A program made the translations under genes and the position numbers. From an uncultured Gammaproteobacteria bacterium (GTDB lineage Bacteria; Patescibacteriota; Patescibacteriia; DYHP01), in NCBI GenBank assembly GCA_964525225.1, contig CAZGDX010000002.1, positions 1 to 59,435 on the forward strand: DNA of 59,435 nt. The letters are read 5' to 3'. How positions within the stretch are numbered: the stretch's first letter is position 1; each line of letters starts with the position of its first letter. The notes under the pieces are model-generated. The model did not search any database and was not told where the DNA came from. It was given only the letters and a program-made list of their open reading frames with translations. Shown in pieces: positions 1-59,435 of this stretch.

Positions 1-59
1 AAAATTTCGTCTTCTTTAACTTTATATTGTTTGCCTCCAGTTTTTATAATTGCGATCAT
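1..59 (-). CDS. rplU: 50S ribosomal protein L21, N-terminal fragment (gene runs off the left edge)
   Basis: Minus-strand ATG at 59-57 followed by MIAIIKTGGKQYKVKEDEI, the conserved L21 N-terminus. Truncated, so absent from the ORF track. Confidence 0.6.
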   Translation of the reverse strand, partial: MIAIIKTGGKQYKVKEDEI

Positions 60-196
60 ACCCAGTATATCAACTTCCAGAATTAAGCGTCTTGTAGATA
101 GTTCTATCTTGTTTGGCGCAATCTGGAAAATTAATAAATTATAATCATTTTAAGTTTATACGCCCGACACAACTGGAAGTTGTATTACTGGGCATA
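57..196. repeat. Start-codon-abutting hairpin element, copy E1 (CATA-CCCAGTA...TACTGGG-CATA family)
   Basis: Direct CATA at 57-60 and 193-196. Arms 60-80 and 173-193 are complementary except for a 3x3 internal mismatch. AT-rich loop of about 92 nt. The left CAT is the rplU start codon. Confidence 0.8.
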
Positions 197-390
197 TATT
201 TATATTCCCGTCTAAACCGGGAATCCATCAATTTATTTAGCTTTATTTAGCTTACCTTAAAAGATATTTTTTGTCAACCCCGCACATAGTTTCGGAATTA
301 TTTTCCGAAAAAATACCAAAAATTAGATAAATCGGCTTTACTATCTTAGCGGGGAAAAATTAACTTAGCAACCGCAAACTATGCGCATGG

Positions 391-903
391 TCAAATATTT
401 TTAATTTTATACCTCAATTGAAACACATTTTCATCCAATTTTAACATTTCTATCAATTCCAGGTCCAAATTCACGTCTGCGTTGTTAAAAAGCGGCAAGC
501 CGGTGCCAAAAATCTTCGGCTCAACCGTAAGCCAAACTTCATCTATAAAACCTTGCGACAGAAACAAACCGTTTATGGAAGCCCCTCCGCCGATTATTGC
601 CGTCTTAAATCCCCTGCTTTCAAGCTCGGTCAAAAGTTCCTTTGGTTGTTTATTGGTGAATTCCAAAGTTCCGGGAATATTTTTAGTTATGTCCGGCTCA
701 GGATTCATTACAATATTCAGCCGCCCGGGCAACGGCCGGCCGATGGTATCGTATGTCACCTGGCCCATAATTATCACGCCGGCTTTTTTTGTTTCTTCTA
801 CAAAAATTTTCTTGTCCGCCTTGCTGGTCCAGGTGGCCGCGTGCGTTGTGTGCTTGGCAATTTTTCCATCCACAGTAATCGCCATCATTAAAATTTTTTT
901 CAT
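391..903 (-). CDS. Dihydrofolate reductase-like protein (RibD C-terminal domain family)
   Basis: 170 aa. ITVDGKIA...IIMGQVTYDTIGRPLPGRLNIVM...IIGGGASING pattern typical of RibD_C/DHFR-like proteins. Lies immediately downstream of thyA. Ends in TGA. Confidence 0.7.
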   Translation of the reverse strand: MKKILMMAITVDGKIAKHTTHAATWTSKADKKIFVEETKKAGVIIMGQVTYDTIGRPLPGRLNIVMNPEPDITKNIPGTLEFTNKQPKELLTELESRGFKTAIIGGGASINGLFLSQGFIDEVWLTVEPKIFGTGLPLFNNADVNLDLELIEMLKLDENVFQLRYKIKNI

Positions 904-913
904 AATTAAACAG

Positions 914-1783
914 TTAGACAGCTACTTCAAAAGATATTTTTGGGTGGCTTTGATAGTTTATTAATTTTGTATCTTCCGCGCGCCAGTTAAAAATAGAGGT
1001 AAAATTTTCCGTTTCAATTTTCGGGAGCGGATAAAGATTTGTGTCGCGCGAAATTTGTTCTTTGGCGCCATCCGTATGATTTACATAAATATGCGTGTCT
1101 GCTAAAAATCCGACCAGCTTTCCTTCTTTTAATCCGGATTCTTTTGCCAAAAGATGAAGCAATATGGCATAACTTGCGATATTAAACGGAAGCCCGAGCA
1201 TTGTATCCACAGATCGCTGATTCCACAACAAATTCAATTTTCCGTTTATTACAGTCACTTGAAACGAATAATGACACGGGGGCAAAGCCATCTCGCCTAT
1301 CTTGCACGGATTCCAAGCGGAAACAATCATTCTCCGGTCATTTGGGTTTGTTTTCAATGTATCCACAACTCTTTTTAATTGATCAACTCCTTCCGAATAA
1401 TTTTCATCATATCCTTTATAATCCGTATTAAACCGCCTCCATTGAAATCCGTAGATCGGTCCCAAATCCCGCTCTTCCGCCATTTTTTTCTTCGTTTCTT
1501 CATCATTGCCATACGGAACTTTTTTCGGACTCGCCCATTCATCCCAAATATGATTTCCCCGTTCTTGAAGCCATTTTTTATCTGTTATGCCTTTTATAAA
1601 AAATTCCAGCTCTGTGGCAATAATCTTAAACGGCATTTTTTTTGTTGTAAGAAGAGGAAACCCCTGCGACATATCGTGTTCAAACATCGTGCCGGCAACG
1701 GCGATAGTGTCAATTCCGGTGCGGTTATGTTTCAACTCCCCTTTTTCCAAAATTGTTTTAACTATATCAAGATATTGTCGCAT
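914..1783 (-). CDS. thyA: Thymidylate synthase (ThyA type)
   Basis: 289 aa. MRQYLDIV...NRTGIDT...FPLLTTKK...PPCHYSFQ...NQRSVD...GLPFNIASYA motifs. Confidence 0.93.
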   Translation of the reverse strand: MRQYLDIVKTILEKGELKHNRTGIDTIAVAGTMFEHDMSQGFPLLTTKKMPFKIIATELEFFIKGITDKKWLQERGNHIWDEWASPKKVPYGNDEETKKKMAEERDLGPIYGFQWRRFNTDYKGYDENYSEGVDQLKRVVDTLKTNPNDRRMIVSAWNPCKIGEMALPPCHYSFQVTVINGKLNLLWNQRSVDTMLGLPFNIASYAILLHLLAKESGLKEGKLVGFLADTHIYVNHTDGAKEQISRDTNLYPLPKIETENFTSIFNWRAEDTKLINYQSHPKISFEVAV

Positions 1784-1809
1784 AATTTTTTATTCCATAA
1801 TTTAATTTA

Positions 1810-1841
1810 TCACAGACCTTCGCGTTCGCGAAGGTCTGTGA
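1810..1841. terminator. Perfect GC-containing palindrome between thyA and the DUF192 gene
   Basis: tcacagaccttcgcg/cgcgaaggtctgtga inverted repeat. T7 run on the plus side, weaker U-tract on the minus side. Confidence 0.45.
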
Positions 1842-1846
1842 TTTTT

Positions 1847-2290
1847 TTAATATTTTATTTCTATAACGCTTCCTATTTCCAAATTATTACTTTCCGCAAA
1901 ATTCGCGGGGAATTCCAAAACATAATTTGCATCTTCGCGCGGATAAAAAATAAAACTTGTATCAAGCTCGGGAGAGGCATTTGGCGAAATATCCACAATC
2001 TTGCCGTTGTTAAGCCAGATGATATCTATGGGGAAATTCATATCTTTCATCCAAATTCCGTGTTTGCCAAATTTTGAAAAATCAAAAAGCATTCCGCTTA
2101 TGTCGCCAAAATTCTCGCGACCGGATAGTCCTTGAATCCGTTTTACCGTTGTATTGGCGATTTCAACCCGCCATTCTTTATTATTTATAACAACAACGCC
2201 GTATTTCGGAACTCTTTCAAAAATCTTAAGCGCCAGTGCGCTTACAATCACTACCGCGATAATTGCCAATATAAAATATTTTTTGTTCAT
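1847..2290 (-). CDS. DUF192-family secreted/membrane-anchored protein
   Basis: 147 aa. N-terminal TM helix. GLSGRE...GMLFDF...GIWMKDMNFPIDIIWLNNGKIVDI pattern typical of DUF192. Confidence 0.65.
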   Translation of the reverse strand: MNKKYFILAIIAVVIVSALALKIFERVPKYGVVVINNKEWRVEIANTTVKRIQGLSGRENFGDISGMLFDFSKFGKHGIWMKDMNFPIDIIWLNNGKIVDISPNASPELDTSFIFYPREDANYVLEFPANFAESNNLEIGSVIEIKY

Positions 2291-2300
2291 ATTGTAAAAA

Positions 2301-2615
2301 TTATGATTCTTCTAAAATTATTTTTTCTTTAAACGCGCCTCGTTCTTCAGCTTTCTTCATTTGCGCCGTATTTATATCTTCTTTACTGAAATTTTTATAA
2401 TCGCATATCGCGCCAAGCACTTCTTGAATATCCGCCATCTCTTCAATTGTTTCGCTTTCAAAAAATTCTTTTGATTCTTCCAATAATTTTTCTTTTAATT
2501 TTTCCCAATATTCTTTTTCATCGGCAATATGAACAACCGGCATTCCGCCTTTGCTTTTTATGTATTCCGGAATTTTATCTCTGACCAATTTATCGTATTT
2601 CATAATTATCCCCAT
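2301..2615 (-). CDS. MazG-like nucleoside triphosphate pyrophosphohydrolase (small all-alpha type)
   Basis: 104 aa. [11 protein letters not shown]...KLLEESKEF...[10 protein letters not shown]...KKAEERGAF pattern. Alternative ATG at 2603. Confidence 0.55.
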
Positions 2616-3674
2616 CTATTTCCTTCTATACAATTTTACCACGCCAACCGCCAGAATAACCATTATAATTGCAAGTATCAAAAACGCCACGGCTTTTTCT
2701 TTTGTCTGTAAAAAAACGCTGGCTCCGCCGAACAATCCGGCAAGAAGATAAAATGTGAGGACTGCTTGGCGATGAGAAAATCCAATATCCAATAATCTAA
2801 AATGAAGATGTTTGCGGTCGCCAAAAGCAAAAGATTTCTTTTCCCAAAAAACCCGCCGTAAGATTATCCAAGCCGTGTCAAAAACCGGAACGCCCAAAAC
2901 CAAAAGCGTGGTGGCAACTTTACTTCCGGAAATTATCGCAAGCGTCGCCAAAATAAATCCCAAAAAAACACTCCCGCCCTCGCCCAAAAAAATTTTAGCC
3001 GGATGAAAATTCCACGGCAAAAATCCGCAAATTGCGCCGGCAAAAATTATTGCAATAAGCGCCGTATCAAACTGCCGGACAAACGGAAGCAGACAGATAA
3101 AAAATATCACAAGCGTTCCGATTGCGGTGATGCCGGAGACCAATCCGTCCAGCCCATCCAAAATTTTCGTAGTGTACATTATCCCCAAAAGCCAGAAAAA
3201 AGTAATAATTCCGCCGGGAAAAAATATCTCCCGCCCGAAAATTATCGCAGAGAAAACATCAAAATTGATAATTCCGCCAAAAGGATTGCGGATATGGTGA
3301 ATACTCACTCCGCAAAAAATCACAATAAGCGAAGCAACTATTGGAAAAATTATCTGGTACCGCGCTTTTAAATTGTATTTATCGTCTAAAAATCCGCCAA
3401 TCATCAAAACCAATCCCCCTGCAAAAATACCGATTATATGGATTGGATGTATAAAATCACCAAAAAGACCTCCAACCCGCCAAAAATAAGCAATTACAAC
3501 GAAAAAAGCTATAAAAATAGCCGCTCCTCCCAAAAGCGGAACGGCCTTGCTGTGCGCTTTCCGCTCGCCGGGATAATCCAAAATTTTCAATTTCAAAGCC
3601 AAAAACTTCACTGCCGGCACAAGACAGATTGAAGCCGCAAAACTTGCGATAAAAGCTGTAAAAAAATTATACAC
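2616..3674 (-). CDS. Glycosyltransferase family 4, WecA/TagO-like undecaprenyl-phosphate sugar-1-phosphate transferase
   Basis: 352 aa polytopic membrane protein. ERKAHSKAVPLLGG, FLDDKYNL, ILDGLDGL and FLGEGGSVFLGF motifs. GTG start. Confidence 0.8.
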   Translation of the reverse strand: MYNFFTAFIASFAASICLVPAVKFLALKLKILDYPGERKAHSKAVPLLGGAAIFIAFFVVIAYFWRVGGLFGDFIHPIHIIGIFAGGLVLMIGGFLDDKYNLKARYQIIFPIVASLIVIFCGVSIHHIRNPFGGIINFDVFSAIIFGREIFFPGGIITFFWLLGIMYTTKILDGLDGLVSGITAIGTLVIFFICLLPFVRQFDTALIAIIFAGAICGFLPWNFHPAKIFLGEGGSVFLGFILATLAIISGSKVATTLLVLGVPVFDTAWIILRRVFWEKKSFAFGDRKHLHFRLLDIGFSHRQAVLTFYLLAGLFGGASVFLQTKEKAVAFLILAIIMVILAVGVVKLYRRK

Positions 3675-3860
3675 TGGACTATTATTGAAACGCGCTTTCT
3701 TTCTCAGAGAAAGAGCGATATTATTTATCAGTCATTTAAATTTTAGCAGGGAGCGGAAACTTATTCAACCATAGCTCAAAAGACACCTCTGCCTTTAAAA
3801 AACATCTCCCCTCCGCGCGTCCATTCGCAAGCGCGCATCCGCGGCATTTCGCAACACGAG

Positions 3861-3899
3861 AAAAAACAAAATCCGTTCCGGAACAAACCGGAACGGATT
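3861..3899 (-). terminator. Rho-independent terminator after the 90-aa membrane protein gene
   Basis: atccgttccgg/ccggaacggat 11-bp stem followed on the minus strand by TTTTGTTTTTT. Confidence 0.7.
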
Positions 3900-3907
3900 A
3901 AAATTTG

Positions 3908-4180
3908 TCACGGCCGCAAATTTCCATAATGAGATACGGCAAAAACAACATTAACAAACCAAATCAAAGATGCTATTAAAAGAATACAATCTCCCAAAAT
4001 CACTCCCGCCACAAAAAATGAAATGGCAGCAAAAACACACGCAAGCAATGTTGCGAAAGAAAAAATTATAGAATTACCCAATTTGTAACACCTGAACATA
4101 ATCATTACAAAAGCGACAATGCTCAAAAACCAGCTAAACCAATACAATATCTGTTCCGCGCTCATGTTTCCCCTTACCAT
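3908..4180 (-). CDS. Small hypothetical membrane protein (3 predicted TM helices)
   Basis: 90-aa ORF, strongly hydrophobic, followed by a good terminator. No recognisable family. Confidence 0.5.
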   Translation of the reverse strand: MVRGNMSAEQILYWFSWFLSIVAFVMIMFRCYKLGNSIIFSFATLLACVFAAISFFVAGVILGDCILLIASLIWFVNVVFAVSHYGNLRP

Positions 4181-4306
4181 CCGCGTTTTTGTGGAATGGT
4201 CCTTTTTTATTTTTAAACAACTTTCTTAAAAGGTACTAAATCAAAATCAATCTGTCAAGAACAAACACAAAAAATTGCGCATTCATCCTTGGGTAATTTT
4301 AGCAAT

Positions 4307-4666
4307 TTATTTTCTAAACAACATCCAGATGCCTGCAAGAATCAAAACCAATCCGAAAAATTGCGCCAAACCGATGTTTTCTTTGAAAAAGAAAAATGAA
4401 AAAATCGCGACAACCACTATCGCGCCGACAACCAGCGCCGGATACGCCACGCTTAAATTCATTTTTTGAAGCACGAAACTGAACGCCGGAAAAGAAATAA
4501 TCAACAAAAAAACTCCAAGCAAGATAAATGGATTTGTCAAAATTTTCGGAATTGACTGCAAAAAATTTTTCGCGGTAATCGCCGGAATTTTTGCAACGCC
4601 TATTTTCACGAAAATATTCGCGAAAGCATTGGCAAAAATTGTAAATATCAACATTAAATAAGCCAT
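4307..4666 (-). CDS. Small EamA/SMR-like (DMT superfamily) 4-TM transporter, ArnE/ArnF-like
   Basis: 119 aa with four hydrophobic helices. ANIFVKIG...AYPALVVGAIVVVAIFSFFFFKE...LILAGIWML pattern. Chosen over the overlapping 4314..4670 frame. Confidence 0.55.
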   Translation of the reverse strand: MAYLMLIFTIFANAFANIFVKIGVAKIPAITAKNFLQSIPKILTNPFILLGVFLLIISFPAFSFVLQKMNLSVAYPALVVGAIVVVAIFSFFFFKENIGLAQFFGLVLILAGIWMLFRK

Positions 4667-4674
4667 ACAATATT

Positions 4675-6615
4675 TTATTGTTTTATTGCCGAATAAATTT
4701 CATAATTTCCATCGCGATTATCGGCATAAATTATATGATAATTGCCATTCAAAACCGCGATTGACGGCTCAACCGAAAGCCCGTTTGAATTAGAGACATT
4801 TTGTTCCGCGATTAAAATTTTTCCGTCGGAATCTATTTCCATAAAATAAATCTCCGAATTGGTTTTGTCGGCCGAACCGCGGTAGTCCGCCCAAACAATA
4901 CCGAACTTGTCTCCGTTTTTAACAATTTTAGGCGATTCCGAATCTCCGCTTGTTTTTGTGGTCAGACGGATTGCGTTGCCGACCTTATCCCCAACCGAAC
5001 TCAATCTCTGATAGTAAATTTCATAATGCCCGCTTGAAGAATCGGCAACTTTTTCCTGCCAGACAATCCCATAATTCAAACCATCCCAATAAATTGCCGG
5101 ATTTGTTGATTCTTCCGAGGTTTCGGTTATTCTTTTTTCTTCTCCTCCCAAAACATTTCCTTGTTCATCATTCCGTAAAAAATAAATATCGCTTTGTCCA
5201 TTTCTGCTGTCCGCCCAAACTGACACGTATTCTTCATTGCCCCAGACAACTTCCGGTTTAAATTCATCCGATAAGGTAATTACCAATTTCGTATTATCTC
5301 CGATAAGTTGCCCTGTTTGGCTGATTTTTTGATAATGCAAAGACCCTTTTGTAAAATTGTAATCCGCGCCCGCGTTTGAATCCCACCAAAAAATTCCAAA
5401 ATCACTTCCGCTCCAAACAATTTTTGGATTTTTCGCGTGGCCGATACTGCTGGCAGAGACAGTTTTTTCCACAAACTGACGTCCGCCATATGCATCCAGC
5501 CGGACAAAATAGATTCTTCTGCTGGTTATCTTGAAATCTTCCCAAGCAATTCCAAAATCAAGACCGCTCCATGCAATTGATGGGTCTGTGGATTCGTTGC
5601 TGTTGTAAGATGCAACCGACGGGCCGACGTTTAATTTTCCGTCATTCCCAATAATTCCGAATTTTATCTCATCAATATTGCTGCTGGAATCATCTGTCCA
5701 GACGGCGCCCAAATTATCCGCGGAAGCAAAAACAGACGGATTTTTTTGGCGGAAAAAAGAGCCGGTTAAATTATAATTTCCCCATCCGTCAAGGGTGGTA
5801 AAACTTAACTCTTCACTTTCTTTTTTTAAGCCATCCGCGGTTTCGGCGATTATTTTGTAATAATAAGTCGTTTTTGGCAAGAGATTTAAAAGCGAAACGT
5901 TTTGCAATGAAAGAAAACCGGTTAAAGAAACTTTTACGGGCGCAATCTCGTTAAGCGGTTTGTCGCTATATTGCAATTCGCCCTTTGCCGCCGAATTGGT
6001 TTGCCAGCTTATTTTCGCGGCAGATGAAGTTATGCCGGTTGCCGACGCGCCGACTATGCTTAAACCGCAAATGATTGAATCGGTTACGCATTGCAAATTT
6101 TTGTTATCATTTATCGTCGGCGCGGAATTTTTTTGAGTTTCCGCGTTATAATCGCTTGCCGAAACCACATCCGCGCCAACCGAGTAATTGGTAAAAAAGG
6201 CGTCAGGGATATCTTCTATTTTTTCATTCCAATCCGCGCCATACAAAGAAATAGCCAGCGCTTCTGTCTTAACCCAACGTAAAATTCCGCCTTGCGCTAC
6301 CGCGTAAACCTTTGGGTCTGTCTGAATTTTTACCATTTTTATGCCCGGTCTGTAAGTAACATTCCCGCCGATTTGAATTGTTGCCAATTCTTCATCGGTA
6401 ATTGTTTTTACCGTGGAAAAATCGGAATACCATGTCTTATAAGTTTTTTCATTTGGAAAAACATATCTTTTCCCGTCGGCTCCGTAATAATAAACCGCCG
6501 GCTGACTTGCTTTTATCAAGTCGCCGGACATTATTGATGCAGCCGACGCGTCTCCGGCCGGAAAAATAAAAAACAATAATGAAAAAATCATTAAAAGTGG
6601 AAGTATTTTTTGCAT
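4675..6615 (-). CDS. Secreted protein with an FN3-like domain and about 8 W-x-D/IY beta-propeller-like repeats
   Basis: 646 aa. Signal peptide ...PAGDASA. FN3-like segment (ISWQTNSAAKGELQY...TYYYKI). Repeated P.I.W.G..FGI.W.D....IY units. Confidence 0.6.
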   Translation of the reverse strand: MQKILPLLMIFSLLFFIFPAGDASAASIMSGDLIKASQPAVYYYGADGKRYVFPNEKTYKTWYSDFSTVKTITDEELATIQIGGNVTYRPGIKMVKIQTDPKVYAVAQGGILRWVKTEALAISLYGADWNEKIEDIPDAFFTNYSVGADVVSASDYNAETQKNSAPTINDNKNLQCVTDSIICGLSIVGASATGITSSAAKISWQTNSAAKGELQYSDKPLNEIAPVKVSLTGFLSLQNVSLLNLLPKTTYYYKIIAETADGLKKESEELSFTTLDGWGNYNLTGSFFRQKNPSVFASADNLGAVWTDDSSSNIDEIKFGIIGNDGKLNVGPSVASYNSNESTDPSIAWSGLDFGIAWEDFKITSRRIYFVRLDAYGGRQFVEKTVSASSIGHAKNPKIVWSGSDFGIFWWDSNAGADYNFTKGSLHYQKISQTGQLIGDNTKLVITLSDEFKPEVVWGNEEYVSVWADSRNGQSDIYFLRNDEQGNVLGGEEKRITETSEESTNPAIYWDGLNYGIVWQEKVADSSSGHYEIYYQRLSSVGDKVGNAIRLTTKTSGDSESPKIVKNGDKFGIVWADYRGSADKTNSEIYFMEIDSDGKILIAEQNVSNSNGLSVEPSIAVLNGNYHIIYADNRDGNYEIYSAIKQ

Positions 6616-6758
6616 ACCCAGTATATCAACCCAGTAGCATAACCTTCGGTTCGCTACCGGGCTTCGCTTTCAGATGTTTAAAAGCGGAGTGAACGATAGT
6701 GAGCGGAGTCCAGTATAAAAGCGTTAGCTTTTTATACTGGGTTGTATTACTGGGCATA
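6613..6758. repeat. Start-codon-abutting hairpin element, copy E2
   Basis: Direct CATA at 6613-6616 and 6755-6758. Outer arms cccagtatatcaac / gttgtattactggg are identical to E1. Fills the gap between the stop at 6762-6764 and the start at 6613-6615. Confidence 0.85.
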
Positions 6759-6761
6759 ATC

Positions 6762-7691
6762 TTAATCAACTAAAATTTTTAAATCTTTTATTGAAATTAT
6801 CCTGTTTTGATTATCCACAAGTCGACCCGAGATATCATATGTTCCTTTTTCCATTATAATCGGTCCTAGGTCTATCCATAAATCGTCGCTTGGCATCATC
6901 TTGTCTATTTGATTTCTGTAAATTTTATCCCCAACCTGCAAAATAAATTCTCCTGAAAAAAATTTGCATTCGTCATCCCTCCGTTTTATGTGCGCCCGGA
7001 TGTAAAAAGGGTCATCCGCCTTCGGCAAAGTTTTCGCGTATAAACTTTCAATCCAGATGTTGTAAAGCTTTTCGGAATCGGAAAGAAGTATTTTCTCTTC
7101 CTGATTTTTAGCAGCTTCTTCCTCGGCTTTTTTATCCTCTATCGCCGCTTCCGCCCTTTTTATCTGATAAACTATTATCTCTTTTACCGGCTCTGACGCG
7201 TTTTCAATTATCATATTTGATAATTTTTCAGCGGCCGCGATTCCATTTTCAATAATTGTTTTTGTTTCAACAGGCGCCGATTCTTGCGCCACCGCCAAAA
7301 CTTCTTTTTGCGCCAAAATTTGCTCGCTCACCGCTTTTTCCCATCCGGAAGCGTCTTCGCCGGCTTCCTTTATTTTTTCAATTTGCTTTATCGCTTTTGA
7401 AAAATAATTTTCGTTCTGTTCGTAAACTTTTGCTAAAAGATTTGTTTTGTTTTTGTCTTCCAAATCTTTCAATTCGCCTATTTTTTCTTTTGAAAATTCC
7501 AATATTTTTTCAAGTTTTTCATCCGGGCTGTTCAAAAACGCGAGTTTCAGACGCTCAAATAAATTATCAAAAAAATAAATGCCATTATCCGCGTTTACTC
7601 CTGCCGGCGTTATAGTTGAAAATTTGTAAACAGAAAAACAAACTATAAACGCGCCCGCGACTACAAAAATAATTAAGCGCACGCTTGACAT
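6762..7691 (-). CDS. Hypothetical membrane-anchored coiled-coil protein
   Basis: 309 aa. N-terminal TM helix, E/K-rich helical middle, beta-rich C-terminus. No family recognised. Confidence 0.5.
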   Translation of the reverse strand: MSSVRLIIFVVAGAFIVCFSVYKFSTITPAGVNADNGIYFFDNLFERLKLAFLNSPDEKLEKILEFSKEKIGELKDLEDKNKTNLLAKVYEQNENYFSKAIKQIEKIKEAGEDASGWEKAVSEQILAQKEVLAVAQESAPVETKTIIENGIAAAEKLSNMIIENASEPVKEIIVYQIKRAEAAIEDKKAEEEAAKNQEEKILLSDSEKLYNIWIESLYAKTLPKADDPFYIRAHIKRRDDECKFFSGEFILQVGDKIYRNQIDKMMPSDDLWIDLGPIIMEKGTYDISGRLVDNQNRIISIKDLKILVD

Positions 7692-7772
7692 ATTAAATCC
7701 CGAATTTTAATGCAAAAAATATTTATATGTTTCCATTATAACAGAAATCCACAGGTGTTGCATTTATAAATG

Positions 7773-7781
7773 TGGTATAAT
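7773..7781 (+). promoter_or_regulatory. Extended -10 promoter candidate (TGgTATAAT) for the 7838 gene
   Basis: tggtataat lies 56 nt upstream of the ATG. No properly spaced -35. AT-rich context raises the false-positive risk. Confidence 0.35.
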
Positions 7782-7837
7782 TAAATTATCAACAAGCAAT
7801 AAAAAAAATAAATTAATTAACTATTTAATTTTTTAAT

Positions 7838-8533
7838 ATGCCTACAAAACGTTTTGCGCCAAAGCCAAAAAGCTTTTGCGGAAAAATCAAAAACGCAATC
7901 GTGGAAAGAAAATTTTTCTTTTCCGTTTTGTTTTTGATTTTCAGCGTCTTTGTTTTTGTAATGGGGACGCAAGTATTTTCGCCTTATTCCACATTTTCAA
8001 AAACTTTAATAAAAAATTCCCGCGTGCAGGTGAAAGTAGCGGAAAATGTCCGCGTTGCGACTCTCTTTCCTTCAGAAGACGGATTTTACGGGAATTGGGA
8101 CGCGAATGTCCGCACCGACGACCACTTCACACTTGTTGATGAACAAAAATGCAGCGGAGAAGATTATATTTCTTCGGATATTTACAAAAACATGGAATCG
8201 TTTAGAGTAAATATCTCTAAAATTCCGGACGGTTCCGCGATAAAACAAATTGACATCATTCCTTGCGCCGCGCACGTAAAGCAATCGGGTTCTCCCTCCG
8301 CCATTCAGACATTTTACCGGCTTGATGGCATAGACAGCTTTATGATAAGCCACATTCTCGCGGACTCTGTTTATCCGACAGAAACCACAATCGCCAGCTG
8401 GAAAAACTTGAACCTGATAAAAATTCCGGAATCAACTCTTGAAATCGGATTGCGGAACGCGGGCGGAGACAGAGGTGTTAAGGTTGGCGGCATAAAAATG
8501 CAGGTCAAATACGTTCCTCCGGCAGGAAAATAA
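7838..8533 (+). CDS. Hypothetical membrane-anchored extracytoplasmic protein
   Basis: 231 aa with one TM helix near residue 25. No family recognised. Confidence 0.5.
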   Translation: MPTKRFAPKPKSFCGKIKNAIVERKFFFSVLFLIFSVFVFVMGTQVFSPYSTFSKTLIKNSRVQVKVAENVRVATLFPSEDGFYGNWDANVRTDDHFTLVDEQKCSGEDYISSDIYKNMESFRVNISKIPDGSAIKQIDIIPCAAHVKQSGSPSAIQTFYRLDGIDSFMISHILADSVYPTETTIASWKNLNLIKIPESTLEIGLRNAGGDRGVKVGGIKMQVKYVPPAGK

Positions 8534-8547
8534 TAAAGTGATAAAAT

Positions 8548-8585
8548 AAAAAAATCCATTCCCAATTTCCGGAGTGGATTTTAAT
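8548..8585. terminator. Bidirectional terminator between convergent genes
   Basis: 10-bp stem aatccattcc/ggagtggatt (one G-U pair) flanked by an A-run and a T-run. Confidence 0.5.
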
Positions 8586-8586
8586 T

Positions 8587-8865
8587 TCAGCTAAAACTTT
8601 TTTGCGGCAAAAGACACATAAATTCTCCTGCTCTGCCTTCGCAATTATCCGCGGAATGAATCACGTCGTCAGCCAGCTCTTCTGGAGTTTCACAAAGCAA
8701 TTCATCAATCTTTTTAGAATGTTTAATTCCACTCGCGGTATTTTTCGCGCAAATCGGAACTGCCCTGCCGTTAATCATCACATATCGCAAAAACCTGCAC
8801 TTCTCTTTTCCTTTCCCGCCTTTCCAGCAAACTTTTTTGATATAATCTTTTTCCAAACCCTGCAC
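8587..8865 (-). CDS. Small cysteine-containing hypothetical protein
   Basis: 92-aa ORF with 6 Cys. No family recognised. Confidence 0.4.
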   Translation of the reverse strand: MQGLEKDYIKKVCWKGGKGKEKCRFLRYVMINGRAVPICAKNTASGIKHSKKIDELLCETPEELADDVIHSADNCEGRAGEFMCLLPQKSFS

Positions 8866-9034
8866 TTTATCTACCTGTTTTTCCGTTCTTTAATGATAAT
8901 TTTAATGATTTTGTATCCCAACTGGGGCCACAACCAAGGTCGGTAAAGAAGATATCTGAGGTCAATTCCCATTGGCATCGGCATTTTGCGCCCTCTTTCT
9001 TTTTTTTATTTTTAAAGTTCAAAAAATAAACTGA

Positions 9035-9108
9035 TGGCAGGGGCGGTAGGAATCGAACCCACGATAAAGGTTTTGGAGACCCTTGTGATACCATTTCACC
9101 ACGCCCCC
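9035..9108 (-). tRNA. trnW: tRNA-Trp (anticodon CCA), CCA end encoded
   Basis: Cloverleaf folded by hand: acceptor GGGGGCG/CGCCCCT, anticodon arm AGGGT-CTCCAAA-ACCTT, T arm GTGGG-TTCGATT-CCTAC, discriminator G. Confidence 0.9.
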
Positions 9109-9161
9109 ATCATCAATTTATATTCTTAGCTATTTTACCTCTTTTTTCGCCGATTGTCAAT

Positions 9162-9180
9162 TACAAGGACCGTCCTTGTA
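9162..9180. repeat. REP-like palindrome copy 1
   Basis: tacaaggaccgtccttgta: 9-bp arms with a 1-nt centre. Confidence 0.9.
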
Positions 9181-9807
9181 TCATAAATTATCCATCAATA
9201 AATGCTCTATATCCTTTCTTTCTCTTATAATTTTATAACTATCATCCACAAATTTTGCGAACTCTAAACTATTTTTAAATTGATCTAAAATAATACTCTT
9301 TTGACACAAATCGCTGTTTATATCCGATTTTATGAATTCCCCATAACTGCTCCATTGGTACTCTACCGGGCTCTTTACTATTCCGGCCACAGCTGGATTT
9401 TGATGGATATAGGCGCAAAGCCACAATAAATATTTATCAGTATCAATCGTTACTTGTTTAAATTTCGCTTGAAATACGTGACCGCTTTTTTGATATTTTT
9501 TATTAAAATACATGGAATAACTGGTGCAAATTCTTTGTAAAAGTTTGCTTGTGGGAATATCTGTGTTTTGTCTTATTAATAAATGATAATGATTTGGCAT
9601 CAAACAATAGCAAACAAGCGAAAAAGAATTTGATGGCAACGAACGCATTCTGCTCAAAATTTTATCCGGAAATAAATTTTGTTTTAATTTCAAAAGAAAA
9701 AAATTAAAATCTTCCTTGCACAGAAAGATCTTTTCTTTGTTATTACTTCTATTATAGATATGATAATAGGCACCCTCTCCGAATTGTTTATAATCTCTAT
9801 TTTTCAT
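9181..9807 (-). CDS. REP-associated tyrosine transposase (RAYT) / IS200-like Y1 HUH transposase
   Basis: 208 aa. YHIYNRSN..., HUH motif in CLMPNHYHLLIRQ, catalytic Tyr region CAYIHQNPAVAG. Confidence 0.8.
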   Translation of the reverse strand: MKNRDYKQFGEGAYYHIYNRSNNKEKIFLCKEDFNFFLLKLKQNLFPDKILSRMRSLPSNSFSLVCYCLMPNHYHLLIRQNTDIPTSKLLQRICTSYSMYFNKKYQKSGHVFQAKFKQVTIDTDKYLLWLCAYIHQNPAVAGIVKSPVEYQWSSYGEFIKSDINSDLCQKSIILDQFKNSLEFAKFVDDSYKIIRERKDIEHLLMDNL

Positions 9808-9811
9808 AAGT

Positions 9812-9829
9812 TACAAGGACCGTCCTTGT
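9812..9829. repeat. REP-like palindrome copy 2
   Basis: tacaaggaccgtccttgt. Confidence 0.9.
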
Positions 9830-9870
9830 TCTTAACTACTCTAACTCAAAAACTTTAATTCGTCAAAATT

Positions 9871-9897
9871 TAATTACAAGGACCGTCCTTGTAATTA
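9871..9897. repeat. REP-like palindrome copy 3 (extended arms), overlapping the stop codon of the next gene
   Basis: taattacaaggaccgtccttgtaatta. The last 3 nt form the TAA stop of the 509-aa ORF. Confidence 0.9.
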
Positions 9898-11424
9898 GTA
9901 TCCGTCCTTAAAAACCGGCGCCAAAAGATTGTCCACAGGCACGTAATCATCAGTTAAAAGCACAGTTTTTTTCTGCTCGATAAAGTTAGCCAATTCTTCA
10001 TCCGTTACCAAAAAACGCAAATCTTCTGCCTCATCTTCGGTTAAAACATTTTTCGGGAAAATATCCGCCCACGCCTCTTTGTTAATTTCCTTATTTCCTG
10101 CCAAAACGACAAAAGTATTGCGATGGTTTGTTTTCCAATTAGAAGTTAGTGGCGCGAGATAAACATAAGAAAAAATTTCTTTAAGCGTTCTGACGTAAGA
10201 AGAAACAAACCTGCCGAATTTATAATCATCTATAATGTTTACCGCGTAAAATCCTTCTTCCGAAAGATGCGATTTTACAAGTTCGCCGAATTCTTTGGTG
10301 GTTAAATGATATGGCACGGCATAATCGTTAAACGCGTCGCCGAAAACCAAATCATATTTTTTATCCGTTGGCAAATTTTTTAAAAAAATCCGCGCGTCCG
10401 TATTCGCGGTTATTATTTTTGTATTTTCCGGCAAACCCAAATTTTTATAATTTATACTCGTCACTTCCGGGTCAATTTCCGCCACTTCTATTTTTGACGC
10501 CGGATAATTTTTCTCTAGATACCTTGGCATCGTATATCCCCCGCCTCCCAAAAAAAATGTGGAAAATTCTTTTTCGCCAGCCGGCGGAATTGTTGCCAAA
10601 TAATAATCTATAAGAATGGCGTAAATTTTTTCATAATCGTACTGCAAGCGTTTACTATTGTCCAAATCAATATAACTGTGCACCAAATGGTCCAATTTTA
10701 GCTGATAAACATTTACTCCGGCAGAAACCTGACGGATATTTATGCAATAATAGTCGCTTTCTTCCAAACAATTGCCTGGTAAAACCGCGCCGGTCAAAAA
10801 AATCAAAGCGAGAAAAATTCCCGATTTTCCAAACAATATTTTTGACGGCATTTCAAAAACTAAAATTCCCAAAACCAAAAGAATAAAAGCAACCGCCAGC
10901 ACTATAATTTTCGTGCCAAAAAAAGAAATAAAAAAATACCCTGTCAAAAGAGTACCGATAATGCTTCCGAGAGACGAAATGGCGTAAATGCGCCCGACCG
11001 TGCGCCCGGCCTTTTCAATGACGCGCAGGTCAAGTTTCACGACAAGCGGAGAAATGCATCCCAAAAACAAACTGGTTGGAAAAAACACCAAAAGGCAAAA
11101 AATAAATGTCGCGACATATAAAGGAATAAAAGTTCCCTGAAAAAGCTCTCCAAAAAATGGCACTGTAAAACGAACCAATAAACTGGAAACACCGGAAAGG
11201 ATAATTATCACGCCCAAAACTTTCCGTGAACCGAAAGAATCGGAAATCCGCCCGCCGATATAATTTCCTAAACTCACACCTCCAAGAATCACCCCGATTA
11301 CACTGGTCCAAGTATATAAAGACACACCAAGATATGGCGCCATTAAGCGTCCGGCAACAAGCTCTATCACCATCAGACAAAAACTTGTTATAAACACAAC
11401 CGCAAGCGACAAAATTGAGGGCAT
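9895..11424 (-). CDS. Fused polytopic membrane domain / spermidine-synthase-like methyltransferase-fold protein
   Basis: 509 aa. About 7 N-terminal TM helices, then FFLGGGGYTMPRYL...IEVAEIDPEV...DLVFGDAFND...PYHLTTKEF, a spermine/spermidine synthase signature. Confidence 0.65.
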   Translation of the reverse strand: MPSILSLAVVFITSFCLMVIELVAGRLMAPYLGVSLYTWTSVIGVILGGVSLGNYIGGRISDSFGSRKVLGVIIILSGVSSLLVRFTVPFFGELFQGTFIPLYVATFIFCLLVFFPTSLFLGCISPLVVKLDLRVIEKAGRTVGRIYAISSLGSIIGTLLTGYFFISFFGTKIIVLAVAFILLVLGILVFEMPSKILFGKSGIFLALIFLTGAVLPGNCLEESDYYCINIRQVSAGVNVYQLKLDHLVHSYIDLDNSKRLQYDYEKIYAILIDYYLATIPPAGEKEFSTFFLGGGGYTMPRYLEKNYPASKIEVAEIDPEVTSINYKNLGLPENTKIITANTDARIFLKNLPTDKKYDLVFGDAFNDYAVPYHLTTKEFGELVKSHLSEEGFYAVNIIDDYKFGRFVSSYVRTLKEIFSYVYLAPLTSNWKTNHRNTFVVLAGNKEINKEAWADIFPKNVLTEDEAEDLRFLVTDEELANFIEQKKTVLLTDDYVPVDNLLAPVFKDGY

Positions 11425-11467
11425 ATTCTTACGAATGTCTACTTAATTGCGAAATTGAATAACAAAA

Positions 11468-11623
11468 TTACTTGGTTTCTTTATGCGCTGTGTGCTTTTT
11501 GCACCATTTGCAATACTTTTTGAGTTCCAAACGCTCTTTCAATGTCTTTTTATTTTTGTGCGAATGGTAATTTATTCTCTTGCATGCGGCGCATTCCATT
11601 TTTATCAAATTATCTTGAGACAT
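11468..11623 (-). CDS. rpmG: 50S ribosomal protein L33
   Basis: 51-aa ORF below the ORF-track cutoff: [51 protein letters not shown]. CxxC...CxxC zinc ribbon and KKxxxxLELKKYC motif typical of L33. Confidence 0.85.
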
Positions 11624-11643
11624 ATAGATTTATTTTAAGAAAA

Positions 11644-11715
11644 AGCCGACAGTGGGGATTGAACCCACGACCTACGGTTTACAAAACCGTTGCTCTGCCA
11701 CTGAGCTACGTCGGC
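11644..11715 (-). tRNA. trnT: tRNA-Thr (anticodon TGT)
   Basis: GCCGACG TA GCTC...GAGC A ACGGT TTTGTAA ACCGT AGGTC GTGGG TTCAATC CCCAC TGTCGGC T. CCA not encoded. Confidence 0.9.
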
Positions 11716-11733
11716 AGTTGATTAGAGATAGAG

Positions 11734-11815
11734 TGGGCAGGCTAGGATTTGAACCTAGGAAGGCGTGAGCCAGCAGATTACAGTCTGCCCCCGTTGGCCG
11801 CTTGGGTACCTGCCC
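11734..11815 (-). tRNA. trnY: tRNA-Tyr (anticodon GTA), long variable arm
   Basis: GGGCAGG TA CCCAAGCGGCCAACGGGG GCAGA CTGTAAT CTGC... long variable arm, CTAGG TTCAAAT CCTAG CCTGCCC A. Confidence 0.88.
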
Positions 11816-12011
11816 CCATACCAATTTTGTGTTTGGTTACAAAATTGTACAATTTTAGACGAAACTTGAACAAATCCACCACACCGACATTAAATAAGAT
11901 TATTGGTATGGGGGTCTGCCCGTTATTTAGCCCGCCTTATCGGTAGGCAAATCTGAAAATTATTATAACCGAATATTACCATAAATGCAAGATTTTATCA
12001 ACCTCAATATC

Positions 12012-12040
12012 AAAAACCGCCCAAAAAGGGCGGTTTTTTA
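12012..12040 (-). terminator. Symmetric intrinsic terminator just after tRNA-Thr(GGT)
   Basis: aaaaa-ccgccc-aaaaa-gggcgg-tttttt. Confidence 0.7.
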
Positions 12041-12050
12041 ATTTTCACAA

Positions 12051-12122
12051 AGCCGTTGGCCAGGATTGAACTGGCGACCTACTCCTTACCATGGAGTTGC
12101 TCTGCCACTGAGCTACAACGGC
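12051..12122 (-). tRNA. trnT: tRNA-Thr (anticodon GGT)
   Basis: GCCGTTG TA GCTC...GAGC A ACTCC ATGGTAA GGAGT AGGTC GCCAG TTCAATC CTGGC CAACGGC T. Confidence 0.9.
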
Positions 12123-12134
12123 GTAAATCTGAAA

Positions 12135-12210
12135 CTTCACGCCACCAAGTATCCCGACTTGGTCTTTGCGGCACACCGCGGTCAACGGCGTGATACTCGG
12201 TGGCGTGAAG
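12135..12210. other. 76-nt GC-rich long-stem hairpin between the TPR gene stop and tRNA-Thr(GGT)
   Basis: Arms 12135-12153 and 12192-12210 pair 18/19. The 38-nt loop contains a gcgg-caca-ccgc mini-hairpin. Confidence 0.7.
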
Positions 12211-12212
12211 CT

Positions 12213-12995
12213 TTACGCCCGCTTTCCTAATTTCTTTAATCTTATCTCAAAATCTTTTATTTTTTGATTTTCCGGGTTGACTTCGCGAAGTTTGTCCAGC
12301 GCATTCCGCGCCACGCGATAATTCTTTCCCATTATACCCACTTCTATTAAAAAATCAAGATGTTTCGGATTATTCGGCTCAATTTCAAGCGCTGTTGAAA
12401 GATATTCTATCGCTTTATCAATATCTCCCAGCCCAAGCGCGGCTTCGGTTAAAGAAACATAAACCGAGGCCTTTCCCGGATTTAATTTGGCGACAAATTC
12501 AAATGTCTCTTTTGCTTCCTTAAATTCTTTTTTATTAAGATACACATCACCTAAACCTTCATAAGACGCCGAATTTTTATAATCTAGACCTATTGCCTGA
12601 AGATATTTTTGCTCCGCCTCTTTCCAATTTTCATCTTCAACCAGCTTTTCCGCTTCTTCAAGCAATGTTTCCAGTTTAACGTCCGGAGCCGCTTCTTTTT
12701 TCGGTTTCATTTCTTTATATTGCTTTTCCAAATGAAGCGCGCGGTCATAGATTTTAATTGCCCTGCTTTTTATAATTCGCCCCAGCGGCGATAATAATTT
12801 TATCAATCCCAAAAACCACTTGCTACGGATTCTTTTCAGACGCTTAACCAAAATATTCTTTTTGGTTTGGGCTTCGCGTTCCGACTTTACCGTTTCAACT
12901 TTAATAATGGAAAGTTGGGGAAATTTTCCGACAATTATAAAACCGATTACGCCCGAACTTATTATGATAAGCGACCAAGCCAAGTAAGATAGCAT
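12213..12995 (-). CDS. Membrane-anchored TPR-repeat protein
   Basis: 260 aa. N-terminal TM helix. C-terminal TPR-like repeats (W.EAEQKYLQAIGLDYKN..., AKETFEFVAKLNPG..., AIEYLSTALEIEPNN). Confidence 0.7.
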   Translation of the reverse strand: MLSYLAWSLIIISSGVIGFIIVGKFPQLSIIKVETVKSEREAQTKKNILVKRLKRIRSKWFLGLIKLLSPLGRIIKSRAIKIYDRALHLEKQYKEMKPKKEAAPDVKLETLLEEAEKLVEDENWKEAEQKYLQAIGLDYKNSASYEGLGDVYLNKKEFKEAKETFEFVAKLNPGKASVYVSLTEAALGLGDIDKAIEYLSTALEIEPNNPKHLDFLIEVGIMGKNYRVARNALDKLREVNPENQKIKDFEIRLKKLGKRA

Positions 12996-13013
12996 AAATT
13001 AAATCCTAACGTT

Positions 13014-13093
13014 GTCATCCCGAGCCGTAGCCGAGGGATCCCTTAAACATTATCGAAGTGATTCCTCCACTCACTACGTTCGATCGGAATGAC
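13014..13093. repeat. REP/BIME-like doublet element A (gtcatYccga...tcggRatgac family)
   Basis: Starts gtcatcccgagccgtagccgagggatccc and ends gattcctccactcactacgttcgatcggaatgac. The 10-nt termini are complementary. It is the reverse-orientation relative of element B. Confidence 0.8.
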
Positions 13094-13109
13094 ACGGGGT
13101 AAAATTGAC

Positions 13110-13862
13110 TTACTTTATATTTCTAATAATCTTCAAAAACTCGCCTGCACCCAAACTCGCTCCCCCAACCAAAGCTCCTGCCATTCCCCCATCTTTTATA
13201 AAATCCGCTATGATTTTACTATTAACGCTTCCGCCGTAGATAATAGTAATCTGCTTTTTGATTGTTTTTTCGGAAAAATATTTTTTCAGTTCTTTCACGA
13301 TTATTTCCAACGCTTCTTTTGAATCTGCCGGACGCGCCGGACGGCCGGTGCCTATCGCCCAAACCGGTTCGTAAGCAATAATTATTTTTTTATCGCCGAT
13401 TTTCAAATTCTTAAAGGCGGCTGATATTTGTTTTTGTAAAATTTTCTTCACCAATCCCGCTTTTCTTTCTTTCCAAGTTTCGCCAATACATAAAATTGGC
13501 GTGAGATTTGCCAAAAGAGCGGCTTCCAGTTTCTGCCTGACAATTTTATCCGTTTCGCCGAGTTTTCTTCTTTCCGAATGTCCTAAAATTACATATTTAA
13601 CACCGATTCTTTTCAATTCTTTTGCCGAGACCTCGCCGGTAAAAGCCCCTTCTTCTTTCCAAAACATATCCTGGCTGCCAAGTCCGGTCTTTTTGCCTTT
13701 GGTGATTTTGCCGACTTCTTCCAAAGATGTGAAAGACGGGCAAAGAATAGTTTTTACGCCAAATTTTTCAGCTCCGCGGACGATTTTACGCGCCAATTTA
13801 ACGCTTTCTTTAAGCGTCAGTTCCATTTTCCAATTGGCGATGGCATAAAACATAATTATCAA
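13110..13862 (-). CDS. tpiA: Triosephosphate isomerase
   Basis: 250 aa. ANWKM, VILGHSERR, IAYEPVWAIGTG and GGASL motifs. Confidence 0.92.
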   Translation of the reverse strand: MIIMFYAIANWKMELTLKESVKLARKIVRGAEKFGVKTILCPSFTSLEEVGKITKGKKTGLGSQDMFWKEEGAFTGEVSAKELKRIGVKYVILGHSERRKLGETDKIVRQKLEAALLANLTPILCIGETWKERKAGLVKKILQKQISAAFKNLKIGDKKIIIAYEPVWAIGTGRPARPADSKEALEIIVKELKKYFSEKTIKKQITIIYGGSVNSKIIADFIKDGGMAGALVGGASLGAGEFLKIIRNIK

Positions 13863-13874
13863 TTTTATACTTTC

Positions 13875-13907
13875 GGGGACCCGTCCCCTATCGGGGGGAC
13901 GGGTCCC
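13875..13907. other. GC-rich hairpin without a U-tract between the M16 peptidase gene and tpiA
   Basis: ggggacccgtcccc-tatc-ggggggacgggtccc. Confidence 0.6.
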
Positions 13908-13917
13908 ACGTAGTTAA

Positions 13918-15189
13918 TCAAATTTTCAATAATTTTTCAAACTTCTCTTTTTTATCAAAAGGCCCGATAATTACCAAACTTATCTTTTTCCCGTCTATTA
14001 TTTCTTCCGCGACTTTTTTCACATCTTCTTTTTTAACACGGTAAATTTTTTCAAGCTTTTCATCCGGAGTTTTCAACTCCTGCTTCATCAGTTCTTGTTT
14101 GGCATACCACGCGGCAAGGGCTTCGGAATCTTCAAGCGCAAGCGCCATATGGCCTTTTGCGGTTTCTTTGGCGCGAGCAAGTTCGGCAGATGTGACACCA
14201 TTTTTCTTTATCTTTTTCAATTCATTTAAAATTGTTTTAAGCGACAATTCAATACGCGCCGGGTCCAATCCCGCGCGGATTACAAAAGCGCCGGTATCTT
14301 CGTAAGTTTCAACTTGCGAACGGACATGATACGCAAGACCTCTACGCTCACGGACTTCGGTGAAAAGGCGGGAGCTCATTGTGCCTCCCAAAATCGTGGA
14401 TAACATAGTAAGCGCCGGCAAACGTTTGTCGCCGGTGGCATAAGCCGGAAACCCGAGCGCCAGCTGAACCTGTTCGGTTTTTTTATTTTCAATCACCACT
14501 TTCGGAACTCCGCAAAGATGTTCAAATTTATGAAATTCACCGATTGTTTCTTTGGCTGAACCCTTGAATGAGCCGAAAAATTCTTGCGTTTTTTGCAAAA
14601 TTTTTCCATCAACATTTCCGGCAATGCCGATGACAATATTTTCCGGCTTATAAAACCGCTCTTTAAAATCCAAAACAGAAGCACGGGTCATTGCTTCCAT
14701 AGTTTCTTTTGTTCCGCTGATCGGCCGACCCAAGGTGTGTCCGTCAAAAACCGCGTCTTCTATCATATCTTCAATGTGCATTATCGGATTATCGCGATAC
14801 ATATTTATTTCTTCCAAAATAACTTTTTTCTCCCGGGTCATTTCTTTGGCGTCAAATTTGGAATGAAAAAGCATATCTTCAAGCATATCCAATGCCAATT
14901 GCAAATGTTCTGATGTAATTTTAATATAGTAGCCTGTATATTCTTTGCTTGTAAAAGCGTTATATTCAGCGCCTACGCCGTCTAATTCGCGAGAGATATC
15001 CAAAGTGGTCGGACGCCTCTTTGTGCCCTTAAACATCAAATGCTCAATAAAATGCGACGCGCCGTTAAGCGAATCGGATTCATACCGCGAGCCAACCTTA
15101 AAAAGCACGAGGACTGTAATAGCCTTAGTCCCTTTATACGGCACTTCCAAAAATCGTATTCCGTTTTTTAAGATGTGTTTTTTGTACAT
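13918..15189 (-). CDS. M16 (pitrilysin) family zinc peptidase
   Basis: 423 aa. Inverted zinc motif HFIEH in GASHFIEHLMFKGT. Both M16 N and C halves are present. Confidence 0.88.
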   Translation of the reverse strand: MYKKHILKNGIRFLEVPYKGTKAITVLVLFKVGSRYESDSLNGASHFIEHLMFKGTKRRPTTLDISRELDGVGAEYNAFTSKEYTGYYIKITSEHLQLALDMLEDMLFHSKFDAKEMTREKKVILEEINMYRDNPIMHIEDMIEDAVFDGHTLGRPISGTKETMEAMTRASVLDFKERFYKPENIVIGIAGNVDGKILQKTQEFFGSFKGSAKETIGEFHKFEHLCGVPKVVIENKKTEQVQLALGFPAYATGDKRLPALTMLSTILGGTMSSRLFTEVRERRGLAYHVRSQVETYEDTGAFVIRAGLDPARIELSLKTILNELKKIKKNGVTSAELARAKETAKGHMALALEDSEALAAWYAKQELMKQELKTPDEKLEKIYRVKKEDVKKVAEEIIDGKKISLVIIGPFDKKEKFEKLLKI

Positions 15190-15192
15190 AGT

Positions 15193-15714
15193 TTATTGTG
15201 GTACGGGCAATCCTAATTTTTGTAATGGTAAATAATGAAAATAATAATGACAGCCAACTGATATAACATAATCCAAAGTATCCTTGTACTGTGCTTTTTT
15301 AAACCAATCGCTCAAAATATAAATATACTCAACTTCAATATTTAAAGGCGCCATCAATTTACGATATTGTTTTCTCTTAAAATCACAAGTTTGTAATTTT
15401 TCATCGACCGAACCGGCAACTTTTTGAAACTTCATCTCGATAACAAACAGGGTATTATTATGAATAACATAAACTGCCTCATCCGGAAGTAACTGTTTAG
15501 AGATATATTCTTGATAATTAATTTTTTGTGATTCCAAAAAACGGTACAATCCGTGCTTTTTGTAACTTCTCGCCACCTCGTGTCCATCATAATAAATAAT
15601 ATTTTCCGTAACCTTATACCCTTTAACTTTCTTTAATAGCGAGACGATATCCCGCCCTTTTTCAAAATTTAAACCCGTTATAGTATTTCCTCCGCCCTTT
15701 CCATTATTGATCAT
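15193..15714 (-). CDS. Putative type II restriction endonuclease (PD-(D/E)xK fold)
   Basis: 173 aa. LPDEAVYVIHNNTLFVIEMKFQK gives a PD...ExK arrangement. Lies 1 nt downstream of the DNA methyltransferase. AT-rich. Confidence 0.55.
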   Translation of the reverse strand: MINNGKGGGNTITGLNFEKGRDIVSLLKKVKGYKVTENIIYYDGHEVARSYKKHGLYRFLESQKINYQEYISKQLLPDEAVYVIHNNTLFVIEMKFQKVAGSVDEKLQTCDFKRKQYRKLMAPLNIEVEYIYILSDWFKKAQYKDTLDYVISVGCHYYFHYLPLQKLGLPVPQ

Positions 15715-15715
15715 A

Positions 15716-16711
15716 TTAGTTTGCTAAAATTGAGGCACCCGCCATTACTACGGGATGAAAATTTATTTTTTTATTTAAATTATTTTCAAGCGCCTCAAAA
15801 CGTTTAATTGATAAATCTAAAAATTTTTCTTCCATATCTATACCTATAAAATTACGCCCAAAAAGATGCGCAACAATTCCTGTTGTGGAACTACCAGTAA
15901 AGGGATCCAAAACTAAATCCCCTCTTTTTGTGCTTGCGAGTATAATACGTTTTAACAAATCTTCTGGTTTTTGTGTTGGATGTTTACCAAATCTCTTTTC
16001 TATATCTTTTGGCGTACCTATGGCCCAAACTGAACGCATTTGTTTATCTGGTTTTTTTATAAAATCATTATCCCACTGACCGCTCTTCATTAAACTATAA
16101 TTAAAATAATGTTTTGCTTTTTTTTCTTTGCGCGCCCAAATTAATGTTTCGTGACTTGCGGTAAAAAATCTACAACTTAAATTAGGTGAGGCATTCGGTT
16201 TAAACCACGCAACATCATTTAGAATATGAAAATTAGCGCTTTGTAATGCAAACCCACATTGATATATAGAATGATAAGTTCCACTTATCCAAATCGTTCC
16301 CTCCGGTTTTAAAACTCGCCTACATGCCGTTATCCAGTCTAAATGAAATTTGAAGTCCTTACTTACACCCTTACTTTTATCCCAATCCCCTTTATTTACA
16401 CCAACTTGTCTGCCCGCATGAACAGAGAAGCCACCATTTGACAACAAGTATGGCGGATCGGCAAAAATCATATCTACTGAATTTTCAGGTATTTCAGATA
16501 GAATATCGAGACAATTAGAATGATATAATTTAAAATTTTTCCCATTAAAATATGGCTTCTGAATACTATTTCTTATATCAGTTTCAGTTTGTTCCCCACA
16601 ATCAATAAACCTCACCTCGGGCATAATTTCAGCGAACATTTCTTCTACAAGCGACTTCCTTATTAACCTTTCGCAACTGTTAAAATTTTTCTTTATTTCG
16701 GCTTTATTCAT
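15716..16711 (-). CDS. Beta-class N6-adenine/N4-cytosine DNA methyltransferase
   Basis: 331 aa. Motif IV IFADPPY precedes motif I VLDPFTGSSTTG (beta-class order). The ATG overlaps the glyQS TGA (ATGA). Confidence 0.85.
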   Translation of the reverse strand: MNKAEIKKNFNSCERLIRKSLVEEMFAEIMPEVRFIDCGEQTETDIRNSIQKPYFNGKNFKLYHSNCLDILSEIPENSVDMIFADPPYLLSNGGFSVHAGRQVGVNKGDWDKSKGVSKDFKFHLDWITACRRVLKPEGTIWISGTYHSIYQCGFALQSANFHILNDVAWFKPNASPNLSCRFFTASHETLIWARKEKKAKHYFNYSLMKSGQWDNDFIKKPDKQMRSVWAIGTPKDIEKRFGKHPTQKPEDLLKRIILASTKRGDLVLDPFTGSSTTGIVAHLFGRNFIGIDMEEKFLDLSIKRFEALENNLNKKINFHPVVMAGASILAN

Positions 16712-18018
16712 ATAAGTTTTTCATTTAAATAATCTCTCAAATCTTTTACCGCTATTTTTTCCTGCTTCATCGTATCGCGGTCGCGGACAGTAACTTCGTT
16801 TTTTTCCAAAGTATCAAAATCCACGGTGATGCAATACGGTGTGCCGATTTCGTCTTGTCGGCGGTAGCGTTTGCCGATATTGCCGTTGTCGTCAAAATCG
16901 CAGGTGAAATATTTTTTAAGTTCATTATAAACTTCGCGCGCTTTTTCCACCAAATTTTCTTTATTCTTTAACAGCGGGAAAACCGCCACTTTGTATGGGG
17001 CGATGGCTTTTGGAAGTTTCAGGACAATGCGGGTTTCTTCTTCAATTTTTTCCTCCGTGTATGCTTCGCATAAAACCGCGAGCACTGACCGGTCAACGCC
17101 AAAAGTCGGTTCAATTACGTGCGGAACATATTTGGTTTGCGTTTCCGGGTCCATGTATTTCAAATCCTCACCGCTTGCTTTTTCATGATTAGATAAATCA
17201 AAATCCGTGCGGTAAGCAATGCCGTATAATTCTTTCTTGTCGAACGGAAAATCGTATTCAATATCAACGGTGCGTTTGGAATAATGCGCCAGCTCATCTT
17301 TCGGCACTTCCAAATCGTGCAGATGGTCTTTCTTAAGTCCCAAAAATGCCATCCACTCATACATTTCTTTAAGCCAATCTTCAAAAATAACTCCCCAATC
17401 TTTGTCATTATCCGGCGGGGCGATGAAATATTCAATTTCCATTTGTTCAAATTCGCGGGTGCGGAAAATAAAATTTCCCGGCGTGATTTCATTTCTGAAT
17501 GCTTTACCGATTTGGGCGATGCCAAACGGAATTCTTTTGCGCGAAGTTTCGGCAACTGATTTGAAATCCACAAACATTGCTTGCGCGGTTTCCGGTCGGA
17601 AATACGCGATATTGGATGTCTCCTCAGCCGGACCAATAAAGGTCTTTAACATCATATTGAATTGTTTGGGCGCGGAAAGCTGGCCTTTGCAATTCGGGCA
17701 TTTTTTCGGGTCGGCCAAAGTATCAGCCCTAAAACGACCGTGGCACTTTTTGCATTCCACAAGCGGGTCGGAAAAATTTTGAAGATGTCCGGAGGCCTCC
17801 CAGACCTTCGGATTCATAATCAATGCCGCGTCAATTCCCACCATATCGCTTCGGCCGTGGACAAACCGCTTCCACCAGGCATTTTTTATATTGTTTTTGA
17901 GTTCTACTCCAAGCGGACCGTAATCCCAGCTGTTTGCCATCCCGCCATAAATTTCAGAACCGGGAAAAATGAAGCCGCGTCTTTTACATAAAGATATTAT
18001 GTCTTCTATTTTTGCCAT
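16708..18018 (-). CDS. glyQS: Glycine--tRNA ligase (alpha2 homodimeric type)
   Basis: 436 aa. KRRGFIFPGSEIYGG...WDYGPLGVELKNNIK, FRNEITPGNFIFRTREFEQMEIEYF, YCITVDFDT. Confidence 0.93.
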   Translation of the reverse strand: MAKIEDIISLCKRRGFIFPGSEIYGGMANSWDYGPLGVELKNNIKNAWWKRFVHGRSDMVGIDAALIMNPKVWEASGHLQNFSDPLVECKKCHGRFRADTLADPKKCPNCKGQLSAPKQFNMMLKTFIGPAEETSNIAYFRPETAQAMFVDFKSVAETSRKRIPFGIAQIGKAFRNEITPGNFIFRTREFEQMEIEYFIAPPDNDKDWGVIFEDWLKEMYEWMAFLGLKKDHLHDLEVPKDELAHYSKRTVDIEYDFPFDKKELYGIAYRTDFDLSNHEKASGEDLKYMDPETQTKYVPHVIEPTFGVDRSVLAVLCEAYTEEKIEEETRIVLKLPKAIAPYKVAVFPLLKNKENLVEKAREVYNELKKYFTCDFDDNGNIGKRYRRQDEIGTPYCITVDFDTLEKNEVTVRDRDTMKQEKIAVKDLRDYLNEKLI

Positions 18019-18035
18019 AATTAAAAAATAATTTT

Positions 18036-18153
18036 ATCATTCCGACCGAACGAAGTGAGCGGAGGAATCGCTTCGATAACCTTTAAGGGATCCCTCGACT
18101 CCCGCCCGCCACGCTATCGCTGGCGATTAGCGGGCGCGGTCGCTCGGGATGAC
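18036..18153. repeat. REP/BIME-like doublet element B
   Basis: atcattccgaccgaacgaagtgagcggaggaatcgcttcgataacctttaagggatccctcga...cgctcgggatgac. Shares the core with element A and has a longer right module. Confidence 0.8.
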
Positions 18154-18169
18154 AAAGTATATATTGAAT

Positions 18170-18718
18170 TTATATCGTCATTATTTCTTTTTCTTTTTCT
18201 TCCCCAAGCGTTTTTATCTTTTCATTATAATTTCTGGTCATTTCGTCCAGCTGGTCTTGAAGGCGAAAACGTTCGTCCTCGGCGATTTCGCCGTCCTCTT
18301 CGGCTTTTTCAATTTTCCCTTTTATTTCATCGCGAACATTACGCATTGCCATTTTTGCTTCTTCCATCTTTTTGCCCATAACTTTTACGAGTTCTTTTCT
18401 ATTTTCTTCGGTAAGCGCGGGCATAGCAATGCGGATTTTTGGACCGTCCACTATCGGATTCAAACCAATTCCGGCCGCCTGTATGCCTTTTTCAATATTC
18501 TTAAGAACCGATTTGTCCCACGGTTCTATGATAAGAGTGCGGGAATCCAAATTCTGGATGCTCGCCAGTCCCTTTATTTCCATTTTGGCATCATAGGCGT
18601 CGCAAATAATATCCTCCACCAGTGCCGGAGTGGCTCTGCCTGTGCGCAATCCTCCGAGCTCTTTTCTTAAAAAATCCAGAGCTTTTTCAAAGTTTATTTT
18701 GTATTCGTTTAAGTTCAT
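18170..18718 (-). CDS. frr: Ribosome recycling factor
   Basis: 182 aa. LRTGRATPALVEDI..., IEPWDKS, NPIVDG..IRI..P.LTEE.R.ELVK. Confidence 0.93.
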   Translation of the reverse strand: MNLNEYKINFEKALDFLRKELGGLRTGRATPALVEDIICDAYDAKMEIKGLASIQNLDSRTLIIEPWDKSVLKNIEKGIQAAGIGLNPIVDGPKIRIAMPALTEENRKELVKVMGKKMEEAKMAMRNVRDEIKGKIEKAEEDGEIAEDERFRLQDQLDEMTRNYNEKIKTLGEEKEKEIMTI

Positions 18719-18729
18719 ATTGCAACGAT

Positions 18730-18836
18730 GCCATTCCGAGCAACGGCGAGGAATCCCTTAAAGATTCTCTTTTTGTTTAATGTTTAGTTAAGCGATTCCT
18801 CCACTTCGCTCCATTGGTCGCTTCGGTCGGAATGAC
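18730..18836. repeat. REP/BIME-like doublet element C
   Basis: gccattccgagcaacggcgaggaatccc ... gcgattcctccacttcgctccattggtcgcttcggtcggaatgac. Two cattccga..gaggaatc modules in inverted orientation. Confidence 0.8.
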
Positions 18837-18876
18837 GAATTAAGAAAAACCTTCTTTGATTTTAGCTTAAAAATCT

Positions 18877-19941
18877 TTATTGGTCAACGCGGCGGACTGT
18901 CATATACATTATGTTCGGATTTTTTGGGTCGCAAGTTATGGATGAAGCCGCGCGTTTTGTGGGAAGCTTTTTGGTAATCCATTTTTTGCCGCCGTCCAAT
19001 GTGCGGTAAAAAGTCGTGGCCGTGGAATAAAAAATATCGTTTCCGTTTTTTGGATTAACTTCAACCGCGTAAATTGTCGCGGCTTTCGGAGGAGTCAAAA
19101 GTTCAATCGCCGTCCACGTCTGCCCGCCATCGGATGTTTTTAACAATCCGTATTGCGAAGCATAAACAAGGGTCTCTTGCGCGGTCAGGTCAAATTTCAA
19201 ATCTTTGTAATTTAACGCGGAATTGAAGGACTTCAATTCATCTGACAGATTCTCCCATCCCCCGCCAGCATTCTTTGTTTTGAAGATTCCTTTATTCTGC
19301 GTCGGAACATATATTATCGCGGAATTATACGGGGCAACTAAAATCTTTTTTATCGGGCTTTGAAAACGCCCTATCGGCATCCAGCTTGCCCCGCTATCAT
19401 TGCTTTTTAACATATCTCCGGTCATGGAGCCGGCGTAAACTATTGCGCTATTATTGTGGTCTGTCGCGACCGCAAGAATTTTATTTGTTGCCCTGCTGTC
19501 AAAAAAAACAATTTTCCACGTGCGACTGCAATCATCGCTTTTTATAACTTTATTTTCAAATCCGGCGTAAATTGTGCATTTATCCGACGGGCTTACCGCA
19601 ATGCTCGGCACGTCTCCGCGTTTCAATGTCGGCGATTGCGTCCAGCTTTCGCCGGCATCGTAAGAATAAAAAAGACCGGCGCCCTGAGAACCGATATAAA
19701 TTGCCTGATTGTCCTGCGGGTCCATCGCGAAAGACAATATATTTAAATTTCCGATTGTTGAAACCTTTTGGTCGGTTGTCGGAATTTTTATTCTTTGCTC
19801 CCAGATAGCGCCTTTGTCCGATGATTTATAAACTCCGCCGTCCGCGCCGGCGCTTCCGCTGAAATTTATCTGCACGCATCCGGCTCCGCCAAAAACCAAA
19901 AACGCGAATAATAATGATAACGTTAATAAAAATTTTTTCAT
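18877..19941 (-). CDS. Lipoprotein with BNR/Asp-box beta-propeller repeats (Ycf48/sialidase-fold-like)
   Basis: 354 aa. Lipobox-like GGAGC. Repeated S-x-D-x-G-x-(T/S)-W motifs (SSDKGAIW, YDAGESW, SDDCSRTW, SNDSGASW, TSDGGQTW, TLDGGKKW). Confidence 0.65.
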   Translation of the reverse strand: MKKFLLTLSLLFAFLVFGGAGCVQINFSGSAGADGGVYKSSDKGAIWEQRIKIPTTDQKVSTIGNLNILSFAMDPQDNQAIYIGSQGAGLFYSYDAGESWTQSPTLKRGDVPSIAVSPSDKCTIYAGFENKVIKSDDCSRTWKIVFFDSRATNKILAVATDHNNSAIVYAGSMTGDMLKSNDSGASWMPIGRFQSPIKKILVAPYNSAIIYVPTQNKGIFKTKNAGGGWENLSDELKSFNSALNYKDLKFDLTAQETLVYASQYGLLKTSDGGQTWTAIELLTPPKAATIYAVEVNPKNGNDIFYSTATTFYRTLDGGKKWITKKLPTKRAASSITCDPKNPNIMYMTVRRVDQ

Positions 19942-19949
19942 ATTTCCTC

Positions 19950-20942
19950 CTAAAATTTTAAAACTAAATTTTCAATAACTAATCGCGGATTCACATTTTC
20001 TCCCAGATGTTTTTTGGCAACGACTAAGGAATTTAAAATTCCGGCGACCTGAACTTTTCCGTATTTTGCCGAAATTTTTTTAAGTTCCTCTTTCGCGAAA
20101 ACATTTGTCAGATTTTCTTCGCGCCCGCTTACTATATATAATACATCTCTATACAATAAATTCCAAATTTTTAAGGTAAATTCAATTTTTTCTTTTTTAT
20201 CCGGGGCATCGCCTTTTTTAAAAAACCAATCTTCCAGTTTTCGGAATCTTCCGGCAATGCTTGCGGACACGATTTCCTGCCAGCGCAAAACCTCTTCTTT
20301 GTAATTCTCAAATTTTTCTTTGCCGCGGAAAAATTCCATGGCAATTCCGGGCCTGCCGGAAGAAAGGCGCGCGTAATTCTCCGCGTCGCTTTCCGAGGCG
20401 CCGGCGGAGACAAGAGCGGATTTTATTTCTTCTTTTTTCACCGGCAAAAAATTTATCGTTTGACATCTGGAAACTATGGTCGGCAAAACCGAACCGACCG
20501 ACGGCGCGCAAAGAATTATCATGGTTTTTCCCTTCGGCTCTTCCAGCGTCTTTAAAAGCGAATTTGCCGCTTCAATTGACAAACTTTCCGCTTCGGGAAT
20601 TACGGCAACCTTCCATGAATTCAGAAACGATGACATTTGGAGCTTGCTTGTGAGTTCGCGCGCCTGTTCCACGCTGATATTTTTTTTCATTTTTTCGGTC
20701 TTCTCATCCCGTTCGCGGCAGACAATAAAAAAATCCGCATTGCCAGAAAGCTTGGCAATCATTTCTTCTTCGCCGGCCGAAAGACCAAAATTGCCAGATA
20801 CACCCAAAATTTGTTGAGCCAAAAGAAACGCGGCGCGGGTCTTCCCCACTCGCTCTAGTCCGGTAAAAAGATAAGCATGCGCCTGCCTTCCACCGGCTAC
20901 CGTTCCGCTTAGAAATTCCAGTATTTTTTTGTTTCCAATCAT
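19950..20942 (-). CDS. holB: DNA polymerase III delta-prime subunit
   Basis: 330 aa. HAYLFTGLERVGKTRAAFLLAQ (P-loop-like), LKTLEEP and SRCQ motifs. Confidence 0.75.
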   Translation of the reverse strand: MIGNKKILEFLSGTVAGGRQAHAYLFTGLERVGKTRAAFLLAQQILGVSGNFGLSAGEEEMIAKLSGNADFFIVCRERDEKTEKMKKNISVEQARELTSKLQMSSFLNSWKVAVIPEAESLSIEAANSLLKTLEEPKGKTMIILCAPSVGSVLPTIVSRCQTINFLPVKKEEIKSALVSAGASESDAENYARLSSGRPGIAMEFFRGKEKFENYKEEVLRWQEIVSASIAGRFRKLEDWFFKKGDAPDKKEKIEFTLKIWNLLYRDVLYIVSGREENLTNVFAKEELKKISAKYGKVQVAGILNSLVVAKKHLGENVNPRLVIENLVLKF

Positions 20943-20970
20943 TGCTTAATTTTAATACATTTACGAGCTG

Positions 20971-20999
20971 TTGACAAATTTCCGCGATTATGCTAAATT
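20971..20999 (+). promoter_or_regulatory. Sigma70-type promoter TTGACA-17-TAAATT
   Basis: -35 at 20971-20976, exact 17-nt spacer, -10 at 20994-20999. Lies inside the TTG-extended ORF-track model. Confidence 0.65.
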
Positions 21000-21042
21000 T
21001 TATTATCAAAAGCTATTTAAAAATTTAAAAAGGAAAAAACCG

Positions 21043-21711
21043 ATGACAAAAAATTCCACCGCCATTATTTCCGAACCCGAAAAAGAGATTACTGCCGAAG
21101 AAGTGTTGAAAATTTATCCGATTTATGACGAGTACCACTTTGGCGAAGCTTGCGCGATAAACCGTCTGGCTCTGCGCGACGCGCTTGACCCGCTTGGTGC
21201 CGGATTGGTAACCGGCGGGTTAATCTCAAACGCGTTTATTTTATTTATTGGCGCGCCATGGTTTTTTTCACTCGGCACCGCGCCTTTAATGTTTGTCGGG
21301 ATATGCGGCATTATCCGCTCTTTGACCAGCTATTGCCGAAAAAAGAAACTTCTGAAAACCGAAACAAAACTCCGCGTTGAGCTGGCGCTTTCGCGCGAAA
21401 TTAAAAAATTCAACACAGAACTGGAAAAAACAAAGATTCTCGCCGATTGCGGGAACAGCGGTTTGGATTTTGAAAACGAGGAAAAGAAAAAGATTTTTAG
21501 CCAAATTGCTGAACAACACGAACAGCTTACCGAAAAGATTAAACACGCGCAGACGCTGCTTGACACTCAAAAGAAAATAGAACAGATTGAAGGCAAAACA
21601 ACCGCGATTGTTTCAGCAGAAACAGACGCGATTGCCGACGGCATGATGATTGCATTTAAGACGGAAATTAAGGAAGAGCTTAAATATCTTCTCTCAGAAT
21701 TGGAAGAATAA
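21043..21711 (+). CDS. Hypothetical membrane protein with a C-terminal coiled coil (start re-assigned to ATG 21043)
   Basis: The ORF-track model starts at TTG 20971, which is the -35 box. First in-frame ATG (MTKNSTAII) is at 21043. Two TM helices, then an E/K-rich helix. Confidence 0.55.
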   Translation: MTKNSTAIISEPEKEITAEEVLKIYPIYDEYHFGEACAINRLALRDALDPLGAGLVTGGLISNAFILFIGAPWFFSLGTAPLMFVGICGIIRSLTSYCRKKKLLKTETKLRVELALSREIKKFNTELEKTKILADCGNSGLDFENEEKKKIFSQIAEQHEQLTEKIKHAQTLLDTQKKIEQIEGKTTAIVSAETDAIADGMMIAFKTEIKEELKYLLSELEE

Positions 21712-21715
21712 AAAA

Positions 21716-21750
21716 CAACCGCCCCCATTTTACGGGGCGGTATTTTATTT
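21716..21750. terminator. Bidirectional terminator between convergent genes
   Basis: ccgcccc-attttac-ggggcgg followed by tattttattt. Overlaps the 3' end of the GT4 gene. Confidence 0.7.
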
Positions 21751-22869
21751 GGATAAAACTTCCCATGTTTTTTGCGCGGTTTTTTGCCAGGAGAAATCTT
21801 TAATGCGCGCGTTCCCCTTTTCAATCAGCGCCCGGCGGATTTCAGAGTCCATAATTTTTTCCATCGCTTTGGCGATTTCTTCGGGATTATTGGGATGAAT
21901 TAAAATTGCCGCGCCGCCGGCGACTTCCGGCAAGGATGAAGTATTGGAAACAATCGCGGGAATTCCGCAGGCAAACGCTTCCAAAACAGGAATTCCGAAA
22001 CCCTCGTAAAACGACGGCAAAATAAGCGCTTCGGCGTTTTTATAAATCGCCGGCAAATCTTCATCTTTCACAAAACCGGTAATCACCACGCGGCTATTAT
22101 CTTTTTTTAATTTTTCAAAACCAAATCCCGGAAGTCCGGCAAAAACCAAATTATACATTTCGTTTTTCGTAATTTCGTTATTTTCGTAATTTCGTAGTTT
22201 ATTAAAAATTTCAAATGCCGAAAAAAGCCCCAAAACATTTTTCTTTTCTTCAACTCTGCCGACAAAAAGAAAGTATGGTTTTGTAATTTTATATTTTTCC
22301 AAGATTGCTTCCGCCGGGGAATTTTTTGAAAAATCAATTGACGGCGCGAGATGAGTGATAAAAATTTTTTCCGGATTTACTTTGTAAGTTGCGACGATTT
22401 CTTTTTTGGTAAATTCCGAGGGTGTTAAAATCTTCCAGGCGAACTTAGCGGCAAACCACGCGGAAAATCTGTGATACGCGCGCGCCGGCGATTTATATGC
22501 TTTTGGAAATTTCAAAAAACCGATATCGTGAAGCGTTATTACGGTTTTTTTAGGATGAAATATCGGCATCGCGTGGCTTGGCGCGAAAAGAATGTCCGGC
22601 CGGCAAAAAATCATTTCAAAAGACAATCCGAGCTGAGTCCAAAGCCATATTTTTTTTGATTTTGGCGAACGAAAAGATTTTATTATCTTTTCCGACCAAT
22701 TATCCGGCATCTTTTTTAAATCCCCGACAAGCGGTTCATCCGAATACAAAACAACCCGCTCGGTTTGCGGAATTATTTTTTTCAATTCTTCTATAAGGCG
22801 GTAAGAATACCATTCCACGCCTGTTTTTTGCGCGCGATTGGCGCGCGAAGCATCTATTCCAATTATCAT
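21745..22869 (-). CDS. Glycosyltransferase family 4 (GT-B, group 1)
   Basis: 374 aa. LPSFYEGFGIPVLEAFACGIPAIVSNTSSLPEV signature. Confidence 0.8.
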   Translation of the reverse strand: MIIGIDASRANRAQKTGVEWYSYRLIEELKKIIPQTERVVLYSDEPLVGDLKKMPDNWSEKIIKSFRSPKSKKIWLWTQLGLSFEMIFCRPDILFAPSHAMPIFHPKKTVITLHDIGFLKFPKAYKSPARAYHRFSAWFAAKFAWKILTPSEFTKKEIVATYKVNPEKIFITHLAPSIDFSKNSPAEAILEKYKITKPYFLFVGRVEEKKNVLGLFSAFEIFNKLRNYENNEITKNEMYNLVFAGLPGFGFEKLKKDNSRVVITGFVKDEDLPAIYKNAEALILPSFYEGFGIPVLEAFACGIPAIVSNTSSLPEVAGGAAILIHPNNPEEIAKAMEKIMDSEIRRALIEKGNARIKDFSWQKTAQKTWEVLSK

Positions 22870-22872
22870 ATT

Positions 22873-23880
22873 TTATCTGGTCGCAAGTATGGAACGTTTC
22901 CACGATTCCAAATTTTCAAGCACGACACCTGTGCCTTTGGCGACATTGAAAGACGGCTCATCCGTCATATAAGCCGGCACGCCGGTTGCCTGCGCCAAAA
23001 GCCGGTCAAGATTCCTTAACTGGCTGGTGCCGCCAGAAAGCATCATCCCCCTATCCATGATATCGGCGGAAAGTTCGGGCGGCGTCAGATTCAAAACTTT
23101 TTTTACGCCCTCAATGATGTCGCGGAGCTCTTCCTGAATCGCTTCCGTAACATCGTCGGAAGTTGAAGTCAGAATTCTCGGCAAACCGGTAACCATATCG
23201 CGCCCTTTGATTTCCATTGAAAGTTTTTCATCCATATACATCGCCGAACCAATGCGGATTTTTATTTCTTCGGCCGTGCGTTCTCCTATCGCGAGCCCGT
23301 ATTTTCTGCGGATAAATTCCATTACCGCCGCATCCAATTTGTTGCCGCCGACTCTGACCGAATCGCTTGCCACAATTCCGCCAAGAGCCAAAACCGCGAT
23401 TTCCGCGGTGCCTCCGCCGATTTCAACAATCAAATTTCCCAAAGCGCTGCCTATTGGAATATCCGCGCCGATTGCGGCAACGATCGGTTCTTTGATAATA
23501 TACGCGGCGCGCGCGCCGGACGCGATTGTCGCGTCTATTACCGCGCGCCGTTCGGTGGAATTTATCCCGCCCGGCACCGCGACCATAACTTCCGGACGGA
23601 AAAACCTGATTCCTCCCAAGGCCTTATTTATAAAATAACGGAGCATGGCTTCGGTTGTGCGGTAATCCGCAATCACGCCGTTTTGAAGTGGACGGATTGC
23701 CACAATCGTCTCCGGAGTTCTGCCAAGCATTTCTTTCGCTTCAGCGCCGACAGCCAATATTTTTTTATCCAAAATAGAAACCGCAACCACTGACGGTTCG
23801 TTTATTATTACTCCTCTTTTTGGAACAAAAACACGAACGTTCGTTGTCCCCAAATCAATTGCGATTTTTTTGACAAACAT
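22873..23880 (-). CDS. mreB: Rod shape-determining protein MreB
   Basis: 335 aa. IAIDLGTTNVRVF..., EPSVVAV, EIGGGTAEIAV, GGTSQLRNLD. Confidence 0.93.
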   Translation of the reverse strand: MFVKKIAIDLGTTNVRVFVPKRGVIINEPSVVAVSILDKKILAVGAEAKEMLGRTPETIVAIRPLQNGVIADYRTTEAMLRYFINKALGGIRFFRPEVMVAVPGGINSTERRAVIDATIASGARAAYIIKEPIVAAIGADIPIGSALGNLIVEIGGGTAEIAVLALGGIVASDSVRVGGNKLDAAVMEFIRRKYGLAIGERTAEEIKIRIGSAMYMDEKLSMEIKGRDMVTGLPRILTSTSDDVTEAIQEELRDIIEGVKKVLNLTPPELSADIMDRGMMLSGGTSQLRNLDRLLAQATGVPAYMTDEPSFNVAKGTGVVLENLESWKRSILATR

Positions 23881-23964
23881 AAATTAAATTTTCAATCCGT
23901 TTTACCGCCTGTTTTAACGTTTTGCCTACCCCTGTCTTACCAAAAATCATTCGCCGCGTCAAGT

Positions 23965-25011
23965 TCAGGCAAACCATTTTTTCATTTCTTCCGCGCAATT
24001 TTTTTTTCGCGACATTATTTCTTTCCGCGTTGCCAGAACTCCGGAAAAATTTTTTACAAAACGCCAGTACGCTCCCGAACTTTTAGTTTCAAAAAAAATA
24101 ATATATAAAAATTTTGACAATTCATAAAAAAACATCCGTGGAAAATTTGCCGCCAAATTTGCCGCGAAACCATTTTTAAAAATAGTAAAAAGGTGATTAG
24201 CGACGGAATAATAATTTGATGTTCCTTTTTTTATTCTTATTTCGCAAAGCGACGCTTTTAAACTTTTTTTCTTACCGGAATAAATTCCGCAATGCCGTCG
24301 GGCGACGGCATTTCCGACATAAAAAGATTTGAATCCGAAAACACGGAGCCGCCACGCCAAATCGTCATCCGCGCCGGATTCAAAGTATTGCCGGTCAAAG
24401 TATCCGTTTTTAATTTCCGCGGTTTTCAAAGCGCTCAAACGGTAAAGCGCGAGACCGCGCGAAACGCCGAAAATTTCTTCTTCCGAATCATATTGACCCT
24501 TATCCTCTTCTCCGGAAGCCCGTTCAATTATTTTTCCGCTTTTAAAAATTTTAAGTCCCGCGCCGTCCAAAATTCCGGCCGGGCAATCTTCCGCCGAATC
24601 TTCGTGAAAAATTTTTAAAATCTTTCCCCCGAAACTCGCGCCTTCGCGGAGAATGTCCGCGCGGGCCGAAATTTTCTCCAAAAAATCCGGGGATAAAATT
24701 ATGTTTGAATCCATTATAAGAATATAATTATCTTCCGGGTTCAAATTGTTTTTTTCGCATAAGTTGAACACAAATTTTATTCCCTGATTCCGCGCGGCCG
24801 CGGAACCCAAATTTTTTGAATTTTTCAAAATACTGGCTTGCGGAAAATTGGCGCGCAAAAACTCAACCGTTCCGTCGGTTGAGCCATTGTCTATCACCAG
24901 CGCGGAAAAATTTTTGTATGTCTGATTAAAAATAGATTTCAGCGCGTCCGGCAAATATTTTATGCTGTTCCAAGAAATAATATTGATAAAAATCATAAAC
25001 TGAAATGCCAA
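23965..25011 (-). CDS. Glycosyltransferase family 2
   Basis: 348 aa. IISWNS...LPDALKSIFNQTYKNFSALVIDNGSTDGT. DxD-like region at MDSN. Confidence 0.75.
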   Translation of the reverse strand: MAFQFMIFINIISWNSIKYLPDALKSIFNQTYKNFSALVIDNGSTDGTVEFLRANFPQASILKNSKNLGSAAARNQGIKFVFNLCEKNNLNPEDNYILIMDSNIILSPDFLEKISARADILREGASFGGKILKIFHEDSAEDCPAGILDGAGLKIFKSGKIIERASGEEDKGQYDSEEEIFGVSRGLALYRLSALKTAEIKNGYFDRQYFESGADDDLAWRLRVFGFKSFYVGNAVARRHCGIYSGKKKSLKASLCEIRIKKGTSNYYSVANHLFTIFKNGFAANLAANFPRMFFYELSKFLYIIFFETKSSGAYWRFVKNFSGVLATRKEIMSRKKNCAEEMKKWFA

Positions 25012-25071
25012 ATATCTAATTACTAATGTCTAATCTACGAAACATATAAAAACACGCGCTTTGATTTTGAT

Positions 25072-26550
25072 TTAATCTCGCTTCTTCGCCGTTACGTTAA
25101 ATCCCAAATATTTTCCAAACATCAGACGGGTTTGCGCGTCAATCGCCGGAATTGACCCGAAAAGCACAAAAGTGACGGGCAAAAGCACCCATTGTAAAAT
25201 CATTATCAGCCATGTGAACGCGCGTTTTTCTTTCGGGCGCGGAGGCAATAAAAGCAAACTTAAAATGGCTGATATTATCAACCCTGCCATGGTTAACATC
25301 ATTATTTTTTCCATCGTAAAAGGTGCGGTTTGCGCGACGACCGATTGTTTTGAACTTTGGTCCAAAAACCACAGCGGAAGACGGCCTAAAACAAAAATCA
25401 AAATCGGGGCCGTTGCCCAAGTAAACATCCCTTCTAACGCGCGCCACAAAGTAAGCAGACGGATTTTTAACGGTGTTAATTTGTCGCCTAAAAAATTTGA
25501 AATTAAATAAGGAAAATGTTCCACTCCCCATGCCCATCTCCGCTGTTGCCGGTAAAGCGCTTTCAAACTTTGCCAGTAATTCGCGCCGGTTACCGTATCC
25601 ATGGATACGGGCAGATAAATCGGCTCCACGCGGTAATCTCCGTGATAATGCAATAAACACTGAAAATATATCCGCGAATCCTCCGAAACAATATCCTTTT
25701 GCCAAAAATCAACTTCCGCAAGCGCTTTGAAGCTCATACTGTGCGATGAAAAAGTTACGAGCCGTTCCGGACGCGCAAGCTCCATCATCAACCAAAAAGT
25801 GGTGCCGAAAGCGGCAACGCGGACGGGCGCCGACACATCCCAGATATTATTTCCGTAAAGCGCGATCGGCTGATACGAAGCGCGCGTCGGATTCTGGACG
25901 GTTAAATACGTATAGGCAAGGCAGGAAAAATAATTTTTATGAACCCAAGTATCAACATCCAGATTGGAAACTATTATATTTTCATAAGGAATCCGCAATT
26001 CATCAATAAGCTTTTTGGCCTCAACGCCCATATAAGCCCCGTTCGCGCCTTTTCCGGCAAGTTCGCCAGGCACATCCGCCGGATGAACCGTGGTTAGGAA
26101 TTTAAAAAATTTATTGCCGTATTTTTCTTTAATGTCTTCCGCGATTTTCAAAAAATTATCCTTGTCGCGTTCCTCTCCGCCCAAAACGATAATTATATTT
26201 TCAAGCGGATAAGCGACATTCAAAAGATTATCCAAAGTTGTTTCAATAACTTTTTTATCTTCTTTGTACGTCGGCAAAAGAATCAAGTGATAAATTTTTT
26301 GCCACCCGGACAGTTGTTTCAAATCTTCAAGCCAATTTCTTCTGATTGCCAATTTGTATTTTCTCCAGGAAATAAAAAGATGCATTACAAAATTAAGCAC
26401 GCGAAAAAGCCAGAACAAATCATAAACGATTATAAAATAAATTACCCAAATCGGCTGCAGAAACGAAAGGATTATGCCCGACAAAAGAGTCGCCCAGACA
26501 ATGGCACCCGGGATGATTTCGTATACGCGATGCTTATTGAGAGGAAGCAT
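25072..26550 (-). CDS. Membrane-embedded processive family 2 glycosyltransferase (polysaccharide synthase-like)
   Basis: 492 aa. TM helices at both ends. LLPTYKEDKKVIE, NLDVDT, and QxxRW motif in YRQQRRWAWG. Confidence 0.7.
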   Translation of the reverse strand: MLPLNKHRVYEIIPGAIVWATLLSGIILSFLQPIWVIYFIIVYDLFWLFRVLNFVMHLFISWRKYKLAIRRNWLEDLKQLSGWQKIYHLILLPTYKEDKKVIETTLDNLLNVAYPLENIIIVLGGEERDKDNFLKIAEDIKEKYGNKFFKFLTTVHPADVPGELAGKGANGAYMGVEAKKLIDELRIPYENIIVSNLDVDTWVHKNYFSCLAYTYLTVQNPTRASYQPIALYGNNIWDVSAPVRVAAFGTTFWLMMELARPERLVTFSSHSMSFKALAEVDFWQKDIVSEDSRIYFQCLLHYHGDYRVEPIYLPVSMDTVTGANYWQSLKALYRQQRRWAWGVEHFPYLISNFLGDKLTPLKIRLLTLWRALEGMFTWATAPILIFVLGRLPLWFLDQSSKQSVVAQTAPFTMEKIMMLTMAGLIISAILSLLLLPPRPKEKRAFTWLIMILQWVLLPVTFVLFGSIPAIDAQTRLMFGKYLGFNVTAKKRD

Positions 26551-26605
26551 AGGGGCGAAAATTTTAAAGTTTAAATTATAAATTTTAAATCAAATCCGAA
26601 TTTTC

Positions 26606-26635
26606 TCCGCCCAAGGCGGATGCGCCTCGGGCGCA
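26606..26635 (-). terminator. Two abutting GC mini-hairpins after the TsaB-like gene (terminator-like, weak U-tract)
   Basis: tccgcc-caa-ggcgga immediately followed by tgcgcc-tcg-ggcgca. Confidence 0.35.
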
Positions 26636-26669
26636 ATTGTTTGATAATTGAAAAATTGATAATTGAAAA

Positions 26670-27068
26670 TTATTTAACCGTGATATTCGGTTCCCTGTCG
26701 TAAACTGGAAAGATCATTCTTCCCGCCTTTGTTTTTTTAATCAGTTCCAGTCCTTTTTTTACCATATCTTTCTCTCCGAAAAATTCACTCCTGCCCAAAC
26801 CCGCGACCGGAATATCCCAAGCAAAAGAAAGCGTGTTGGCAATAGAAACTTTTCCGCGGGAAATACTGAAAGAATCAGGACCGGCAACCGCGACTATGCC
26901 GAAAATTTTTTGATTTTTTATTATCTCGGAAATTGCCGGCAAAATATCTTTTTTGCCTTTTGCAACTTTTCTTTTTATTATCTTTCCGACGCCGTCAACA
27001 ATCAAAATTTTTATCTGTTCAACTGTTTTGTCCAAAAACAAAAACATATGAGTATGTTTGGTATTCAA
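26670..27068 (-). CDS. TsaB (YeaZ)-like N-terminal domain protein
   Basis: 132 aa. VAVAGPDSFSISRGKVSIANTLSFAWDIPVAGL resembles the TsaB GPGSFTGLRIG...A..L......P core. Short and divergent. Confidence 0.4.
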   Translation of the reverse strand: MNTKHTHMFLFLDKTVEQIKILIVDGVGKIIKRKVAKGKKDILPAISEIIKNQKIFGIVAVAGPDSFSISRGKVSIANTLSFAWDIPVAGLGRSEFFGEKDMVKKGLELIKKTKAGRMIFPVYDREPNITVK

Positions 27069-27671
27069 TTATAATTCGCCGTGCGCAACAATGTATTTTT
27101 CATCAAAAATTCTGCCGATAAACCGGTCGCTTATATCCTTTCTGTATTTATATTCTTCTTCATCCATCAATGTGTAATTTATCTCAAATCCCAAGCCAAT
27201 TTCAAACTGGCGGATTATATCGCGCAATTTATCTCGGTTTATTGAACCGGCAACCACCAAATCGGTTTCTGTTTTTTTCGCGCCTGTAAAAATTCCTGTT
27301 AAGATTACCAACGAGACCTTGTTTGTTCCCTTTATCGCGTCAATTAAGTCCTTGCTCAAGAAAAGATGCGACTTGGCGAACAGCGCTTTTAATTCCGGGA
27401 AAAGAATAAAATTCTGATTGATGGCAAAATATTTTTTGTCCGTCATGGAATTTTTATTATTTTCCGGCTCTATCTGCACGATAAAATTTTCTTTCAGAAG
27501 CCCTTCCAATTCCCTCCTGATGGCATTGATTTGAACACCAACGCGACGCGAAAGCTCGCGCACAAAAAACTTTTTTTCCGGCTGGTTAAAAAGGGTGTAT
27601 AAAAGATGCACGCGCGTCTTTGAACCAAATAAGTGTTCAAGCGCCGATGAAGAATGTTCTATTTTTTGCAT
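27069..27671 (-). CDS. Winged-helix (ArsR-like) DNA-binding domain protein
   Basis: 200 aa. LFGSKTRVHLLYTLFNQPEKKFFVRELSRRVGVQINAIRRELEGL is a typical wHTH. C-terminal domain unknown. Confidence 0.45.
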   Translation of the reverse strand: MQKIEHSSSALEHLFGSKTRVHLLYTLFNQPEKKFFVRELSRRVGVQINAIRRELEGLLKENFIVQIEPENNKNSMTDKKYFAINQNFILFPELKALFAKSHLFLSKDLIDAIKGTNKVSLVILTGIFTGAKKTETDLVVAGSINRDKLRDIIRQFEIGLGFEINYTLMDEEEYKYRKDISDRFIGRIFDEKYIVAHGEL

Positions 27672-27799
27672 ATCGTTTATATTATTTCTGTTATTCCCTC
27701 CGCGATAAATTGTAGCAAAAGACGGATTTTTTTACAAATACGGACCAAACGCCAAAACAATACTGCGATTCTATTTATTTTTCGCCCTTGTTAAAAATT

Positions 27800-27828
27800 T
27801 TGTCAATATTTTATCTATATTGTATAAT
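27800..27828 (+). promoter_or_regulatory. Sigma70-type promoter TTGTCA-17-TATAAT
   Basis: -35 at 27800-27805, 17-nt spacer, -10 at 27823-27828. Lies inside the TTG-extended ORF-track model. Confidence 0.65.
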
Positions 27829-27847
27829 TATATATGGACAAACATAT

Positions 27848-30157
27848 ATGCTTAATTCACAGGTTAAAACATCCGAGATTCTTTTAAGCGGCAACCAGCC
27901 GGGCGGACTTGTGATTAATTTTGTATCTCCGGTTCAGATAAATACCGACCCGTCGGGAAAAACTTTTTTGTTCGGATTGGTTCAAAGCGCCAATCAGCAA
28001 TTTTTAAAAATAATCAGCGACACAATTGTTTTCTTGGAAAATCCGGAAAACATAGCCGAATCGCAAAAAAAATACTCCCGGTTCTCTTCTCCGCAAATAG
28101 CGGTTGAGGCGCAATTGGAATCAATTTTAAAAAACATAAATACAAAAATAAATTCCTGCTTCATTGAAAATGACATAAAATCCGCGTTCAGAAATTCAAA
28201 TATTTTATTGGCTTTGCAAAACGAGAACGCATTAAGTTTGTCGGGGCGGGGAGATATTTGCGCGATAATTTTACGTCCGAGAAAAAAACAAACCGGAATA
28301 AATTTTCAGGAAACATACGAAGTTCTGGACCTGACAAAACAATCCGAAGAAAATTCCAATAACGGCGACGACGGACTGTTTCCGAATTTTTTAAGCGGGA
28401 ATATGAACGGCGGAGACACTTTGATAATATCCACAAAAAATTTATGGGAAAAAATCAGCGAAGAAAATTTAATACGCGGAATCGCGGCCCTTCCTCCGCA
28501 AAGCGCGATTGAATTTTTAAAAAGCAAAATCGGCAGATGGAATAATAACGGCGCCGCGGCTTTTATTTTAAAACTTGCCGGCAACGAAAACGAATCTTTG
28601 CAAAAAGAATCGCCGCGCGCGCGATTGCATTTTGGAAATTTCTTTAAAAATTCAATGGATGAACTCCGGAACGTTGAGAAAAAAACGGAAAATGTGCTTT
28701 CGCATCCGAATCTTTTTAAAAAATACGGGGAATCGATTGGTAATTTGCTGTCAAAAATGGAAAGACAGGAACCCGCCAAATTTCCTCCGAGAAAAATCGC
28801 GCGGCAAATTAACGGTTCCATAACCAAAAATTTAAGAAAATTTTTAGAGAACTTATGGTTCGCTTCCAAAATGGCGACAATTCTTTTTTTGAGAACATCC
28901 TACCGCCTTTTTTGCGTTGCCACCAACTTTAACGGCGCGCGCGATAAAGCGCGGGAAGGCATAAAAAAAGATTTTAGCGACCATAAAAACAAATTATTTT
29001 CGTGGTTTAACGCTCTTCCCAAAAAAAGCAAGTATCTTCTCGTATCATCAATTTTCTTGGCGTTTATTTTTACCCAAAGTATCTTTTTATTTTCAGCCCA
29101 ACAAAGCCATGCAGAAGAAAAAGCGGCTTATAATGCCATAATTCAAGATATAAAAAATATGACTGAAGCCGCTGAGGCAAGCATGATTTACGGAGACAGC
29201 AAAAAAGCGGAAAATATTTTGGCTGACGCGGAAAATAAAATTTCCAAACTTTCTCAAAAAACCAAAAATGAGAAAAAACAAGTAGCATATCTCACACAGA
29301 TATTGAACGAAAAACTGAAAAAAATTTTGGCGGTTATTGAAGTCGCGGAGCCGCGGCTTTTAGCCGATTTGGGAAACGCGGACGGAGAACATTTGGCGCA
29401 AAGCGGAAAAGACATTTACATTTTAAGCCCCGTCAGCGCGTCAATTTTGAAATTAGATCCGGAAACCGGCAGAGTGAGCCCGTTTATCTCTTTTGAAAAC
29501 ACGGAAGCAACTCCTGAACAATGGATGCAAACGGACACGCAAAAAATTCTGGTTTGGAAAAACACGGAAACCGGAATTTCAACTCTCGCGGAAATAAATT
29601 TGAAAGATAAAAAAATCAGCCCATTAAGTTTTAACGCGGATTACGCGCTTAAAGATTTCAAAATTTATAACAGCAAAATATACGCGCTTTCTTCTTCAAA
29701 ACAGCAAATTATAAAACACAATGGCGCGACGGGAGGTTTTGGCAAAGGAAGCGACTGGGCAAAAGACGGGCAAGCGGAACTGGCAAACGCGTTCGCGATG
29801 GCGATGGATGGCGCGATTTACGCCCTGAAAACCAATGGAAATATTATAAAATATTATGCCGGAAAATTAACCGGATTTTACGCGCGCGTTCCGAAAGTTA
29901 TCGGGCAAGAAGAATTAAAATTGGAAAAAGCAAAAATGTGGACAAACGACGAAGCGAAATATATTTATGTTTTAGACCAAACAAACAACCGTATTTTGGC
30001 TTTTGACAAAAATGGCGTTTTAAAAGGACAATATATATCCCCTGTCTTCAAAGACCTAAAAGATTTTGTGATAAACGAATCGGAACATAAAATATTTGTT
30101 CTCTCCGGTACGCAAGTGCTCGGCATTATCGCCTCGCATATTGAGTCCAACAAATAA
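27848..30157 (+). CDS. Large hypothetical membrane protein with a C-terminal NHL/beta-propeller-like region (start re-assigned to ATG 27848)
   Basis: 769 aa from MLNSQVKT. Mid-protein TM helix (YLLVSSIFLAFIFTQSIFLF). C-terminal repeats such as YIYVLDQTNNRILAFDKNGVLKGQY. Confidence 0.55.
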   Translation: MLNSQVKTSEILLSGNQPGGLVINFVSPVQINTDPSGKTFLFGLVQSANQQFLKIISDTIVFLENPENIAESQKKYSRFSSPQIAVEAQLESILKNINTKINSCFIENDIKSAFRNSNILLALQNENALSLSGRGDICAIILRPRKKQTGINFQETYEVLDLTKQSEENSNNGDDGLFPNFLSGNMNGGDTLIISTKNLWEKISEENLIRGIAALPPQSAIEFLKSKIGRWNNNGAAAFILKLAGNENESLQKESPRARLHFGNFFKNSMDELRNVEKKTENVLSHPNLFKKYGESIGNLLSKMERQEPAKFPPRKIARQINGSITKNLRKFLENLWFASKMATILFLRTSYRLFCVATNFNGARDKAREGIKKDFSDHKNKLFSWFNALPKKSKYLLVSSIFLAFIFTQSIFLFSAQQSHAEEKAAYNAIIQDIKNMTEAAEASMIYGDSKKAENILADAENKISKLSQKTKNEKKQVAYLTQILNEKLKKILAVIEVAEPRLLADLGNADGEHLAQSGKDIYILSPVSASILKLDPETGRVSPFISFENTEATPEQWMQTDTQKILVWKNTETGISTLAEINLKDKKISPLSFNADYALKDFKIYNSKIYALSSSKQQIIKHNGATGGFGKGSDWAKDGQAELANAFAMAMDGAIYALKTNGNIIKYYAGKLTGFYARVPKVIGQEELKLEKAKMWTNDEAKYIYVLDQTNNRILAFDKNGVLKGQYISPVFKDLKDFVINESEHKIFVLSGTQVLGIIASHIESNK

Positions 30158-30165
30158 AAAATTAA

Positions 30166-30196
30166 ACAAAAAATCCTCCATAAGGAGGATTTTTTG
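30166..30196. terminator. Bidirectional terminator between the 27848 gene and rplL
   Basis: aaaaaa-atcctcc-ataa-ggaggat-ttttt. Confidence 0.75.
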
Positions 30197-30204
30197 AATT
30201 GATT

Positions 30205-30606
30205 TTATTTCAATGTAACTTTCGCGCCGGCTGCTTCCAATTTGGTCTTCATTTCTTCAGCGCTGGCCTTGCTTACTCCCTCTTTCAAAACCTTCGGAGC
30301 CGCTTCAACCAAATCCTTCGCGTCCTTCAAACCCATTTCCGTGAGTTCGCGAACAACCTTGATTACGGCGATTTTATTTGCTCCGATTTCCGTGATTTCC
30401 ACGTCAAAGGTTGTTTTTTCTTCTGCCGGAGCAGCTGCCGCCGCGCCGCCCGCTGCCGCCACCGCTACCGTGGCTGCCGCTGAAACGCCAAATTTTTCTT
30501 CCAAAATTTTAACGAGTTCGGCTAAGTCCAAAACGGACATTTTTTCCACTTGTTCAACGAGAGATTGAAATTTCTCTGGAACAACGACATTTTTTTCGTC
30601 TGCCAT
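30205..30606 (-). CDS. rplL: 50S ribosomal protein L7/L12
   Basis: 133 aa. [20 protein letters not shown], Ala-rich hinge, [21 protein letters not shown]. Confidence 0.93.
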
Positions 30607-30709
30607 ACTTTATTATGATGCAAATCTACAAATGATATGCCAATCTACAAATAATTTATTCGCGTCATTCGCATTCCATTCGCATGATATTTGCATTATG
30701 TTAAAAAAT

Positions 30710-31228
30710 TTATTTTTTATTTTTAATTGAATTAAGAACTTGGACCAACCCTCTCAAGTTTCCAGCCAGCACATTAACAAATCCGGAAACCGGGGCGTTG
30801 ATCGAGCCGACCAATTTCGCAAGAAGCTGTTCCCTGCTCGGAAGCTTGGCAAGCTGTAAAACCATGGTTTGGTCGGCCAATTTTCCGAAGAAAACACCGC
30901 CCAAAATTTTTGCCGCTTCGTGCGCTTTCACGAAATCATGCAAAATTTTTGCCACAACGACTTCGTCTTTCAAGCTGATGGCAATGCCATAATTTTCTTT
31001 AATATCTTTCGGATTTACTTCCACTCCGGCTTCTTTCATCGCAACCGAAAGCAACGTCTTTTTAGGCACGGTATACTCAATGCCCGCCTCTTTGCATTTT
31101 CTTCTTAAATCCTCAATATCTTTCACAGTTAATCCTTCGTATCCGAAAAAAACCAGGGACTTCATTTGCGAAATTTTTTCTTTTAGATTGCTGACTATTT
31201 TATTTTTCTGTTCCTTGTTTTTAGCCAT
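30710..31228 (-). CDS. rplJ: 50S ribosomal protein L10
   Basis: Start taken at MAKNKEQKNKIVSNLKEK (ATG 31228). The ORF track extends to ATG 31261. GLTVKDIEDLRRKCKEAG is typical of L10. Confidence 0.85.
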   Translation of the reverse strand: MAKNKEQKNKIVSNLKEKISQMKSLVFFGYEGLTVKDIEDLRRKCKEAGIEYTVPKKTLLSVAMKEAGVEVNPKDIKENYGIAISLKDEVVVAKILHDFVKAHEAAKILGGVFFGKLADQTMVLQLAKLPSREQLLAKLVGSINAPVSGFVNVLAGNLRGLVQVLNSIKNKK

Positions 31229-31465
31229 ATAATTAAAAATCTGCGGTTTAACCACAGACATAAATAAAATAATTAAATTATTTTATCCCGCCCAAAGCTC
31301 GAAGAACAATCCCGTCTGATTGCCGGTTAGTATCACGGAAACGCCTGCGGCTTCCAAAATACTCCGGGGATTGTTGAGCTCAAAGCTTTAAGCGGGGCTT
31401 TGCCTCGGCGAGCTTTGAAGATTAAGTCCCAAAGGACACTCGCTGTCTATGGTATGTTTTAATTT
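31229..31465 (-). promoter_or_regulatory. Structured rplJL 5' leader (L10-leader-like, family not verified)
   Basis: About 237 nt between the predicted TSS and the rplJ start. 31305-31313 pairs with 31367-31375. 31293-31301 can pair either with 31409-31417 or partly with 31376-31380, and these helices are mutually exclusive. Confidence 0.4.
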
Positions 31466-31471
31466 GATTAC

Positions 31472-31500
31472 ATCTTAACATAAGCGTAAAAATATGTCAA
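31472..31500 (-). promoter_or_regulatory. Sigma70-type promoter TTGACA-17-TAAGAT for rplJL
   Basis: Minus strand: -35 is the reverse complement of 31495-31500, 17-nt spacer, -10 is the reverse complement of 31472-31477. Confidence 0.6.
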
Positions 31501-31663
31501 GCGGCAATGAAGCACGCCGAGCTTACGCTCGGGATATCCAATTCTTTTTTCAATTCTGAAATCTCTCACCGCTGTTCCGCTCTTTTATGAGTTTGATATA
31601 TTTATCTCTCAACGCATTCATCCCGTCGCAAAAGCTATGGAGCGTCTGCGATTGCGGTGAGGG

Positions 31664-31701
31664 ATAAAAAAGCCCCGCTTTCCACAAGGGAAAAACGGGG
31701 T
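31664..31701 (-). terminator. Rho-independent terminator of the metzincin/beta-barrel cassette
   Basis: Minus strand: accccg-tttttcccttgtggaaag-cggggc followed by TTTTTTAT. Confidence 0.7.
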
Positions 31702-31716
31702 AAAAGAACAAAACGG

Positions 31717-32325
31717 TCAGCGAGCCGGACAGTCGTAGAAGACACAGAGTTGAGCGACATCTTCCTGCGTAATCTCCACGTACTCGCCTCTTGGCGTGCA
31801 CATCCCGTTACCGGTCATCAATGACGCGTCACAGGCCACATCGTTATGGCCGGGTCCGAGAAAATGATCACTCTCATGAGTGACTAAGTTAGAAATGTAG
31901 ACGAAGTAGTCGTCTCTCTCGCTCGCGTCAAACCGGGGAGAAAAATTGTACCAATACAGCAAAATGTCGCTGTGTAGCCCATAACCCGATAATATCCTGC
32001 CGTTGGCGGCGGCGTATCTCCTTTCAAAGTACAGCGTGTCCTCATTAGGCTCGATGAGCTTATAGACGACATGTCTGTTGTCGTCAATATCATCAAAATC
32101 AAACTCGCCGCTGCTGTCCTCATGGAGACCGACGAAGTTGAAGAAATCCAACCCCGTCACCTTCTCTAAGCGCTCCATTCCGTAGATGATCGCGTCCTGC
32201 TCCTCTTCGTCCCACCGCGAATCCAGCCAGATGGGAATAGGACCGTCACTGATGTCCTGTCCGTAGCACCCGAACATCGTGAACACCGCGATGGCTAGTA
32301 CAGAGTGAGCGATACGCCGAGCCAT
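31717..32325 (-). CDS. Metzincin-type zinc metalloprotease lipoprotein
   Basis: 202 aa. Lipobox AVFTMFGC. Zinc motif HESDHFLGPGH (HExxHxxGxxH). AGGAGGT SD 5 nt upstream of the start. Confidence 0.7.
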   Translation of the reverse strand: MARRIAHSVLAIAVFTMFGCYGQDISDGPIPIWLDSRWDEEEQDAIIYGMERLEKVTGLDFFNFVGLHEDSSGEFDFDDIDDNRHVVYKLIEPNEDTLYFERRYAAANGRILSGYGLHSDILLYWYNFSPRFDASERDDYFVYISNLVTHESDHFLGPGHNDVACDASLMTGNGMCTPRGEYVEITQEDVAQLCVFYDCPAR

Positions 32326-32831
32326 AGCTGACCTCCTTTCACTGATTCCAAAAACGCCCGAAAACCATAATCCGCGTATGCTGGAATAACCCTAAATGGG
32401 TCTGGCAGGTAAACCCGCCAGTCCAGCGTGACCGCGAGCCAGTCGTTGATGCGAACTTCCGCTCCGGCACCAGCCGAGATGTCAAATGCTCTCGGCATTG
32501 TCGGGGACGAAATCTCAAACCCCTCGCCCAATGAATAGAAAATCCCCGGGTCAATGATGTGAATAGCAAAACGCGGACCGTTGTACACGTAGAACAGAGC
32601 ATTCAATCCCACGCCAAAGGGAGTCACGAAGCTCGCCTCCACACCGACCATCACACGCTCGTGCGAAAGACGGAGAAGCACCGGGAAAGACCCCGAACGC
32701 CCGTCTGTGCCCACGCCGGCAGCGACCGCGAAAGCGGCGTCAAAACCACCGTGATGCCCTGTCTCCGCCTCAGACGGCAAAGAAAGGGACGTTACCATCA
32801 AGAACACCATAAAAACCGATTTTTTCCGCAT
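32295..32831 (-). CDS. Putative beta-barrel (outer-membrane-protein-like) protein
   Basis: 178 aa. Signal peptide ...LPSEA. Alternating-hydrophobic strands (GAGAEVRINDWLAVTLDWRVYL). C-terminal LWLGVSLTLY ends in an aromatic residue. AGGAGG SD. Confidence 0.45.
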   Translation of the reverse strand: MRKKSVFMVFLMVTSLSLPSEAETGHHGGFDAAFAVAAGVGTDGRSGSFPVLLRLSHERVMVGVEASFVTPFGVGLNALFYVYNGPRFAIHIIDPGIFYSLGEGFEISSPTMPRAFDISAGAGAEVRINDWLAVTLDWRVYLPDPFRVIPAYADYGFRAFLESVKGGQLWLGVSLTLY

Positions 32832-32889
32832 CTTTTCCTCCTGTATAGGTTGTTTCTGTTATAGGTTAATGTCAACGAACTAACATATA

Positions 32890-32918
32890 ACTATAGCACA
32901 TTTTTTCACTTTTGTCAA
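32890..32918 (-). promoter_or_regulatory. Sigma70-type promoter TTGACA-17-TATAGT for the beta-barrel/metzincin cassette
   Basis: Minus strand: -35 is the reverse complement of 32913-32918, 17-nt spacer, -10 is the reverse complement of 32890-32895. Confidence 0.65.
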
Positions 32919-32960
32919 GAGGAAATGACTATATTTTGGCTAAAATTAGCTATTTATAAC

Positions 32961-32992
32961 TAAAAACACCTCTGAATTTTCAAAGGTGTTTT
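32961..32992 (-). terminator. Rho-independent terminator after metK
   Basis: aacacct/aggtgtt stem followed on the minus strand by TTTTTAGTT. Confidence 0.6.
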
Positions 32993-33005
32993 ATGAGTTT
33001 GATTG

Positions 33006-34043
33006 TTATATCACTATTACCTCTTCCCAAGGCAGTTCCGGACGGCCGAAATGACCATAAGAAGCTGTTTGCTGATATATCGGACGCAAAAGATTCAGCC
33101 GCTCAATAATCGCTTTCGGCCTGAAGTCAAATTCTTTTTTGACAACCGCGGATAAGTCCTTGCCGTCGGAACTGCGGGCGCTGACCATCAGCGGCTCCGC
33201 CCTGCCAATGGCATAAGCCACGGAAACCAGGCAATTTTTAGCGAGTTCGTTTGCCACGACATTTTTGGCAACATATCGGCACATATAAGCCGCGGACCTG
33301 TCCACTTTGGACGGGTCTTTTCCGGAAAACGCGCCGCCGCCGTGAGGCAAAAGCCCGCCATAAGTATCCACCATTATTTTTCTTCCGGTAAGTCCGGTAT
33401 CTGCCATAAACCCGCCTTTTACAAACCGGCCGGTGGGATTTATCAAAATTTCAATGTCGTCAAGCTGGCCGACTATTGGGCGTATCAGGTGGCGCGTAAG
33501 CATTTCTTTAATCACTTCGTTGGCAATGGATTCGCTGTGCTGGGTGGAAACAAGAACGGATATTACTTTTCCGTTATCCATTGTGATTTGCGATTTTCCA
33601 TCGGGTTCAAGCCAGAAAAAATCCGGATGATGTTTGCGCAAATCCGCCAGTCCTTTTGTAAGCGCGTGCGCCATTACCAAAATCTTTGGCAAAAATTCAG
33701 GCGTTTCATCCGAAGCGTATCCGTACATTATGCCCTGGTCCCCGGCTCCGCCAGTATCAACTCCCATGGCAATATCTGGAGATTGTTTTTCCAGATTCAC
33801 CAAAATTTCCAGTTTGTCGGTATGTCCGATTTTTTTATAAACTTCTTCGGCGATAAGTTCGGGACGCACTTCGGCGCGGCTTGTAATTTCTCCTCCGATT
33901 ACCAAAAGTCCGTGCGAACCGAATGTTTCTACCGCCACGCGCGCGTTCGGGTCCTGACGCAAATATTCATCCAGAATTGCATCGGATATCTGGTCGCATA
34001 TTTTATCCGGGTGGCCTTCCGCCACCGACTCTACGGTCTTCAT
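33006..34043 (-). CDS. metK: S-adenosylmethionine synthase (short form)
   Basis: 345 aa. ESVAEGHPDKICDQISDAILD, GAGDQGIMYGYA, DTYGG..PHGGGAFSGKDPSKVDRSAAY. Confidence 0.92.
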   Translation of the reverse strand: MKTVESVAEGHPDKICDQISDAILDEYLRQDPNARVAVETFGSHGLLVIGGEITSRAEVRPELIAEEVYKKIGHTDKLEILVNLEKQSPDIAMGVDTGGAGDQGIMYGYASDETPEFLPKILVMAHALTKGLADLRKHHPDFFWLEPDGKSQITMDNGKVISVLVSTQHSESIANEVIKEMLTRHLIRPIVGQLDDIEILINPTGRFVKGGFMADTGLTGRKIMVDTYGGLLPHGGGAFSGKDPSKVDRSAAYMCRYVAKNVVANELAKNCLVSVAYAIGRAEPLMVSARSSDGKDLSAVVKKEFDFRPKAIIERLNLLRPIYQQTASYGHFGRPELPWEEVIVI

Positions 34044-34106
34044 ATTTTTTAAAATTAATAATTATTATACTATTTTACAGAAGTCCGTTTAAATTAGTCA
34101 AATAGT

Positions 34107-34135
34107 TTGACATTTGACAATCAGTTTGTTAAATT
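34107..34135 (+). promoter_or_regulatory. Sigma70-type promoter TTGACA-17-TAAATT, overlapped by a palindrome
   Basis: -35 at 34107-34112, 17-nt spacer, -10 at 34130-34135. The palindrome gtcaaa-tag-tttgac (34098-34112) covers the -35. Confidence 0.6.
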
Positions 34136-34233
34136 TAAGACAAAGAGTTTTTTTACAATTCATAAACAAAAAATCAGCAAAAAAGGAAAGTCCGCCTTTG
34201 CTTGAAAGGCTTCGGCGGGCGAAAGGAAAGAAA

Positions 34234-35031
34234 ATGAACGCCAAAAGAAGTACGACGTGTTTGTTTTTATTCGTTTGTTTTGCGCTGATTATCGGATGCG
34301 GGGCTTCATCTTCTTCAGTTGGCTTCCCAGACAATCATATCCGTGGAGATTACAGCATTGATTACAGCCAAAAAGTTGCCGTTCCCATCAAAGTCACTTT
34401 CAAACTTGATGATGACGACGACCTGTCCTTGCCGGAAACCGATAGCACAAGCACGCTGTTGCCGTATATTTTTGTTGACAAAATTGCCGGCTTTGCGTTT
34501 AGCTCGGCAACCGGAAACGTCATTTCTCACGACGGTCTTGTTCTCACCAACCACCATGTTGTAGACGAAAATCCGTTCAGGATTCATGTCATGGTCGGCG
34601 AACACAGCAAAATTGCCGCTCCCGCGTCCATTGTCGCCGTTAACGAAGAAAACGACCTGGCAGTTATCAAAATCAACTATCCATTTTCAAACATTGCCCA
34701 CTTTGGCTCGGCTGATGACATCCGGATTAACCAAACCATTTATTATTGGGGATACCCTTACGGATTGTCGCAAAACAGCGCGGGCAAGTGTTTCCACCGC
34801 GGTTTCATTTCGCGGCTCAATGTCCGCAACAATTTTTTCAGCCCTCTTACCCGGTTTTATATGGGCATCCGTGGCGCTCCCGGCGTAAGCGGGTCGGGAA
34901 TTTACACCGCGGACGGACGGATTATCGGCATGATGCAAGGTTATGTTGCCAGTGGACAGCATTTCGTCGCCATTCCGGTTGACCAAATAACCGAATTCCT
35001 CCGCCTTAACAAAATTCCTTATTCCAATTGA
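34234..35031 (+). CDS. Trypsin-like (S1/PF13365-type) serine protease lipoprotein (start re-assigned to ATG 34234)
   Basis: MNAKRSTTCLFLFVCFALIIGC lipobox. Catalytic His in VLTNHHVV, Asp in DLAVIKI, Ser in GVSGSGIY. The ORF-track model begins upstream of the promoter. Confidence 0.7.
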   Translation: MNAKRSTTCLFLFVCFALIIGCGASSSSVGFPDNHIRGDYSIDYSQKVAVPIKVTFKLDDDDDLSLPETDSTSTLLPYIFVDKIAGFAFSSATGNVISHDGLVLTNHHVVDENPFRIHVMVGEHSKIAAPASIVAVNEENDLAVIKINYPFSNIAHFGSADDIRINQTIYYWGYPYGLSQNSAGKCFHRGFISRLNVRNNFFSPLTRFYMGIRGAPGVSGSGIYTADGRIIGMMQGYVASGQHFVAIPVDQITEFLRLNKIPYSN

Positions 35032-35039
35032 TCTTTTCC

Positions 35040-35070
35040 AATCCCATCTTTCACGAGATGGGATTTTTTT
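35040..35070 (+). terminator. Rho-independent terminator of the protease gene
   Basis: aatcccatct-ttcacg-agatgggatt followed by ttttt. Confidence 0.8.
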
Positions 35071-35099
35071 CAAGACAACGTTCAAGACAATCAAGACAA
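35070..35099. repeat. Three direct tcaagacaa repeats (iteron-like)
   Basis: Copies at 35070-35078, 35082-35090 and 35091-35099. The last copy runs into the 44-nt palindrome. Confidence 0.8.
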
Positions 35100-35138
35100 T
35101 GGGCACCTTTGACAGGACTGTCAAAGGTGCCCATTGTC
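35095..35138. repeat. 44-nt perfect palindrome (21-nt arms, 2-nt centre)
   Basis: gacaatgggcacctttgacag-ga-ctgtcaaaggtgcccattgtc, located between two terminators of convergent genes. Confidence 0.9.
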
Positions 35139-35149
35139 TCCGATTTTAA

Positions 35150-35186
35150 AACAAAAACATCTCCAGTTTGACAGAGATGTTTTTTA
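35150..35186 (-). terminator. Terminator after the 107-aa membrane protein gene (symmetric A/T flanks)
   Basis: aacatctc-cagtttgaca-gagatgtt flanked by an A-run and a T-run. Confidence 0.6.
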
Positions 35187-35210
35187 TAAAATAAAAGGCG
35201 GCTCAACTTC

Positions 35211-35534
35211 CTACTGGGGAGCCAATGTTTTTATAAAATCAAAAATGCCGCCATTATTCTGGATTTGCTCCAAGGTCTTGCTTCCCGATTCAATCGGTTC
35301 CAAAATTTCTTTGACCTGCTCCTGCCATTGCTTGATTAACGGCGGAAGATAAATAATTCCCAAAATTACAGGAACCGCAATCAGCAATATTTTTATCCAG
35401 CTCATCATTTGCGCCCAAAATAAATATTTTTTTGTTTTTTGGGAAATTTTTAAAATTTCCTTGGTGTATTTTAAATTTTCTTCAAGCAAATCGCGCATTT
35501 CGTTTTGTTTTTCCGCGGTGTTTGGAATTCTCAT
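35211..35534 (-). CDS. Small hypothetical membrane protein
   Basis: 107 aa with one central TM helix (WIKILLIAVPVILGIIYL). No family recognised. Confidence 0.5.
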   Translation of the reverse strand: MRIPNTAEKQNEMRDLLEENLKYTKEILKISQKTKKYLFWAQMMSWIKILLIAVPVILGIIYLPPLIKQWQEQVKEILEPIESGSKTLEQIQNNGGIFDFIKTLAPQ

Positions 35535-35560
35535 AATTTATTTATAAAATATTATTTCAA

Positions 35561-35589
35561 TTACAATTATACCATTTTTAAGATATAAT
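35561..35589 (+). promoter_or_regulatory. Sigma70-type promoter TTACAA-17-TATAAT giving a leaderless or near-leaderless mRNA
   Basis: The -10 ends at 35589 and the ATG is at 35598, so the predicted TSS falls at or next to the start codon. Confidence 0.55.
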
Positions 35590-35597
35590 TATAATAT

Positions 35598-36896
35598 ATG
35601 ATAATAAAAGAAAGAAAAGGACAAGTTTTGATAATAAGCATGGTGATGCTTTTGGCGATACTCGCGAGCTCGGCAACTTTGATTTCCTGGGGCACGCACA
35701 GCGCCAATACAATCAGATATCAAAACCAAAAAATTTCCACCCGGGAGCTGGCCAAAGCCGGAATAGACAAAGCGTTGTTCTGCTTGAACGGAGATGCGGA
35801 AACGGCGGATGATTGTGGCGGAGTTTACGGAGAAAGCTATGTTGGCGAAAACGATATTTTTATGGGCGACGGAAGTTTTACCACAACAATCTCAAACATA
35901 GATTCGCGCACTAAACAAATCACCTCAACCGGATATTATCCGAGCGCCACATCCACAAAAGCGCGGACGATTCTGCGGACGCAGGCGGAAATAAATACGG
36001 ATGTGGTGCATTTTAATTTCGGCGTGCAGGTTGGCGAAGGCGGATTAATTATGAAAAATAATTCGGTTGTAACCGGCAATATTTTTTCAAACGGCCCGAT
36101 TACCGGCACATCGGCAACAAAGAGCACTATTACAGGCGACGCCACAGCTGCCGGAACTTCAACCATTTCCAAAATAAAAACATGGGACGATATGCATGCC
36201 GACAATATTTCATCCTGCATTGTATTGGATGACGCTTATTACAACACCATTTCCGGTTCCACGGTTTATGGCGACGAGCATCATCCTTATCCCAATTCCG
36301 AACCGATTGATTTTCCAATCACAGAAGCGCAAATTGCCGGATGGGTCGCGGATGCTTCGGAAGAAGAACCTCACAATGGAAACTATATCTTAGATGGTGG
36401 CGAAACCGTAGAACTTGGCCCACTAAAAATTATTGGCGATTTATTATTGGACAATAATTCCACTCTTGTGCTTACCGGCGTGCTTTATGTCACTGGAAGC
36501 ATCACGCTTGATAATGGCGCGTCAATCCATCTTGATTCGGCGTATGGAGAAAGAAGCGGAGTAATCGTAGCTGACGGAGTAATTATAATTGGAAACGCCA
36601 CCATCACCGGCGCGTCTTCCAATAGCACGATAATGCTTATGACCACCGCGACCGGAGGCGGAGCGAACAATTCCGCCATTGAAATCAGGAATAATGCCGT
36701 AGGCGCGATATTTTTCGCGCCAAACGGATTAATTTGGGTAAATAACAAGGCCTGGGTTACCGAACTTGTCGGAAAATCCATTGATTTGGAAGAAAACGCG
36801 ACGCTTTGGTATGATTATGGATTGTTAAATACGGAATTTTCTTCCGGTCCCGGCGGCGGCTGGGCAATATTAAAAGGCACCTGGCAGGAACTATAA
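35598..36896 (+). CDS. Hypothetical protein with a PilX-N/pseudopilin-like N-terminus and a beta-helix-like C-terminal region
   Basis: 432 aa. MIIKERKGQVLIISMVMLLAILASSATL resembles minor-pilin (PilX_N) leaders. Gly/Thr/Asn-rich repetitive C-terminal half. Confidence 0.4.
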   Translation: MIIKERKGQVLIISMVMLLAILASSATLISWGTHSANTIRYQNQKISTRELAKAGIDKALFCLNGDAETADDCGGVYGESYVGENDIFMGDGSFTTTISNIDSRTKQITSTGYYPSATSTKARTILRTQAEINTDVVHFNFGVQVGEGGLIMKNNSVVTGNIFSNGPITGTSATKSTITGDATAAGTSTISKIKTWDDMHADNISSCIVLDDAYYNTISGSTVYGDEHHPYPNSEPIDFPITEAQIAGWVADASEEEPHNGNYILDGGETVELGPLKIIGDLLLDNNSTLVLTGVLYVTGSITLDNGASIHLDSAYGERSGVIVADGVIIIGNATITGASSNSTIMLMTTATGGGANNSAIEIRNNAVGAIFFAPNGLIWVNNKAWVTELVGKSIDLEENATLWYDYGLLNTEFSSGPGGGWAILKGTWQEL

Positions 36897-36934
36897 ATTA
36901 AAAAATCCTCGAGATAAATCTCGGGGATTTTTTC
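36897..36934. terminator. Bidirectional terminator between the 35598 gene and ftsZ
   Basis: aaaaa-atcctcgag-ataaat-ctcggggat-tttttt. Confidence 0.75.
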
Positions 36935-36943
36935 TGAATACTT

Positions 36944-38275
36944 TTATTGTCCAAGTTTTCTGCGGATAAACTCCGGGATTCCGGTTTTTTCTTCCGCCGG
37001 TTTTTCGGGTTCGTCATTTTCTTCTTTCCGATTATTGCCGAAAAGCGATTTTTTCCTGAAAAACGCCGGCGTGTTATCCTCGGCTTCCTGATTTATTCCG
37101 TTTGAATTCAAATCCGCAAGTTCTTCTTTTGGCGCCGCTTCTTCTTTTTTTTCTCCGTTAGCCGGAAAATCAGAAAAATTTATTTTCGTATCTTTATTTC
37201 CATTCCCATTTTGTTTCGAAAAGCCGTTTTTTTCAGAAGAACCATTTGTTTCCGAACGCATAAATGCCGGCGCGGCATAAGACGATTTCGCGGAAAAAAG
37301 CCGCTGTTCAGTTATTTTTTCTTTCATTTCAAAACCAGTGGCAATTACGGTAATGGAAACCGAATCTTTCATTTCCGGATTTATTACTGTGCCAAAAATC
37401 ACTTTGGCGTTTGAATCCGCCGAACCGGTAATTATTTTCGCGGCCTCGGCAACTTCATGAATTCCCAAATCCGGACCGCCGGTGACTACAAACAAAATTC
37501 CCTTCGCGCCGTTTATGGAAACATCCAAAAGCGGGCTTTCTATCGCCTGCTTCGCCGCGTCCACCGCGCGATTTTCTCCGGTTCCTTTTCCGATACCCAT
37601 CAATGCCGAACCGGCGTCGCTCATAATTGCCTTGACATCGGCATAATCCACATTGATGTCGCCATGCACGGTAATAACTTCGGAAATTCCCTGAACTCCA
37701 TGACGCAACACATCGTCGGCGATTGTGAACGCGTCAACAAGCGATGTTTTCTTTTCGGCAATTTGTAAAATTCTGTCATTTGGAACAGTAATAACAGTAT
37801 CAACTCTATCGGTCAGCAATTCGTGCGCCCGTTCAGCAATATCCATTCTTTGAGTTCCCTCAAAAACAAATGGCTTGGTAACAACCGCGATTGCCAGCGC
37901 GCCTAAATCGCGGGCGATTTCCGCGACCATTGGCGCGGCTCCGCTTCCGGTGCCTCCGCCAAGCCCGCAAGTTATAAAAACCATATCCGCGCCTTTCAGC
38001 AATTCTCGGATTTCGTTTTCGCTTTCTTCCGCTGAACGTCTTCCGAGTTCAGGGTCCATTCCGGCGCCCAAACCGCGGGTTACGGTTTTACCGATATGCA
38101 ATTTTTTTTGCGCTTTGGAAATTTGAAGTGCCTGAATATCGGTATTCATCACGATAAATTCCACGCCTTTTATTTTTGCTTCCACCATTCTGTTTACCGC
38201 AGAACAGCCGCCTCCTCCGACACCCACGACTTTGATATTCGCGGATGTTTCTATTGATGGTTTAATTTCAGCCAT
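36944..38275 (-). CDS. ftsZ: Cell division protein FtsZ
   Basis: 443 aa. [34 protein letters not shown]. Long disordered C-terminal tail ending in IPEFIRRKL. Confidence 0.96.
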
Positions 38276-38389
38276 AAAATTTAAAAATTATTTTTTACTT
38301 ACTCTTCAAGCTTATGAGAACGCTGAACAAAAGTCAAACCCAGCGTGTGGATAAACCGAATAACAAATGTGTTCAGCTAAAATTAGGGA

Positions 38390-38423
38390 AATAAAAAACC
38401 GCCCTGCCAATATAGCAGAACGG
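38390..38423 (-). terminator. Rho-independent terminator separating the small-gene cassette from ftsZ
   Basis: Minus strand: ccgttctgc-tatattg-gcagggcgg (9 bp, two G-U pairs) followed by TTTTTTATTT. Confidence 0.65.
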
Positions 38424-38451
38424 TAAAATGCAAAAGGGTTAAAGAATAAAG

Positions 38452-38514
38452 TTTACCCCGTTAAATAATTTCGCTTTAGCGAAATTGCCGCTTTGCGGCA
38501 TTTAACGGGGTAAA
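38452..38514. other. Perfect three-way-junction palindrome (Y-shaped element)
   Basis: The 15-bp outer stem 38452-38466/38500-38514 encloses two abutting hairpins, aatttcgc-ttta-gcgaaatt (38467-38486) and gccgc-ttt-gcggc (38487-38499). No unpaired junction nucleotides. Confidence 0.85.
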
Positions 38515-38517
38515 GAA

Positions 38518-38871
38518 TTAAACTGCGGAACGGGCCCGTAAGATGTCGCCGAAATCACCGTGAAAGGTCCAATCGACGCGCAACTTGCCGCAGAACCAAC
38601 CCACATACGGAACACTGCCGACGGCAAGACGCGAACCCGAACAAAGAGTCCAATTAATAACATCAATTTGAATATTTGAAAAATCAACATCAGGGATGAA
38701 GACGTCTTTGTAAAAGGTTTGTCAATCGGCAATAAGCCCTGATGGCGAAACGGAAATCACAGGCGCGCCATCGTCTATGTAGATACGGCTTGAAAGCCCC
38801 GCGCCGCACCAGCAACACGGATTTAATCCGTCATTCCATCCGGTATTGCAACGTTTGCACTTGTGGCTCAT
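38518..38871 (-). pseudogene. Cys-rich small ORF interrupted by one in-frame TGA (pseudogene or recoding candidate)
   Basis: GGAGAT SD, then ATG 38871: MSHKCKRCNTGWNDGLNPCCWCGAG...GLIAD-TGA(38724-38722)-QTFYKDVFIPDVDF...ILRARSAV-TAA(38520-38518). The same frame continues for 67 sense codons after the TGA. Confidence 0.55.
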
Positions 38872-39023
38872 TGTTTTATCTCCTTTATGTTTTTTAAAAG
38901 ACCGAATCGTTTTATGGTATAACAAAAAAGAGAAAATGTCAATATGTCGCGCGATTTCATAAGAAAAAACGCCCTTTTATTGAGCGTTTTTTCTAAATGA
39001 GATCAATCTCACAGATTTCTTAA

Positions 39024-39140
39024 CTATTTTCTCCGCTTTTTTGACGCTTTCTTTCTTTTCGCCGGTTTCCGCTTCTTTGCCACCTTTCGCTTTTTCGCCG
39101 GTTTCCGTTTGGCGGCTTTCCGCTTTTTTTTAGCTGGCAT
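39024..39140 (-). CDS. 38-aa polybasic peptide (26 of 38 residues are K/R)
   Basis: GGAGGTG SD 7 nt upstream of the ATG. MPAKKKRKAAKRKPAKKRKVAKKRKPAKRKKASKKRRK, TAG stop. Below the ORF-track size cutoff. Confidence 0.5.
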   Translation of the reverse strand: MPAKKKRKAAKRKPAKKRKVAKKRKPAKRKKASKKRRK

Positions 39141-39161
39141 GTTGTTTCACCTCCTTTCCCC

Positions 39162-39186
39162 CTAAAGTTTTTTTAAAAAACTTTAG
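39162..39186. repeat. 25-nt perfect AT-rich palindrome just upstream of the polybasic-peptide SD
   Basis: ctaaagttttt-tta-aaaaactttag. Confidence 0.8.
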
Positions 39187-39291
39187 TTAAATAAAAATTA
39201 ATTTTTTAATTTTTATTTTCCTATTTATATTATAACATTTTTTTAAACAATTTTAAATAAAAAAATAAAAACTGTGGACAACTTTAAAAAT

Positions 39292-39326
39292 TACAAAATA
39301 AAAATTTCCCGCGATGGAGAAATTTT
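39292..39326 (-). terminator. Candidate terminator after ftsA
   Basis: aaatttccc/ggagaaattt stem (one bulge) followed on the minus strand by TTATTTTG. Confidence 0.4.
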
Positions 39327-39361
39327 TTACTTTTATATTCTTGCATTTTTATATTTTCATT

Positions 39362-40612
39362 CTACGGCATTATTGACCCGAACCAATCCTTAACTCTTTT
39401 CGCGGTTTTGCCCAAAACATTGAACCGCCCCGCAAAACTGTTTTCACCGGTTCTTTTATCTTTTCCCCATAAAACCAGCCCGATTGCGGTTGTAAAAGCA
39501 AGGTCGTTTATTTTATCCGTGATTCCGGTAATTGAAAGCGGGTACCCCAAAAGCGCCGGCAATTTTAAATTTTTCTTTGCCACATCGGTAATGCCCGCGA
39601 GTTTCGCGCCTCCTCCGGTTAATACCGCGCCGCCGGGCAACAATCCATTCCGCCCGATAAATTTTAATTGCGCGTTTATTTTATCAAATATCTCTTCAAC
39701 GCGCGCTTCAATAATTTCCGCCACAAATTTCCGCGAAACCGCTTCATCTTCCATGCCGCCGAAATCCCGCAGATTTATCATATCTTTTTTATTGATATTT
39801 TCCGGCAATGCCGTGCCGATTTCCGTCTTTATCCGTTCGGCGACATCTATTGAAGTGCGGAGTCCGATGGCGATATCCGAAGTAATGTGTTCCGAACCGA
39901 CCGGCAATACGCTTGTGTGAATCACGTCTCCTTCTTCATAAACAATCAAACTTGTGGTTGAAGCGCCGATATTCGCGACTAAAACTCCGATTTCTTTTTG
40001 CCGTTCGGTAACCACCGCGTCGGCAGTGGCGAGAACGGAAAAAATCAGCCCCTCAATTTCCACGCCGGTTCTGTAAATGCTGTTTGTTATATTTTTAATT
40101 TGCGTTTTCGCGCCCTGTATGATGCAAGTATCAACTTCCAAACGGATTCCAGTCATCCCAACCGGGTCTTTTATCCCGGATTGTCCGTCAATCGTGAACC
40201 CCTTCGGCAACACATGCAAAATTTCATGATTTGAAGGAATAGGAACGGTTTTTGCCGCCTCCATCGCGCGGTCAACGTCGGAACTGGAAATTTCCCCGTC
40301 GGCGCGGGCGATACTCGCGAAACCCTTGCTCGGCTGAAAAATTATATGATTTCCGGTTATGCCAACATAAACGCGCTCTATGGGCGCGCCAATAATGCGC
40401 TCCGCGCGTTCTATACAAGTTGAAATTGTTGTCACCGCGTCATCTATGCTTGTCACCACGCCGCGATGAATTCCGTCCGTGGGAATTTCTACCGCGCCGA
40501 TTATATGCGCCGCGCTTTTTTCTCCGGTTTCATCTTCTTGCCCGACCGCGATTCTTACCGCAGAAGAACCAAAATCCAAACCGACTATAATATCTTGTTT
40601 CATATTTTTCAC
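39362..40612 (-). CDS. ftsA: Cell division protein FtsA
   Basis: 416 aa. Actin-fold motifs VGLDFGSSAVRIAVG, IGASTTSLIVYEEG, VLTGGGAKLAGI. Confidence 0.92.
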   Translation of the reverse strand: MKNMKQDIIVGLDFGSSAVRIAVGQEDETGEKSAAHIIGAVEIPTDGIHRGVVTSIDDAVTTISTCIERAERIIGAPIERVYVGITGNHIIFQPSKGFASIARADGEISSSDVDRAMEAAKTVPIPSNHEILHVLPKGFTIDGQSGIKDPVGMTGIRLEVDTCIIQGAKTQIKNITNSIYRTGVEIEGLIFSVLATADAVVTERQKEIGVLVANIGASTTSLIVYEEGDVIHTSVLPVGSEHITSDIAIGLRTSIDVAERIKTEIGTALPENINKKDMINLRDFGGMEDEAVSRKFVAEIIEARVEEIFDKINAQLKFIGRNGLLPGGAVLTGGGAKLAGITDVAKKNLKLPALLGYPLSITGITDKINDLAFTTAIGLVLWGKDKRTGENSFAGRFNVLGKTAKRVKDWFGSIMP

Positions 40613-40625
40613 TTTTTTATTTTTT

Positions 40626-40982
40626 TTAAACTAGATAAGAACCAAAAATTAATATTCCAATTATCAATGCCGCGCTTGATACCAGAAGAACCGCGGATGC
40701 CGTCATATCCTTGATAATTCTGACATAAGGATGAATTCTCGGTTTTAACGCATCAACAATACGTTCCAAAATGCTGTTTAATATCTCAAGTGTCAAAACC
40801 GCCGCTATCATCATAACTAAAATTATCGCTTCCCATATCTTAACCCGAAAATACACTGCAAGGCAAATTACCGCCAATGACGCAAAAACTTGCAACCGAA
40901 AACTTTGCTCTTCTTTAAAAACTTCCGCAAAACCTTTTATGGCATATTTCATGCTTTTAAAAAACTGCCCCAATTTTATCAT
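40626..40982 (-). CDS. dgkA: Diacylglycerol/undecaprenol kinase (DgkA family)
   Basis: 118 aa, 3 TM helices. FKSMKYAIKGF...EEQSFRLQ...LEILNSILERIVD...KDMTASAVL. Confidence 0.75.
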   Translation of the reverse strand: MIKLGQFFKSMKYAIKGFAEVFKEEQSFRLQVFASLAVICLAVYFRVKIWEAIILVMMIAAVLTLEILNSILERIVDALKPRIHPYVRIIKDMTASAVLLVSSAALIIGILIFGSYLV

Positions 40983-41410
40983 ATTTTTTTCAAAATTTTC
41001 TCCTGCAATGCGAACATCTTCTTTTCTTCCATCTTACTTGTTTCATGGTCATATCCCAAAAGATGCAAAATGCCATGCGCCAATAATTTTTTAAACATCT
41101 CTTCAATGGTTTCTTTGTCTTCTTTTGCTTCTTCAACTGCTTTTTCAAAAGATATGATTATTTCTCCCAAAAAATTTTTTGAAAATTTTGGAAAATTTTC
41201 CGCGTCTTTTTCGCCAAAAGACAAAACATCGGTCGGTTTATTTTTGTTTCTGTATTTTTTATTTATTTTTTTTATTGTTTCATTATCAACCACCGCCACG
41301 GAGATTCCGGCGTTTTTTATTTTTAAAAATTTAAAAACTAGTTCAGACCATTTCTTGATTTGTCTTTCTTTAATTCCCCCTTTTTCTATATTCACTTCAC
41401 AAGCTATCAT
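40979..41410 (-). CDS. ybeY: rRNA maturation endoribonuclease YbeY
   Basis: 143 aa. PTDVLSF and the HGILHLLGYDHE zinc motif. 4-nt overlap with dgkA. Confidence 0.88.
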   Translation of the reverse strand: MIACEVNIEKGGIKERQIKKWSELVFKFLKIKNAGISVAVVDNETIKKINKKYRNKNKPTDVLSFGEKDAENFPKFSKNFLGEIIISFEKAVEEAKEDKETIEEMFKKLLAHGILHLLGYDHETSKMEEKKMFALQEKILKKI

Positions 41411-41449
41411 AATATAAAATAAATCTAAAATCGCAAATCATAAATTGTT

Positions 41450-42442
41450 TTACCTGTCTATCTGGAAACTATTCAACAACATCTCAAAAGTTCTTTTATA
41501 ATTTATTTCTATTTTTGTGCCGATATTATAGGAAATCACATAGACCTCTCCGTTTCTTGTAAAATATGCCGAAAAGCCATCGGGACTTTTTACTCCGTCA
41601 AGCCCGTTTTTGGTCACAAAGGTCTGAATTTCACCGGCTTTTATACCCGGCGCCTGTTCCAAATACCATGAAATTATCGGCAAATTATTCGGATTTTCTT
41701 CAACTATAATGGTCACAAATTCTCCTGTGCCCGAATTTATAATCGTTCCGTCCGCGCCTCCGCTTCCCAAACCGCCGATGGTCCAGCTTTTCGGATAATA
41801 AATCTGATAATTTTCAATTTCATTTTTATAATTTTTGACCGCTCCGGTGTCAATTAATTTTTCGGGCGAAGTTCCGGCCGGATTGTAAAGATGAAATACT
41901 TCGTGGCCATCCAAAAATCCATCCAAATCGGTATCAGGATTTGAAACTACGGTGCCAAAAACCTCTTCTTCAATATCAGTTAATCCGTCGCCATCAGAAT
42001 CCAGACCGCTTCTCACTCCTTCTTCTTCAACAGGCGTGGAAGTCGCCGAAGTTTCTTCAGCGGTTGTATCCGCAGTTTCTTCTTCCTTCGGAATCACTTC
42101 GGTAATTGAAGGTATGACCGGAATATTTTCTTCTGGCGGAACCGGAATTTGCGCTATTTGCTTTGGCTTTGGCAAAACAAAAAAATAAATCGCCGCTCCT
42201 CCGGCAACAACAATAAAAATTCCCATGGCAATTGCCGGAATTAACGGAAACTTTTTTGTCTTTACCGCGGAAGCTCCGGGCGCGGGCATTGGTTTTTGAG
42301 ACACGACGGTTGTTTTTACATTAGCTTCTTCCGGTGTTTTACTGTCAGGCAAAATACCTAAAAATTTTTCAGGCATTACAAAAATCTTCGGCTGTTTCCC
42401 CCCGATGTCGCCGTTCTCCATCTTTTTTTGCTCTATTGGCAT
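41450..42442 (-). CDS. Membrane-anchored surface protein with thrombospondin-type-3-like Ca-binding repeats
   Basis: 330 aa. TM helix near residue 70. DSDGDGLTDIEEEVFGT..NPDTDLDGFLDGHEV. C-terminal beta-rich domain. Confidence 0.6.
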   Translation of the reverse strand: MPIEQKKMENGDIGGKQPKIFVMPEKFLGILPDSKTPEEANVKTTVVSQKPMPAPGASAVKTKKFPLIPAIAMGIFIVVAGGAAIYFFVLPKPKQIAQIPVPPEENIPVIPSITEVIPKEEETADTTAEETSATSTPVEEEGVRSGLDSDGDGLTDIEEEVFGTVVSNPDTDLDGFLDGHEVFHLYNPAGTSPEKLIDTGAVKNYKNEIENYQIYYPKSWTIGGLGSGGADGTIINSGTGEFVTIIVEENPNNLPIISWYLEQAPGIKAGEIQTFVTKNGLDGVKSPDGFSAYFTRNGEVYVISYNIGTKIEINYKRTFEMLLNSFQIDR

Positions 42443-42570
42443 ACCCAGTAGTAGAAATTTGAGTATTCAAGTAATTTTTACTTTATACACCCTATTTCTT
42501 TACAAGTTTATTTTATCCGCCCAAATTGAACTAAAATATTTCTTCTCTCAAATTTTCACTACTGGGCATA
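42440..42570. repeat. Start-codon-abutting hairpin element, copy E3 (diverged)
   Basis: Direct CATA at 42440-42443 and 42567-42570. Arms cccagtagtagaaatttgag / ctcaaattttcactactggg with a 2x2 internal mismatch. The left CAT is the start codon of the 330-aa gene. Confidence 0.8.
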
Positions 42571-42665
42571 AAAATAGGATAAACTAATCCGGTTTGACGG
42601 ATTTCTTCTTATATACATTATATCAATAATACGTCAAAAATGAAACAATTTTTATCCACAAAGCC

Positions 42666-42697
42666 GATTTTAAAAGCCCTTGTTAAAACAAGGGCTT
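42666..42697 (-). terminator. Rho-independent terminator after the 245-aa gene
   Basis: agcccttgt-taaa-acaagggct followed on the minus strand by TTTTAAAAT. Confidence 0.6.
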
Positions 42698-42717
42698 AAA
42701 TTCTTTTTTTATCCTTA

Positions 42718-43455
42718 TTACTCTCCCGGCGCCGGAACTTCAAACAATTTTCCGCTTCCTTTCGGGTCATAACCATTTTTAACTTCTTCTCCGTCAAGAT
42801 AGCTATCCTGGTCCGTATCAGGGTCAAGAGGGTCGGTTTTATACACCTTGACTTCGTCTCTGTCCAATAAAGCATCGCCATCAGTATCCATATTGTTTGG
42901 GTCAGTGCCAATCATTAGTTCTTCGTCATCTGTTAATCCGTCGCCATCGGTATCGGCGGGAATAATCTCTTCCGGCTGTTCCGCATCCGTTTCCGGTTCG
43001 GGAAAAATCCCTTCGGTCTCCCGCTGTTCTCCGACCGCAGGTTGCTCTTCCGTAGCCGGTTTTACCTGCTGCGACTTTAAAAAATATCCTCTGAACAGCA
43101 CCCATCCGCCGATTCCGGCAACCGCAACAATTCCGGCCAATATCAAAACCAGTAATTTTGCCCAGGACTTTTTCGGCTCTTCAAGCATCACACGTTCGCC
43201 CGTTGGAAGCGGCAACCCGCCTGCCACGTTACCCGCCCGCAACGCATTGCTCGCATTGGCGGACAAATCGCCGGAAATCGGCGGGCGTGGTTGCGGTTGC
43301 ACCGGACGCTGAGACGCAATGTGCGATTTTTGAGGAATTCCTGCCGGAGAAACCGATGAAACGCCCGGCGCGCCGGCAGGTAAATTTACCGGCGCGGATT
43401 TATCCGTCCCGCCAAAAATATCCTCCGGTTCTTTTTTATTTTGGTCATCAAACAT
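42718..43455 (-). CDS. Membrane-anchored protein with thrombospondin-type-3-like Ca-binding repeats
   Basis: 245 aa. Pro-rich N-terminus, one TM helix, DTDGDGLTDDEELMIGTDPNNMDTDGDALLDRDEVKVYKTDPLDPDTDQDSYLDGEE. Confidence 0.6.
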   Translation of the reverse strand: MFDDQNKKEPEDIFGGTDKSAPVNLPAGAPGVSSVSPAGIPQKSHIASQRPVQPQPRPPISGDLSANASNALRAGNVAGGLPLPTGERVMLEEPKKSWAKLLVLILAGIVAVAGIGGWVLFRGYFLKSQQVKPATEEQPAVGEQRETEGIFPEPETDAEQPEEIIPADTDGDGLTDDEELMIGTDPNNMDTDGDALLDRDEVKVYKTDPLDPDTDQDSYLDGEEVKNGYDPKGSGKLFEVPAPGE

Positions 43456-43486
43456 ATGAATTATGATTTTAATTCCTAATTTTTAT

Positions 43487-46400
43487 TTATAACTTGGTAC
43501 ATCTTGTGGTGCAACCGTCAGTTTCAACTATATTTCCATCATCACATTGCTCCGCGCCTTCCACGCGTCCGTTTCCGCAACGTTCAACTATACAATAATA
43601 GCATCCGTCACCTCTTGTATAATTTCCATCATCGCATTGCTCCCCGCCTTCCACGCGTCTATTCCCGCAACAGTTTATAGTAATAGTCGACGAACATTCA
43701 GGATTAGCCCTAGTAAAATAACATGTAGTTGTTGTCCAATTGCATTCTTTACAACAAGTTGAAGGTGTCATATCAGGAAATCTGCACAATCTCGGGTCCG
43801 CCGGGGAGCCGGTTGTGCATGTCAAATCATTTCCGTTATCGCATGTTTCAATTCCTGTTCTTACGTAATAATCTCCGCAAATTGCTCTCTTGCAGTTCTT
43901 AACACAGCTATCAGTATTGATTGCGTTCCCATCATCGCACTCTTCTGGGCTCTGCCTTATGCCATCTCCGCAGTTTGACGTTGTCGCGCACGCTCCCCAT
44001 GTGTTCCACGTGCATGTTGAACTGCAAGTTCTTGTCTGCGTTCCCGCATATCCGGTTACAGTGCCTCCGATACCGGTTATTGAAGTTAATACCGTGCAAC
44101 TCCGCGTTTCCGAATTTCTATCGCAATCCTCGCCTGTTTCCACTATGCCGTTTCCACAAACTATTGAAGGCGGAGGCGGTGACGAAGGTGGCGGCGGAGG
44201 CGGTAAAATAGGAGTTTCAAAAGTTTCTTCTATTGTGCCGGTAACTTCGTCCTCGCTTGCCACAACCGCGCTAACCGTCAGTAATGAACAGAAACTTGAA
44301 CAATAAACACAGGACAAACCCGGTCCCGGAGTGCAACGCACGCCGTTTAACGGGCCCATATCGCATTGTTCGTATCCGATTCTGACAAATCCATCGCCGC
44401 AATACGAAGTTTTACATACGTTTGTGCAGGCATCCGCGTTATTTAAATTTCCGTCATCGCATTGCTCGCTCCCTTCTTTAATTCCATTGCCGCAACTTCC
44501 CAAAGGCAGACACGCGCTCCATGCTTCCCAACCGGTACAATCCGTTCTGCAAACCCTTGTTTTTTGTGTCATATAACCGTCAGGGTTTATCGCGCAACCG
44601 GTATTATTCGTTTCCACATTGCCGTCACACACTTCTGTTCCATTTATAATGCCATCACCGCAATAAGAACCAACTAATTCCCGGCAATCCCATGAACAAT
44701 GCCCGTATTTTCCATTTAAAGAACCCTCATCGCAAACCTCGGTCCCGATTGGCGGCCGCTGGATTTTTCCATCTCCGCAACGCAATCCAATGCCCCGACA
44801 ATCCAAACGACAATGATTATAGGTTCCATTCAATGTTCCGTCATCGCAAACTTCACTGCCGTCTTTTATGCCATTTCCGCATTTGCTTTGTATTTCCGCG
44901 CCACCCGGAACCCCGCCAGTCAAAGCGCAATAATTGCTTATTTCAGCGCCTTCCCAGTCCGGGTCAACAAATTTTAATTCATAGTCAGGGCTTGAGGTGT
45001 AAAGACGACTCATGCGCCATCCTGCTTCGGGAAATTCTAGATTATAAAATAAATTATAATTATTTCCCAAGCAATTTGAATAAAAATAAACATATGACTC
45101 CGCGGTCCATAAAAATTTTCTGCTTACCGCGTTGTAGCACGTCTCGGAATCAAAGCCATTGCAATCTCCAAGATGGTTAAGCGGATCGGACGGTATGTCC
45201 GCGCCAAGCTCTGTTGCCAAACCATTCTGCCAGGAAGGCCATTTTGAATTGGTAAAACGCGGCATATAACTGCCTGCTTCCAATAACGGATAAACCGAAA
45301 CGCAACCCACTCCTGAAGGGCAATCCGCATCCGAAGAACATACCGCGCCGAAAATTCCGCATTTTTTGTGCGAAAACGCGTAATTTCTGAATTTTTCTTC
45401 CATTTCCCTTAAATCCGAAAACCGTCTTATGTCGCGCGTAAGAGAATCTTTTAAATCCAAATCTGTTATATTTGCCGCAAAACCGATATTTTCATAAATT
45501 TGGCTAAAAATATCCTGGGCATCCGCGCCGGCATTTTGCGTATGAGATAATATATATATATTCGTATAGTAAGAAATAAAACTGAACGGCGATACTCCTG
45601 TTACCGCTCTGTTAACCGCATTCACGTAAACTGTCCTGCCATCCTGCACTGCCTCAAAACCATCAACTTCAACTTTTATCGGCGCTCCGCGAAAGCCCTG
45701 ATTTTTATACCACATTGCCGGTGAAAAATGTTCTTGATTGGCCGAAACCCGGATGCCGAGCGCATCGCCGGGTTTGCAGTTAGATGATATTCCGCAATTT
45801 ACGCGTAAAATATATTCTTTAATAATGCTTGAAATCGGCGGAGTAGTCGGAACAATACTTAAATCTGGCAAATCATCTGCTGTCCCGTCTTCGCCGGCAT
45901 CGCGGCAATAATAAATCATAAAATTGGTGCTTGAATCAATATAAGGGCTCCAACTATTCTTCACACGCGCCGGCCAAGGATTTCCGCAAATCATCACAAT
46001 AACATCGGTTTTTGCGCTATACTTTTTTCCTACGGATGACTTGCTGGAAACGCTGTCTTCCGTAATTGTGGCTGCTGCTTCCACGCGCGTTTTTCCTTTT
46101 TTAATGAGCGGCGTAAGCATCCTGACACTTGGCGTAAAACCGGACATTCTCAATAAATTCTCATCACCGTTCACCCAGCTCCATGTCCAACTATAAACTC
46201 CGGGAATAGAAAATATTTCCTGCTCTGTTCCGCCAATAATTGAAATAGCCCTGGCGCGCGCGCTTTTGGTCTTAAAATCAACAAAACTTATGGGCGAACC
46301 CGGAGCCATCGCGATTTTATCTATGGTGCAAATATACGCGCCGGTAGTAAAATATGAAGAAAAATTTCTATACATTGCCACCCCGTCTTTGCTAAGCGCG

Positions 46401-49400
46401 CCGGTTTTAGACGCGTCATACGGATTCGCATCCCCGAGAATTGATATTTTATAACGTTTATCTCGTGTTAGCGCGGTATCCGGCACAAACATTAAAGTTG
46501 TTTTTTCGTCGTTATTTATTATGGTTATCTGACCCTTGCGCTTACAATATTGTGAAGACATAAAATCGGTTCCGGCCGGACACTCGCTTCCTTCCGACGG
46601 TTCAAGCAAATAAAAATTTTCCCGCAAACTTTTTTCATCCATCTCCCGGCTAAAATCCACTATAACAACCGAATTTCTGCAAATTGACGTGCTGTTGTTT
46701 GACGGAGTAACCGTTTCCACCACAGGTCTTGCGGCGCAACACCCGCCATTTCCGCATCCGATTGCGGATATGTTTGCGCCGCAATCCGAATCTGTTTTGC
46801 ACACGCACATCACTTCTAAAGTTCCCGCGCCGGAAACTCCGCTGGCAGAAGCCGTTATTTCAGTTTTTCCGCCGCTTCTCGCCACCGCGGTTTGCAAAGG
46901 GTCTACTTTTCTGTCTCCGGAAGGAGGATTTGGAAATTCACACTCTTCACCGGTTTCCAAATCGGCCGCAGTCGCGCCATTACCGCAAACAGAACCGTAT
47001 TTTACCAAAGAACCCTCATTCAAACATCGCGAATCGCATCCATCGCCGTTTAAAATATTTCCATCGTCGCAATCCTCGCCTTTTTCAATATTTCCATTTC
47101 CGCAACAATTTGCCGCGCCCTCTTTGGCGCAAGGATTTTTTCCTTCATTCAGACAATCCGCGTCGCATCCATCGCCGTTTAAAATATTTCCATCGTCGCA
47201 ATCCTCGCCGCTCTCTATATCGCCATTTCCGCAAAAAGAAATCGGACCGGAAATTGTTCCTTCGTTTAAACAATCATCACTGCACCCGTCGCCGTTTTGG
47301 CGGTTTCCATCGTCGCAATCTTCACCATCGCCTATATCTCCGTTCCCGCAAACAGACCCGCCGACCGAAGAACCTTCGTTCAGACAAATAGAACTGCATC
47401 CGTCGCCGTCTTCCGTATTTCCATCATCGCAATCCTCATACGAATCCTTTAAATTGTTTCCGCAAGTCAACGCGTTTCCTTCGTATAAACACCGCGCGCT
47501 GCATCCGTCGCCGTCTTCCGTATTTCCATCATCGCAATCCTCGCCTTTTTCATTTGACCTGTTTCCGCAAACGGGAATTCTAGGCGTTGTTCCGGTATGC
47601 AAACACAAATTACTGCATCCGAAAACAGTTTCTGAACGCGGCAAAACATCTAAAAGCGCGCCTCTGCTCGTAAAAAAATCCGCGACCGACAGAACAGAAG
47701 ACGACCACAGCCAATCATAATTTGTCGCGACAAGACGTTGTCCTTTCGGATTGCACTCATCCGGCGCGCCTATTGCCGCGACATTATAATTTTTTGTTTC
47801 TCCCACAAACCGCAAAATCGCCTGTTGGGGTTCCAAATTTACGTTTGAAATAGCGCAAGGTTCGCTTGAATCGCGTGTTTTGAAAACCCAGGAATAATCC
47901 TGATTATTGACACCGTAATTTGTTTTCGTAAGTTTAATTCCCGAAGAACTTTTAACTCCGGTATTTCCTCCGCGGATAATCACGCGGTAATATGTGTTTT
48001 CCGCCAAACCGGAATGATTAAAAGTCGCAATTAAATTTTCGCCGTCATATTCAACCGCTCCTCCCAATGCCCCGTCAAATCGGCGGCAATTTTCATTCAC
48101 GCAACGTAAAACCGTAAAATTTCCGCTTCTTATAATACTTGCTCTGTTCATTGGCGTATTAAACAACACTCCGATTTCCGCGTTTACGCAAGCGGTATTG
48201 CAGGCCGGCCATTTTGAAATAATTTCCGGATCGGTAAAATCAATAATCAACTGCCCAAAATCGGAAACTTTTTCCGTTATAATTTCCGCGTTTACGCGAA
48301 GCGCCGGATCAGGCACGGTCTCGGCTAATCCTGTAGCGGTTTGCGCGGCGTCAATATTCCCATCGGGCATTTCGCCGTTTTCTCCGCCGCCAATAAGGTC
48401 ATTATTGGTTATCGTGGCTTTCGGGGTGGGGTCTCCTTTTTCCGTCGTTACCGTCCAATTCCAATCGTAAGCGTTTGAATTTAACGTTATGCAAATATCA
48501 TTTTGGTCTAAGGCCGACGCAAGATATTCGGCCGTGCCATTCTTTCTTTTTATTGTATAACTTGCGGGATCAACTGCCACGCTTCCAACTTCGCACGGCT
48601 CTGTTCCCCCCCGGGTTGAGAATCCGAAACAATACGAATTTCCGGCTCCGCACTTTTGCGCGTCTTCCGCCATATACTCGCCATAAATATCCGCTCCCTG
48701 AATTCCGGTGGTTAAATAAACATAATATTGCGACAATGGAACAAAATTTCCTCCGGCCGGTATAAATTGAAAACCATTTTCATAGGCGCTAATCAATCCG
48801 CCAATCCGCGCCAAATCTCCGCATGGTTCTCCTGCTTCTCCGGAACACTTATAAACCAAAATATTTTCATCATTTAATGTATCCCTGTTTATATTCACGG
48901 TAAATCTCACGTTTACCGCCGCGTTTATGCAAACACTGTTTCCGCCCCGCCTTTTATTCCATGGAGACGGCGAAGGCGAAGCGTTTTCCCGGCATTCTTC
49001 CACAACCCTTGGCACGGTCGGAATAATTCCGGTTGAAAACCGCCAAACAAAACCGCCGGCTCTCGGACCGCCCGTGCAAACTTCTCCTTCTGGAACACAA
49101 ACTCCGCTGGCGCAACATTCCTCGTCTTCGCTACATCCGGATGTATTGCAATCCTGAACCGTAAAATTAACTTCATTACTTTTTTTTGCTCCGACAACCG
49201 CGCTCACTGCTCCGGTTTCCGCGCCTTGCGGAACAAAACTTGTAATAGACCTGTCGGTCCAACTCCCAATAGTCGCATTTTTATTCAGAGTAAATTGCAG
49301 TTGCCCGACCGATGTTCCAAATCTCTCCCCATAGACATCAATATTGATATTTTCCGGGCCATTATCAGGATTAAGACGGCAAATTCCCGGTCCCGCTGTT

Positions 49401-51523
49401 CCATCAGAAATTGAAAAATTTACCGACCCGCTTTCCGCGCCATCCGCGCGGACAACGCGAACTTCATAAGCTCCGTTCGCCGTATTTTCACTATTTAAGT
49501 ATTGTTGCGGAACTTTTATGGTAATTGAGTCATCGCGCCAATAATCATTGCCGCATTGCGCCGGAAAATTTGTCAAACCATTAGCTTCATCGCCACTAGC
49601 CGAACTTCTAAAAATCACCCGGCCGATATCACGCCCAAAATTCGCGCCTGAAATTTGAACATATTCTTCACGCGGACCGCTTGCCGGAGTTATCGCGACA
49701 ATTGAAGGAATAGTGCCAGCATCTCTTGAAATTGTCGTAAAATAAATAATGTTACTTTTCTCTTCACCGACAGTTATCTGAACGGGTTGCTTGCCTGTTC
49801 CGATATTCGGCACTGTGCCCTTTATTTCCGCGTTTCCCCACGATGTTGGCAAAATATCGCGCCCGCCGAGCATTGCCGAACTCTTTCTTTGCGTTGCGCC
49901 AAACTGACTGCCGGAAATAGTAATCGCATCGCCAGACAACCCGGTCCGCGGGTTAATTCCGCAAATTCCGGGGCGCGCGATGGTGTTGACATCAAAATCC
50001 GCAATCAAAAATCCGCGGTCATTATTCGTAGTATCGCATTCTCCGTTTGACGCGCAAAGCTGTATTGGACCATCTACCGCTCCGGCCGGAACCAAAACAA
50101 CAACTTCATCGTTTTGCCAAGCCGTGGAACACGGCGCGAGATTGGCATTGCGGTCATCGTCCGGGCTTGGAGTTCCCTGAAACACCACTTGTCCGACGGA
50201 AGTTCCGAAAAATTCTCCGGAAATTGTTATATAATTTCCAACTTTGCCGTTATTTGGAGAAACTTCTTCAATTCTCGGGGATGAAACACAAATACCTCCG
50301 CGACATAAACCGGAAGTGCAGTCGGCGTTTTCCACACAACTTGACCCGTCGCAAGCCCCGCATTCTTCGCCTCCGCAATCGCTTCCGTCCTCATCCGCGT
50401 CGCGTATGCCGTTAAAACAATGCGCGGGTCTGACATTTACCGAAACCGCGGATGAATTCGCGGTGTTTGTGTCAATATCGTAAGCGCGGGCTGTTATATT
50501 ATGTTTTCCGATAACCGCGCCTGTTGTATTCCATTCCGCAACGCCAATAAACTGAAGTGGCGTTGCCCCACCGGGCGCATCCGCGCCAACAAAAACATTA
50601 TCAATAAAAAATTCCACCTGCGAAACCCCGGCATCGTCAGTTACTAATGATTGCAAAATAATCATTGAATCCAAAGAAACCGATTCTCCGTTATCCGGCG
50701 CCGTGACACTTACGGACGGACCGCTCACGTCCACTAAATTTCCTGTTGTAAAATTGCCGTTGCAATCCGGAGCAAATCCGCCACAAACCAAACTTTGCCC
50801 GTTTGCATTTCTTAAATTTGTCGTAGCTCTTATATTATATGCCGTATCGGCGTCAAAGCATTTTCTGTCTTCGTTCGGAGCCGGGCAATTTGCGGACGGA
50901 GTAAATTCAATCGTGTTTCTCGCAGTAGTCAGAGTTCCGTCAACCGCGCTTCCGTCAGACGCGCGAGTAACCGTAAAATTTCCAGCAACAGTCGCGCCGT
51001 CCACTTCGGAATTGAATGTGGCGCGTACCGCGACATTTCTTATTGGCACGGCTCCGGACGGAGTAATGCCTCGCAAAACAAAATTTACCACCCCAAAACC
51101 TCCGCCTCCAACATCTCCTCCGCCTCCGACGCCTCCCCCGCCTTCCTCTGTGGCGCTAATTAAACTATTCAAAACAAACTGTGTAATTCCGAAAGCGGAC
51201 AATACTATAATAACGCCAATGATTGCGTTTTTAAGAATTTTTTTCGCGGTTTCCACCTTTTTCGGGTCGCCGGCAGCGGTCATCCATAAAAATCCGGCAT
51301 AAACTATGAGTCCCACTAAAATTATTCCAAGAAGCCCGAGTATTATACGGATAATATTCGCGATTGCGATAAAAACATTCCCAGTCGGCAATCCTGAAAC
51401 TTCGGATAACGCATCCAACCCCGCGGTTATTTGGGCGTTGACAATTCCGAATACCGCAAAAGACATCGCCACAACCGCAACGAGCATTAAAACTTTTTTA
51501 AGTTTTTTTCCTCCGGATATCAT
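43487..51523 (-). CDS. Giant (2678-aa) surface protein: pilin-like N-terminal membrane module, Ig/IPT domains, two blocks of CGNG...DCDDGN cysteine-rich repeats
   Basis: Single uninterrupted ORF. Signal peptide plus two TM helices (...YAGFLWMTAAGDPKKVETAKK...), Gly-rich linker, four IPT/TIG-like units (e.g. PRIEEVSPNNGKVGNYITISGEFFG), five tandem CGN..GEDCDDGN..GDGC..CL.EG repeats, a poly-Pro linker, and further Cys repeats to the C-terminus. Confidence 0.85.
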   Translation of the reverse strand: MISGGKKLKKVLMLVAVVAMSFAVFGIVNAQITAGLDALSEVSGLPTGNVFIAIANIIRIILGLLGIILVGLIVYAGFLWMTAAGDPKKVETAKKILKNAIIGVIIVLSAFGITQFVLNSLISATEEGGGGVGGGGDVGGGGFGVVNFVLRGITPSGAVPIRNVAVRATFNSEVDGATVAGNFTVTRASDGSAVDGTLTTARNTIEFTPSANCPAPNEDRKCFDADTAYNIRATTNLRNANGQSLVCGGFAPDCNGNFTTGNLVDVSGPSVSVTAPDNGESVSLDSMIILQSLVTDDAGVSQVEFFIDNVFVGADAPGGATPLQFIGVAEWNTTGAVIGKHNITARAYDIDTNTANSSAVSVNVRPAHCFNGIRDADEDGSDCGGEECGACDGSSCVENADCTSGLCRGGICVSSPRIEEVSPNNGKVGNYITISGEFFGTSVGQVVFQGTPSPDDDRNANLAPCSTAWQNDEVVVLVPAGAVDGPIQLCASNGECDTTNNDRGFLIADFDVNTIARPGICGINPRTGLSGDAITISGSQFGATQRKSSAMLGGRDILPTSWGNAEIKGTVPNIGTGKQPVQITVGEEKSNIIYFTTISRDAGTIPSIVAITPASGPREEYVQISGANFGRDIGRVIFRSSASGDEANGLTNFPAQCGNDYWRDDSITIKVPQQYLNSENTANGAYEVRVVRADGAESGSVNFSISDGTAGPGICRLNPDNGPENINIDVYGERFGTSVGQLQFTLNKNATIGSWTDRSITSFVPQGAETGAVSAVVGAKKSNEVNFTVQDCNTSGCSEDEECCASGVCVPEGEVCTGGPRAGGFVWRFSTGIIPTVPRVVEECRENASPSPSPWNKRRGGNSVCINAAVNVRFTVNINRDTLNDENILVYKCSGEAGEPCGDLARIGGLISAYENGFQFIPAGGNFVPLSQYYVYLTTGIQGADIYGEYMAEDAQKCGAGNSYCFGFSTRGGTEPCEVGSVAVDPASYTIKRKNGTAEYLASALDQNDICITLNSNAYDWNWTVTTEKGDPTPKATITNNDLIGGGENGEMPDGNIDAAQTATGLAETVPDPALRVNAEIITEKVSDFGQLIIDFTDPEIISKWPACNTACVNAEIGVLFNTPMNRASIIRSGNFTVLRCVNENCRRFDGALGGAVEYDGENLIATFNHSGLAENTYYRVIIRGGNTGVKSSSGIKLTKTNYGVNNQDYSWVFKTRDSSEPCAISNVNLEPQQAILRFVGETKNYNVAAIGAPDECNPKGQRLVATNYDWLWSSSVLSVADFFTSRGALLDVLPRSETVFGCSNLCLHTGTTPRIPVCGNRSNEKGEDCDDGNTEDGDGCSARCLYEGNALTCGNNLKDSYEDCDDGNTEDGDGCSSICLNEGSSVGGSVCGNGDIGDGEDCDDGNRQNGDGCSDDCLNEGTISGPISFCGNGDIESGEDCDDGNILNGDGCDADCLNEGKNPCAKEGAANCCGNGNIEKGEDCDDGNILNGDGCDSRCLNEGSLVKYGSVCGNGATAADLETGEECEFPNPPSGDRKVDPLQTAVARSGGKTEITASASGVSGAGTLEVMCVCKTDSDCGANISAIGCGNGGCCAARPVVETVTPSNNSTSICRNSVVIVDFSREMDEKSLRENFYLLEPSEGSECPAGTDFMSSQYCKRKGQITIINNDEKTTLMFVPDTALTRDKRYKISILGDANPYDASKTGALSKDGVAMYRNFSSYFTTGAYICTIDKIAMAPGSPISFVDFKTKSARARAISIIGGTEQEIFSIPGVYSWTWSWVNGDENLLRMSGFTPSVRMLTPLIKKGKTRVEAAATITEDSVSSKSSVGKKYSAKTDVIVMICGNPWPARVKNSWSPYIDSSTNFMIYYCRDAGEDGTADDLPDLSIVPTTPPISSIIKEYILRVNCGISSNCKPGDALGIRVSANQEHFSPAMWYKNQGFRGAPIKVEVDGFEAVQDGRTVYVNAVNRAVTGVSPFSFISYYTNIYILSHTQNAGADAQDIFSQIYENIGFAANITDLDLKDSLTRDIRRFSDLREMEEKFRNYAFSHKKCGIFGAVCSSDADCPSGVGCVSVYPLLEAGSYMPRFTNSKWPSWQNGLATELGADIPSDPLNHLGDCNGFDSETCYNAVSRKFLWTAESYVYFYSNCLGNNYNLFYNLEFPEAGWRMSRLYTSSPDYELKFVDPDWEGAEISNYCALTGGVPGGAEIQSKCGNGIKDGSEVCDDGTLNGTYNHCRLDCRGIGLRCGDGKIQRPPIGTEVCDEGSLNGKYGHCSWDCRELVGSYCGDGIINGTEVCDGNVETNNTGCAINPDGYMTQKTRVCRTDCTGWEAWSACLPLGSCGNGIKEGSEQCDDGNLNNADACTNVCKTSYCGDGFVRIGYEQCDMGPLNGVRCTPGPGLSCVYCSSFCSLLTVSAVVASEDEVTGTIEETFETPILPPPPPPSSPPPPSIVCGNGIVETGEDCDRNSETRSCTVLTSITGIGGTVTGYAGTQTRTCSSTCTWNTWGACATTSNCGDGIRQSPEECDDGNAINTDSCVKNCKRAICGDYYVRTGIETCDNGNDLTCTTGSPADPRLCRFPDMTPSTCCKECNWTTTTCYFTRANPECSSTITINCCGNRRVEGGEQCDDGNYTRGDGCYYCIVERCGNGRVEGAEQCDDGNIVETDGCTTRCTKL
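47010..47590. repeat. Tandem 105-129-nt coding repeats (five cysteine-rich modules) with long identical DNA stretches
   Basis: gcatccatcgccgtttaaaatatttccatcgtcgcaatcctcgcc occurs at 47036 and 47165. gcatccgtcgccgtcttccgtatttccatcatcgcaatcctc occurs at 47396 and 47501. Confidence 0.85.
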
Positions 51524-51536
51524 TGTTTTGAATTAA

Positions 51537-53330
51537 TTATGGTATTAAAATATCCTTGCAAAATTCCGTTGACGACACCCCGTTACAGCAATACGGCTGT
51601 CCGTCTTCGCAAACGCCTCCGACAGCGCCGGGATAATAACAATTTTGATATAAATCTTTTACATTTGAACCCACTACCGGGGCATAATCAAACCTTATTT
51701 CTTCGGTGCTTGCCGCCAATGGAGCGTGCCGAATTTCCGCGCGGGTATTTACCGAACTTATATCACCTTCTGCCGGCTCTCCCGCTTCATCCAAATTCAC
51801 GCTTCTTATGACATAAGAATATTCATAAACCTGGCTGCAAAATAAACCGATATTGGAATTGTTTAATGTTGTCGCGCTCATCAATTTGCTGAAAGTAGCT
51901 TCAATCGGAACATCCAGCGCCACTTCTCCTTCTTCTATGTTCGGCGTAAATCGCGTAATTATCGGCGGGGTCAGGTCAATTGTGTTGTTTGTCTTAAAAG
52001 TCCAGGAATAATTATCATCCGGTTGACCTTCGGCTACGTTGTTCTTGTTTCCATCCAAAGAATTTGCCGACATATCAACCACGCCGTCGTATGGAAAACC
52101 GGCAGCTGTCGGCGGAGTTGAGCCAACCGTTGCCGCGCGCACGCGGACGGAGATATCTGAATTTCCCGGCAAGCAATAAACTTCGCCTCCGCAGGAATTC
52201 ATCCCGCACAAATCATTGGTCTGAAATTCCACAGTTTTATATCCGTTTCCTATGCTGAATTTTCCGGAGACAATATTTTCTCCGGCGCGAATTTCAATAT
52301 TGCGGAAACCGGAAATGCTACCGTCATCTCTGACTTCAACCGAACCGGACGAGGAAGTCGGGTCAACCGCTTCGTTAAAATTTATCTGAACCGTAATGTT
52401 TCTGGGTTCCGTATTCCCTGCCCGCGGAATTACGGATAAAATTTGCGGCGGGGTCGCGTCCAAAAATGTTCCGATTTCAAATTCCCAGCGATATCCGTCG
52501 CGGAATGAGCCCTCAAAAGCCGCGCCTCCGGATTCTTTTTGTATGTCTGCTCCGATTATCACGGTATATTTAGTATTTTCCGTCGGACTTCCCAAAACAT
52601 CCTGCGGGTCAAAAAGAAAAGTTCGGTGGTCTTCGGTAAGCCGCCCGAAAATATTTGTCATAAATATCTCATCGTCCAATTGGTCGCTCCGACCAATTTG
52701 AATATTCTCCGCGTTTATCAAGTCCTCCGCGTCGCCAAAAATTCCGTTTCCGTTCGTGTCCGCGATAATATCCGCCGGCGCGATAGCTTCTTTGAAGGTT
52801 ATAGTTATCATTGTATTTCGCGGAATATCAACGGCGTTTCTTTCCGGATAATGGTCTTGTACTATTCCGCTTCCAAGCGAGCCAGAAAAAGGATCAAACG
52901 GAGTATCTCCAGTTCCCGCGCCTCCGCCCAAACCGAACAAACGGCCGGTAAGCATATACAAAACAAACTGGGCTATGCCAAAAGAAGCCAAAATAATCGC
53001 CAGACCGATTATGGCATTTCTGATAATTTTTTGCGCTGTTTCAACTTTTTTCGGGTCGCCGGCCGCAGTCATCCAAAGATAACCGGCATAAATTATCAAT
53101 GCGACCAAAATAATACCGAGCAATCCCAAAACGATATTTATGATTCTTCCGATTGTCTGTATTAAATCCTGTTGCGGAAGCCCGGATGTTTCTCCGAGAC
53201 GCCCCAAACCAACATTATCCACCTGCGCGTAAACGATTCCGGCAAACAAAAAAACCGCCAATAAAACGCACACTGCGAATACAGCGGTTTTTAAGTTTAA
53301 AAACTTAATTTTTTTTATACCGTGAAGCAT
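51537..53330 (-). CDS. Surface protein with the same pilin-like N-terminal module plus SbsA/Big-like Ig domains
   Basis: 597 aa. N-terminus ...IVLGLLGIILVALIIYAGYLWMTAAGDPKKVETAQKIIRNAIIG... is paralogous to the giant protein. Repeated P..I....P......V......I...F.E.... Ig-like units. Confidence 0.75.
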   Translation of the reverse strand: MLHGIKKIKFLNLKTAVFAVCVLLAVFLFAGIVYAQVDNVGLGRLGETSGLPQQDLIQTIGRIINIVLGLLGIILVALIIYAGYLWMTAAGDPKKVETAQKIIRNAIIGLAIILASFGIAQFVLYMLTGRLFGLGGGAGTGDTPFDPFSGSLGSGIVQDHYPERNAVDIPRNTMITITFKEAIAPADIIADTNGNGIFGDAEDLINAENIQIGRSDQLDDEIFMTNIFGRLTEDHRTFLFDPQDVLGSPTENTKYTVIIGADIQKESGGAAFEGSFRDGYRWEFEIGTFLDATPPQILSVIPRAGNTEPRNITVQINFNEAVDPTSSSGSVEVRDDGSISGFRNIEIRAGENIVSGKFSIGNGYKTVEFQTNDLCGMNSCGGEVYCLPGNSDISVRVRAATVGSTPPTAAGFPYDGVVDMSANSLDGNKNNVAEGQPDDNYSWTFKTNNTIDLTPPIITRFTPNIEEGEVALDVPIEATFSKLMSATTLNNSNIGLFCSQVYEYSYVIRSVNLDEAGEPAEGDISSVNTRAEIRHAPLAASTEEIRFDYAPVVGSNVKDLYQNCYYPGAVGGVCEDGQPYCCNGVSSTEFCKDILIP

Positions 53331-53359
53331 GACACGATAGTTTATTTTCTTTGTAATAG

Positions 53360-53443
53360 ACTTCCACTAATTTCTGCCACTAATTCGCACTAATGAATAA
53401 ACTTTCAAATTCGTGCGTATTTGTGATACAGATTAGTGGAAGT
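53360..53443. repeat. Intergenic inverted repeat containing three CACTAAT direct repeats
   Basis: acttccactaat (53360-53371) pairs with attagtggaagt (53432-53443). ccactaat at 53364 and 53377, and gcactaat at 53387. Confidence 0.75.
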
Positions 53444-53451
53444 TTTGTTCT

Positions 53452-53901
53452 TTATTTTGTTTTACCCAATTCCTCTTGCAATACACTTCTCACCATCGCC
53501 CCATCCGCCTTTCCCTTCAATTCTTTCATTGCTTCGCCCATAACACGTCCCATTTCCCCACCCGGATTGGCGGCAACTACGCGGACAATCACAGCGCGGA
53601 TTTCTTCTTCTCCCATTTCCGGCGGAAGATATTTCTTCATTATCTCAATTTCATTTTTCGCGCTTTCCGCCAAATCCATCCGCCCGCCTTTTTCATAATC
53701 CACAATCGCGTCTTTTAACTTTTTGACTTCGGAACGGATTAAAGCTATCGTTTCTTCTTCATTTAATCCTTCGTCCTTTTTCATCAGCTCTATTGCCTTG
53801 TTCATTGTGGCAGCGCGAAGCATCCGTAGTGTTGAAACTACGGATTCATTTTTCGCTTTCAGGGCTTCTTTAAAATCAATTTCCAATTGCTCTTTTATCA
53901 T
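53452..53901 (-). CDS. GatB/YqeY domain protein
   Basis: 149 aa. ALKAKNESVVSTLRMLRAA..., AESAKNEIEIMKKYLP, GRVMGEAMKELKGKADG. Confidence 0.82.
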   Translation of the reverse strand: MIKEQLEIDFKEALKAKNESVVSTLRMLRAATMNKAIELMKKDEGLNEEETIALIRSEVKKLKDAIVDYEKGGRMDLAESAKNEIEIMKKYLPPEMGEEEIRAVIVRVVAANPGGEMGRVMGEAMKELKGKADGAMVRSVLQEELGKTK

Positions 53902-54161
53902 TTTATCTTGATTTTTAATTTTAATTTCCTATTGCGCAAATCTTCTTCTTTTATTTTTCCGGTTTTCAACAGATAATCTGTCTTTACGTTAATTTTCTGC
54001 CTGCGAAGAGCGCTTTCGCGAACTGCCCTTTTATTGCCTTCTTTTTTGCGAAAACGAATTTTTTTCGCTTGAAGAATTTTGCCGCTTAACATTACCTTGC
54101 GGTTAAATCTGCGGAGCAAACCTTCAAACATCTCACCTTTTTTAGATTTTACTTTTGGCAC
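53898..54161 (-). CDS. rpsU: 30S ribosomal protein S21 (with a C-terminal extension)
   Basis: 87 aa. GTG start preceded by GGAAGGTG. MPKVKSKKGEMFEGLLRRFNRKV...ILQAKKIRFRKK. Confidence 0.8.
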   Translation of the reverse strand: MPKVKSKKGEMFEGLLRRFNRKVMLSGKILQAKKIRFRKKEGNKRAVRESALRRQKINVKTDYLLKTGKIKEEDLRNRKLKLKIKIK

Positions 54162-54275
54162 AAAAATTCACCTTCCTTTCTTAATATATTTATATTATAT
54201 AATATAATAAACTACTGTGTAAAGATATCATATCCACATATATTTATCAAAGACACTTGACTGAATATATTTTTT

Positions 54276-54641
54276 ATGATAAAGTCAAATAACAACAAAA
54301 CGGGCTTAAAACAGAAAGGCAACCAGATGACCAGGGAACAAATCAGCGAATACATTAACACTTATAAGTGGAAGTGGACGCTTGCGCCTGTCTGCAATAA
54401 AGACCATGTTTTTACATGTTGGCGGCTCAAAGGATATGGCAATGGTTCGGAAATTTACCTGGTTCAGGATTTTGACGAACAAATGAATACAAAAGGCGCG
54501 CTTTCAATAACATCCGATGAGGGAAAAACGATTATTCGCCGTTTCTCTTGCAAGATGGAGGCGCAATTAATTTCTATCGCCAACCGCCTATTAAAAAACC
54601 GCAAGCGCGCGCAGGCGCGGTACGCGAAACGCGGAAAATAG
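54276..54641 (+). CDS. Hypothetical small basic protein
   Basis: 121-aa ORF. A TTGACT-17-TAAAGT promoter-like site (54257-54285) overlaps this ATG, so the true start may be ATG 54327 (MTREQISEY). Confidence 0.45.
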   Translation: MIKSNNNKTGLKQKGNQMTREQISEYINTYKWKWTLAPVCNKDHVFTCWRLKGYGNGSEIYLVQDFDEQMNTKGALSITSDEGKTIIRRFSCKMEAQLISIANRLLKNRKRAQARYAKRGK

Positions 54642-54666
54642 CGGAAAACAAAGGGCTTTTCAAAAC

Positions 54667-54698
54667 CAAAAGCTTCAGCCAAGAGCTGAAGCTTTTTT
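54667..54698. terminator. Bidirectional terminator between the 54276 gene and hisS
   Basis: aaaa-agcttcagc-caaga-gctgaagct-ttttt. Confidence 0.75.
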
Positions 54699-54699
54699 A

Positions 54700-56076
54700 T
54701 TATTCAATCATTCCCAATTTTTTTCTAAGTTCTGAAATTGTTTTCTTATAATCCACAACTTCTTGAACTCCGGTTTCCATATCGCGGATGATTATTGTTT
54801 CATCCAGAACCTCTTTTTGTCCGATAATCAGCGTAATTTTTACTTTCATTTTATTAGCGATTTCAAGCTGGCTTTTTAATGTTTCTTTGGAAAAATTAGT
54901 GGCCACCTTGAATCCTTCACGACGCAAATCCTCAAAAAGCCCAAGCGACTTTCTCTTGGCGTATTCGCCAAGACAAGCCAAAAAGATGCTTACTTTAGAA
55001 TTATCTTCAACCGGAATATTTGCTTCCTTGATTTTTGAAATAATCCGTTCCAAGCCAAGCGCGAACCCGGCAGCGGGAGTCGGGCGTCCTCCGAGCATTT
55101 CCACCAGCAAGTCGTATCTTCCGCCTCCGCCAAGCGCCGCTTGAGCGGAATTTCCGGCTTCGTTTCCTTTCAGATAAATTTCAAAAACCGTTCTGGTGTA
55201 ATAATCCAAACCGCGGACCAAACGCGGATTTAATGTGTAAGGAATATTGATTTCGTCCAGATACTCCAAAACCTTCATAAAATGGTCTTTGCACGAATCG
55301 CAAAGATAATCCACTATTTGCGGCGCTTCGGCGCGCAAAGCAACACATTGCTCTTCCTTGCAGTCCAGAAGCCGCATTGGATTTCTGTTAAGACGTTCTT
55401 TGCAGGTCTCGCAAAGCGCGCTTCTTCTCGCGCGATAAAAATTTACCAATTCCGTTTTGTATTTTTCCCTGCAACATGCGTTTGTTCCTATACTGTTCAC
55501 CTGCACTATGGTTTCCAATCCCAAACTGCTTATAATCGCATGCGCCGCAATGATAAGTTCGGCATCCACTACCGGCTTAGCTTCTCCGATAATTTCAAAA
55601 CCGCATTGATGAAACTGACGAAGTCGTCCGGATTGCGGGCGTTCGTGGCGAAACATCGGACCCCAATACCAAAGCTTTACCGGCTGAGGAAGATTAAACA
55701 TTCCATGATTTATGTAAGAACGCGCGATTGATGCCGTGGCCTCCGGACGCAAAGTAACATTTTCCCCGCCCTTATCTTCAAAAGTAAACATTTCTTTTTC
55801 AACAATATCGGTTTGTTTTCCGATAGCCGTAGTAAAAAGTTTTGTTTCTTCCAAAACAGGAGTGTCTATTTTTTCAAAACGATAGCTGCTTGCCAGTCCT
55901 TTGGCTCTGTCTTCAATGAATTGCCAATATTTTTGTTCAACCGGCAAAATATCTTTAAAACCGCGCAATAAATTTATTGACGGCTTTGCTTTTTCCGGCT
56001 GTCCGACGATTTGTCCTGTTTTAACAGGAATTTTTGCCGCCGATTTTACCGGAGATTTTTTTTTGGTCCGAAGCAT
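54700..56076 (-). CDS. hisS: Histidine--tRNA ligase
   Basis: 458 aa. LRGFKDILP, TLRPEATASIARSY, FRHERPQSGRLRQFHQ, GGGRYD. Confidence 0.93.
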   Translation of the reverse strand: MLRTKKKSPVKSAAKIPVKTGQIVGQPEKAKPSINLLRGFKDILPVEQKYWQFIEDRAKGLASSYRFEKIDTPVLEETKLFTTAIGKQTDIVEKEMFTFEDKGGENVTLRPEATASIARSYINHGMFNLPQPVKLWYWGPMFRHERPQSGRLRQFHQCGFEIIGEAKPVVDAELIIAAHAIISSLGLETIVQVNSIGTNACCREKYKTELVNFYRARRSALCETCKERLNRNPMRLLDCKEEQCVALRAEAPQIVDYLCDSCKDHFMKVLEYLDEINIPYTLNPRLVRGLDYYTRTVFEIYLKGNEAGNSAQAALGGGGRYDLLVEMLGGRPTPAAGFALGLERIISKIKEANIPVEDNSKVSIFLACLGEYAKRKSLGLFEDLRREGFKVATNFSKETLKSQLEIANKMKVKITLIIGQKEVLDETIIIRDMETGVQEVVDYKKTISELRKKLGMIE

Positions 56077-56127
56077 AAGGTTTAAAAATACAATATTATT
56101 TGAATACTATTTTATTATTTTTATATT

Positions 56128-56775
56128 TTACAACTCCAACCCGGCATAAACCGGTTTTTCAACAGACCCAACCCGTTCAAGAGGCCATCCGCGAAGCCAG
56201 ACCCTTCCGATTATCAGGTCTTTTTTAAGCGGTCCGAAAGTTCTTGAATCCAAACTCGCATTTCTATTATCCCCAAGCACGAAATATTCATCCGCGTTCA
56301 ATGTTATTTTAGTTTCGCCGAAAGTGAGGATTCCGTCATCCATGTAATTTGTTTCGTCAACATAAATTCCTTTTGGATTTTCACTGTTAAAAACCGTAAT
56401 TTTTCCATTTCCAATTGAGATTTCCTCACCCGGCAAGCCAATTACTCTTTTAATAAAATACTGGCGGGTATCAAAAGGGTATTTAAAAACAATCACTTCT
56501 CCCCTTTCCGGTTCACGCAAGCGATAATTCAATTCATCAATTATCAAGTATTCTCCATCATAAAAATTCGGCTCCATTGACGCGCCTTTTACATAAAACG
56601 GCTGGACTAAAAAATATCTTATAGGAATAATTATAGCGAGAGAAATAACAATAATCTCCGCGATTTCCCCGACAAAAACAAGAATATTTTTTAAGATGCT
56701 TGACGGCGGTTGGACTTCATTCGTCCCGGCTTCAAATTTTTGTTCTTCTGTTTTATTTTCTAAATTTGGTTCCAT
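56128..56775 (-). CDS. lepB: Signal peptidase I
   Basis: 215 aa. TM anchor, catalytic GASMEPNF, GEVIVFKYP, VLGDNRNASLDSR. Confidence 0.88.
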   Translation of the reverse strand: MEPNLENKTEEQKFEAGTNEVQPPSSILKNILVFVGEIAEIIVISLAIIIPIRYFLVQPFYVKGASMEPNFYDGEYLIIDELNYRLREPERGEVIVFKYPFDTRQYFIKRVIGLPGEEISIGNGKITVFNSENPKGIYVDETNYMDDGILTFGETKITLNADEYFVLGDNRNASLDSRTFGPLKKDLIIGRVWLRGWPLERVGSVEKPVYAGLEL

Positions 56776-56907
56776 AAATAATAAAATAACACCAATAACA
56801 CACTAATTTTATGCGAATAACACTAATTATTCGTGTGCGCGTATTCGTGTGATTATGCCATTTGTGTACATAATATCACAAATTTTCATTTTAAACAAAT
56901 GCCAATT

Positions 56908-57099
56908 TGGCGGGCGCCAGAGGAGTCAAACCCGTAACCTCCCCGCAGTACTGCGGGGCGCTCTAATTTACCCTCTCACCAATTCCATGGACGGCACAGG
57001 ATTCGAACCTGTGACCTCTGTCGTGTGAGGACAGCGCTCTAACCGGCTGAGCTAGCCGTCCGTTGGAATTGGTGGGAGGGCGAGCTGAGCTAACTGCCC
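56908..57099 (-). other. Composite tRNA-like locus: tRNA-like 5' and 3' segments joined by a 16-bp stalk that carries tRNA-Val
   Basis: 5' segment GGGCAGTTAGCTCAGCTCG (57099-57081). Stalk arms 57080-57065 and 56986-56971 pair 15/16. 3' segment TAAATTAGAGCG-CCCCGCAGTACTGCGGGG-AGGTT-ACGGGTTTGACTCCTCT-GGCGCCC-G-CCA (56970-56908). The outer fold is non-canonical. Confidence 0.45.
56988..57061 (-). tRNA. trnV: tRNA-Val (anticodon CAC)
   Basis: GGACGGC TA GCTC AGCCGGTTA GAGC G CTGTC CTCACAC GACAG AGGTC ACAGG TTCGAAT CCTGT GCCGTCC A. Confidence 0.9.
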
Positions 57100-57256
57100 G
57101 AATATCCAATCAAAAGCCGATTTAGTTTATTATATCACGGTTTTTTCCGATAATCAAGTATTTACCGCGCTACCCCTGCCAGTCGACAAACACTTCCGTT
57201 AAAATTAATGTTCAAAAAACGTATAAACACGCAAAGAAAAAATGTATGTTCAATTA

Positions 57257-57285
57257 TTGCCAAAGACGACAAAACATGCTATAAT
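57257..57285 (+). promoter_or_regulatory. Sigma70-type promoter TTGCCA-17-TATAAT with extended -10 TG
   Basis: -35 at 57257-57262, 17-nt spacer ending in tgc, -10 at 57280-57285. Lies 48 nt upstream of the LCP gene ATG. Confidence 0.65.
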
Positions 57286-57333
57286 AAAAAAGATTAGAAA
57301 AAAATTTCCAAAATATTTTTATACTAAAAACCG

Positions 57334-58761
57334 ATGGAAAATGAAATTCCAAAAATAGATTTTCTGGAAGAACAACATCAGAAGAAAAGGAGAATCAGAA
57401 AATTTTTGCGGATATCCGCAGGAATTTTTTGCGTATTCGCAATATGGCTTTTAGCATCAAATATAGCAACATACTATAAAACCCTGCCAACACAAGCCGA
57501 AGAACAAACAAAAACCCAACCCGGGCTTTTTGGAGCGACACGACATTTTTTTAAAACTTCAAACGCGGAAAACGACAATGAAACAAGAATCAATGTTTTA
57601 TTTTTGGGAATGGGCGGGGTCGGACACGAAGGTCCGTATCTGACCGACACTTTAATTCTCGGAAGTTTTGACACTAAAACCAAAAAAGCCGCGCTTCTTT
57701 CCATTCCCCGCGACCTTTCGGTTTACGTGCCGGAATACGAATGGCGGAAAATCAATCACGTAAATTCTTTCGGAGAAGAAAAAAATCCGGGTGAAGGCGG
57801 AAAATTTACCAAAGAATTTATAAGCGAACTTCTGGATATCAATATTCATTATTATGTCCGCATGGATTTTGACGGCTTTATAAAATTGATTGACGATTTG
57901 GGCGGAGTGGATGTTTACGTGGATGAATCTTTTACCGACCCGCTTTTCCCGACGGATAACTACAAATATCAAACCTTAAGTTTCAAAAAAGGATGGCAGA
58001 CAATGAACGGAGAACGCGCTCTGCAATTCTCGCGGTCGCGCCACGGCACGGGAAACGAGGGCTCTGATTTTGCGCGGAGCAGACGCCAGCAAAAAATAAT
58101 AATGGCGCTTAAAGATAAAATATTTTCTTTTAACACGCTTCTATCGCCGGGAAAAATTGCCGCCCTCTTAAATTCCGCCCGACAAAATATCCAGACCGAC
58201 TTTGAAGTATGGGAAATGATAAAATTCGCCAATTTGTTGCGCGGAGTAAAAAGCAATGAAATCGTCAGACATTCCCTGGATTCCGGAACCGGCGGTCTTT
58301 TAACCGAAAGAATATACGAAGGCGCGTATCTGCTTGAACCGCGGACGGGAAATTTTGATGAAATAAAAAATTTTGTAAAAAATATTTTTGACCCGCAACT
58401 GAAACAGGTAAATTTTCCGGGCGTAAAAATAAATATTGAAATACAAAATGGAACAAATATTCCCGGCCTCGCAAATCATATAAACGAATCAGTTATCAAA
58501 AGCGGATTTAACGTGGTAAAAATCGGAAACGCAAAAACCAGAGATTATCAGAAAACGGTAATTTATGATTTTTCTAACGGAAAATATCCAAAAGAATTAG
58601 CCGAACTAAAAGACAAACTAAACGCGAATGTTTCCATCACTATTCCGGGATATTTAATGAGCAATTTATCTCCGTCTGAAATTACTCTTGCCGAAAAAGA
58701 AAAAACCTCCGGAATAGATTTTCTGATAATTGCCGGCGCGGCGAATTATTGGAAAGATTAA
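57334..58761 (+). CDS. LytR-CpsA-Psr (LCP) family cell-envelope phosphotransferase with a LytR_C domain
   Basis: 475 aa. TM anchor, NVLFLGMGG...TDTLILGSFD...LSIPRDL, RSRH...DFARSRRQQ. Confidence 0.88.
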   Translation: MENEIPKIDFLEEQHQKKRRIRKFLRISAGIFCVFAIWLLASNIATYYKTLPTQAEEQTKTQPGLFGATRHFFKTSNAENDNETRINVLFLGMGGVGHEGPYLTDTLILGSFDTKTKKAALLSIPRDLSVYVPEYEWRKINHVNSFGEEKNPGEGGKFTKEFISELLDINIHYYVRMDFDGFIKLIDDLGGVDVYVDESFTDPLFPTDNYKYQTLSFKKGWQTMNGERALQFSRSRHGTGNEGSDFARSRRQQKIIMALKDKIFSFNTLLSPGKIAALLNSARQNIQTDFEVWEMIKFANLLRGVKSNEIVRHSLDSGTGGLLTERIYEGAYLLEPRTGNFDEIKNFVKNIFDPQLKQVNFPGVKINIEIQNGTNIPGLANHINESVIKSGFNVVKIGNAKTRDYQKTVIYDFSNGKYPKELAELKDKLNANVSITIPGYLMSNLSPSEITLAEKEKTSGIDFLIIAGAANYWKD

Positions 58762-58796
58762 ACCAGCCGGCCATTTTTCAATGCAAATTTTAAAAC

Positions 58797-58830
58797 TAAA
58801 AAAACAGCTCTGAAAAGAGCTGTTTAAAAT
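58797..58830. terminator. Bidirectional terminator between the LCP gene and the last ORF
   Basis: aaaaa-acagctct-gaaa-agagctgt-ttaaaatt. Confidence 0.65.
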
Positions 58831-59396
58831 TATTTTTCGCCGGCCACGCCGGCAATATCTTCATCCGTAAAAACTTTTACAAGCGCCGCCGCAACACTAA
58901 TTGACATTGACGCTTCTCCGCCGGAAGTGGAAAAACGGACACCTGGTTTATTTCCGTGCGAATGTCTCCAATAATTGCAATTCTCTCCTGCCAAAACAAT
59001 CATTTCCGCAATCATGCCGCCACTCACCTTGATTTGCATTTTTGAACCAGTGCGCAAAAATTGCGGAATAAAAGGATAAAAACCGCCAGTCATCTCTTTT
59101 ACAGCCACGAATGAATAAGAAATTTCAACAGCGGTTAAAATATCTTGACCACGCCGCCTTACCATTTCTGTTTGCGACAAAAAATTTCGTCCGAGATAAA
59201 CAGGATTGCTCTTAAGCGGCAAAAGCATCGCGCAAAAACGCGCCTTTTCTTCAAGAGCAAACGGAGCATTCCGAAACAAACCCGGATTTTCAAAGTTTTC
59301 TTCATTTTCCGCCAAAGAATTCAAATTAACATATGGCTTTTCTGATTTCGCGCCCAACATTTCCGGAACTACAAACACCAAACCAATTGGTGGCAA
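58830..59396 (-). CDS. Hypothetical protein
   Basis: 188-aa ORF starting at TTG 59396. An in-frame ATG at 59360 (MLGAKSEK) is an alternative start. No family recognised. Confidence 0.45.
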   Translation of the reverse strand: MPPIGLVFVVPEMLGAKSEKPYVNLNSLAENEENFENPGLFRNAPFALEEKARFCAMLLPLKSNPVYLGRNFLSQTEMVRRRGQDILTAVEISYSFVAVKEMTGGFYPFIPQFLRTGSKMQIKVSGGMIAEMIVLAGENCNYWRHSHGNKPGVRFSTSGGEASMSISVAAALVKVFTDEDIAGVAGEK

Positions 59397-59435
59397 TCCG
59401 CCACAAAAATCAGAGAGTAAATTATCAAAAATACC

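Follow-up and report, generated by a model that had tools for sequence, protein, structure and literature searches.

The window, i.e. the whole stretch of 59,435 nt that was analysed, carries a 146-nt element, here called E2, at 6613-6758 between two genes of the minus strand. The description of its sequence given in a first-pass annotation holds. On the plus strand the left end of E2 reads CATA (6613-6616), CCCAGTA (6617-6623) and TATCAAC (6624-6630), the CAT at 6613-6615 being the ATG of a 646-aa ORF (4675-6615). The right end reads GTTGTAT (6741-6747), TACTGGG (6748-6754) and CATA (6755-6758), followed by ATC and then by TTA (6762-6764), the TAA of a 309-aa ORF (6762-7691). The features of this locus and the two other copies in the window are as follows.

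57..196, minus strand: copy E1, 140 nt; it occupies the start codon of a gene read as rplU (L21); identified by shared ends and fold.
4675..6615, minus strand: host gene with E2 on its start codon; 646 aa, with an fn3 / purple-acid-phosphatase-N domain.
6613..6616, minus strand: downstream TATG copy; its ATG (6615-6613) serves as the start codon of the secreted 646-aa protein, and the same Met starts the orthologues.
6617..6630, minus strand: 3' arm of E2, GTTGATA-TACTGGG; includes the TGA (6628-6626) closing a 43-codon ORF opened by AUG1.
6631..6747, minus strand: interior of E2; identified by RNA fold and by homologous interiors with compensatory changes at two other loci (L094, L030).
6748..6754, minus strand: 5' terminal box of E2, CCCAGTA, the outer 7 bp of the inverted repeat; identified by sequence, and co-varying with its partner box in ORF-bearing relatives.
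6755..6758, minus strand: upstream direct-repeat copy TATG (AUG1 is 6757-6755), 3 nt past the TAA of the 309-aa gene; the original start-codon position, empty orthologous sites having one TATG in the same context.
6762..7691, minus strand: upstream host gene, DUF5667, 309 aa; the distance from its end to the 646-aa gene is 4 nt in relatives.
42440..42570, minus strand: copy E3, 131 nt; the start codon on which it sits belongs to a 330-aa gene; identified by shared ends and fold, with empty sites at the orthologous loci L225 and L226.

The N-terminus of the 646-aa protein was judged by eye to resemble a signal peptide. The arms of E2 had been described as inverted repeats of about 20 nt; the arms are there, but they do not form a continuous repeat. 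The 7-bp box is separated by a 3-nt ATA/ATA mismatch from a further helix, in which the subterminal arm ATACAAC (6747-6741), with which the interior opens, lies opposite GTTGATA (6630-6624). Hairpins form locally at three places in the interior, among them a nested one, CCCAGTA...TACTGG, and a module of the form CTCCGCTCACT..CGTTC, and the ORF opened by the upstream AUG runs across the whole element.

According to a structure-aware scan, the copies in the window total three and no more, i.e. three per 59 kb, with sizes of 131-146 nt. On the mRNA strand all have the form TATG-CCCAGTA...TACTGGG-TATG, with ends identical over 11 nt, and the final ATG is the real start codon; no homology links the three interiors. 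That every copy abuts a start codon, as the first-pass annotation had claimed, is borne out by orthologue N-termini at E2, where the ATG coincides with the start of orthologues of 646-652 aa, and at E3, where the N-terminus MPIEQK is kept among orthologues. At E1 the ATG opens MIAIIKTGGKQYKV, which was recognised by eye as what we take to be the N-terminus of ribosomal protein L21. For two of the window's genes the database entries start 8 and 7 codons too far downstream. RNA folding, proposed earlier as a check on E2, places the three hairpins far beyond chance: their energies are -60.4, -46.5 and -37.1 kcal/mol (z-scores -8.4, -7.8 and -6.1), none of 200 shuffles was as stable, and the expected number of occurrences of the 22-mer arm in shuffles is 0.

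The element is an insertion that is absent from orthologous sites of related species. Empty E2 junctions, whose existence had been predicted from the direct repeat, read TTGATTAAGACTATGAAAAAAA (L221 and L222) and TTGATTAAAATTATGAAAAAAA (L223), each with a single TATG, and were taken from orthologues 61-78% identical; empty E3 sites with one TATG occur at L225 and L226. Since related species have one TATG at both junctions, E2 and E3 are insertions that duplicated TATG. An exact-match scan of a metagenome collection gave no matches to an empty E2 allele of the same species, and an exact-protein look-up found the same filled E2 arrangement on only two contigs. Insertion leaves (T)ATG on both sides, and the gene thus still has an ATG at the hairpin's 3' foot. 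Neighbouring tandem copies have one TATG in common. Across subfamilies the flanking repeat varies in length, 3-4 nt, and includes ATG, TATG, ATGA and ATGG; in one subfamily the repeat is TGGA and lies some bases before the ATG.

Elements of this kind were found at no fewer than 116 loci in a scan of 185,579 species genomes. The loci listed are mostly from Patescibacteria, in at least 15 named candidate lineages, and the family counts hundreds of copies across that group; a single 81-kb contig (loci L054, L058 and L063) has at least six. Short copies were sought by an exact 22-nt pattern, and the sample leans towards intact copies. A conserved 7-bp box, CCCAGTA/TACTGGG, which in the 135 short copies is fixed by the search pattern, bounds the element together with a co-varying helix of about 9 bp: Watson-Crick pairing at arm positions 16-24 stands at 91%, against 57% with permuted partners. 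A full-text literature search, with subscription journals outside its reach, found no published account of such elements.

Longer relatives give the family a coding member. In copies some 310 nt long, with arms of the same kind, lies one intact 88-aa gene for a GIY-YIG nuclease (UPF0213/SLX1-like; Pfam GIY-YIG, E = 2.8e-18), which is the sole ORF ever found within the elements. ORF-bearing copies with the same boxes and arms occur at L047, L163 and L167, and ORF-less and ORF-bearing copies with identical arms stand in tandem at L165, L209 and L218. The nuclease has more than 1,165 homologues, in which the catalytic Y..YxG, R, H/N and E columns are invariant, and among solved structures UPF0213 proteins come nearest to it, followed by SLX1. 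Of 80 metagenomic homologues, about 70 are enclosed by hairpins whose boxes co-vary, including CCCCGTA/TACGGGG, CCCGGTA/TACCGGG and CCAGGTA/TACCTGG; ATG is nearly always part of the repeats flanking these hairpins, and the nuclease gene runs in the same direction as the gene downstream. Sister GIY-YIG genes duplicate about 25 nt of a tRNA 5' end.

Given that the nuclease gene lies within the copies of some 310 nt, whose arms are of the same kind, E2 can be placed as an ORF-less, MITE-like member of their family. It has terminal inverted repeats, a target-site duplication relative to the empty site and ends in common with an ORF-bearing element, and is small, ORF-less and multi-copy. The GIY-YIG catalytic domain is found only in the long relatives and not in E1, E2 or E3, and the 59-kb window holds no GIY-YIG gene. 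Nor are the short copies decayed nuclease genes: blastx of ORF-less interiors gave no collinear similarity, and neither protein similarity nor a remnant of the nuclease gene was seen in them. E2, E1 and E3 are thus ORF-less, MITE-like copies of a mobile hairpin family widespread in Patescibacteria. One earlier suggestion, a MITE whose TATG duplication rebuilds the start codon, is supported by the empty sites, the sharing of TATG in tandem copies, the near-exclusive siting of hundreds of Patescibacteria copies on start codons and the ORF-bearing relatives with the same arms.

The family resembles the Correia elements of Neisseria (CREE/NEMIS), ERIC and RUP, which are likewise ORF-less, multi-copy elements of about 100-150 bp with terminal inverted repeats that form a hairpin once transcribed and a short target duplication, gene-adjacent and variably present between relatives. 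Here, however, the target includes the start codon and the ATG is regenerated; interiors are unrelated, with only about 24 nt per arm common to copies; the ORF-bearing partner is a stand-alone GIY-YIG nuclease and not a DDE transposase; and the spread is over a superphylum rather than one genus. Free-standing GIY-YIG homing genes (T4 seg, fungal mitochondrial ORFs) are also small ORFs between co-oriented host genes, and here as there the insertion gives the invaded gene back its function through duplication of a part of that gene. The present nuclease, in contrast, has only the 88-aa UPF0213/SLX1-type catalytic domain, without a DNA-binding domain, and is enclosed by long inverted repeats with abundant ORF-less derivatives. 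The occupancy of hundreds of unrelated genes, not one homing site, argues against classical single-site homing.

A different source of mobility lies close to E2. A gene at 9181-9807, 2.4 kb away, resembles REP-associated tyrosine transposases (Pfam Y1_Tnp, E = 1.2e-10), and single-strand transposition would suit a hairpin that has a constant tetranucleotide at its flank and a marked bias in orientation. E2 could then be a REP/REPIN-type hairpin moved in trans by a Y1 (HUH) transposase and inserted 3' of TATG, as in IS200/IS605, with the GIY-YIG gene a passenger. Like REP/REPIN and RAYT systems, the present elements are abundant extragenic hairpins of compact genomes, and the window holds a RAYT-like gene that has REP-like hairpins of its own. 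Yet the gene's NCBIfam REP_Tyr_transpos score, 57.7 bits, falls under the 80-bit cut-off, and the hairpin that flanks the gene, TACAAGGACGGTCCTTGTA (three copies), is a different one of its own. The other 226 loci (1.1 Mb, about 200 elements) contain neither a Y1 homologue nor a hairpin of the TACAAGGACGGTCCTTGTA type, so Y1 genes and elements do not co-occur there, and the only ORF found within elements is that for GIY-YIG. The elements also occupy start codons rather than 3' intergenic regions, with a target duplication. Y1 mobilisation is therefore rejected as an explanation of the family, and we regard it as quite improbable.

The fold invites comparison with integron attC sites, in which structure likewise outweighs sequence: in both, an internal unpaired spacer separates a basal box of 7 bp from another helix, beyond which comes a terminal region that varies and measures 60-300 nt. 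In E1 and E2, TATCAAC/GTTGTAT loosely resembles the core consensus RYYYAAC/GTTRRRY, and the hairpins could on this basis be recombination sites that mark the boundaries of gene cassettes. That core-like motif is missing from E3 and from most subfamilies, however, and the copies are dispersed rather than arrayed, some of them within conserved ribosomal-protein gene clusters. The target duplication on either side of them is borne out by the empty sites, and the ORF they enclose is a nuclease and not an integrase. We give the attC reading almost no credence.

The association with start codons extends to the family at large. Enrichment there had been named as a check on the first-pass reading, and about 135 of 140 copies adjoin the start of a long ORF or real gene, whereas random use of the TATG sites outside genes would give roughly 30% (in the same loci TATG occurs at 396 gene starts and at 931 intergenic sites that are not starts). 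From their N-termini we take the occupied genes to include those for S12, S7, L14, L20, EF-Tu, S13, SerRS and MetK. In the youngest family, from Niyogibacteria, with copies 90-95% identical, four of the five copies compared are on starts of long ORFs. Orientation relative to the gene is nearly fixed; in the short copies, arm sets of the opposite orientation were seen twice, at L051 and L107. C follows at +4 in 47% of occupied and about 19% of unoccupied starts; past TATG and this preference, a search for an extended target motif found nothing conserved. Targeting of the transcription starts of leaderless genes was considered and rejected, since a -10-like box 4-8 nt upstream is nearly as common at unoccupied (19%) as at occupied (24%) starts. 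A target of 4-5 nt alone cannot account for 96% start-codon occupancy. Survival solely where the ATG is rebuilt may be one of two explanations for the bias; the decayed intergenic copies that such filtering predicts were not found in numbers by the exact 22-nt pattern, which favours intact copies.

The best explanation, which taken as a whole we hold to be probably correct, combines mobile MITE-like hairpins, mobilisation by the nuclease, start-codon filtering and re-initiation. The GIY-YIG nuclease, acting on folded or cruciform ends, would mobilise both ORF-bearing and ORF-less copies. It would cut the short target TATG, with C preferred next, a target that resembles the element's own left junction. 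To our knowledge GIY-YIG enzymes only hydrolyse DNA, so the nuclease leaves the joining step unaccounted for. Restriction to start codons would stem from the short target together with strong filtering: insertions there are proposed to persist because they are compatible with expression and can be lost only precisely. Translation of the host gene would continue, we propose, by virtue of the native initiation context that AUG1 retains. Ribosomes initiating at AUG1 ahead of transcription of the 3' arm would prevent the stem from closing and would initiate again at AUG2. In E2 a distance of 4 nt separates the upstream stop from AUG1, and the UGA of the 43-codon ORF has its last base 10 nt before AUG2. 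The upstream-AUG ORF reaches to 30 nt or less from AUG2 in 22 of 129 copies (6.4 in shuffles), and a re-initiation relay is not general among copies.

A stronger version, which seems to us doubtful though worth stating, would make the family a new class of prokaryotic transposon, in which a lone structure-specific GIY-YIG nuclease homes actively to start codons and the hairpin hides the insertion from translation. The hiding would be achieved by a structural shunt or re-initiation relay between the AUGs, or by RNase III trimming to a leaderless mRNA.

The hairpin might instead be mainly a cis-regulatory RNA module selected by the host, with mobility merely its means of spread; the stem would hide the AUG for translational control, or an RNase III cut would yield a near-leaderless mRNA. 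The AUG is indeed paired at the foot of a very stable stem, in nearly fixed orientation to the gene, and Shine-Dalgarno-like motifs are few in these genomes (about 13% of starts, by a crude measure). A third TACTGGG-like box lies at 30-50% of the length in 43 of the 135 copies, on the sense strand only (its reverse complement occurs in 6 copies; shuffles, mean 8, maximum 14), and could pair with the 5' box and so free the 3' arm. However, close relatives express these genes although they lack the element, the interiors of different copies show no relationship, and the genes served are functionally unrelated. G-U pairs in the stems (204) are about as numerous as A-C mismatches (186), so the stems have no strand-specific RNA signature. 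No Rfam family matches at the elements, either in the window at the gathering threshold or at 12 loci with more than 12 copies at E <= 5. A promoter within the loop is likewise rejected: -10/-35 or extended -10 matches are no commoner than in shuffled interiors, and the A-skew is weak. The sequence TGATATACT, in the right arm of 56 of the 135 copies and absent from other subtypes, ends 4 nt before the ATG; under standard sigma-70 spacing, 4 nt is too short for a start at the A. A primarily regulatory role is, on balance, unlikely.

The matching AUGs at the two feet had also suggested a bypass like that of T4 gene 60, in which codons at take-off and landing are identical. A ribosome loaded at AUG1 would cross the closed hairpin to AUG2, leaving the hairpin untranslated. 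The AUGs are drawn together by an 11-bp basal stem, and the upstream context (a Shine-Dalgarno sequence, a -10 box 5-8 nt upstream, or a stop codon) belongs to AUG1. But the match follows trivially from target duplication, the interior holds no conserved signal and the upstream-AUG ORF is variable. Take-off would be at the initiation codon itself, so there is no upstream coding sequence, such as bypass calls for, and no nascent peptide. An initiating ribosome, moreover, needs some 15 nt of unpaired mRNA on the 3' side of its P site. The bypass idea is unsupported, and we rate it as very improbable. T4 genes 25 and 38, with split ribosome-binding sites, similarly have a hairpin between the initiation signals and the codon used. 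The likeness to these genes and to gene 60 is a functional analogy only, the present hairpin being a mobile insertion with an AUG in its stem.

The genomes of Patescibacteria are the smallest and most streamlined among bacteria. If mobile, start-codon-filtered hairpins are the correct reading, tens to perhaps a hundred selfish elements per genome would sit on start codons, including those of essential and highly expressed genes. Gene callers put the starts of element-bearing genes at the wrong place, and the elements may drive rearrangements and break assemblies. The finding raises the questions of whether start codons are found or merely survived, of whether a bare GIY-YIG nuclease is able to power transposition, and of how initiation proceeds at an AUG buried in a stem of -40 to -60 kcal/mol in genomes so poor in Shine-Dalgarno-like motifs. 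Should the less likely reading of a new transposon class prove true, the element would amount to an 'intron' removed at translation initiation, tolerated in the genes for EF-Tu and ribosomal proteins throughout a superphylum.

The hairpin element E2 occupies the junction between a DUF5667 gene and a 646-aa ORF, and the sequence at 6613-6758 agrees with the layout described in the first-pass annotation. Its parts as read from the sequence, and the two other copies in the window, are as follows.

6764-6762, minus strand: stop codon TAA of the 309-aa DUF5667 gene, then GAT
6758-6755, minus strand: upstream TATG of E2
Between both TATGs, minus strand: E2 body, comprising CCCAGTA, ATACAAC, an interior of about 110 nt, GTTGATA and TACTGGG
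6616-6613, minus strand: downstream TATG of E2, its ATG being the first codon of the 646-aa ORF
57-196: copy E1, with 11-nt ends identical to those of E2
42440-42570: copy E3, with 11-nt ends identical to those of E2

A scan of the window for any ATG-box...box-ATG hairpin, the box being the outer 7 bp of each arm, returned E1, E2 and E3 only, and the three interiors do not align with each other beyond the ends. As RNA, the three copies form hairpins far more stable than shuffled controls, at -60.4, -46.5 and -37.1 kcal/mol and with z-scores of -8.4, -7.8 and -6.1; as DNA, both strands of E2 fold (z about -5.4). The start codons proposed at all three copies are upheld by orthologues for E2, whose ATG is the start position of 646-652-aa orthologues, and for E3, whose ATG is followed by MPIEQK in six orthologues. 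The ATG of E1 opens MIAIIKTGGKQYKV, which we take, by eye, to be the N-terminus of ribosomal protein L21. In the protein database the starts of two element-bearing window genes are placed too late, by 8 codons in one (638 rather than 646 aa; 6592-6615) and by 7 in the other (323 rather than 330 aa; 42422-42442), the hairpin-foot ATG being the conserved start of each according to orthologues. Gene callers seem to be misled by the elements.

At E2 a mobile hairpin element has inserted on a true start codon, duplicating (T)ATG. Orthologues of the 646-aa gene with 78% and 61% identity, each with a DUF5667 gene directly upstream, have the junctions TTGATTAAGAC-TATG-AAAAAAA and TTGATTAAAAT-TATG-AAAAAAA. 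These carry a single TATG, no element and a stop-to-start spacing of 4 nt, and are the empty sites that had been forecast. E3 has its empty site, TTTATCCTATTTT-TATG-CCAATAGAG, again with a single TATG, in two orthologous loci. In a third (L224) the same spot is taken by another kind of hairpin, about 145 nt long, so start codons may be a niche common to several element families; it lies at about 180-329, with arms of about TTGAAAGTCTG / CAGAATTTTCAA, just upstream of the E3-occupied start codon. Where copies stand in tandem at other loci, one TATG is common to both neighbours.

The family is enormous and start-codon-specific. The pattern CATACCCAGTA-N100-130-TACTGGGCATA, run against 185,579 species, each represented by a single genome, matched at least 116 loci. 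Lineages named among the listed loci are Andersen-, Niyogi-, Terry-, Wolfe-, Doudna-, Buchanan-, Uhr-, Jorgensen-, Kerfeld-, Moran-, Magasanik-, Lipton-, Portnoy- and Azambacteria, Paceibacterales and 'Saccharibacteria', and a few loci bear the labels Gammaproteobacteria, Bdellovibrionales or Spirochaetia as deposited. The listed loci and the window hold about 140 copies, and in all except about five a long ORF begins at the 3' ATG; judged by N-terminus, the genes presumably include those of S12, S7, L14, L20, L16, S13, S19, EF-Tu, SerRS, MetK, RuvA and MreB. With elements removed, the same loci have TATG at 396 gene starts, at 931 sites outside ORFs and at 3,986 inside ORFs by crude ORF calls; if non-coding TATG sites were used at random, about 30% of copies would thus lie on starts. 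The observed figure is 96%, from a search pattern that favours intact copies with TATG flanks and in which gene presence plays no part. With flanks left free, TATG stands on both sides of 127 of 128 well-paired CCCAGTA...TACTGGG pairs. Two Doudnabacteria loci, L036 (1-160) and L043 (minus strand, element start 6924 nt from that strand's start), have a common upstream flank, GAAAAGACT, 97% identical element interiors and different downstream genes, which could reflect element-mediated rearrangement or mis-assembly.

Short copies (135 analysed) have a common arm structure.

Positions 5-11: 7-bp box, set by the search pattern
Positions 12-15: frequent mismatch, ATA/ATA or a G-U plus an A-C pair
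Positions 16-24: helix with varying bases and conserved pairing, with at most four pair types per position

Pairing at positions 16-24 is Watson-Crick in 91%, against 57% with permuted partners. Stem mismatches are about equally G-U (204) and A-C (186), so there is no sign of selection on one RNA strand over DNA. Copies nearly always face the same way with respect to the gene, reversed arm sets being seen in L051 and L107. A small hairpin comes after the 5' arm, and 43 of 135 copies then have a third box resembling TACTGGG, confined to the sense strand and located 30-50% of the way along the element (reverse complement in 6; shuffles, mean 8, maximum 14). Interiors are unrelated between subfamilies and have their layout in common. 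That the element is primarily a host regulatory RNA is a reading weakened both by these unrelated interiors and by its presence or absence between close relatives.

The sole ORF associated with the family is a GIY-YIG nuclease. A 320-nt copy (L047) encloses an 88-aa ORF with a Pfam GIY-YIG match (E = 2.8e-18), and tblastn found two further such ORFs within hairpins, in L020, where the box pair is compensatory (CCCCGTA/TACGGGG), and in L082, where the gene is degraded. Homologues number more than 1,165, named members in the best 120 being nearly all candidate-phyla-radiation bacteria; the catalytic columns Y..YxG, R, H/N and E are invariant, and its nearest relatives of solved structure are UPF0213 proteins, followed by SLX1, a structure-specific endonuclease. 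In 80 nuclease loci, gathered by exact-protein look-ups and a metagenome scan using the alignment, the gene fills the loop of a hairpin some 305-322 nt in total length in about 70 (by eye), with same-strand genes either side and the hairpin's right end against the ATG of the downstream one. Automatic classification, which was imperfect, detected arms in 72 of the 80, corresponding to 57 distinct elements, with an ATG-containing repeat in at least 34 and 38 abutting an ORF start. The boxes CCCAGTA, CCCCGTA, CCCGGTA, CCAGGTA, CCGGGTA, TCAGGTA and CCTAGTA each co-vary with their own complement. The flanking repeat of ORF-bearing elements is usually TATG, also ATG, ATGA, ATGG or CATG; the CCGGGTA/TACCCGG subfamily (L168, L182, L184, L192) has TGGA flanks, not ATG, and in the first three lies about 10-15 nt upstream of a gene start, adjoined by an apparent remnant left end. 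Box and target tetranucleotide seem to co-vary. At L165, L209 and L218 an ORF-less copy stands in tandem with an ORF-bearing one that has identical arms. No nuclease ORF remnant was found in short copies, which are therefore MITE-like partners having the ends alone in common. Related GIY-YIG genes have inserted at a tRNA gene's 5' end (L221 2230-2600, L006 1730-2200) with about 25 nt of its 5' part duplicated, the same tRNA being uninterrupted at window 9038-9108; the logic of restoring what is interrupted is that of the ATG duplication.

By analogy with every other ORF uniquely enclosed by element ends, we infer that the nuclease probably mobilises the elements, and its SLX1-like affinity suggests recognition of folded ends. 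Mobilisation could instead be ascribed to a REP/RAYT system, given one candidate gene in the window.

9181-9807, minus strand (region 9146-9893): Y1 gene, 208 aa, REP-associated tyrosine-transposase-like

That reading is weakened, since this gene has its own, different hairpins and no Y1 homologue occurs in any other locus analysed, 1.1 Mb of element-bearing DNA included. Three copies of the Y1 hairpin TACAAGGACGGTCCTTGTA flank the gene, one ending 3-4 nt before its ATG and another starting directly after its stop. Attachment sites of the attC type fail on motif, arrangement and flanking duplication. A second, unrelated structured repeat family is intergenic at 12994-13100, 18030-18175 and 18730-18835, with ends like GTCATCCCGAGC... 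/ ...TCGGAATGAC and core GTGAGCGGAGGAATC; two copies precede start codons by 12-20 nt, and the third lies between apparently convergent genes. It has a CTCCGCTCACT..CGTTC module in common with the E2 interior, so E2 may be composite. Elsewhere in the window, a 2,678-aa ORF (43487-51523, minus strand) is full of degenerate repeats (families D1-D4), each about 30-130 nt long; of its neighbours, 42718-43455 matches bacterial TSP3 repeats and 41450-42442 does so weakly.

At occupied starts C is at +4 in 47%, against about 19% of unoccupied starts, and no conservation was found around the sites beyond TATG and this C. The target therefore looks like the left junction of the element itself (TATG|CCC), which explains the tandem arrays; so short a target cannot account for the start-codon bias. 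The favoured explanation is persistence: start-codon copies would be harmless and lost only by precise excision, and other copies lethal or decaying. An active mechanism gains slightly from the youngest family (Niyogibacteria, interiors 90-95% identical), in which four of five compared copies lie on long-ORF starts. Targeting of leaderless-gene transcription starts was rejected, -10 boxes being present at 24% of occupied and 19% of unoccupied starts, without enrichment, and Shine-Dalgarno motifs are likewise not enriched at occupied starts. Of 402 long-ORF ATG starts that are unoccupied (listed loci and window), 58% have T at -1, which might stem from the context needed for initiation or be a trace of earlier elements; a Shine-Dalgarno-like motif, by a crude measure, precedes about 13%.

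In the mRNA the native context stays with the ATG at the upstream foot (AUG1), and that at the downstream foot (AUG2) is paired, through U-G, A-U, U-A and G-U pairs and the GC-rich box. The bypass device suggested in the first-pass annotation finds no support: the duplication by itself yields matched AUGs, and take-off would be from an initiation codon. At E2, AUG1 lies 4 nt past the upstream stop and opens 43 codons across the whole element, the last base of the UGA being 10 nt before AUG2; a termination-re-initiation relay would be the simplest mechanism for this copy. Such an upstream ORF occurs in 22 of 129 copies, against 6.4 in shuffles, so the relay is not general. Alternatively, the 3' arm may stay unpaired because the 5' box pairs early with the internal box, or RNase III may trim the hairpin.

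No Rfam family matches the elements, and no description of them was found in the full-text literature covered, which excludes subscription journals. MITE-like hairpins, free-standing GIY-YIG genes and gene-restoring duplications are each familiar. What appears undescribed is their joint occurrence: a bare GIY-YIG nuclease within inverted repeats, many ORF-less derivatives, start-codon insertion with ATG regeneration, and superphylum-wide spread. The elements might conceivably, if improbably, constitute a transposon class of their own, equipped with a built-in means of preserving translation.

Follow-up and report, generated by a model that had tools for sequence, protein, structure and literature searches.

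A working tRNA-Val(CAC) gene, probably surrounded by the debris of older valine tRNA genes, in an uncultured Patescibacteria genome

Described tRNA gene remnants are partial, decayed tRNAs that lie beside an intact tRNA of the same kind, are missed by gene finders and vary among relatives, and the locus analyzed here resembles them. It differs, however, in that the intact gene lies inside the D-loop of the broken one rather than beside it, and in having both a 17-bp inverted-repeat bracket and a chimeric relic to which three or more paralogues have contributed. In a classical integrase scar, it is the 3′ end of a tRNA that is duplicated, not its 5′ 17 nt. Leader-trailer pairing around rRNAs forms the processing stalks of RNase III; here too a long leader-trailer duplex is predicted to bracket a stable RNA within a longer transcript, but it has 17 bp, encloses one tRNA and is confined to a narrow clade, the orthologous tRNAs of relatives having no such helix. 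For the disrupted tRNA genes of archaea and red algae, we know of no described insert that is itself a complete tRNA. Those genes share with our locus a non-canonical (D-loop) interruption and a long helix joining both sides (PMC4090602, PMC3728597), but here there is no bulge-helix-bulge, the organism is a bacterium and the outer tRNA would be non-viable once the insert was removed.

In CPR/Patescibacteria, the group to which our organism belongs, loop positions of rRNA genes are interrupted by short insertions without an ORF and, in occasional cases, by ones that encode a GIY-YIG protein yet are neither group I nor group II introns; the insertions are excised from the RNA (PMC11270868). Stable-RNA genes are interrupted at loops in both cases; the interrupted rRNA genes are functional, however, whereas the tRNA copies here look dead and an uninterrupted tRNA-Val is present as well. 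That paper does not mention tRNA genes (word count 0), and a literature search for nested or disrupted tRNA genes in Patescibacteria found nothing relevant. SegB of phage T4, a free-standing GIY-YIG homing endonuclease encoded within a cluster of tRNA genes, recognizes a tRNA T-arm motif and drives the inheritance and amplification of the tRNA region, which is inherited, lost and amplified as a block (PMC2330249, PMC13096335). A relative of our bacterium, L069, is similar in that a GIY-YIG gene lies among tRNA genes with duplicated tRNA segments adjoining, and in that some close relatives have the nuclease gene while others do not. The L069 protein, however, has 87 aa without a DNA-binding domain, it is encoded by a bacterial chromosome rather than a phage, and there is none in the window.

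The window is the whole stretch of DNA analyzed, 59,435 nucleotides from a groundwater bacterium. An earlier note on it had described a nested anatomy, with tRNA-Val(CAC) inside outer tRNA-like pieces, and every element was indeed found in place when the locus was read on the minus strand from 57099 to 56908. The features, with the flanking candidate promoters, are as follows.

57129..57157, minus strand: candidate sigma-70-type promoter, TTGATT - 17 nt - TATAAT with TG upstream, from a consensus scan
57081..57099, minus strand: relic 5′ piece GGGCAGTTAGCTCAGCTCG, comprising the acceptor 5′ strand, the D-stem 5′ strand and the start of the D-loop
57064..57080, minus strand: arm5 CCCTCCCACCAATTCCA, one arm of the 17-bp inverted repeat and the predicted 5′ stalk strand in the precursor RNA
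Between arm5 and the inner tRNA, minus strand: spacer AC
56988..57061, minus strand: inner tRNA-Val(CAC), from ARAGORN and Rfam RF00005
56971..56987, minus strand: arm3 TGGAATTGGTGAGAGGG, inverted-repeat partner of arm5
56936..56970, minus strand: relic middle, consisting of TAAA, TTAGAGCG, the palindrome CCCCGCAGTACTGCGGGG and AGGTT
Between arm3 and the palindrome, minus strand: TAAATTAGAGCG
Within the relic middle, minus strand: TTAGAGCG, the end of the D-loop and the D-stem 3′ strand
56941..56958: palindrome CCCCGCAGTACTGCGGGG, 18 nt, perfect, in the place of the anticodon arm
After the palindrome, minus strand: AGGTT, a variable-loop remnant
56908..56935, minus strand: relic 3′ end ACGGGTTTGACTCCTCTGGCGCCCGCCA, with a decayed T arm, the acceptor 3′ strand and an encoded CCA
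Following AGGTT, minus strand: ACGGGTTTGACTCCTCT, then GGCGCCC, G and CCA, ending at 56908
56870..56898, minus strand: candidate second promoter, for lepB, TTGTTT - 17 nt - TATTAT with TG before it, from direct reading

A sequence search matched the palindrome on both strands, bearing out the earlier description of it as perfect over 18 nt. The paired arms described earlier are likewise an inverted repeat, but of 17 nt each with 16/17 positions complementary, rather than 15/16 over 16 nt. When the window was searched for the arms with up to 3 mismatches, these two sites alone came up (0.12 expected); the arm pair is not a chance event.

The inner tRNA-Val(CAC) is the sole functional-looking gene at the locus. 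ARAGORN called it as tRNA-Val(cac), and it matched Rfam RF00005 over the full model (1-71) with 68.9 bits (E 6e-13, gathering score 29). Its minimum-energy fold is a cloverleaf whose anticodon loop has 7 nt; the gene has A73 and no encoded CCA. Transcription from the promoter-like sequence at 57129..57157 would begin some 25-30 nt ahead of the relic 5′ piece; the -10 region and the leader are conserved in L069, L071 and L074, and a similar motif, CGTGATATRAT, stands directly before lepB in L064 and L066, both of which lack a tRNA here. The 56870..56898 pair is missing from the consensus-scan list because its -35 matches at just 3/6 positions. Its motif, ATTTGTTTRAAA...GTGATATTAT upstream of lepB, is common to L061, L063 and L069. 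This second promoter-like motif would serve lepB.

The outer element presented a different picture from the inner one: it is not detected as a tRNA, does not have the 7-bp acceptor, the 5-bp anticodon stem with a 7-nt loop or the paired T stem with a TTCRANY-type loop of a canonical tRNA, and is not conserved as an intact unit. Neither the joined outer sequence nor the 3′ segment gave an ARAGORN hit, even with the intron search and a relaxed threshold, and an Rfam E-value scan of the locus returned the inner tRNA only. The acceptor strands GGGCAGT/GGCGCCC form 4 Watson-Crick pairs and 1 G.T; the anticodon loop would have 8 nt, reduced to 4-6 nt by full pairing of the palindrome; and the T stem ACGGG/CCTCT contains a C/C mismatch below a TTTGACT loop that has lost C56. 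The earlier note had read the acceptor (5/7), the non-7-nt anticodon loop and the T-loop in the same way. When compared to shuffled sequences, the 3′ segment alone had a z of -0.56, at odds with the three-way structure once suggested for it, and the joined outer sequence a z of -1.08 with no cloverleaf.

The origin of the outer pieces was revealed by comparison with other genomes. The relic 5′ piece is identical (17/17) to the start of the intact tRNA-Val(CAC) of L067, the relic middle matches L069 2566..2533, itself a relic, at 33/34 positions, and the relic 3′ end matches the 3′ end of the intact tRNA-Val(CAC) of L069 (2796..2720) at 20/21. The 3′ end is of the GGGCGCC/GGCGCCC paralogue type and the 5′ piece of the GGGCAGT type. 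Judging from these matches, at least three different tRNA-Val paralogues contributed to the outer pieces; the relic 3′ end pairs poorly with the relic 5′ piece (5/7) because the two strands come from different paralogues. The earlier note had taken the outer type to be Val(UAC), with TAC as the anticodon. However, the intact resident tRNAs at this position in relatives are all CAC, and the TAC lies within the palindrome that replaces the anticodon arm, which is CAC-centred in another population. By this comparison, the disrupted genes are of the Val(CAC) type, not Val(UAC). The palindrome loop itself varies, being CAATACTG in L069, ACGTCACGT in the environmental run X3 and unrelated sequence in X5.

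The relatives used are uncultured Patescibacteria with about 80% nucleotide identity in coding DNA. In more distant ones (L003, L010, L067 and L068), a plain tRNA-Val(CAC) lies upstream of lepB(-hisS). Closer relatives have the same nested junctions, each in a different state of decay, the outer part having been cut short, rearranged or lost. In L069, arm5 and the 5′ acceptor strand of the inner tRNA are gone and arm3 remains; this genome has another intact tRNA-Val, on which we would expect it to rely, and the loss is consistent with deletion between direct repeat copies of TAGCTCAG. The relic 3′ segment is missing from L061, L062 retains the relic TAAATTAGAGC but no tRNA, and L063 has a similar 3′ relic, TTCGAATGGCGCCGCCA, further downstream. 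The 5′ piece of L071 is that of the window with a 1-nt deletion in the D stem, and that of L074 (GGACGGC...) is a copy of the inner tRNA's own 5′ end, next to an arm that has diverged. A RelB/YafQ cassette is inserted in L063 and L067, and L069 has GC-rich hairpins and the GIY-YIG gene among duplicated tRNA-Val fragments. In L072, from the same sample as L061, other genes lie next to LCP; the L073 sequence is too short to use.

The 51 nt formed by arm3, TAAA and the palindromic arm show only 2 differences between the window and L069, against a background of about 80% identity in coding DNA and 66-72% in intergenic DNA. Free decay predicts otherwise; this near-identity requires recent exchange or gene conversion, or some constraint. 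No conversion tract extends into the flanking genes, identity to L069, L071, L074, L061 and L063 being 70-88% up to the locus.

These results suggest that the locus probably consists of one working tRNA-Val(CAC) in the debris of older tRNA-Val(CAC) genes, at a hypervariable hot spot of recombination and insertion. With the outer pieces as leftovers of older valine tRNA genes, the 'outer tRNA' would be a recombination scar and not a second gene. The disrupted Val gene and the recombination scar were both among the options of the earlier note, and the comparison with relatives supports them. The evidence as a whole speaks against the second, non-canonical tRNA-like gene that the note had put first: the models score only the inner tRNA, an outcome that the note itself had named as one that would count against it; folding is no better than that of shuffled sequences; and the mixed-paralogue pieces are lost or rearranged in close relatives.

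We propose that the locus started out as a plain tRNA-Val(CAC) with a conserved promoter, immediately before lepB-hisS. This resident gene would then have been split in its D-loop, in the forebear of what is now a small clade of uncultured Patescibacteria. About 117 bp would have taken the place of the two G of the loop: CG, arm5, AC, an entire tRNA-Val(CAC) that belongs to another sequence type, arm3 and TAAA. Later recombination where tRNA-Val paralogues are nearly identical, in their 5′ parts and at 'AGGT' junctions, may have joined with deletions and decay by point changes to produce the present chimera, with its GGGCAGT-type 5′ piece, its middle with a palindrome for an anticodon arm and its GGGCGCC-type 3′ end. 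Today, a precursor would be made from the promoter at 57157..57129, its leader comprising the relic 5′ piece and arm5, its trailer arm3 and the relic 3′ part, with the 17-bp helix forming between them. RNase P, 3′ processing and CCA addition would release tRNA-Val(CAC), and the outer pieces would be discarded. More tentatively, the instability might be driven by break repair or gene conversion around a selfish endonuclease. It should be noted that the debris explanation does not account for the origin of the inverted repeat, and that the near-identity of the 51 nt in the window and L069 speaks against it.

The first alternative concerns the stalk, which the earlier note had suggested as a possible processing scaffold. 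It holds that the 17-bp helix is selected for processing or stabilizing the inner pre-tRNA, in the manner of an RNase III stalk, with the outer pieces as debris. No other leader-trailer duplex in the loci compared comes close to the stalk in strength (-35.3 kcal/mol vs. a median of -10.5 for 32 other tRNAs), which excludes such stalks as a general property of the tRNAs of these genomes, and the arm-tRNA-arm construct folds as stalk plus cloverleaf (z = -7.5), with the stalk predicted to be coaxial with the acceptor stem. The arms are also nearly identical in the window, L071, L069 and several environmental runs, despite genome identities of about 80%. However, L069 has a perfect arm3 without an arm5 partner, beside a dead tRNA copy; its conservation there therefore cannot stem from pairing. 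The orthologous tRNA of more distant relatives is, moreover, processed without a stalk. None of the sequencing runs found to hold this sequence is an RNA run.

The substitutions within the arms can be read both ways. Those seen in arm5 (..AATTCTA in L071, CCCCCATCAATTTTAA in L074) are all C-to-T, so that G.U pairing would still be possible, and in arm3 the base facing the C-to-T change of L071 and L074 has itself gone from G to A (56986). The pair 57065/56986 has thus changed on both sides, though in different genomes, and this pattern could hint at selection for pairing. On the other hand, the A at 56976 in arm3, private to the window genome, creates its lone C/A mismatch; the base is G in L069 and in runs X3-X6 and X8-X10. 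Only two genomes have yielded both arms, L061 being represented by its 3′ side and L074 by its 5′ side; these two have one uncompensated change each (C/A in the window, T.G in L071 with X5) and neither has a compensatory double change. We consider a selected helix unlikely, although it deserves to be kept in mind.

The second alternative is that arm5, the tRNA and arm3 form a small mobile cassette that inserts in the D-loop region of a resident tRNA-Val and is mobilized in trans, for example by a homing-type endonuclease; insertion would be harmless because the cassette brings its own replacement tRNA. Consistent with this, the boundaries are sharp and lie inside a recognizable tRNA gene, there are terminal inverted repeats, and the inserted tRNA is of a different sequence type without an encoded CCA, while the resident types encode CCA. 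The great similarity of this region in otherwise ~80% identical genomes would fit horizontal spread. Of the other hallmarks of a MITE, however, neither a target-site duplication (the flanks are ..AGCTCG and TAAATT..) nor multiple copies were seen in the 59 kb of this genome, in which the element is single. Read depth over the arms in run X1 is flat and single-copy, no locus compared has the element in another genomic context, and identity is not raised in the flanking genes. The outer 5′ piece of L074, being of the inner-tRNA type, fits local duplication or conversion equally well. We thus regard a mobile cassette as quite unlikely.

The candidate endonuclease comes from the same locus of L069, where an ORF of 87 aa (PF01541, E 1.5e-15) sits in the anticodon loop of a tRNA-Val fragment, with duplicated fragments around it, and SegB offers a precedent for a GIY-YIG protein driving the inheritance of a tRNA region (PMC2330249, PMC13096335). 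The L069 protein is a bare catalytic domain. Since tblastn found no GIY-YIG gene in the window, and the L006 and L008 homologues stand alone, away from any tRNA debris, a link between the endonuclease and the nested structure would be drawn from one locus, that of L069. Broader scans for mobile relatives were negative. In IMG/VR, the junction of the tRNA 3′ end with arm3 gave 7 chance matches, all inside ORFs, and the D-loop hairpin of L069 gave 0 matches. A scan of JGI metagenomes for the 5′ junction architecture (GCTCAGCTCG N{14,22} GGNNNNNTAGCTCAG) gave 27 loci, none related and most in GC-rich coding DNA. Unrelated 5′-fragment duplications were observed upstream of tRNAs in L076, L095 and L100.

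A bolder version of the cassette idea, which we offer as speculation and doubt more, is that the locus records an undescribed selfish insertion into tRNA-gene loops, with an armed cassette carrying a replacement tRNA of the same specificity. Its elements may include the armed cassette, the GC-rich hairpins of D-loops and T-loops, the palindrome in place of the anticodon arm and the GIY-YIG ORF. Splitting the host gene would then cost nothing, since the cassette contains a complete replacement tRNA, and the whole would be the tRNA counterpart of the rRNA-gene insertions of these bacteria. In a weaker version, the stalk would be a selected processing helix for the nested tRNA.

It is very improbable, by contrast, that the outer molecule is a functional tRNA-like RNA, be it split, two-piece or permuted, a decoy, or one whose insertions are removed after transcription. 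The outer segment does have an encoded CCA and a D stem (GCTC/GAGC), the outermost GGGCAAT/ATTGCCC strands pair perfectly in L069 and between L071 and L063, and the relic in relatives has orderly hairpins in its D-loop and T-loop rather than random damage. The rRNA genes of these bacteria, furthermore, carry many insertions at the tips of stem-loops (PMC11270868). Against this, no model detects the outer molecule and its fold is at shuffle level; the window acceptor pairs at only 5/7 positions with strands from different paralogues; T-stem pairing and C56 are lost; and the 'anticodon loop' (8 or 4-6 nt) is of non-standard size and differs between populations. L071 has the D-stem deletion, and most of the molecule is absent in L061 and L062.

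The known routes by which such a molecule might be made whole also fail. An archaeal-type intron requires two 3-nt bulges with a 4-bp helix between them; with strands AGCTCG and TAAATTA, the central helix (CTCG or TCGC vs. ATTA) cannot pair, and the junctions are unable to form a bulge-helix-bulge. No group I intron signal was found at E up to 10 in the window locus or E up to 1 in L069, and the insert, in a D-loop, has only about 117 nt, of which 74 nt are tRNA. The 5′ piece precedes the 3′ piece, and the arrangement is therefore not permuted; the joined outer product is in any case not tRNA-like, which disposes of the split or permuted RNA considered earlier. ARAGORN found no tmRNA, the YrlA match of 13.7 bits (gathering score 69) owed its score to the inner tRNA, and core sites like those of integron attC did not fit the sequence.

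An assembly chimera, arising from the tRNA as a repeat that many genomes of the metagenome have in common, is scarcely credible. The independent Logan contigs of run X1 cover both junctions, although they and the unitigs break inside the inner tRNA (overlap 57013-57042), where X1 depth exceeds that of the flanks 10-40-fold, the sequence being common to many organisms. The flanks are complementary over 17 nt and the tRNA pieces fit each other's context, which would not result from a chimera. The 5′ junction is seen again in L071 and L074, from two other samples, and the 3′ junction in L069 (a 64-kb JGI contig), L061 and seven further environmental runs; X5 depth is equal on both sides (8.5).

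Read as debris around a working gene, the locus has its main value for annotation: what looks like a tRNA within a tRNA is one working tRNA-Val(CAC) in chimeric debris, and there is therefore no new class of RNA or decoding oddity to invoke. It is also a small hot spot of rapid evolution in streamlined, uncultured bacteria, at which genomes that are about 80% identical differ in the nested tRNA, orphan arms, a toxin-antitoxin cassette, a GIY-YIG gene and GC-rich hairpins. Exactly one intact tRNA-Val(CAC) is kept despite this variation, except in L062, which is without a tRNA. Should the cassette or the hairpins prove to be mobile elements that target tRNA genes, the invasion of stable-RNA genes in this radiation would extend from rRNA to tRNA, and the locus would be a natural example of an insertion that splits a gene and carries its own spare part.

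The locus on the minus strand of the window is best read as one canonical tRNA gene among tRNA gene remnants at an unstable site, an unusual case of a known kind of feature. The layout reported in the earlier note, with a complete tRNA-Val(CAC) nested among outer tRNA-like pieces, is present as described, and the elements and their neighbours run as follows:

Upstream of the locus, divergent: LCP-family gene
57157..57129, directly before the outer 5′ piece: promoter-like site TTGATT-17-TATAAT with TG upstream, conserved in relatives
First element of 57099..56908, minus strand: outer 5′ piece, GGGCAGTTAGCTCAGCTCG
Between the outer 5′ piece and the inner tRNA, minus strand: arm5, CCCTCCCACCAATTCCA, then AC
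57061..56988, minus strand: inner tRNA-Val(CAC), 74 nt
Directly 3′ of the inner tRNA, minus strand: arm3, TGGAATTGGTGAGAGGG
Between arm3 and the palindrome, minus strand: TAAATTAGAGCG
3′ of TAAATTAGAGCG, minus strand: perfect 18-nt palindrome, CCCCGCAGTACTGCGGGG
After the palindrome, minus strand: outer 3′ end, AGGTT, ACGGGTTTGACTCCTCT, GGCGCCC, G and CCA
56775..56128, downstream, same strand as the locus: lepB (signal peptidase I)
Downstream of the locus, same strand: hisS (histidyl-tRNA synthetase)

A sequence scan gave no terminator-like site 3′ of the locus. Among species-representative genomes, HisRS has its best matches in Patescibacteria (CPR) MAGs, at identities of up to 57%. Further along the window (51537-53330, minus strand), a gene adjoining a YqeY-like gene and rpsU-like small ORFs encodes a 597-aa secreted or membrane protein, whose homologue in the related locus L061 has T4SS_pilin and Big_5 matches.

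The inverted arms exist, but they measure 17 nt with 16/17 positions complementary, rather than the 16 nt and 15/16 first given. They are the sole matches to each other in the 59-kb window at ≤3 mismatches (0.12 expected). The arm-tRNA-arm construct is predicted to fold into a stalk plus cloverleaf (z = -7.5), and the predicted leader-trailer duplex, at -35.3 kcal/mol, is far stronger than those of all 31 other tRNAs in the compared loci (median -10.5). Both junctions are covered by independent contigs of one public sequencing run (X1, Logan contigs) and were found again in other samples, which excludes an assembly artefact. CCA is not encoded by the inner tRNA-Val or by three tRNAs at window 11644-12122, vs. 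the outer 3′ end (GCCA, 56911..56908) and the intact tRNA-Val genes of four relatives (L003, L067, L068 and L069), where it is. This difference sets the sequence type of the inner tRNA-Val apart from that of the resident genes it replaced. An 83-nt tRNA at window 11733-11815 (minus strand; 44.6 bits with Rfam) was called ‘tRNA-???’ with a 2-nt anticodon (gt) by ARAGORN; with the loop read by eye as CTGTAAT, it resembles a normal long-arm tRNA-Tyr(GTA), and the odd label probably reflects an artefact of the program.

The outer part had been taken for a second tRNA-like gene, a reading that the analysis did not support. Both ARAGORN and Rfam detect the inner tRNA only (68.9 bits in the Rfam scan of the window), and no further tRNA-like match appeared in a local Rfam scan at E up to 10. 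Nor did ARAGORN find a tRNA in the outer sequence when the insert was taken out, when introns were searched for or when the threshold was relaxed. The joined outer sequence is no more stable than shuffled sequences (z -1.08) and its predicted fold is not a cloverleaf; the 3′ segment alone likewise has the stability of shuffled sequences (z -0.56). On direct reading, the junction sequences are unable to form a bulge-helix-bulge motif, and an Rfam scan of the locus gave no signal for a group I intron, tmRNA or YrlA. Elsewhere in the window, a ribosomal protein L10 leader (RF00557; 31225-31470, minus strand) scores just above its gathering score (47.2 vs. 44 bits); compared with the family model, it has about 100 nt inserted.

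The outer pieces match several different genes. The 5′ piece is identical at 17/17 positions to the start of the intact tRNA-Val(CAC) of L067, while the 3′ end (T arm, acceptor, CCA) matches at 20/21 positions that of the intact tRNA-Val(CAC) of L069 (2796..2720, minus strand), which is of the GGGCGCC...GGCGCCCACCA type. The middle (TAAATTAGAGCG, palindrome and AGGT) agrees at 33/34 positions with the L069 relic, whose 3′ end is ATTGCCCACCA. Judged by these identities, the ‘outer tRNA’ is chimeric, combining parts of three or more tRNA-Val paralogues, and its acceptor strands pair at only 5/7 positions because they are drawn from different ones. The ‘TAC’ does not speak for the Val(UAC) origin suggested earlier, as it sits in the palindrome that replaces the anticodon arm; the disrupted genes were of CAC type. 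The palindrome loop itself varies (CAATACTG in L069, ACGTCACGT in run X3), with unrelated sequence in its place in run X5. Two of the explanations offered in the earlier note are thus supported: a disrupted Val gene, once corrected to CAC type and to more than one gene, and a recombination scar, consistent with the mixed paralogue origin and lineage-specific decay.

Plain tRNA-Val(CAC) genes precede lepB-hisS in L003 and L010, with neither stalk nor outer pieces, and are also found in L067 and L068 (LepB identity 67% and 65%, respectively); the LCP gene-lepB interval has no tRNA in L064/L065 and L066. The plain genes in these distant relatives indicate that the ancestral state was an ordinary tRNA-Val(CAC) gene preceding lepB. 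In L064 (2320-2440; also in L065), a GC-richer stretch between the LCP gene and lepB has hairpins (GGCGAAGCC...GCCTTCGGC, CTGAGGTATGAGTCCTCAG) and no tRNA by ARAGORN; this stretch may represent a further decayed RNA gene or a leader element.

Among close relatives, all roughly equidistant from each other at about 80% identity in coding DNA, comparison of the sequences argues that the nested arrangement is inherited and decaying. L071 has the 5′ junction of the window, but its arm5 has a C-to-T change and its relic D stem is destroyed by the loss of 1 nt; a contig of equal depth in run X5, from the same sample, bears the inner tRNA together with a perfect arm3 and the relic, so that both arms are available for a second genome. 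L074 also has the 5′ junction; its arm5 has lost 2 nt and shows C-to-T changes at three positions, and its outer 5′ piece (GGACGGC...) is a copy of the start of the inner tRNA. L069, on a 64-kb JGI contig, retains the 3′ three-quarters of the inner tRNA, arm3 and the relic but lacks arm5, and a GGGCAGT-type fragment is joined to the 5′ part of this tRNA copy. A proposed deletion between direct repeats TAGCTCAG, which are present, in a window-like ancestor would yield the fused copy exactly. This copy is dead, and a separate intact tRNA-Val(CAC) lies nearby. In L061 the tRNA is still present beside a diverged arm3, but the relic 3′ segment is missing, and L062 keeps TAAATTAGAGC without any tRNA. 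L063 (233-715) and L067 (160-641) have a cassette of RelB-like antitoxin and YafQ toxin that separates the tRNA-Val region from lepB, a further sign of an insertion hot spot; the pair is absent from the window, L061, L062 and L069. The 3′ junction occurs in seven further runs (groundwater, freshwater or sediment). Position 56976 is A in the window and G in X5 and in six of these seven (X3, X4, X6, X8-X10), so the stalk mismatch is private to the window. Wherever a genome state is fully resolved, it includes one intact tRNA-Val(CAC) and no more, while the rest of the locus is never constant.

We propose a single origin of the nested state, through insertion into, or ectopic repair within, the D-loop of a resident tRNA-Val gene, with later reshuffling by recombination among nearly identical tRNA-Val 5′ parts; nuclease-induced breaks might conceivably drive the instability. 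One precursor would be transcribed across the locus and form the leader-trailer helix, RNase P, 3′ trimming and CCA addition would release tRNA-Val(CAC), whose gene encodes no CCA, and the outer pieces would be by-products. Across arm3, TAAA and the palindromic arm, the window and L069 differ at only 2/51 positions, against a background of about 80% identity in coding and 66-72% in other intergenic DNA, with no rise in identity in the flanking genes. Pairing cannot preserve arm3 in L069, because arm5 is absent there. The simplest explanation is recent exchange or gene conversion confined to the tRNA block, though constraint on this block may be an alternative.

A selected role of the predicted stalk helix in pre-tRNA processing is a live rival, though much less likely than the debris reading. 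The arm5 substitutions observed are all C-to-T, which would still permit G.U pairing, and a G-to-A change in arm3 at 56986 (L061, X6-X8) faces the arm5 C-to-T of L071/L074, the two sides being read from separate genomes. The window and L071 with X5, where both arms are available, carry one uncompensated change each. Slightly less probable is a mobile cassette carrying its own spare tRNA: there is no target-site duplication, depth in run X1 is that of a single copy, and no other genomic context was found in the window, the compared loci or scans of JGI metagenomes and IMG/VR.

An array of tRNA-Val fragments occupies L069:2470-3260 (minus strand; JGI contig Ga0376279_0000207, the orthologous locus). 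The promoter-lepB interval there has three tRNA-Val 5′ fragments, all with the same GC-rich hairpin (43-53 nt; z -3.0, -3.7) after GGTTA in the D-loop, and the relic T-loop holds a 40-nt two-hairpin insert (z -4.7), a variant of which occurs in L063. Directly before the anticodon of one fragment lies an 87-aa GIY-YIG ORF (3160..2897, minus strand; PF01541, E 1.5e-15). 5′ tRNA fragments (acceptor and D arm) also directly precede complete tRNAs in three unrelated metagenome contigs (L076:2286-2420, L095:2920-3040, L100:1420-1540), in L100 as a tandem repeat of GCGGTGTAGCTCAGTTG; small 5′-fragment duplications at tRNA genes are also found in other bacteria. The L069 array with its ORF resembles phage T4 SegB, a GIY-YIG homing endonuclease that recognises the tRNA T-arm motif and causes tRNA gene regions to be inherited preferentially and amplified in segments (PMC2330249, PMC13096335), but the L069 protein is a bare catalytic domain, which weakens the parallel. 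Free-standing homologues in L006 and L008 have no tRNA debris nearby, the window has no GIY-YIG gene, and the link to the nested locus is weak. The L069 inserts also resemble the insertions, some GIY-YIG-encoding, in rRNA genes of these bacteria, described in a paper that does not mention tRNA genes (PMC11270868). There is a small chance that the locus might point to insertions targeting tRNA genes in Patescibacteria.
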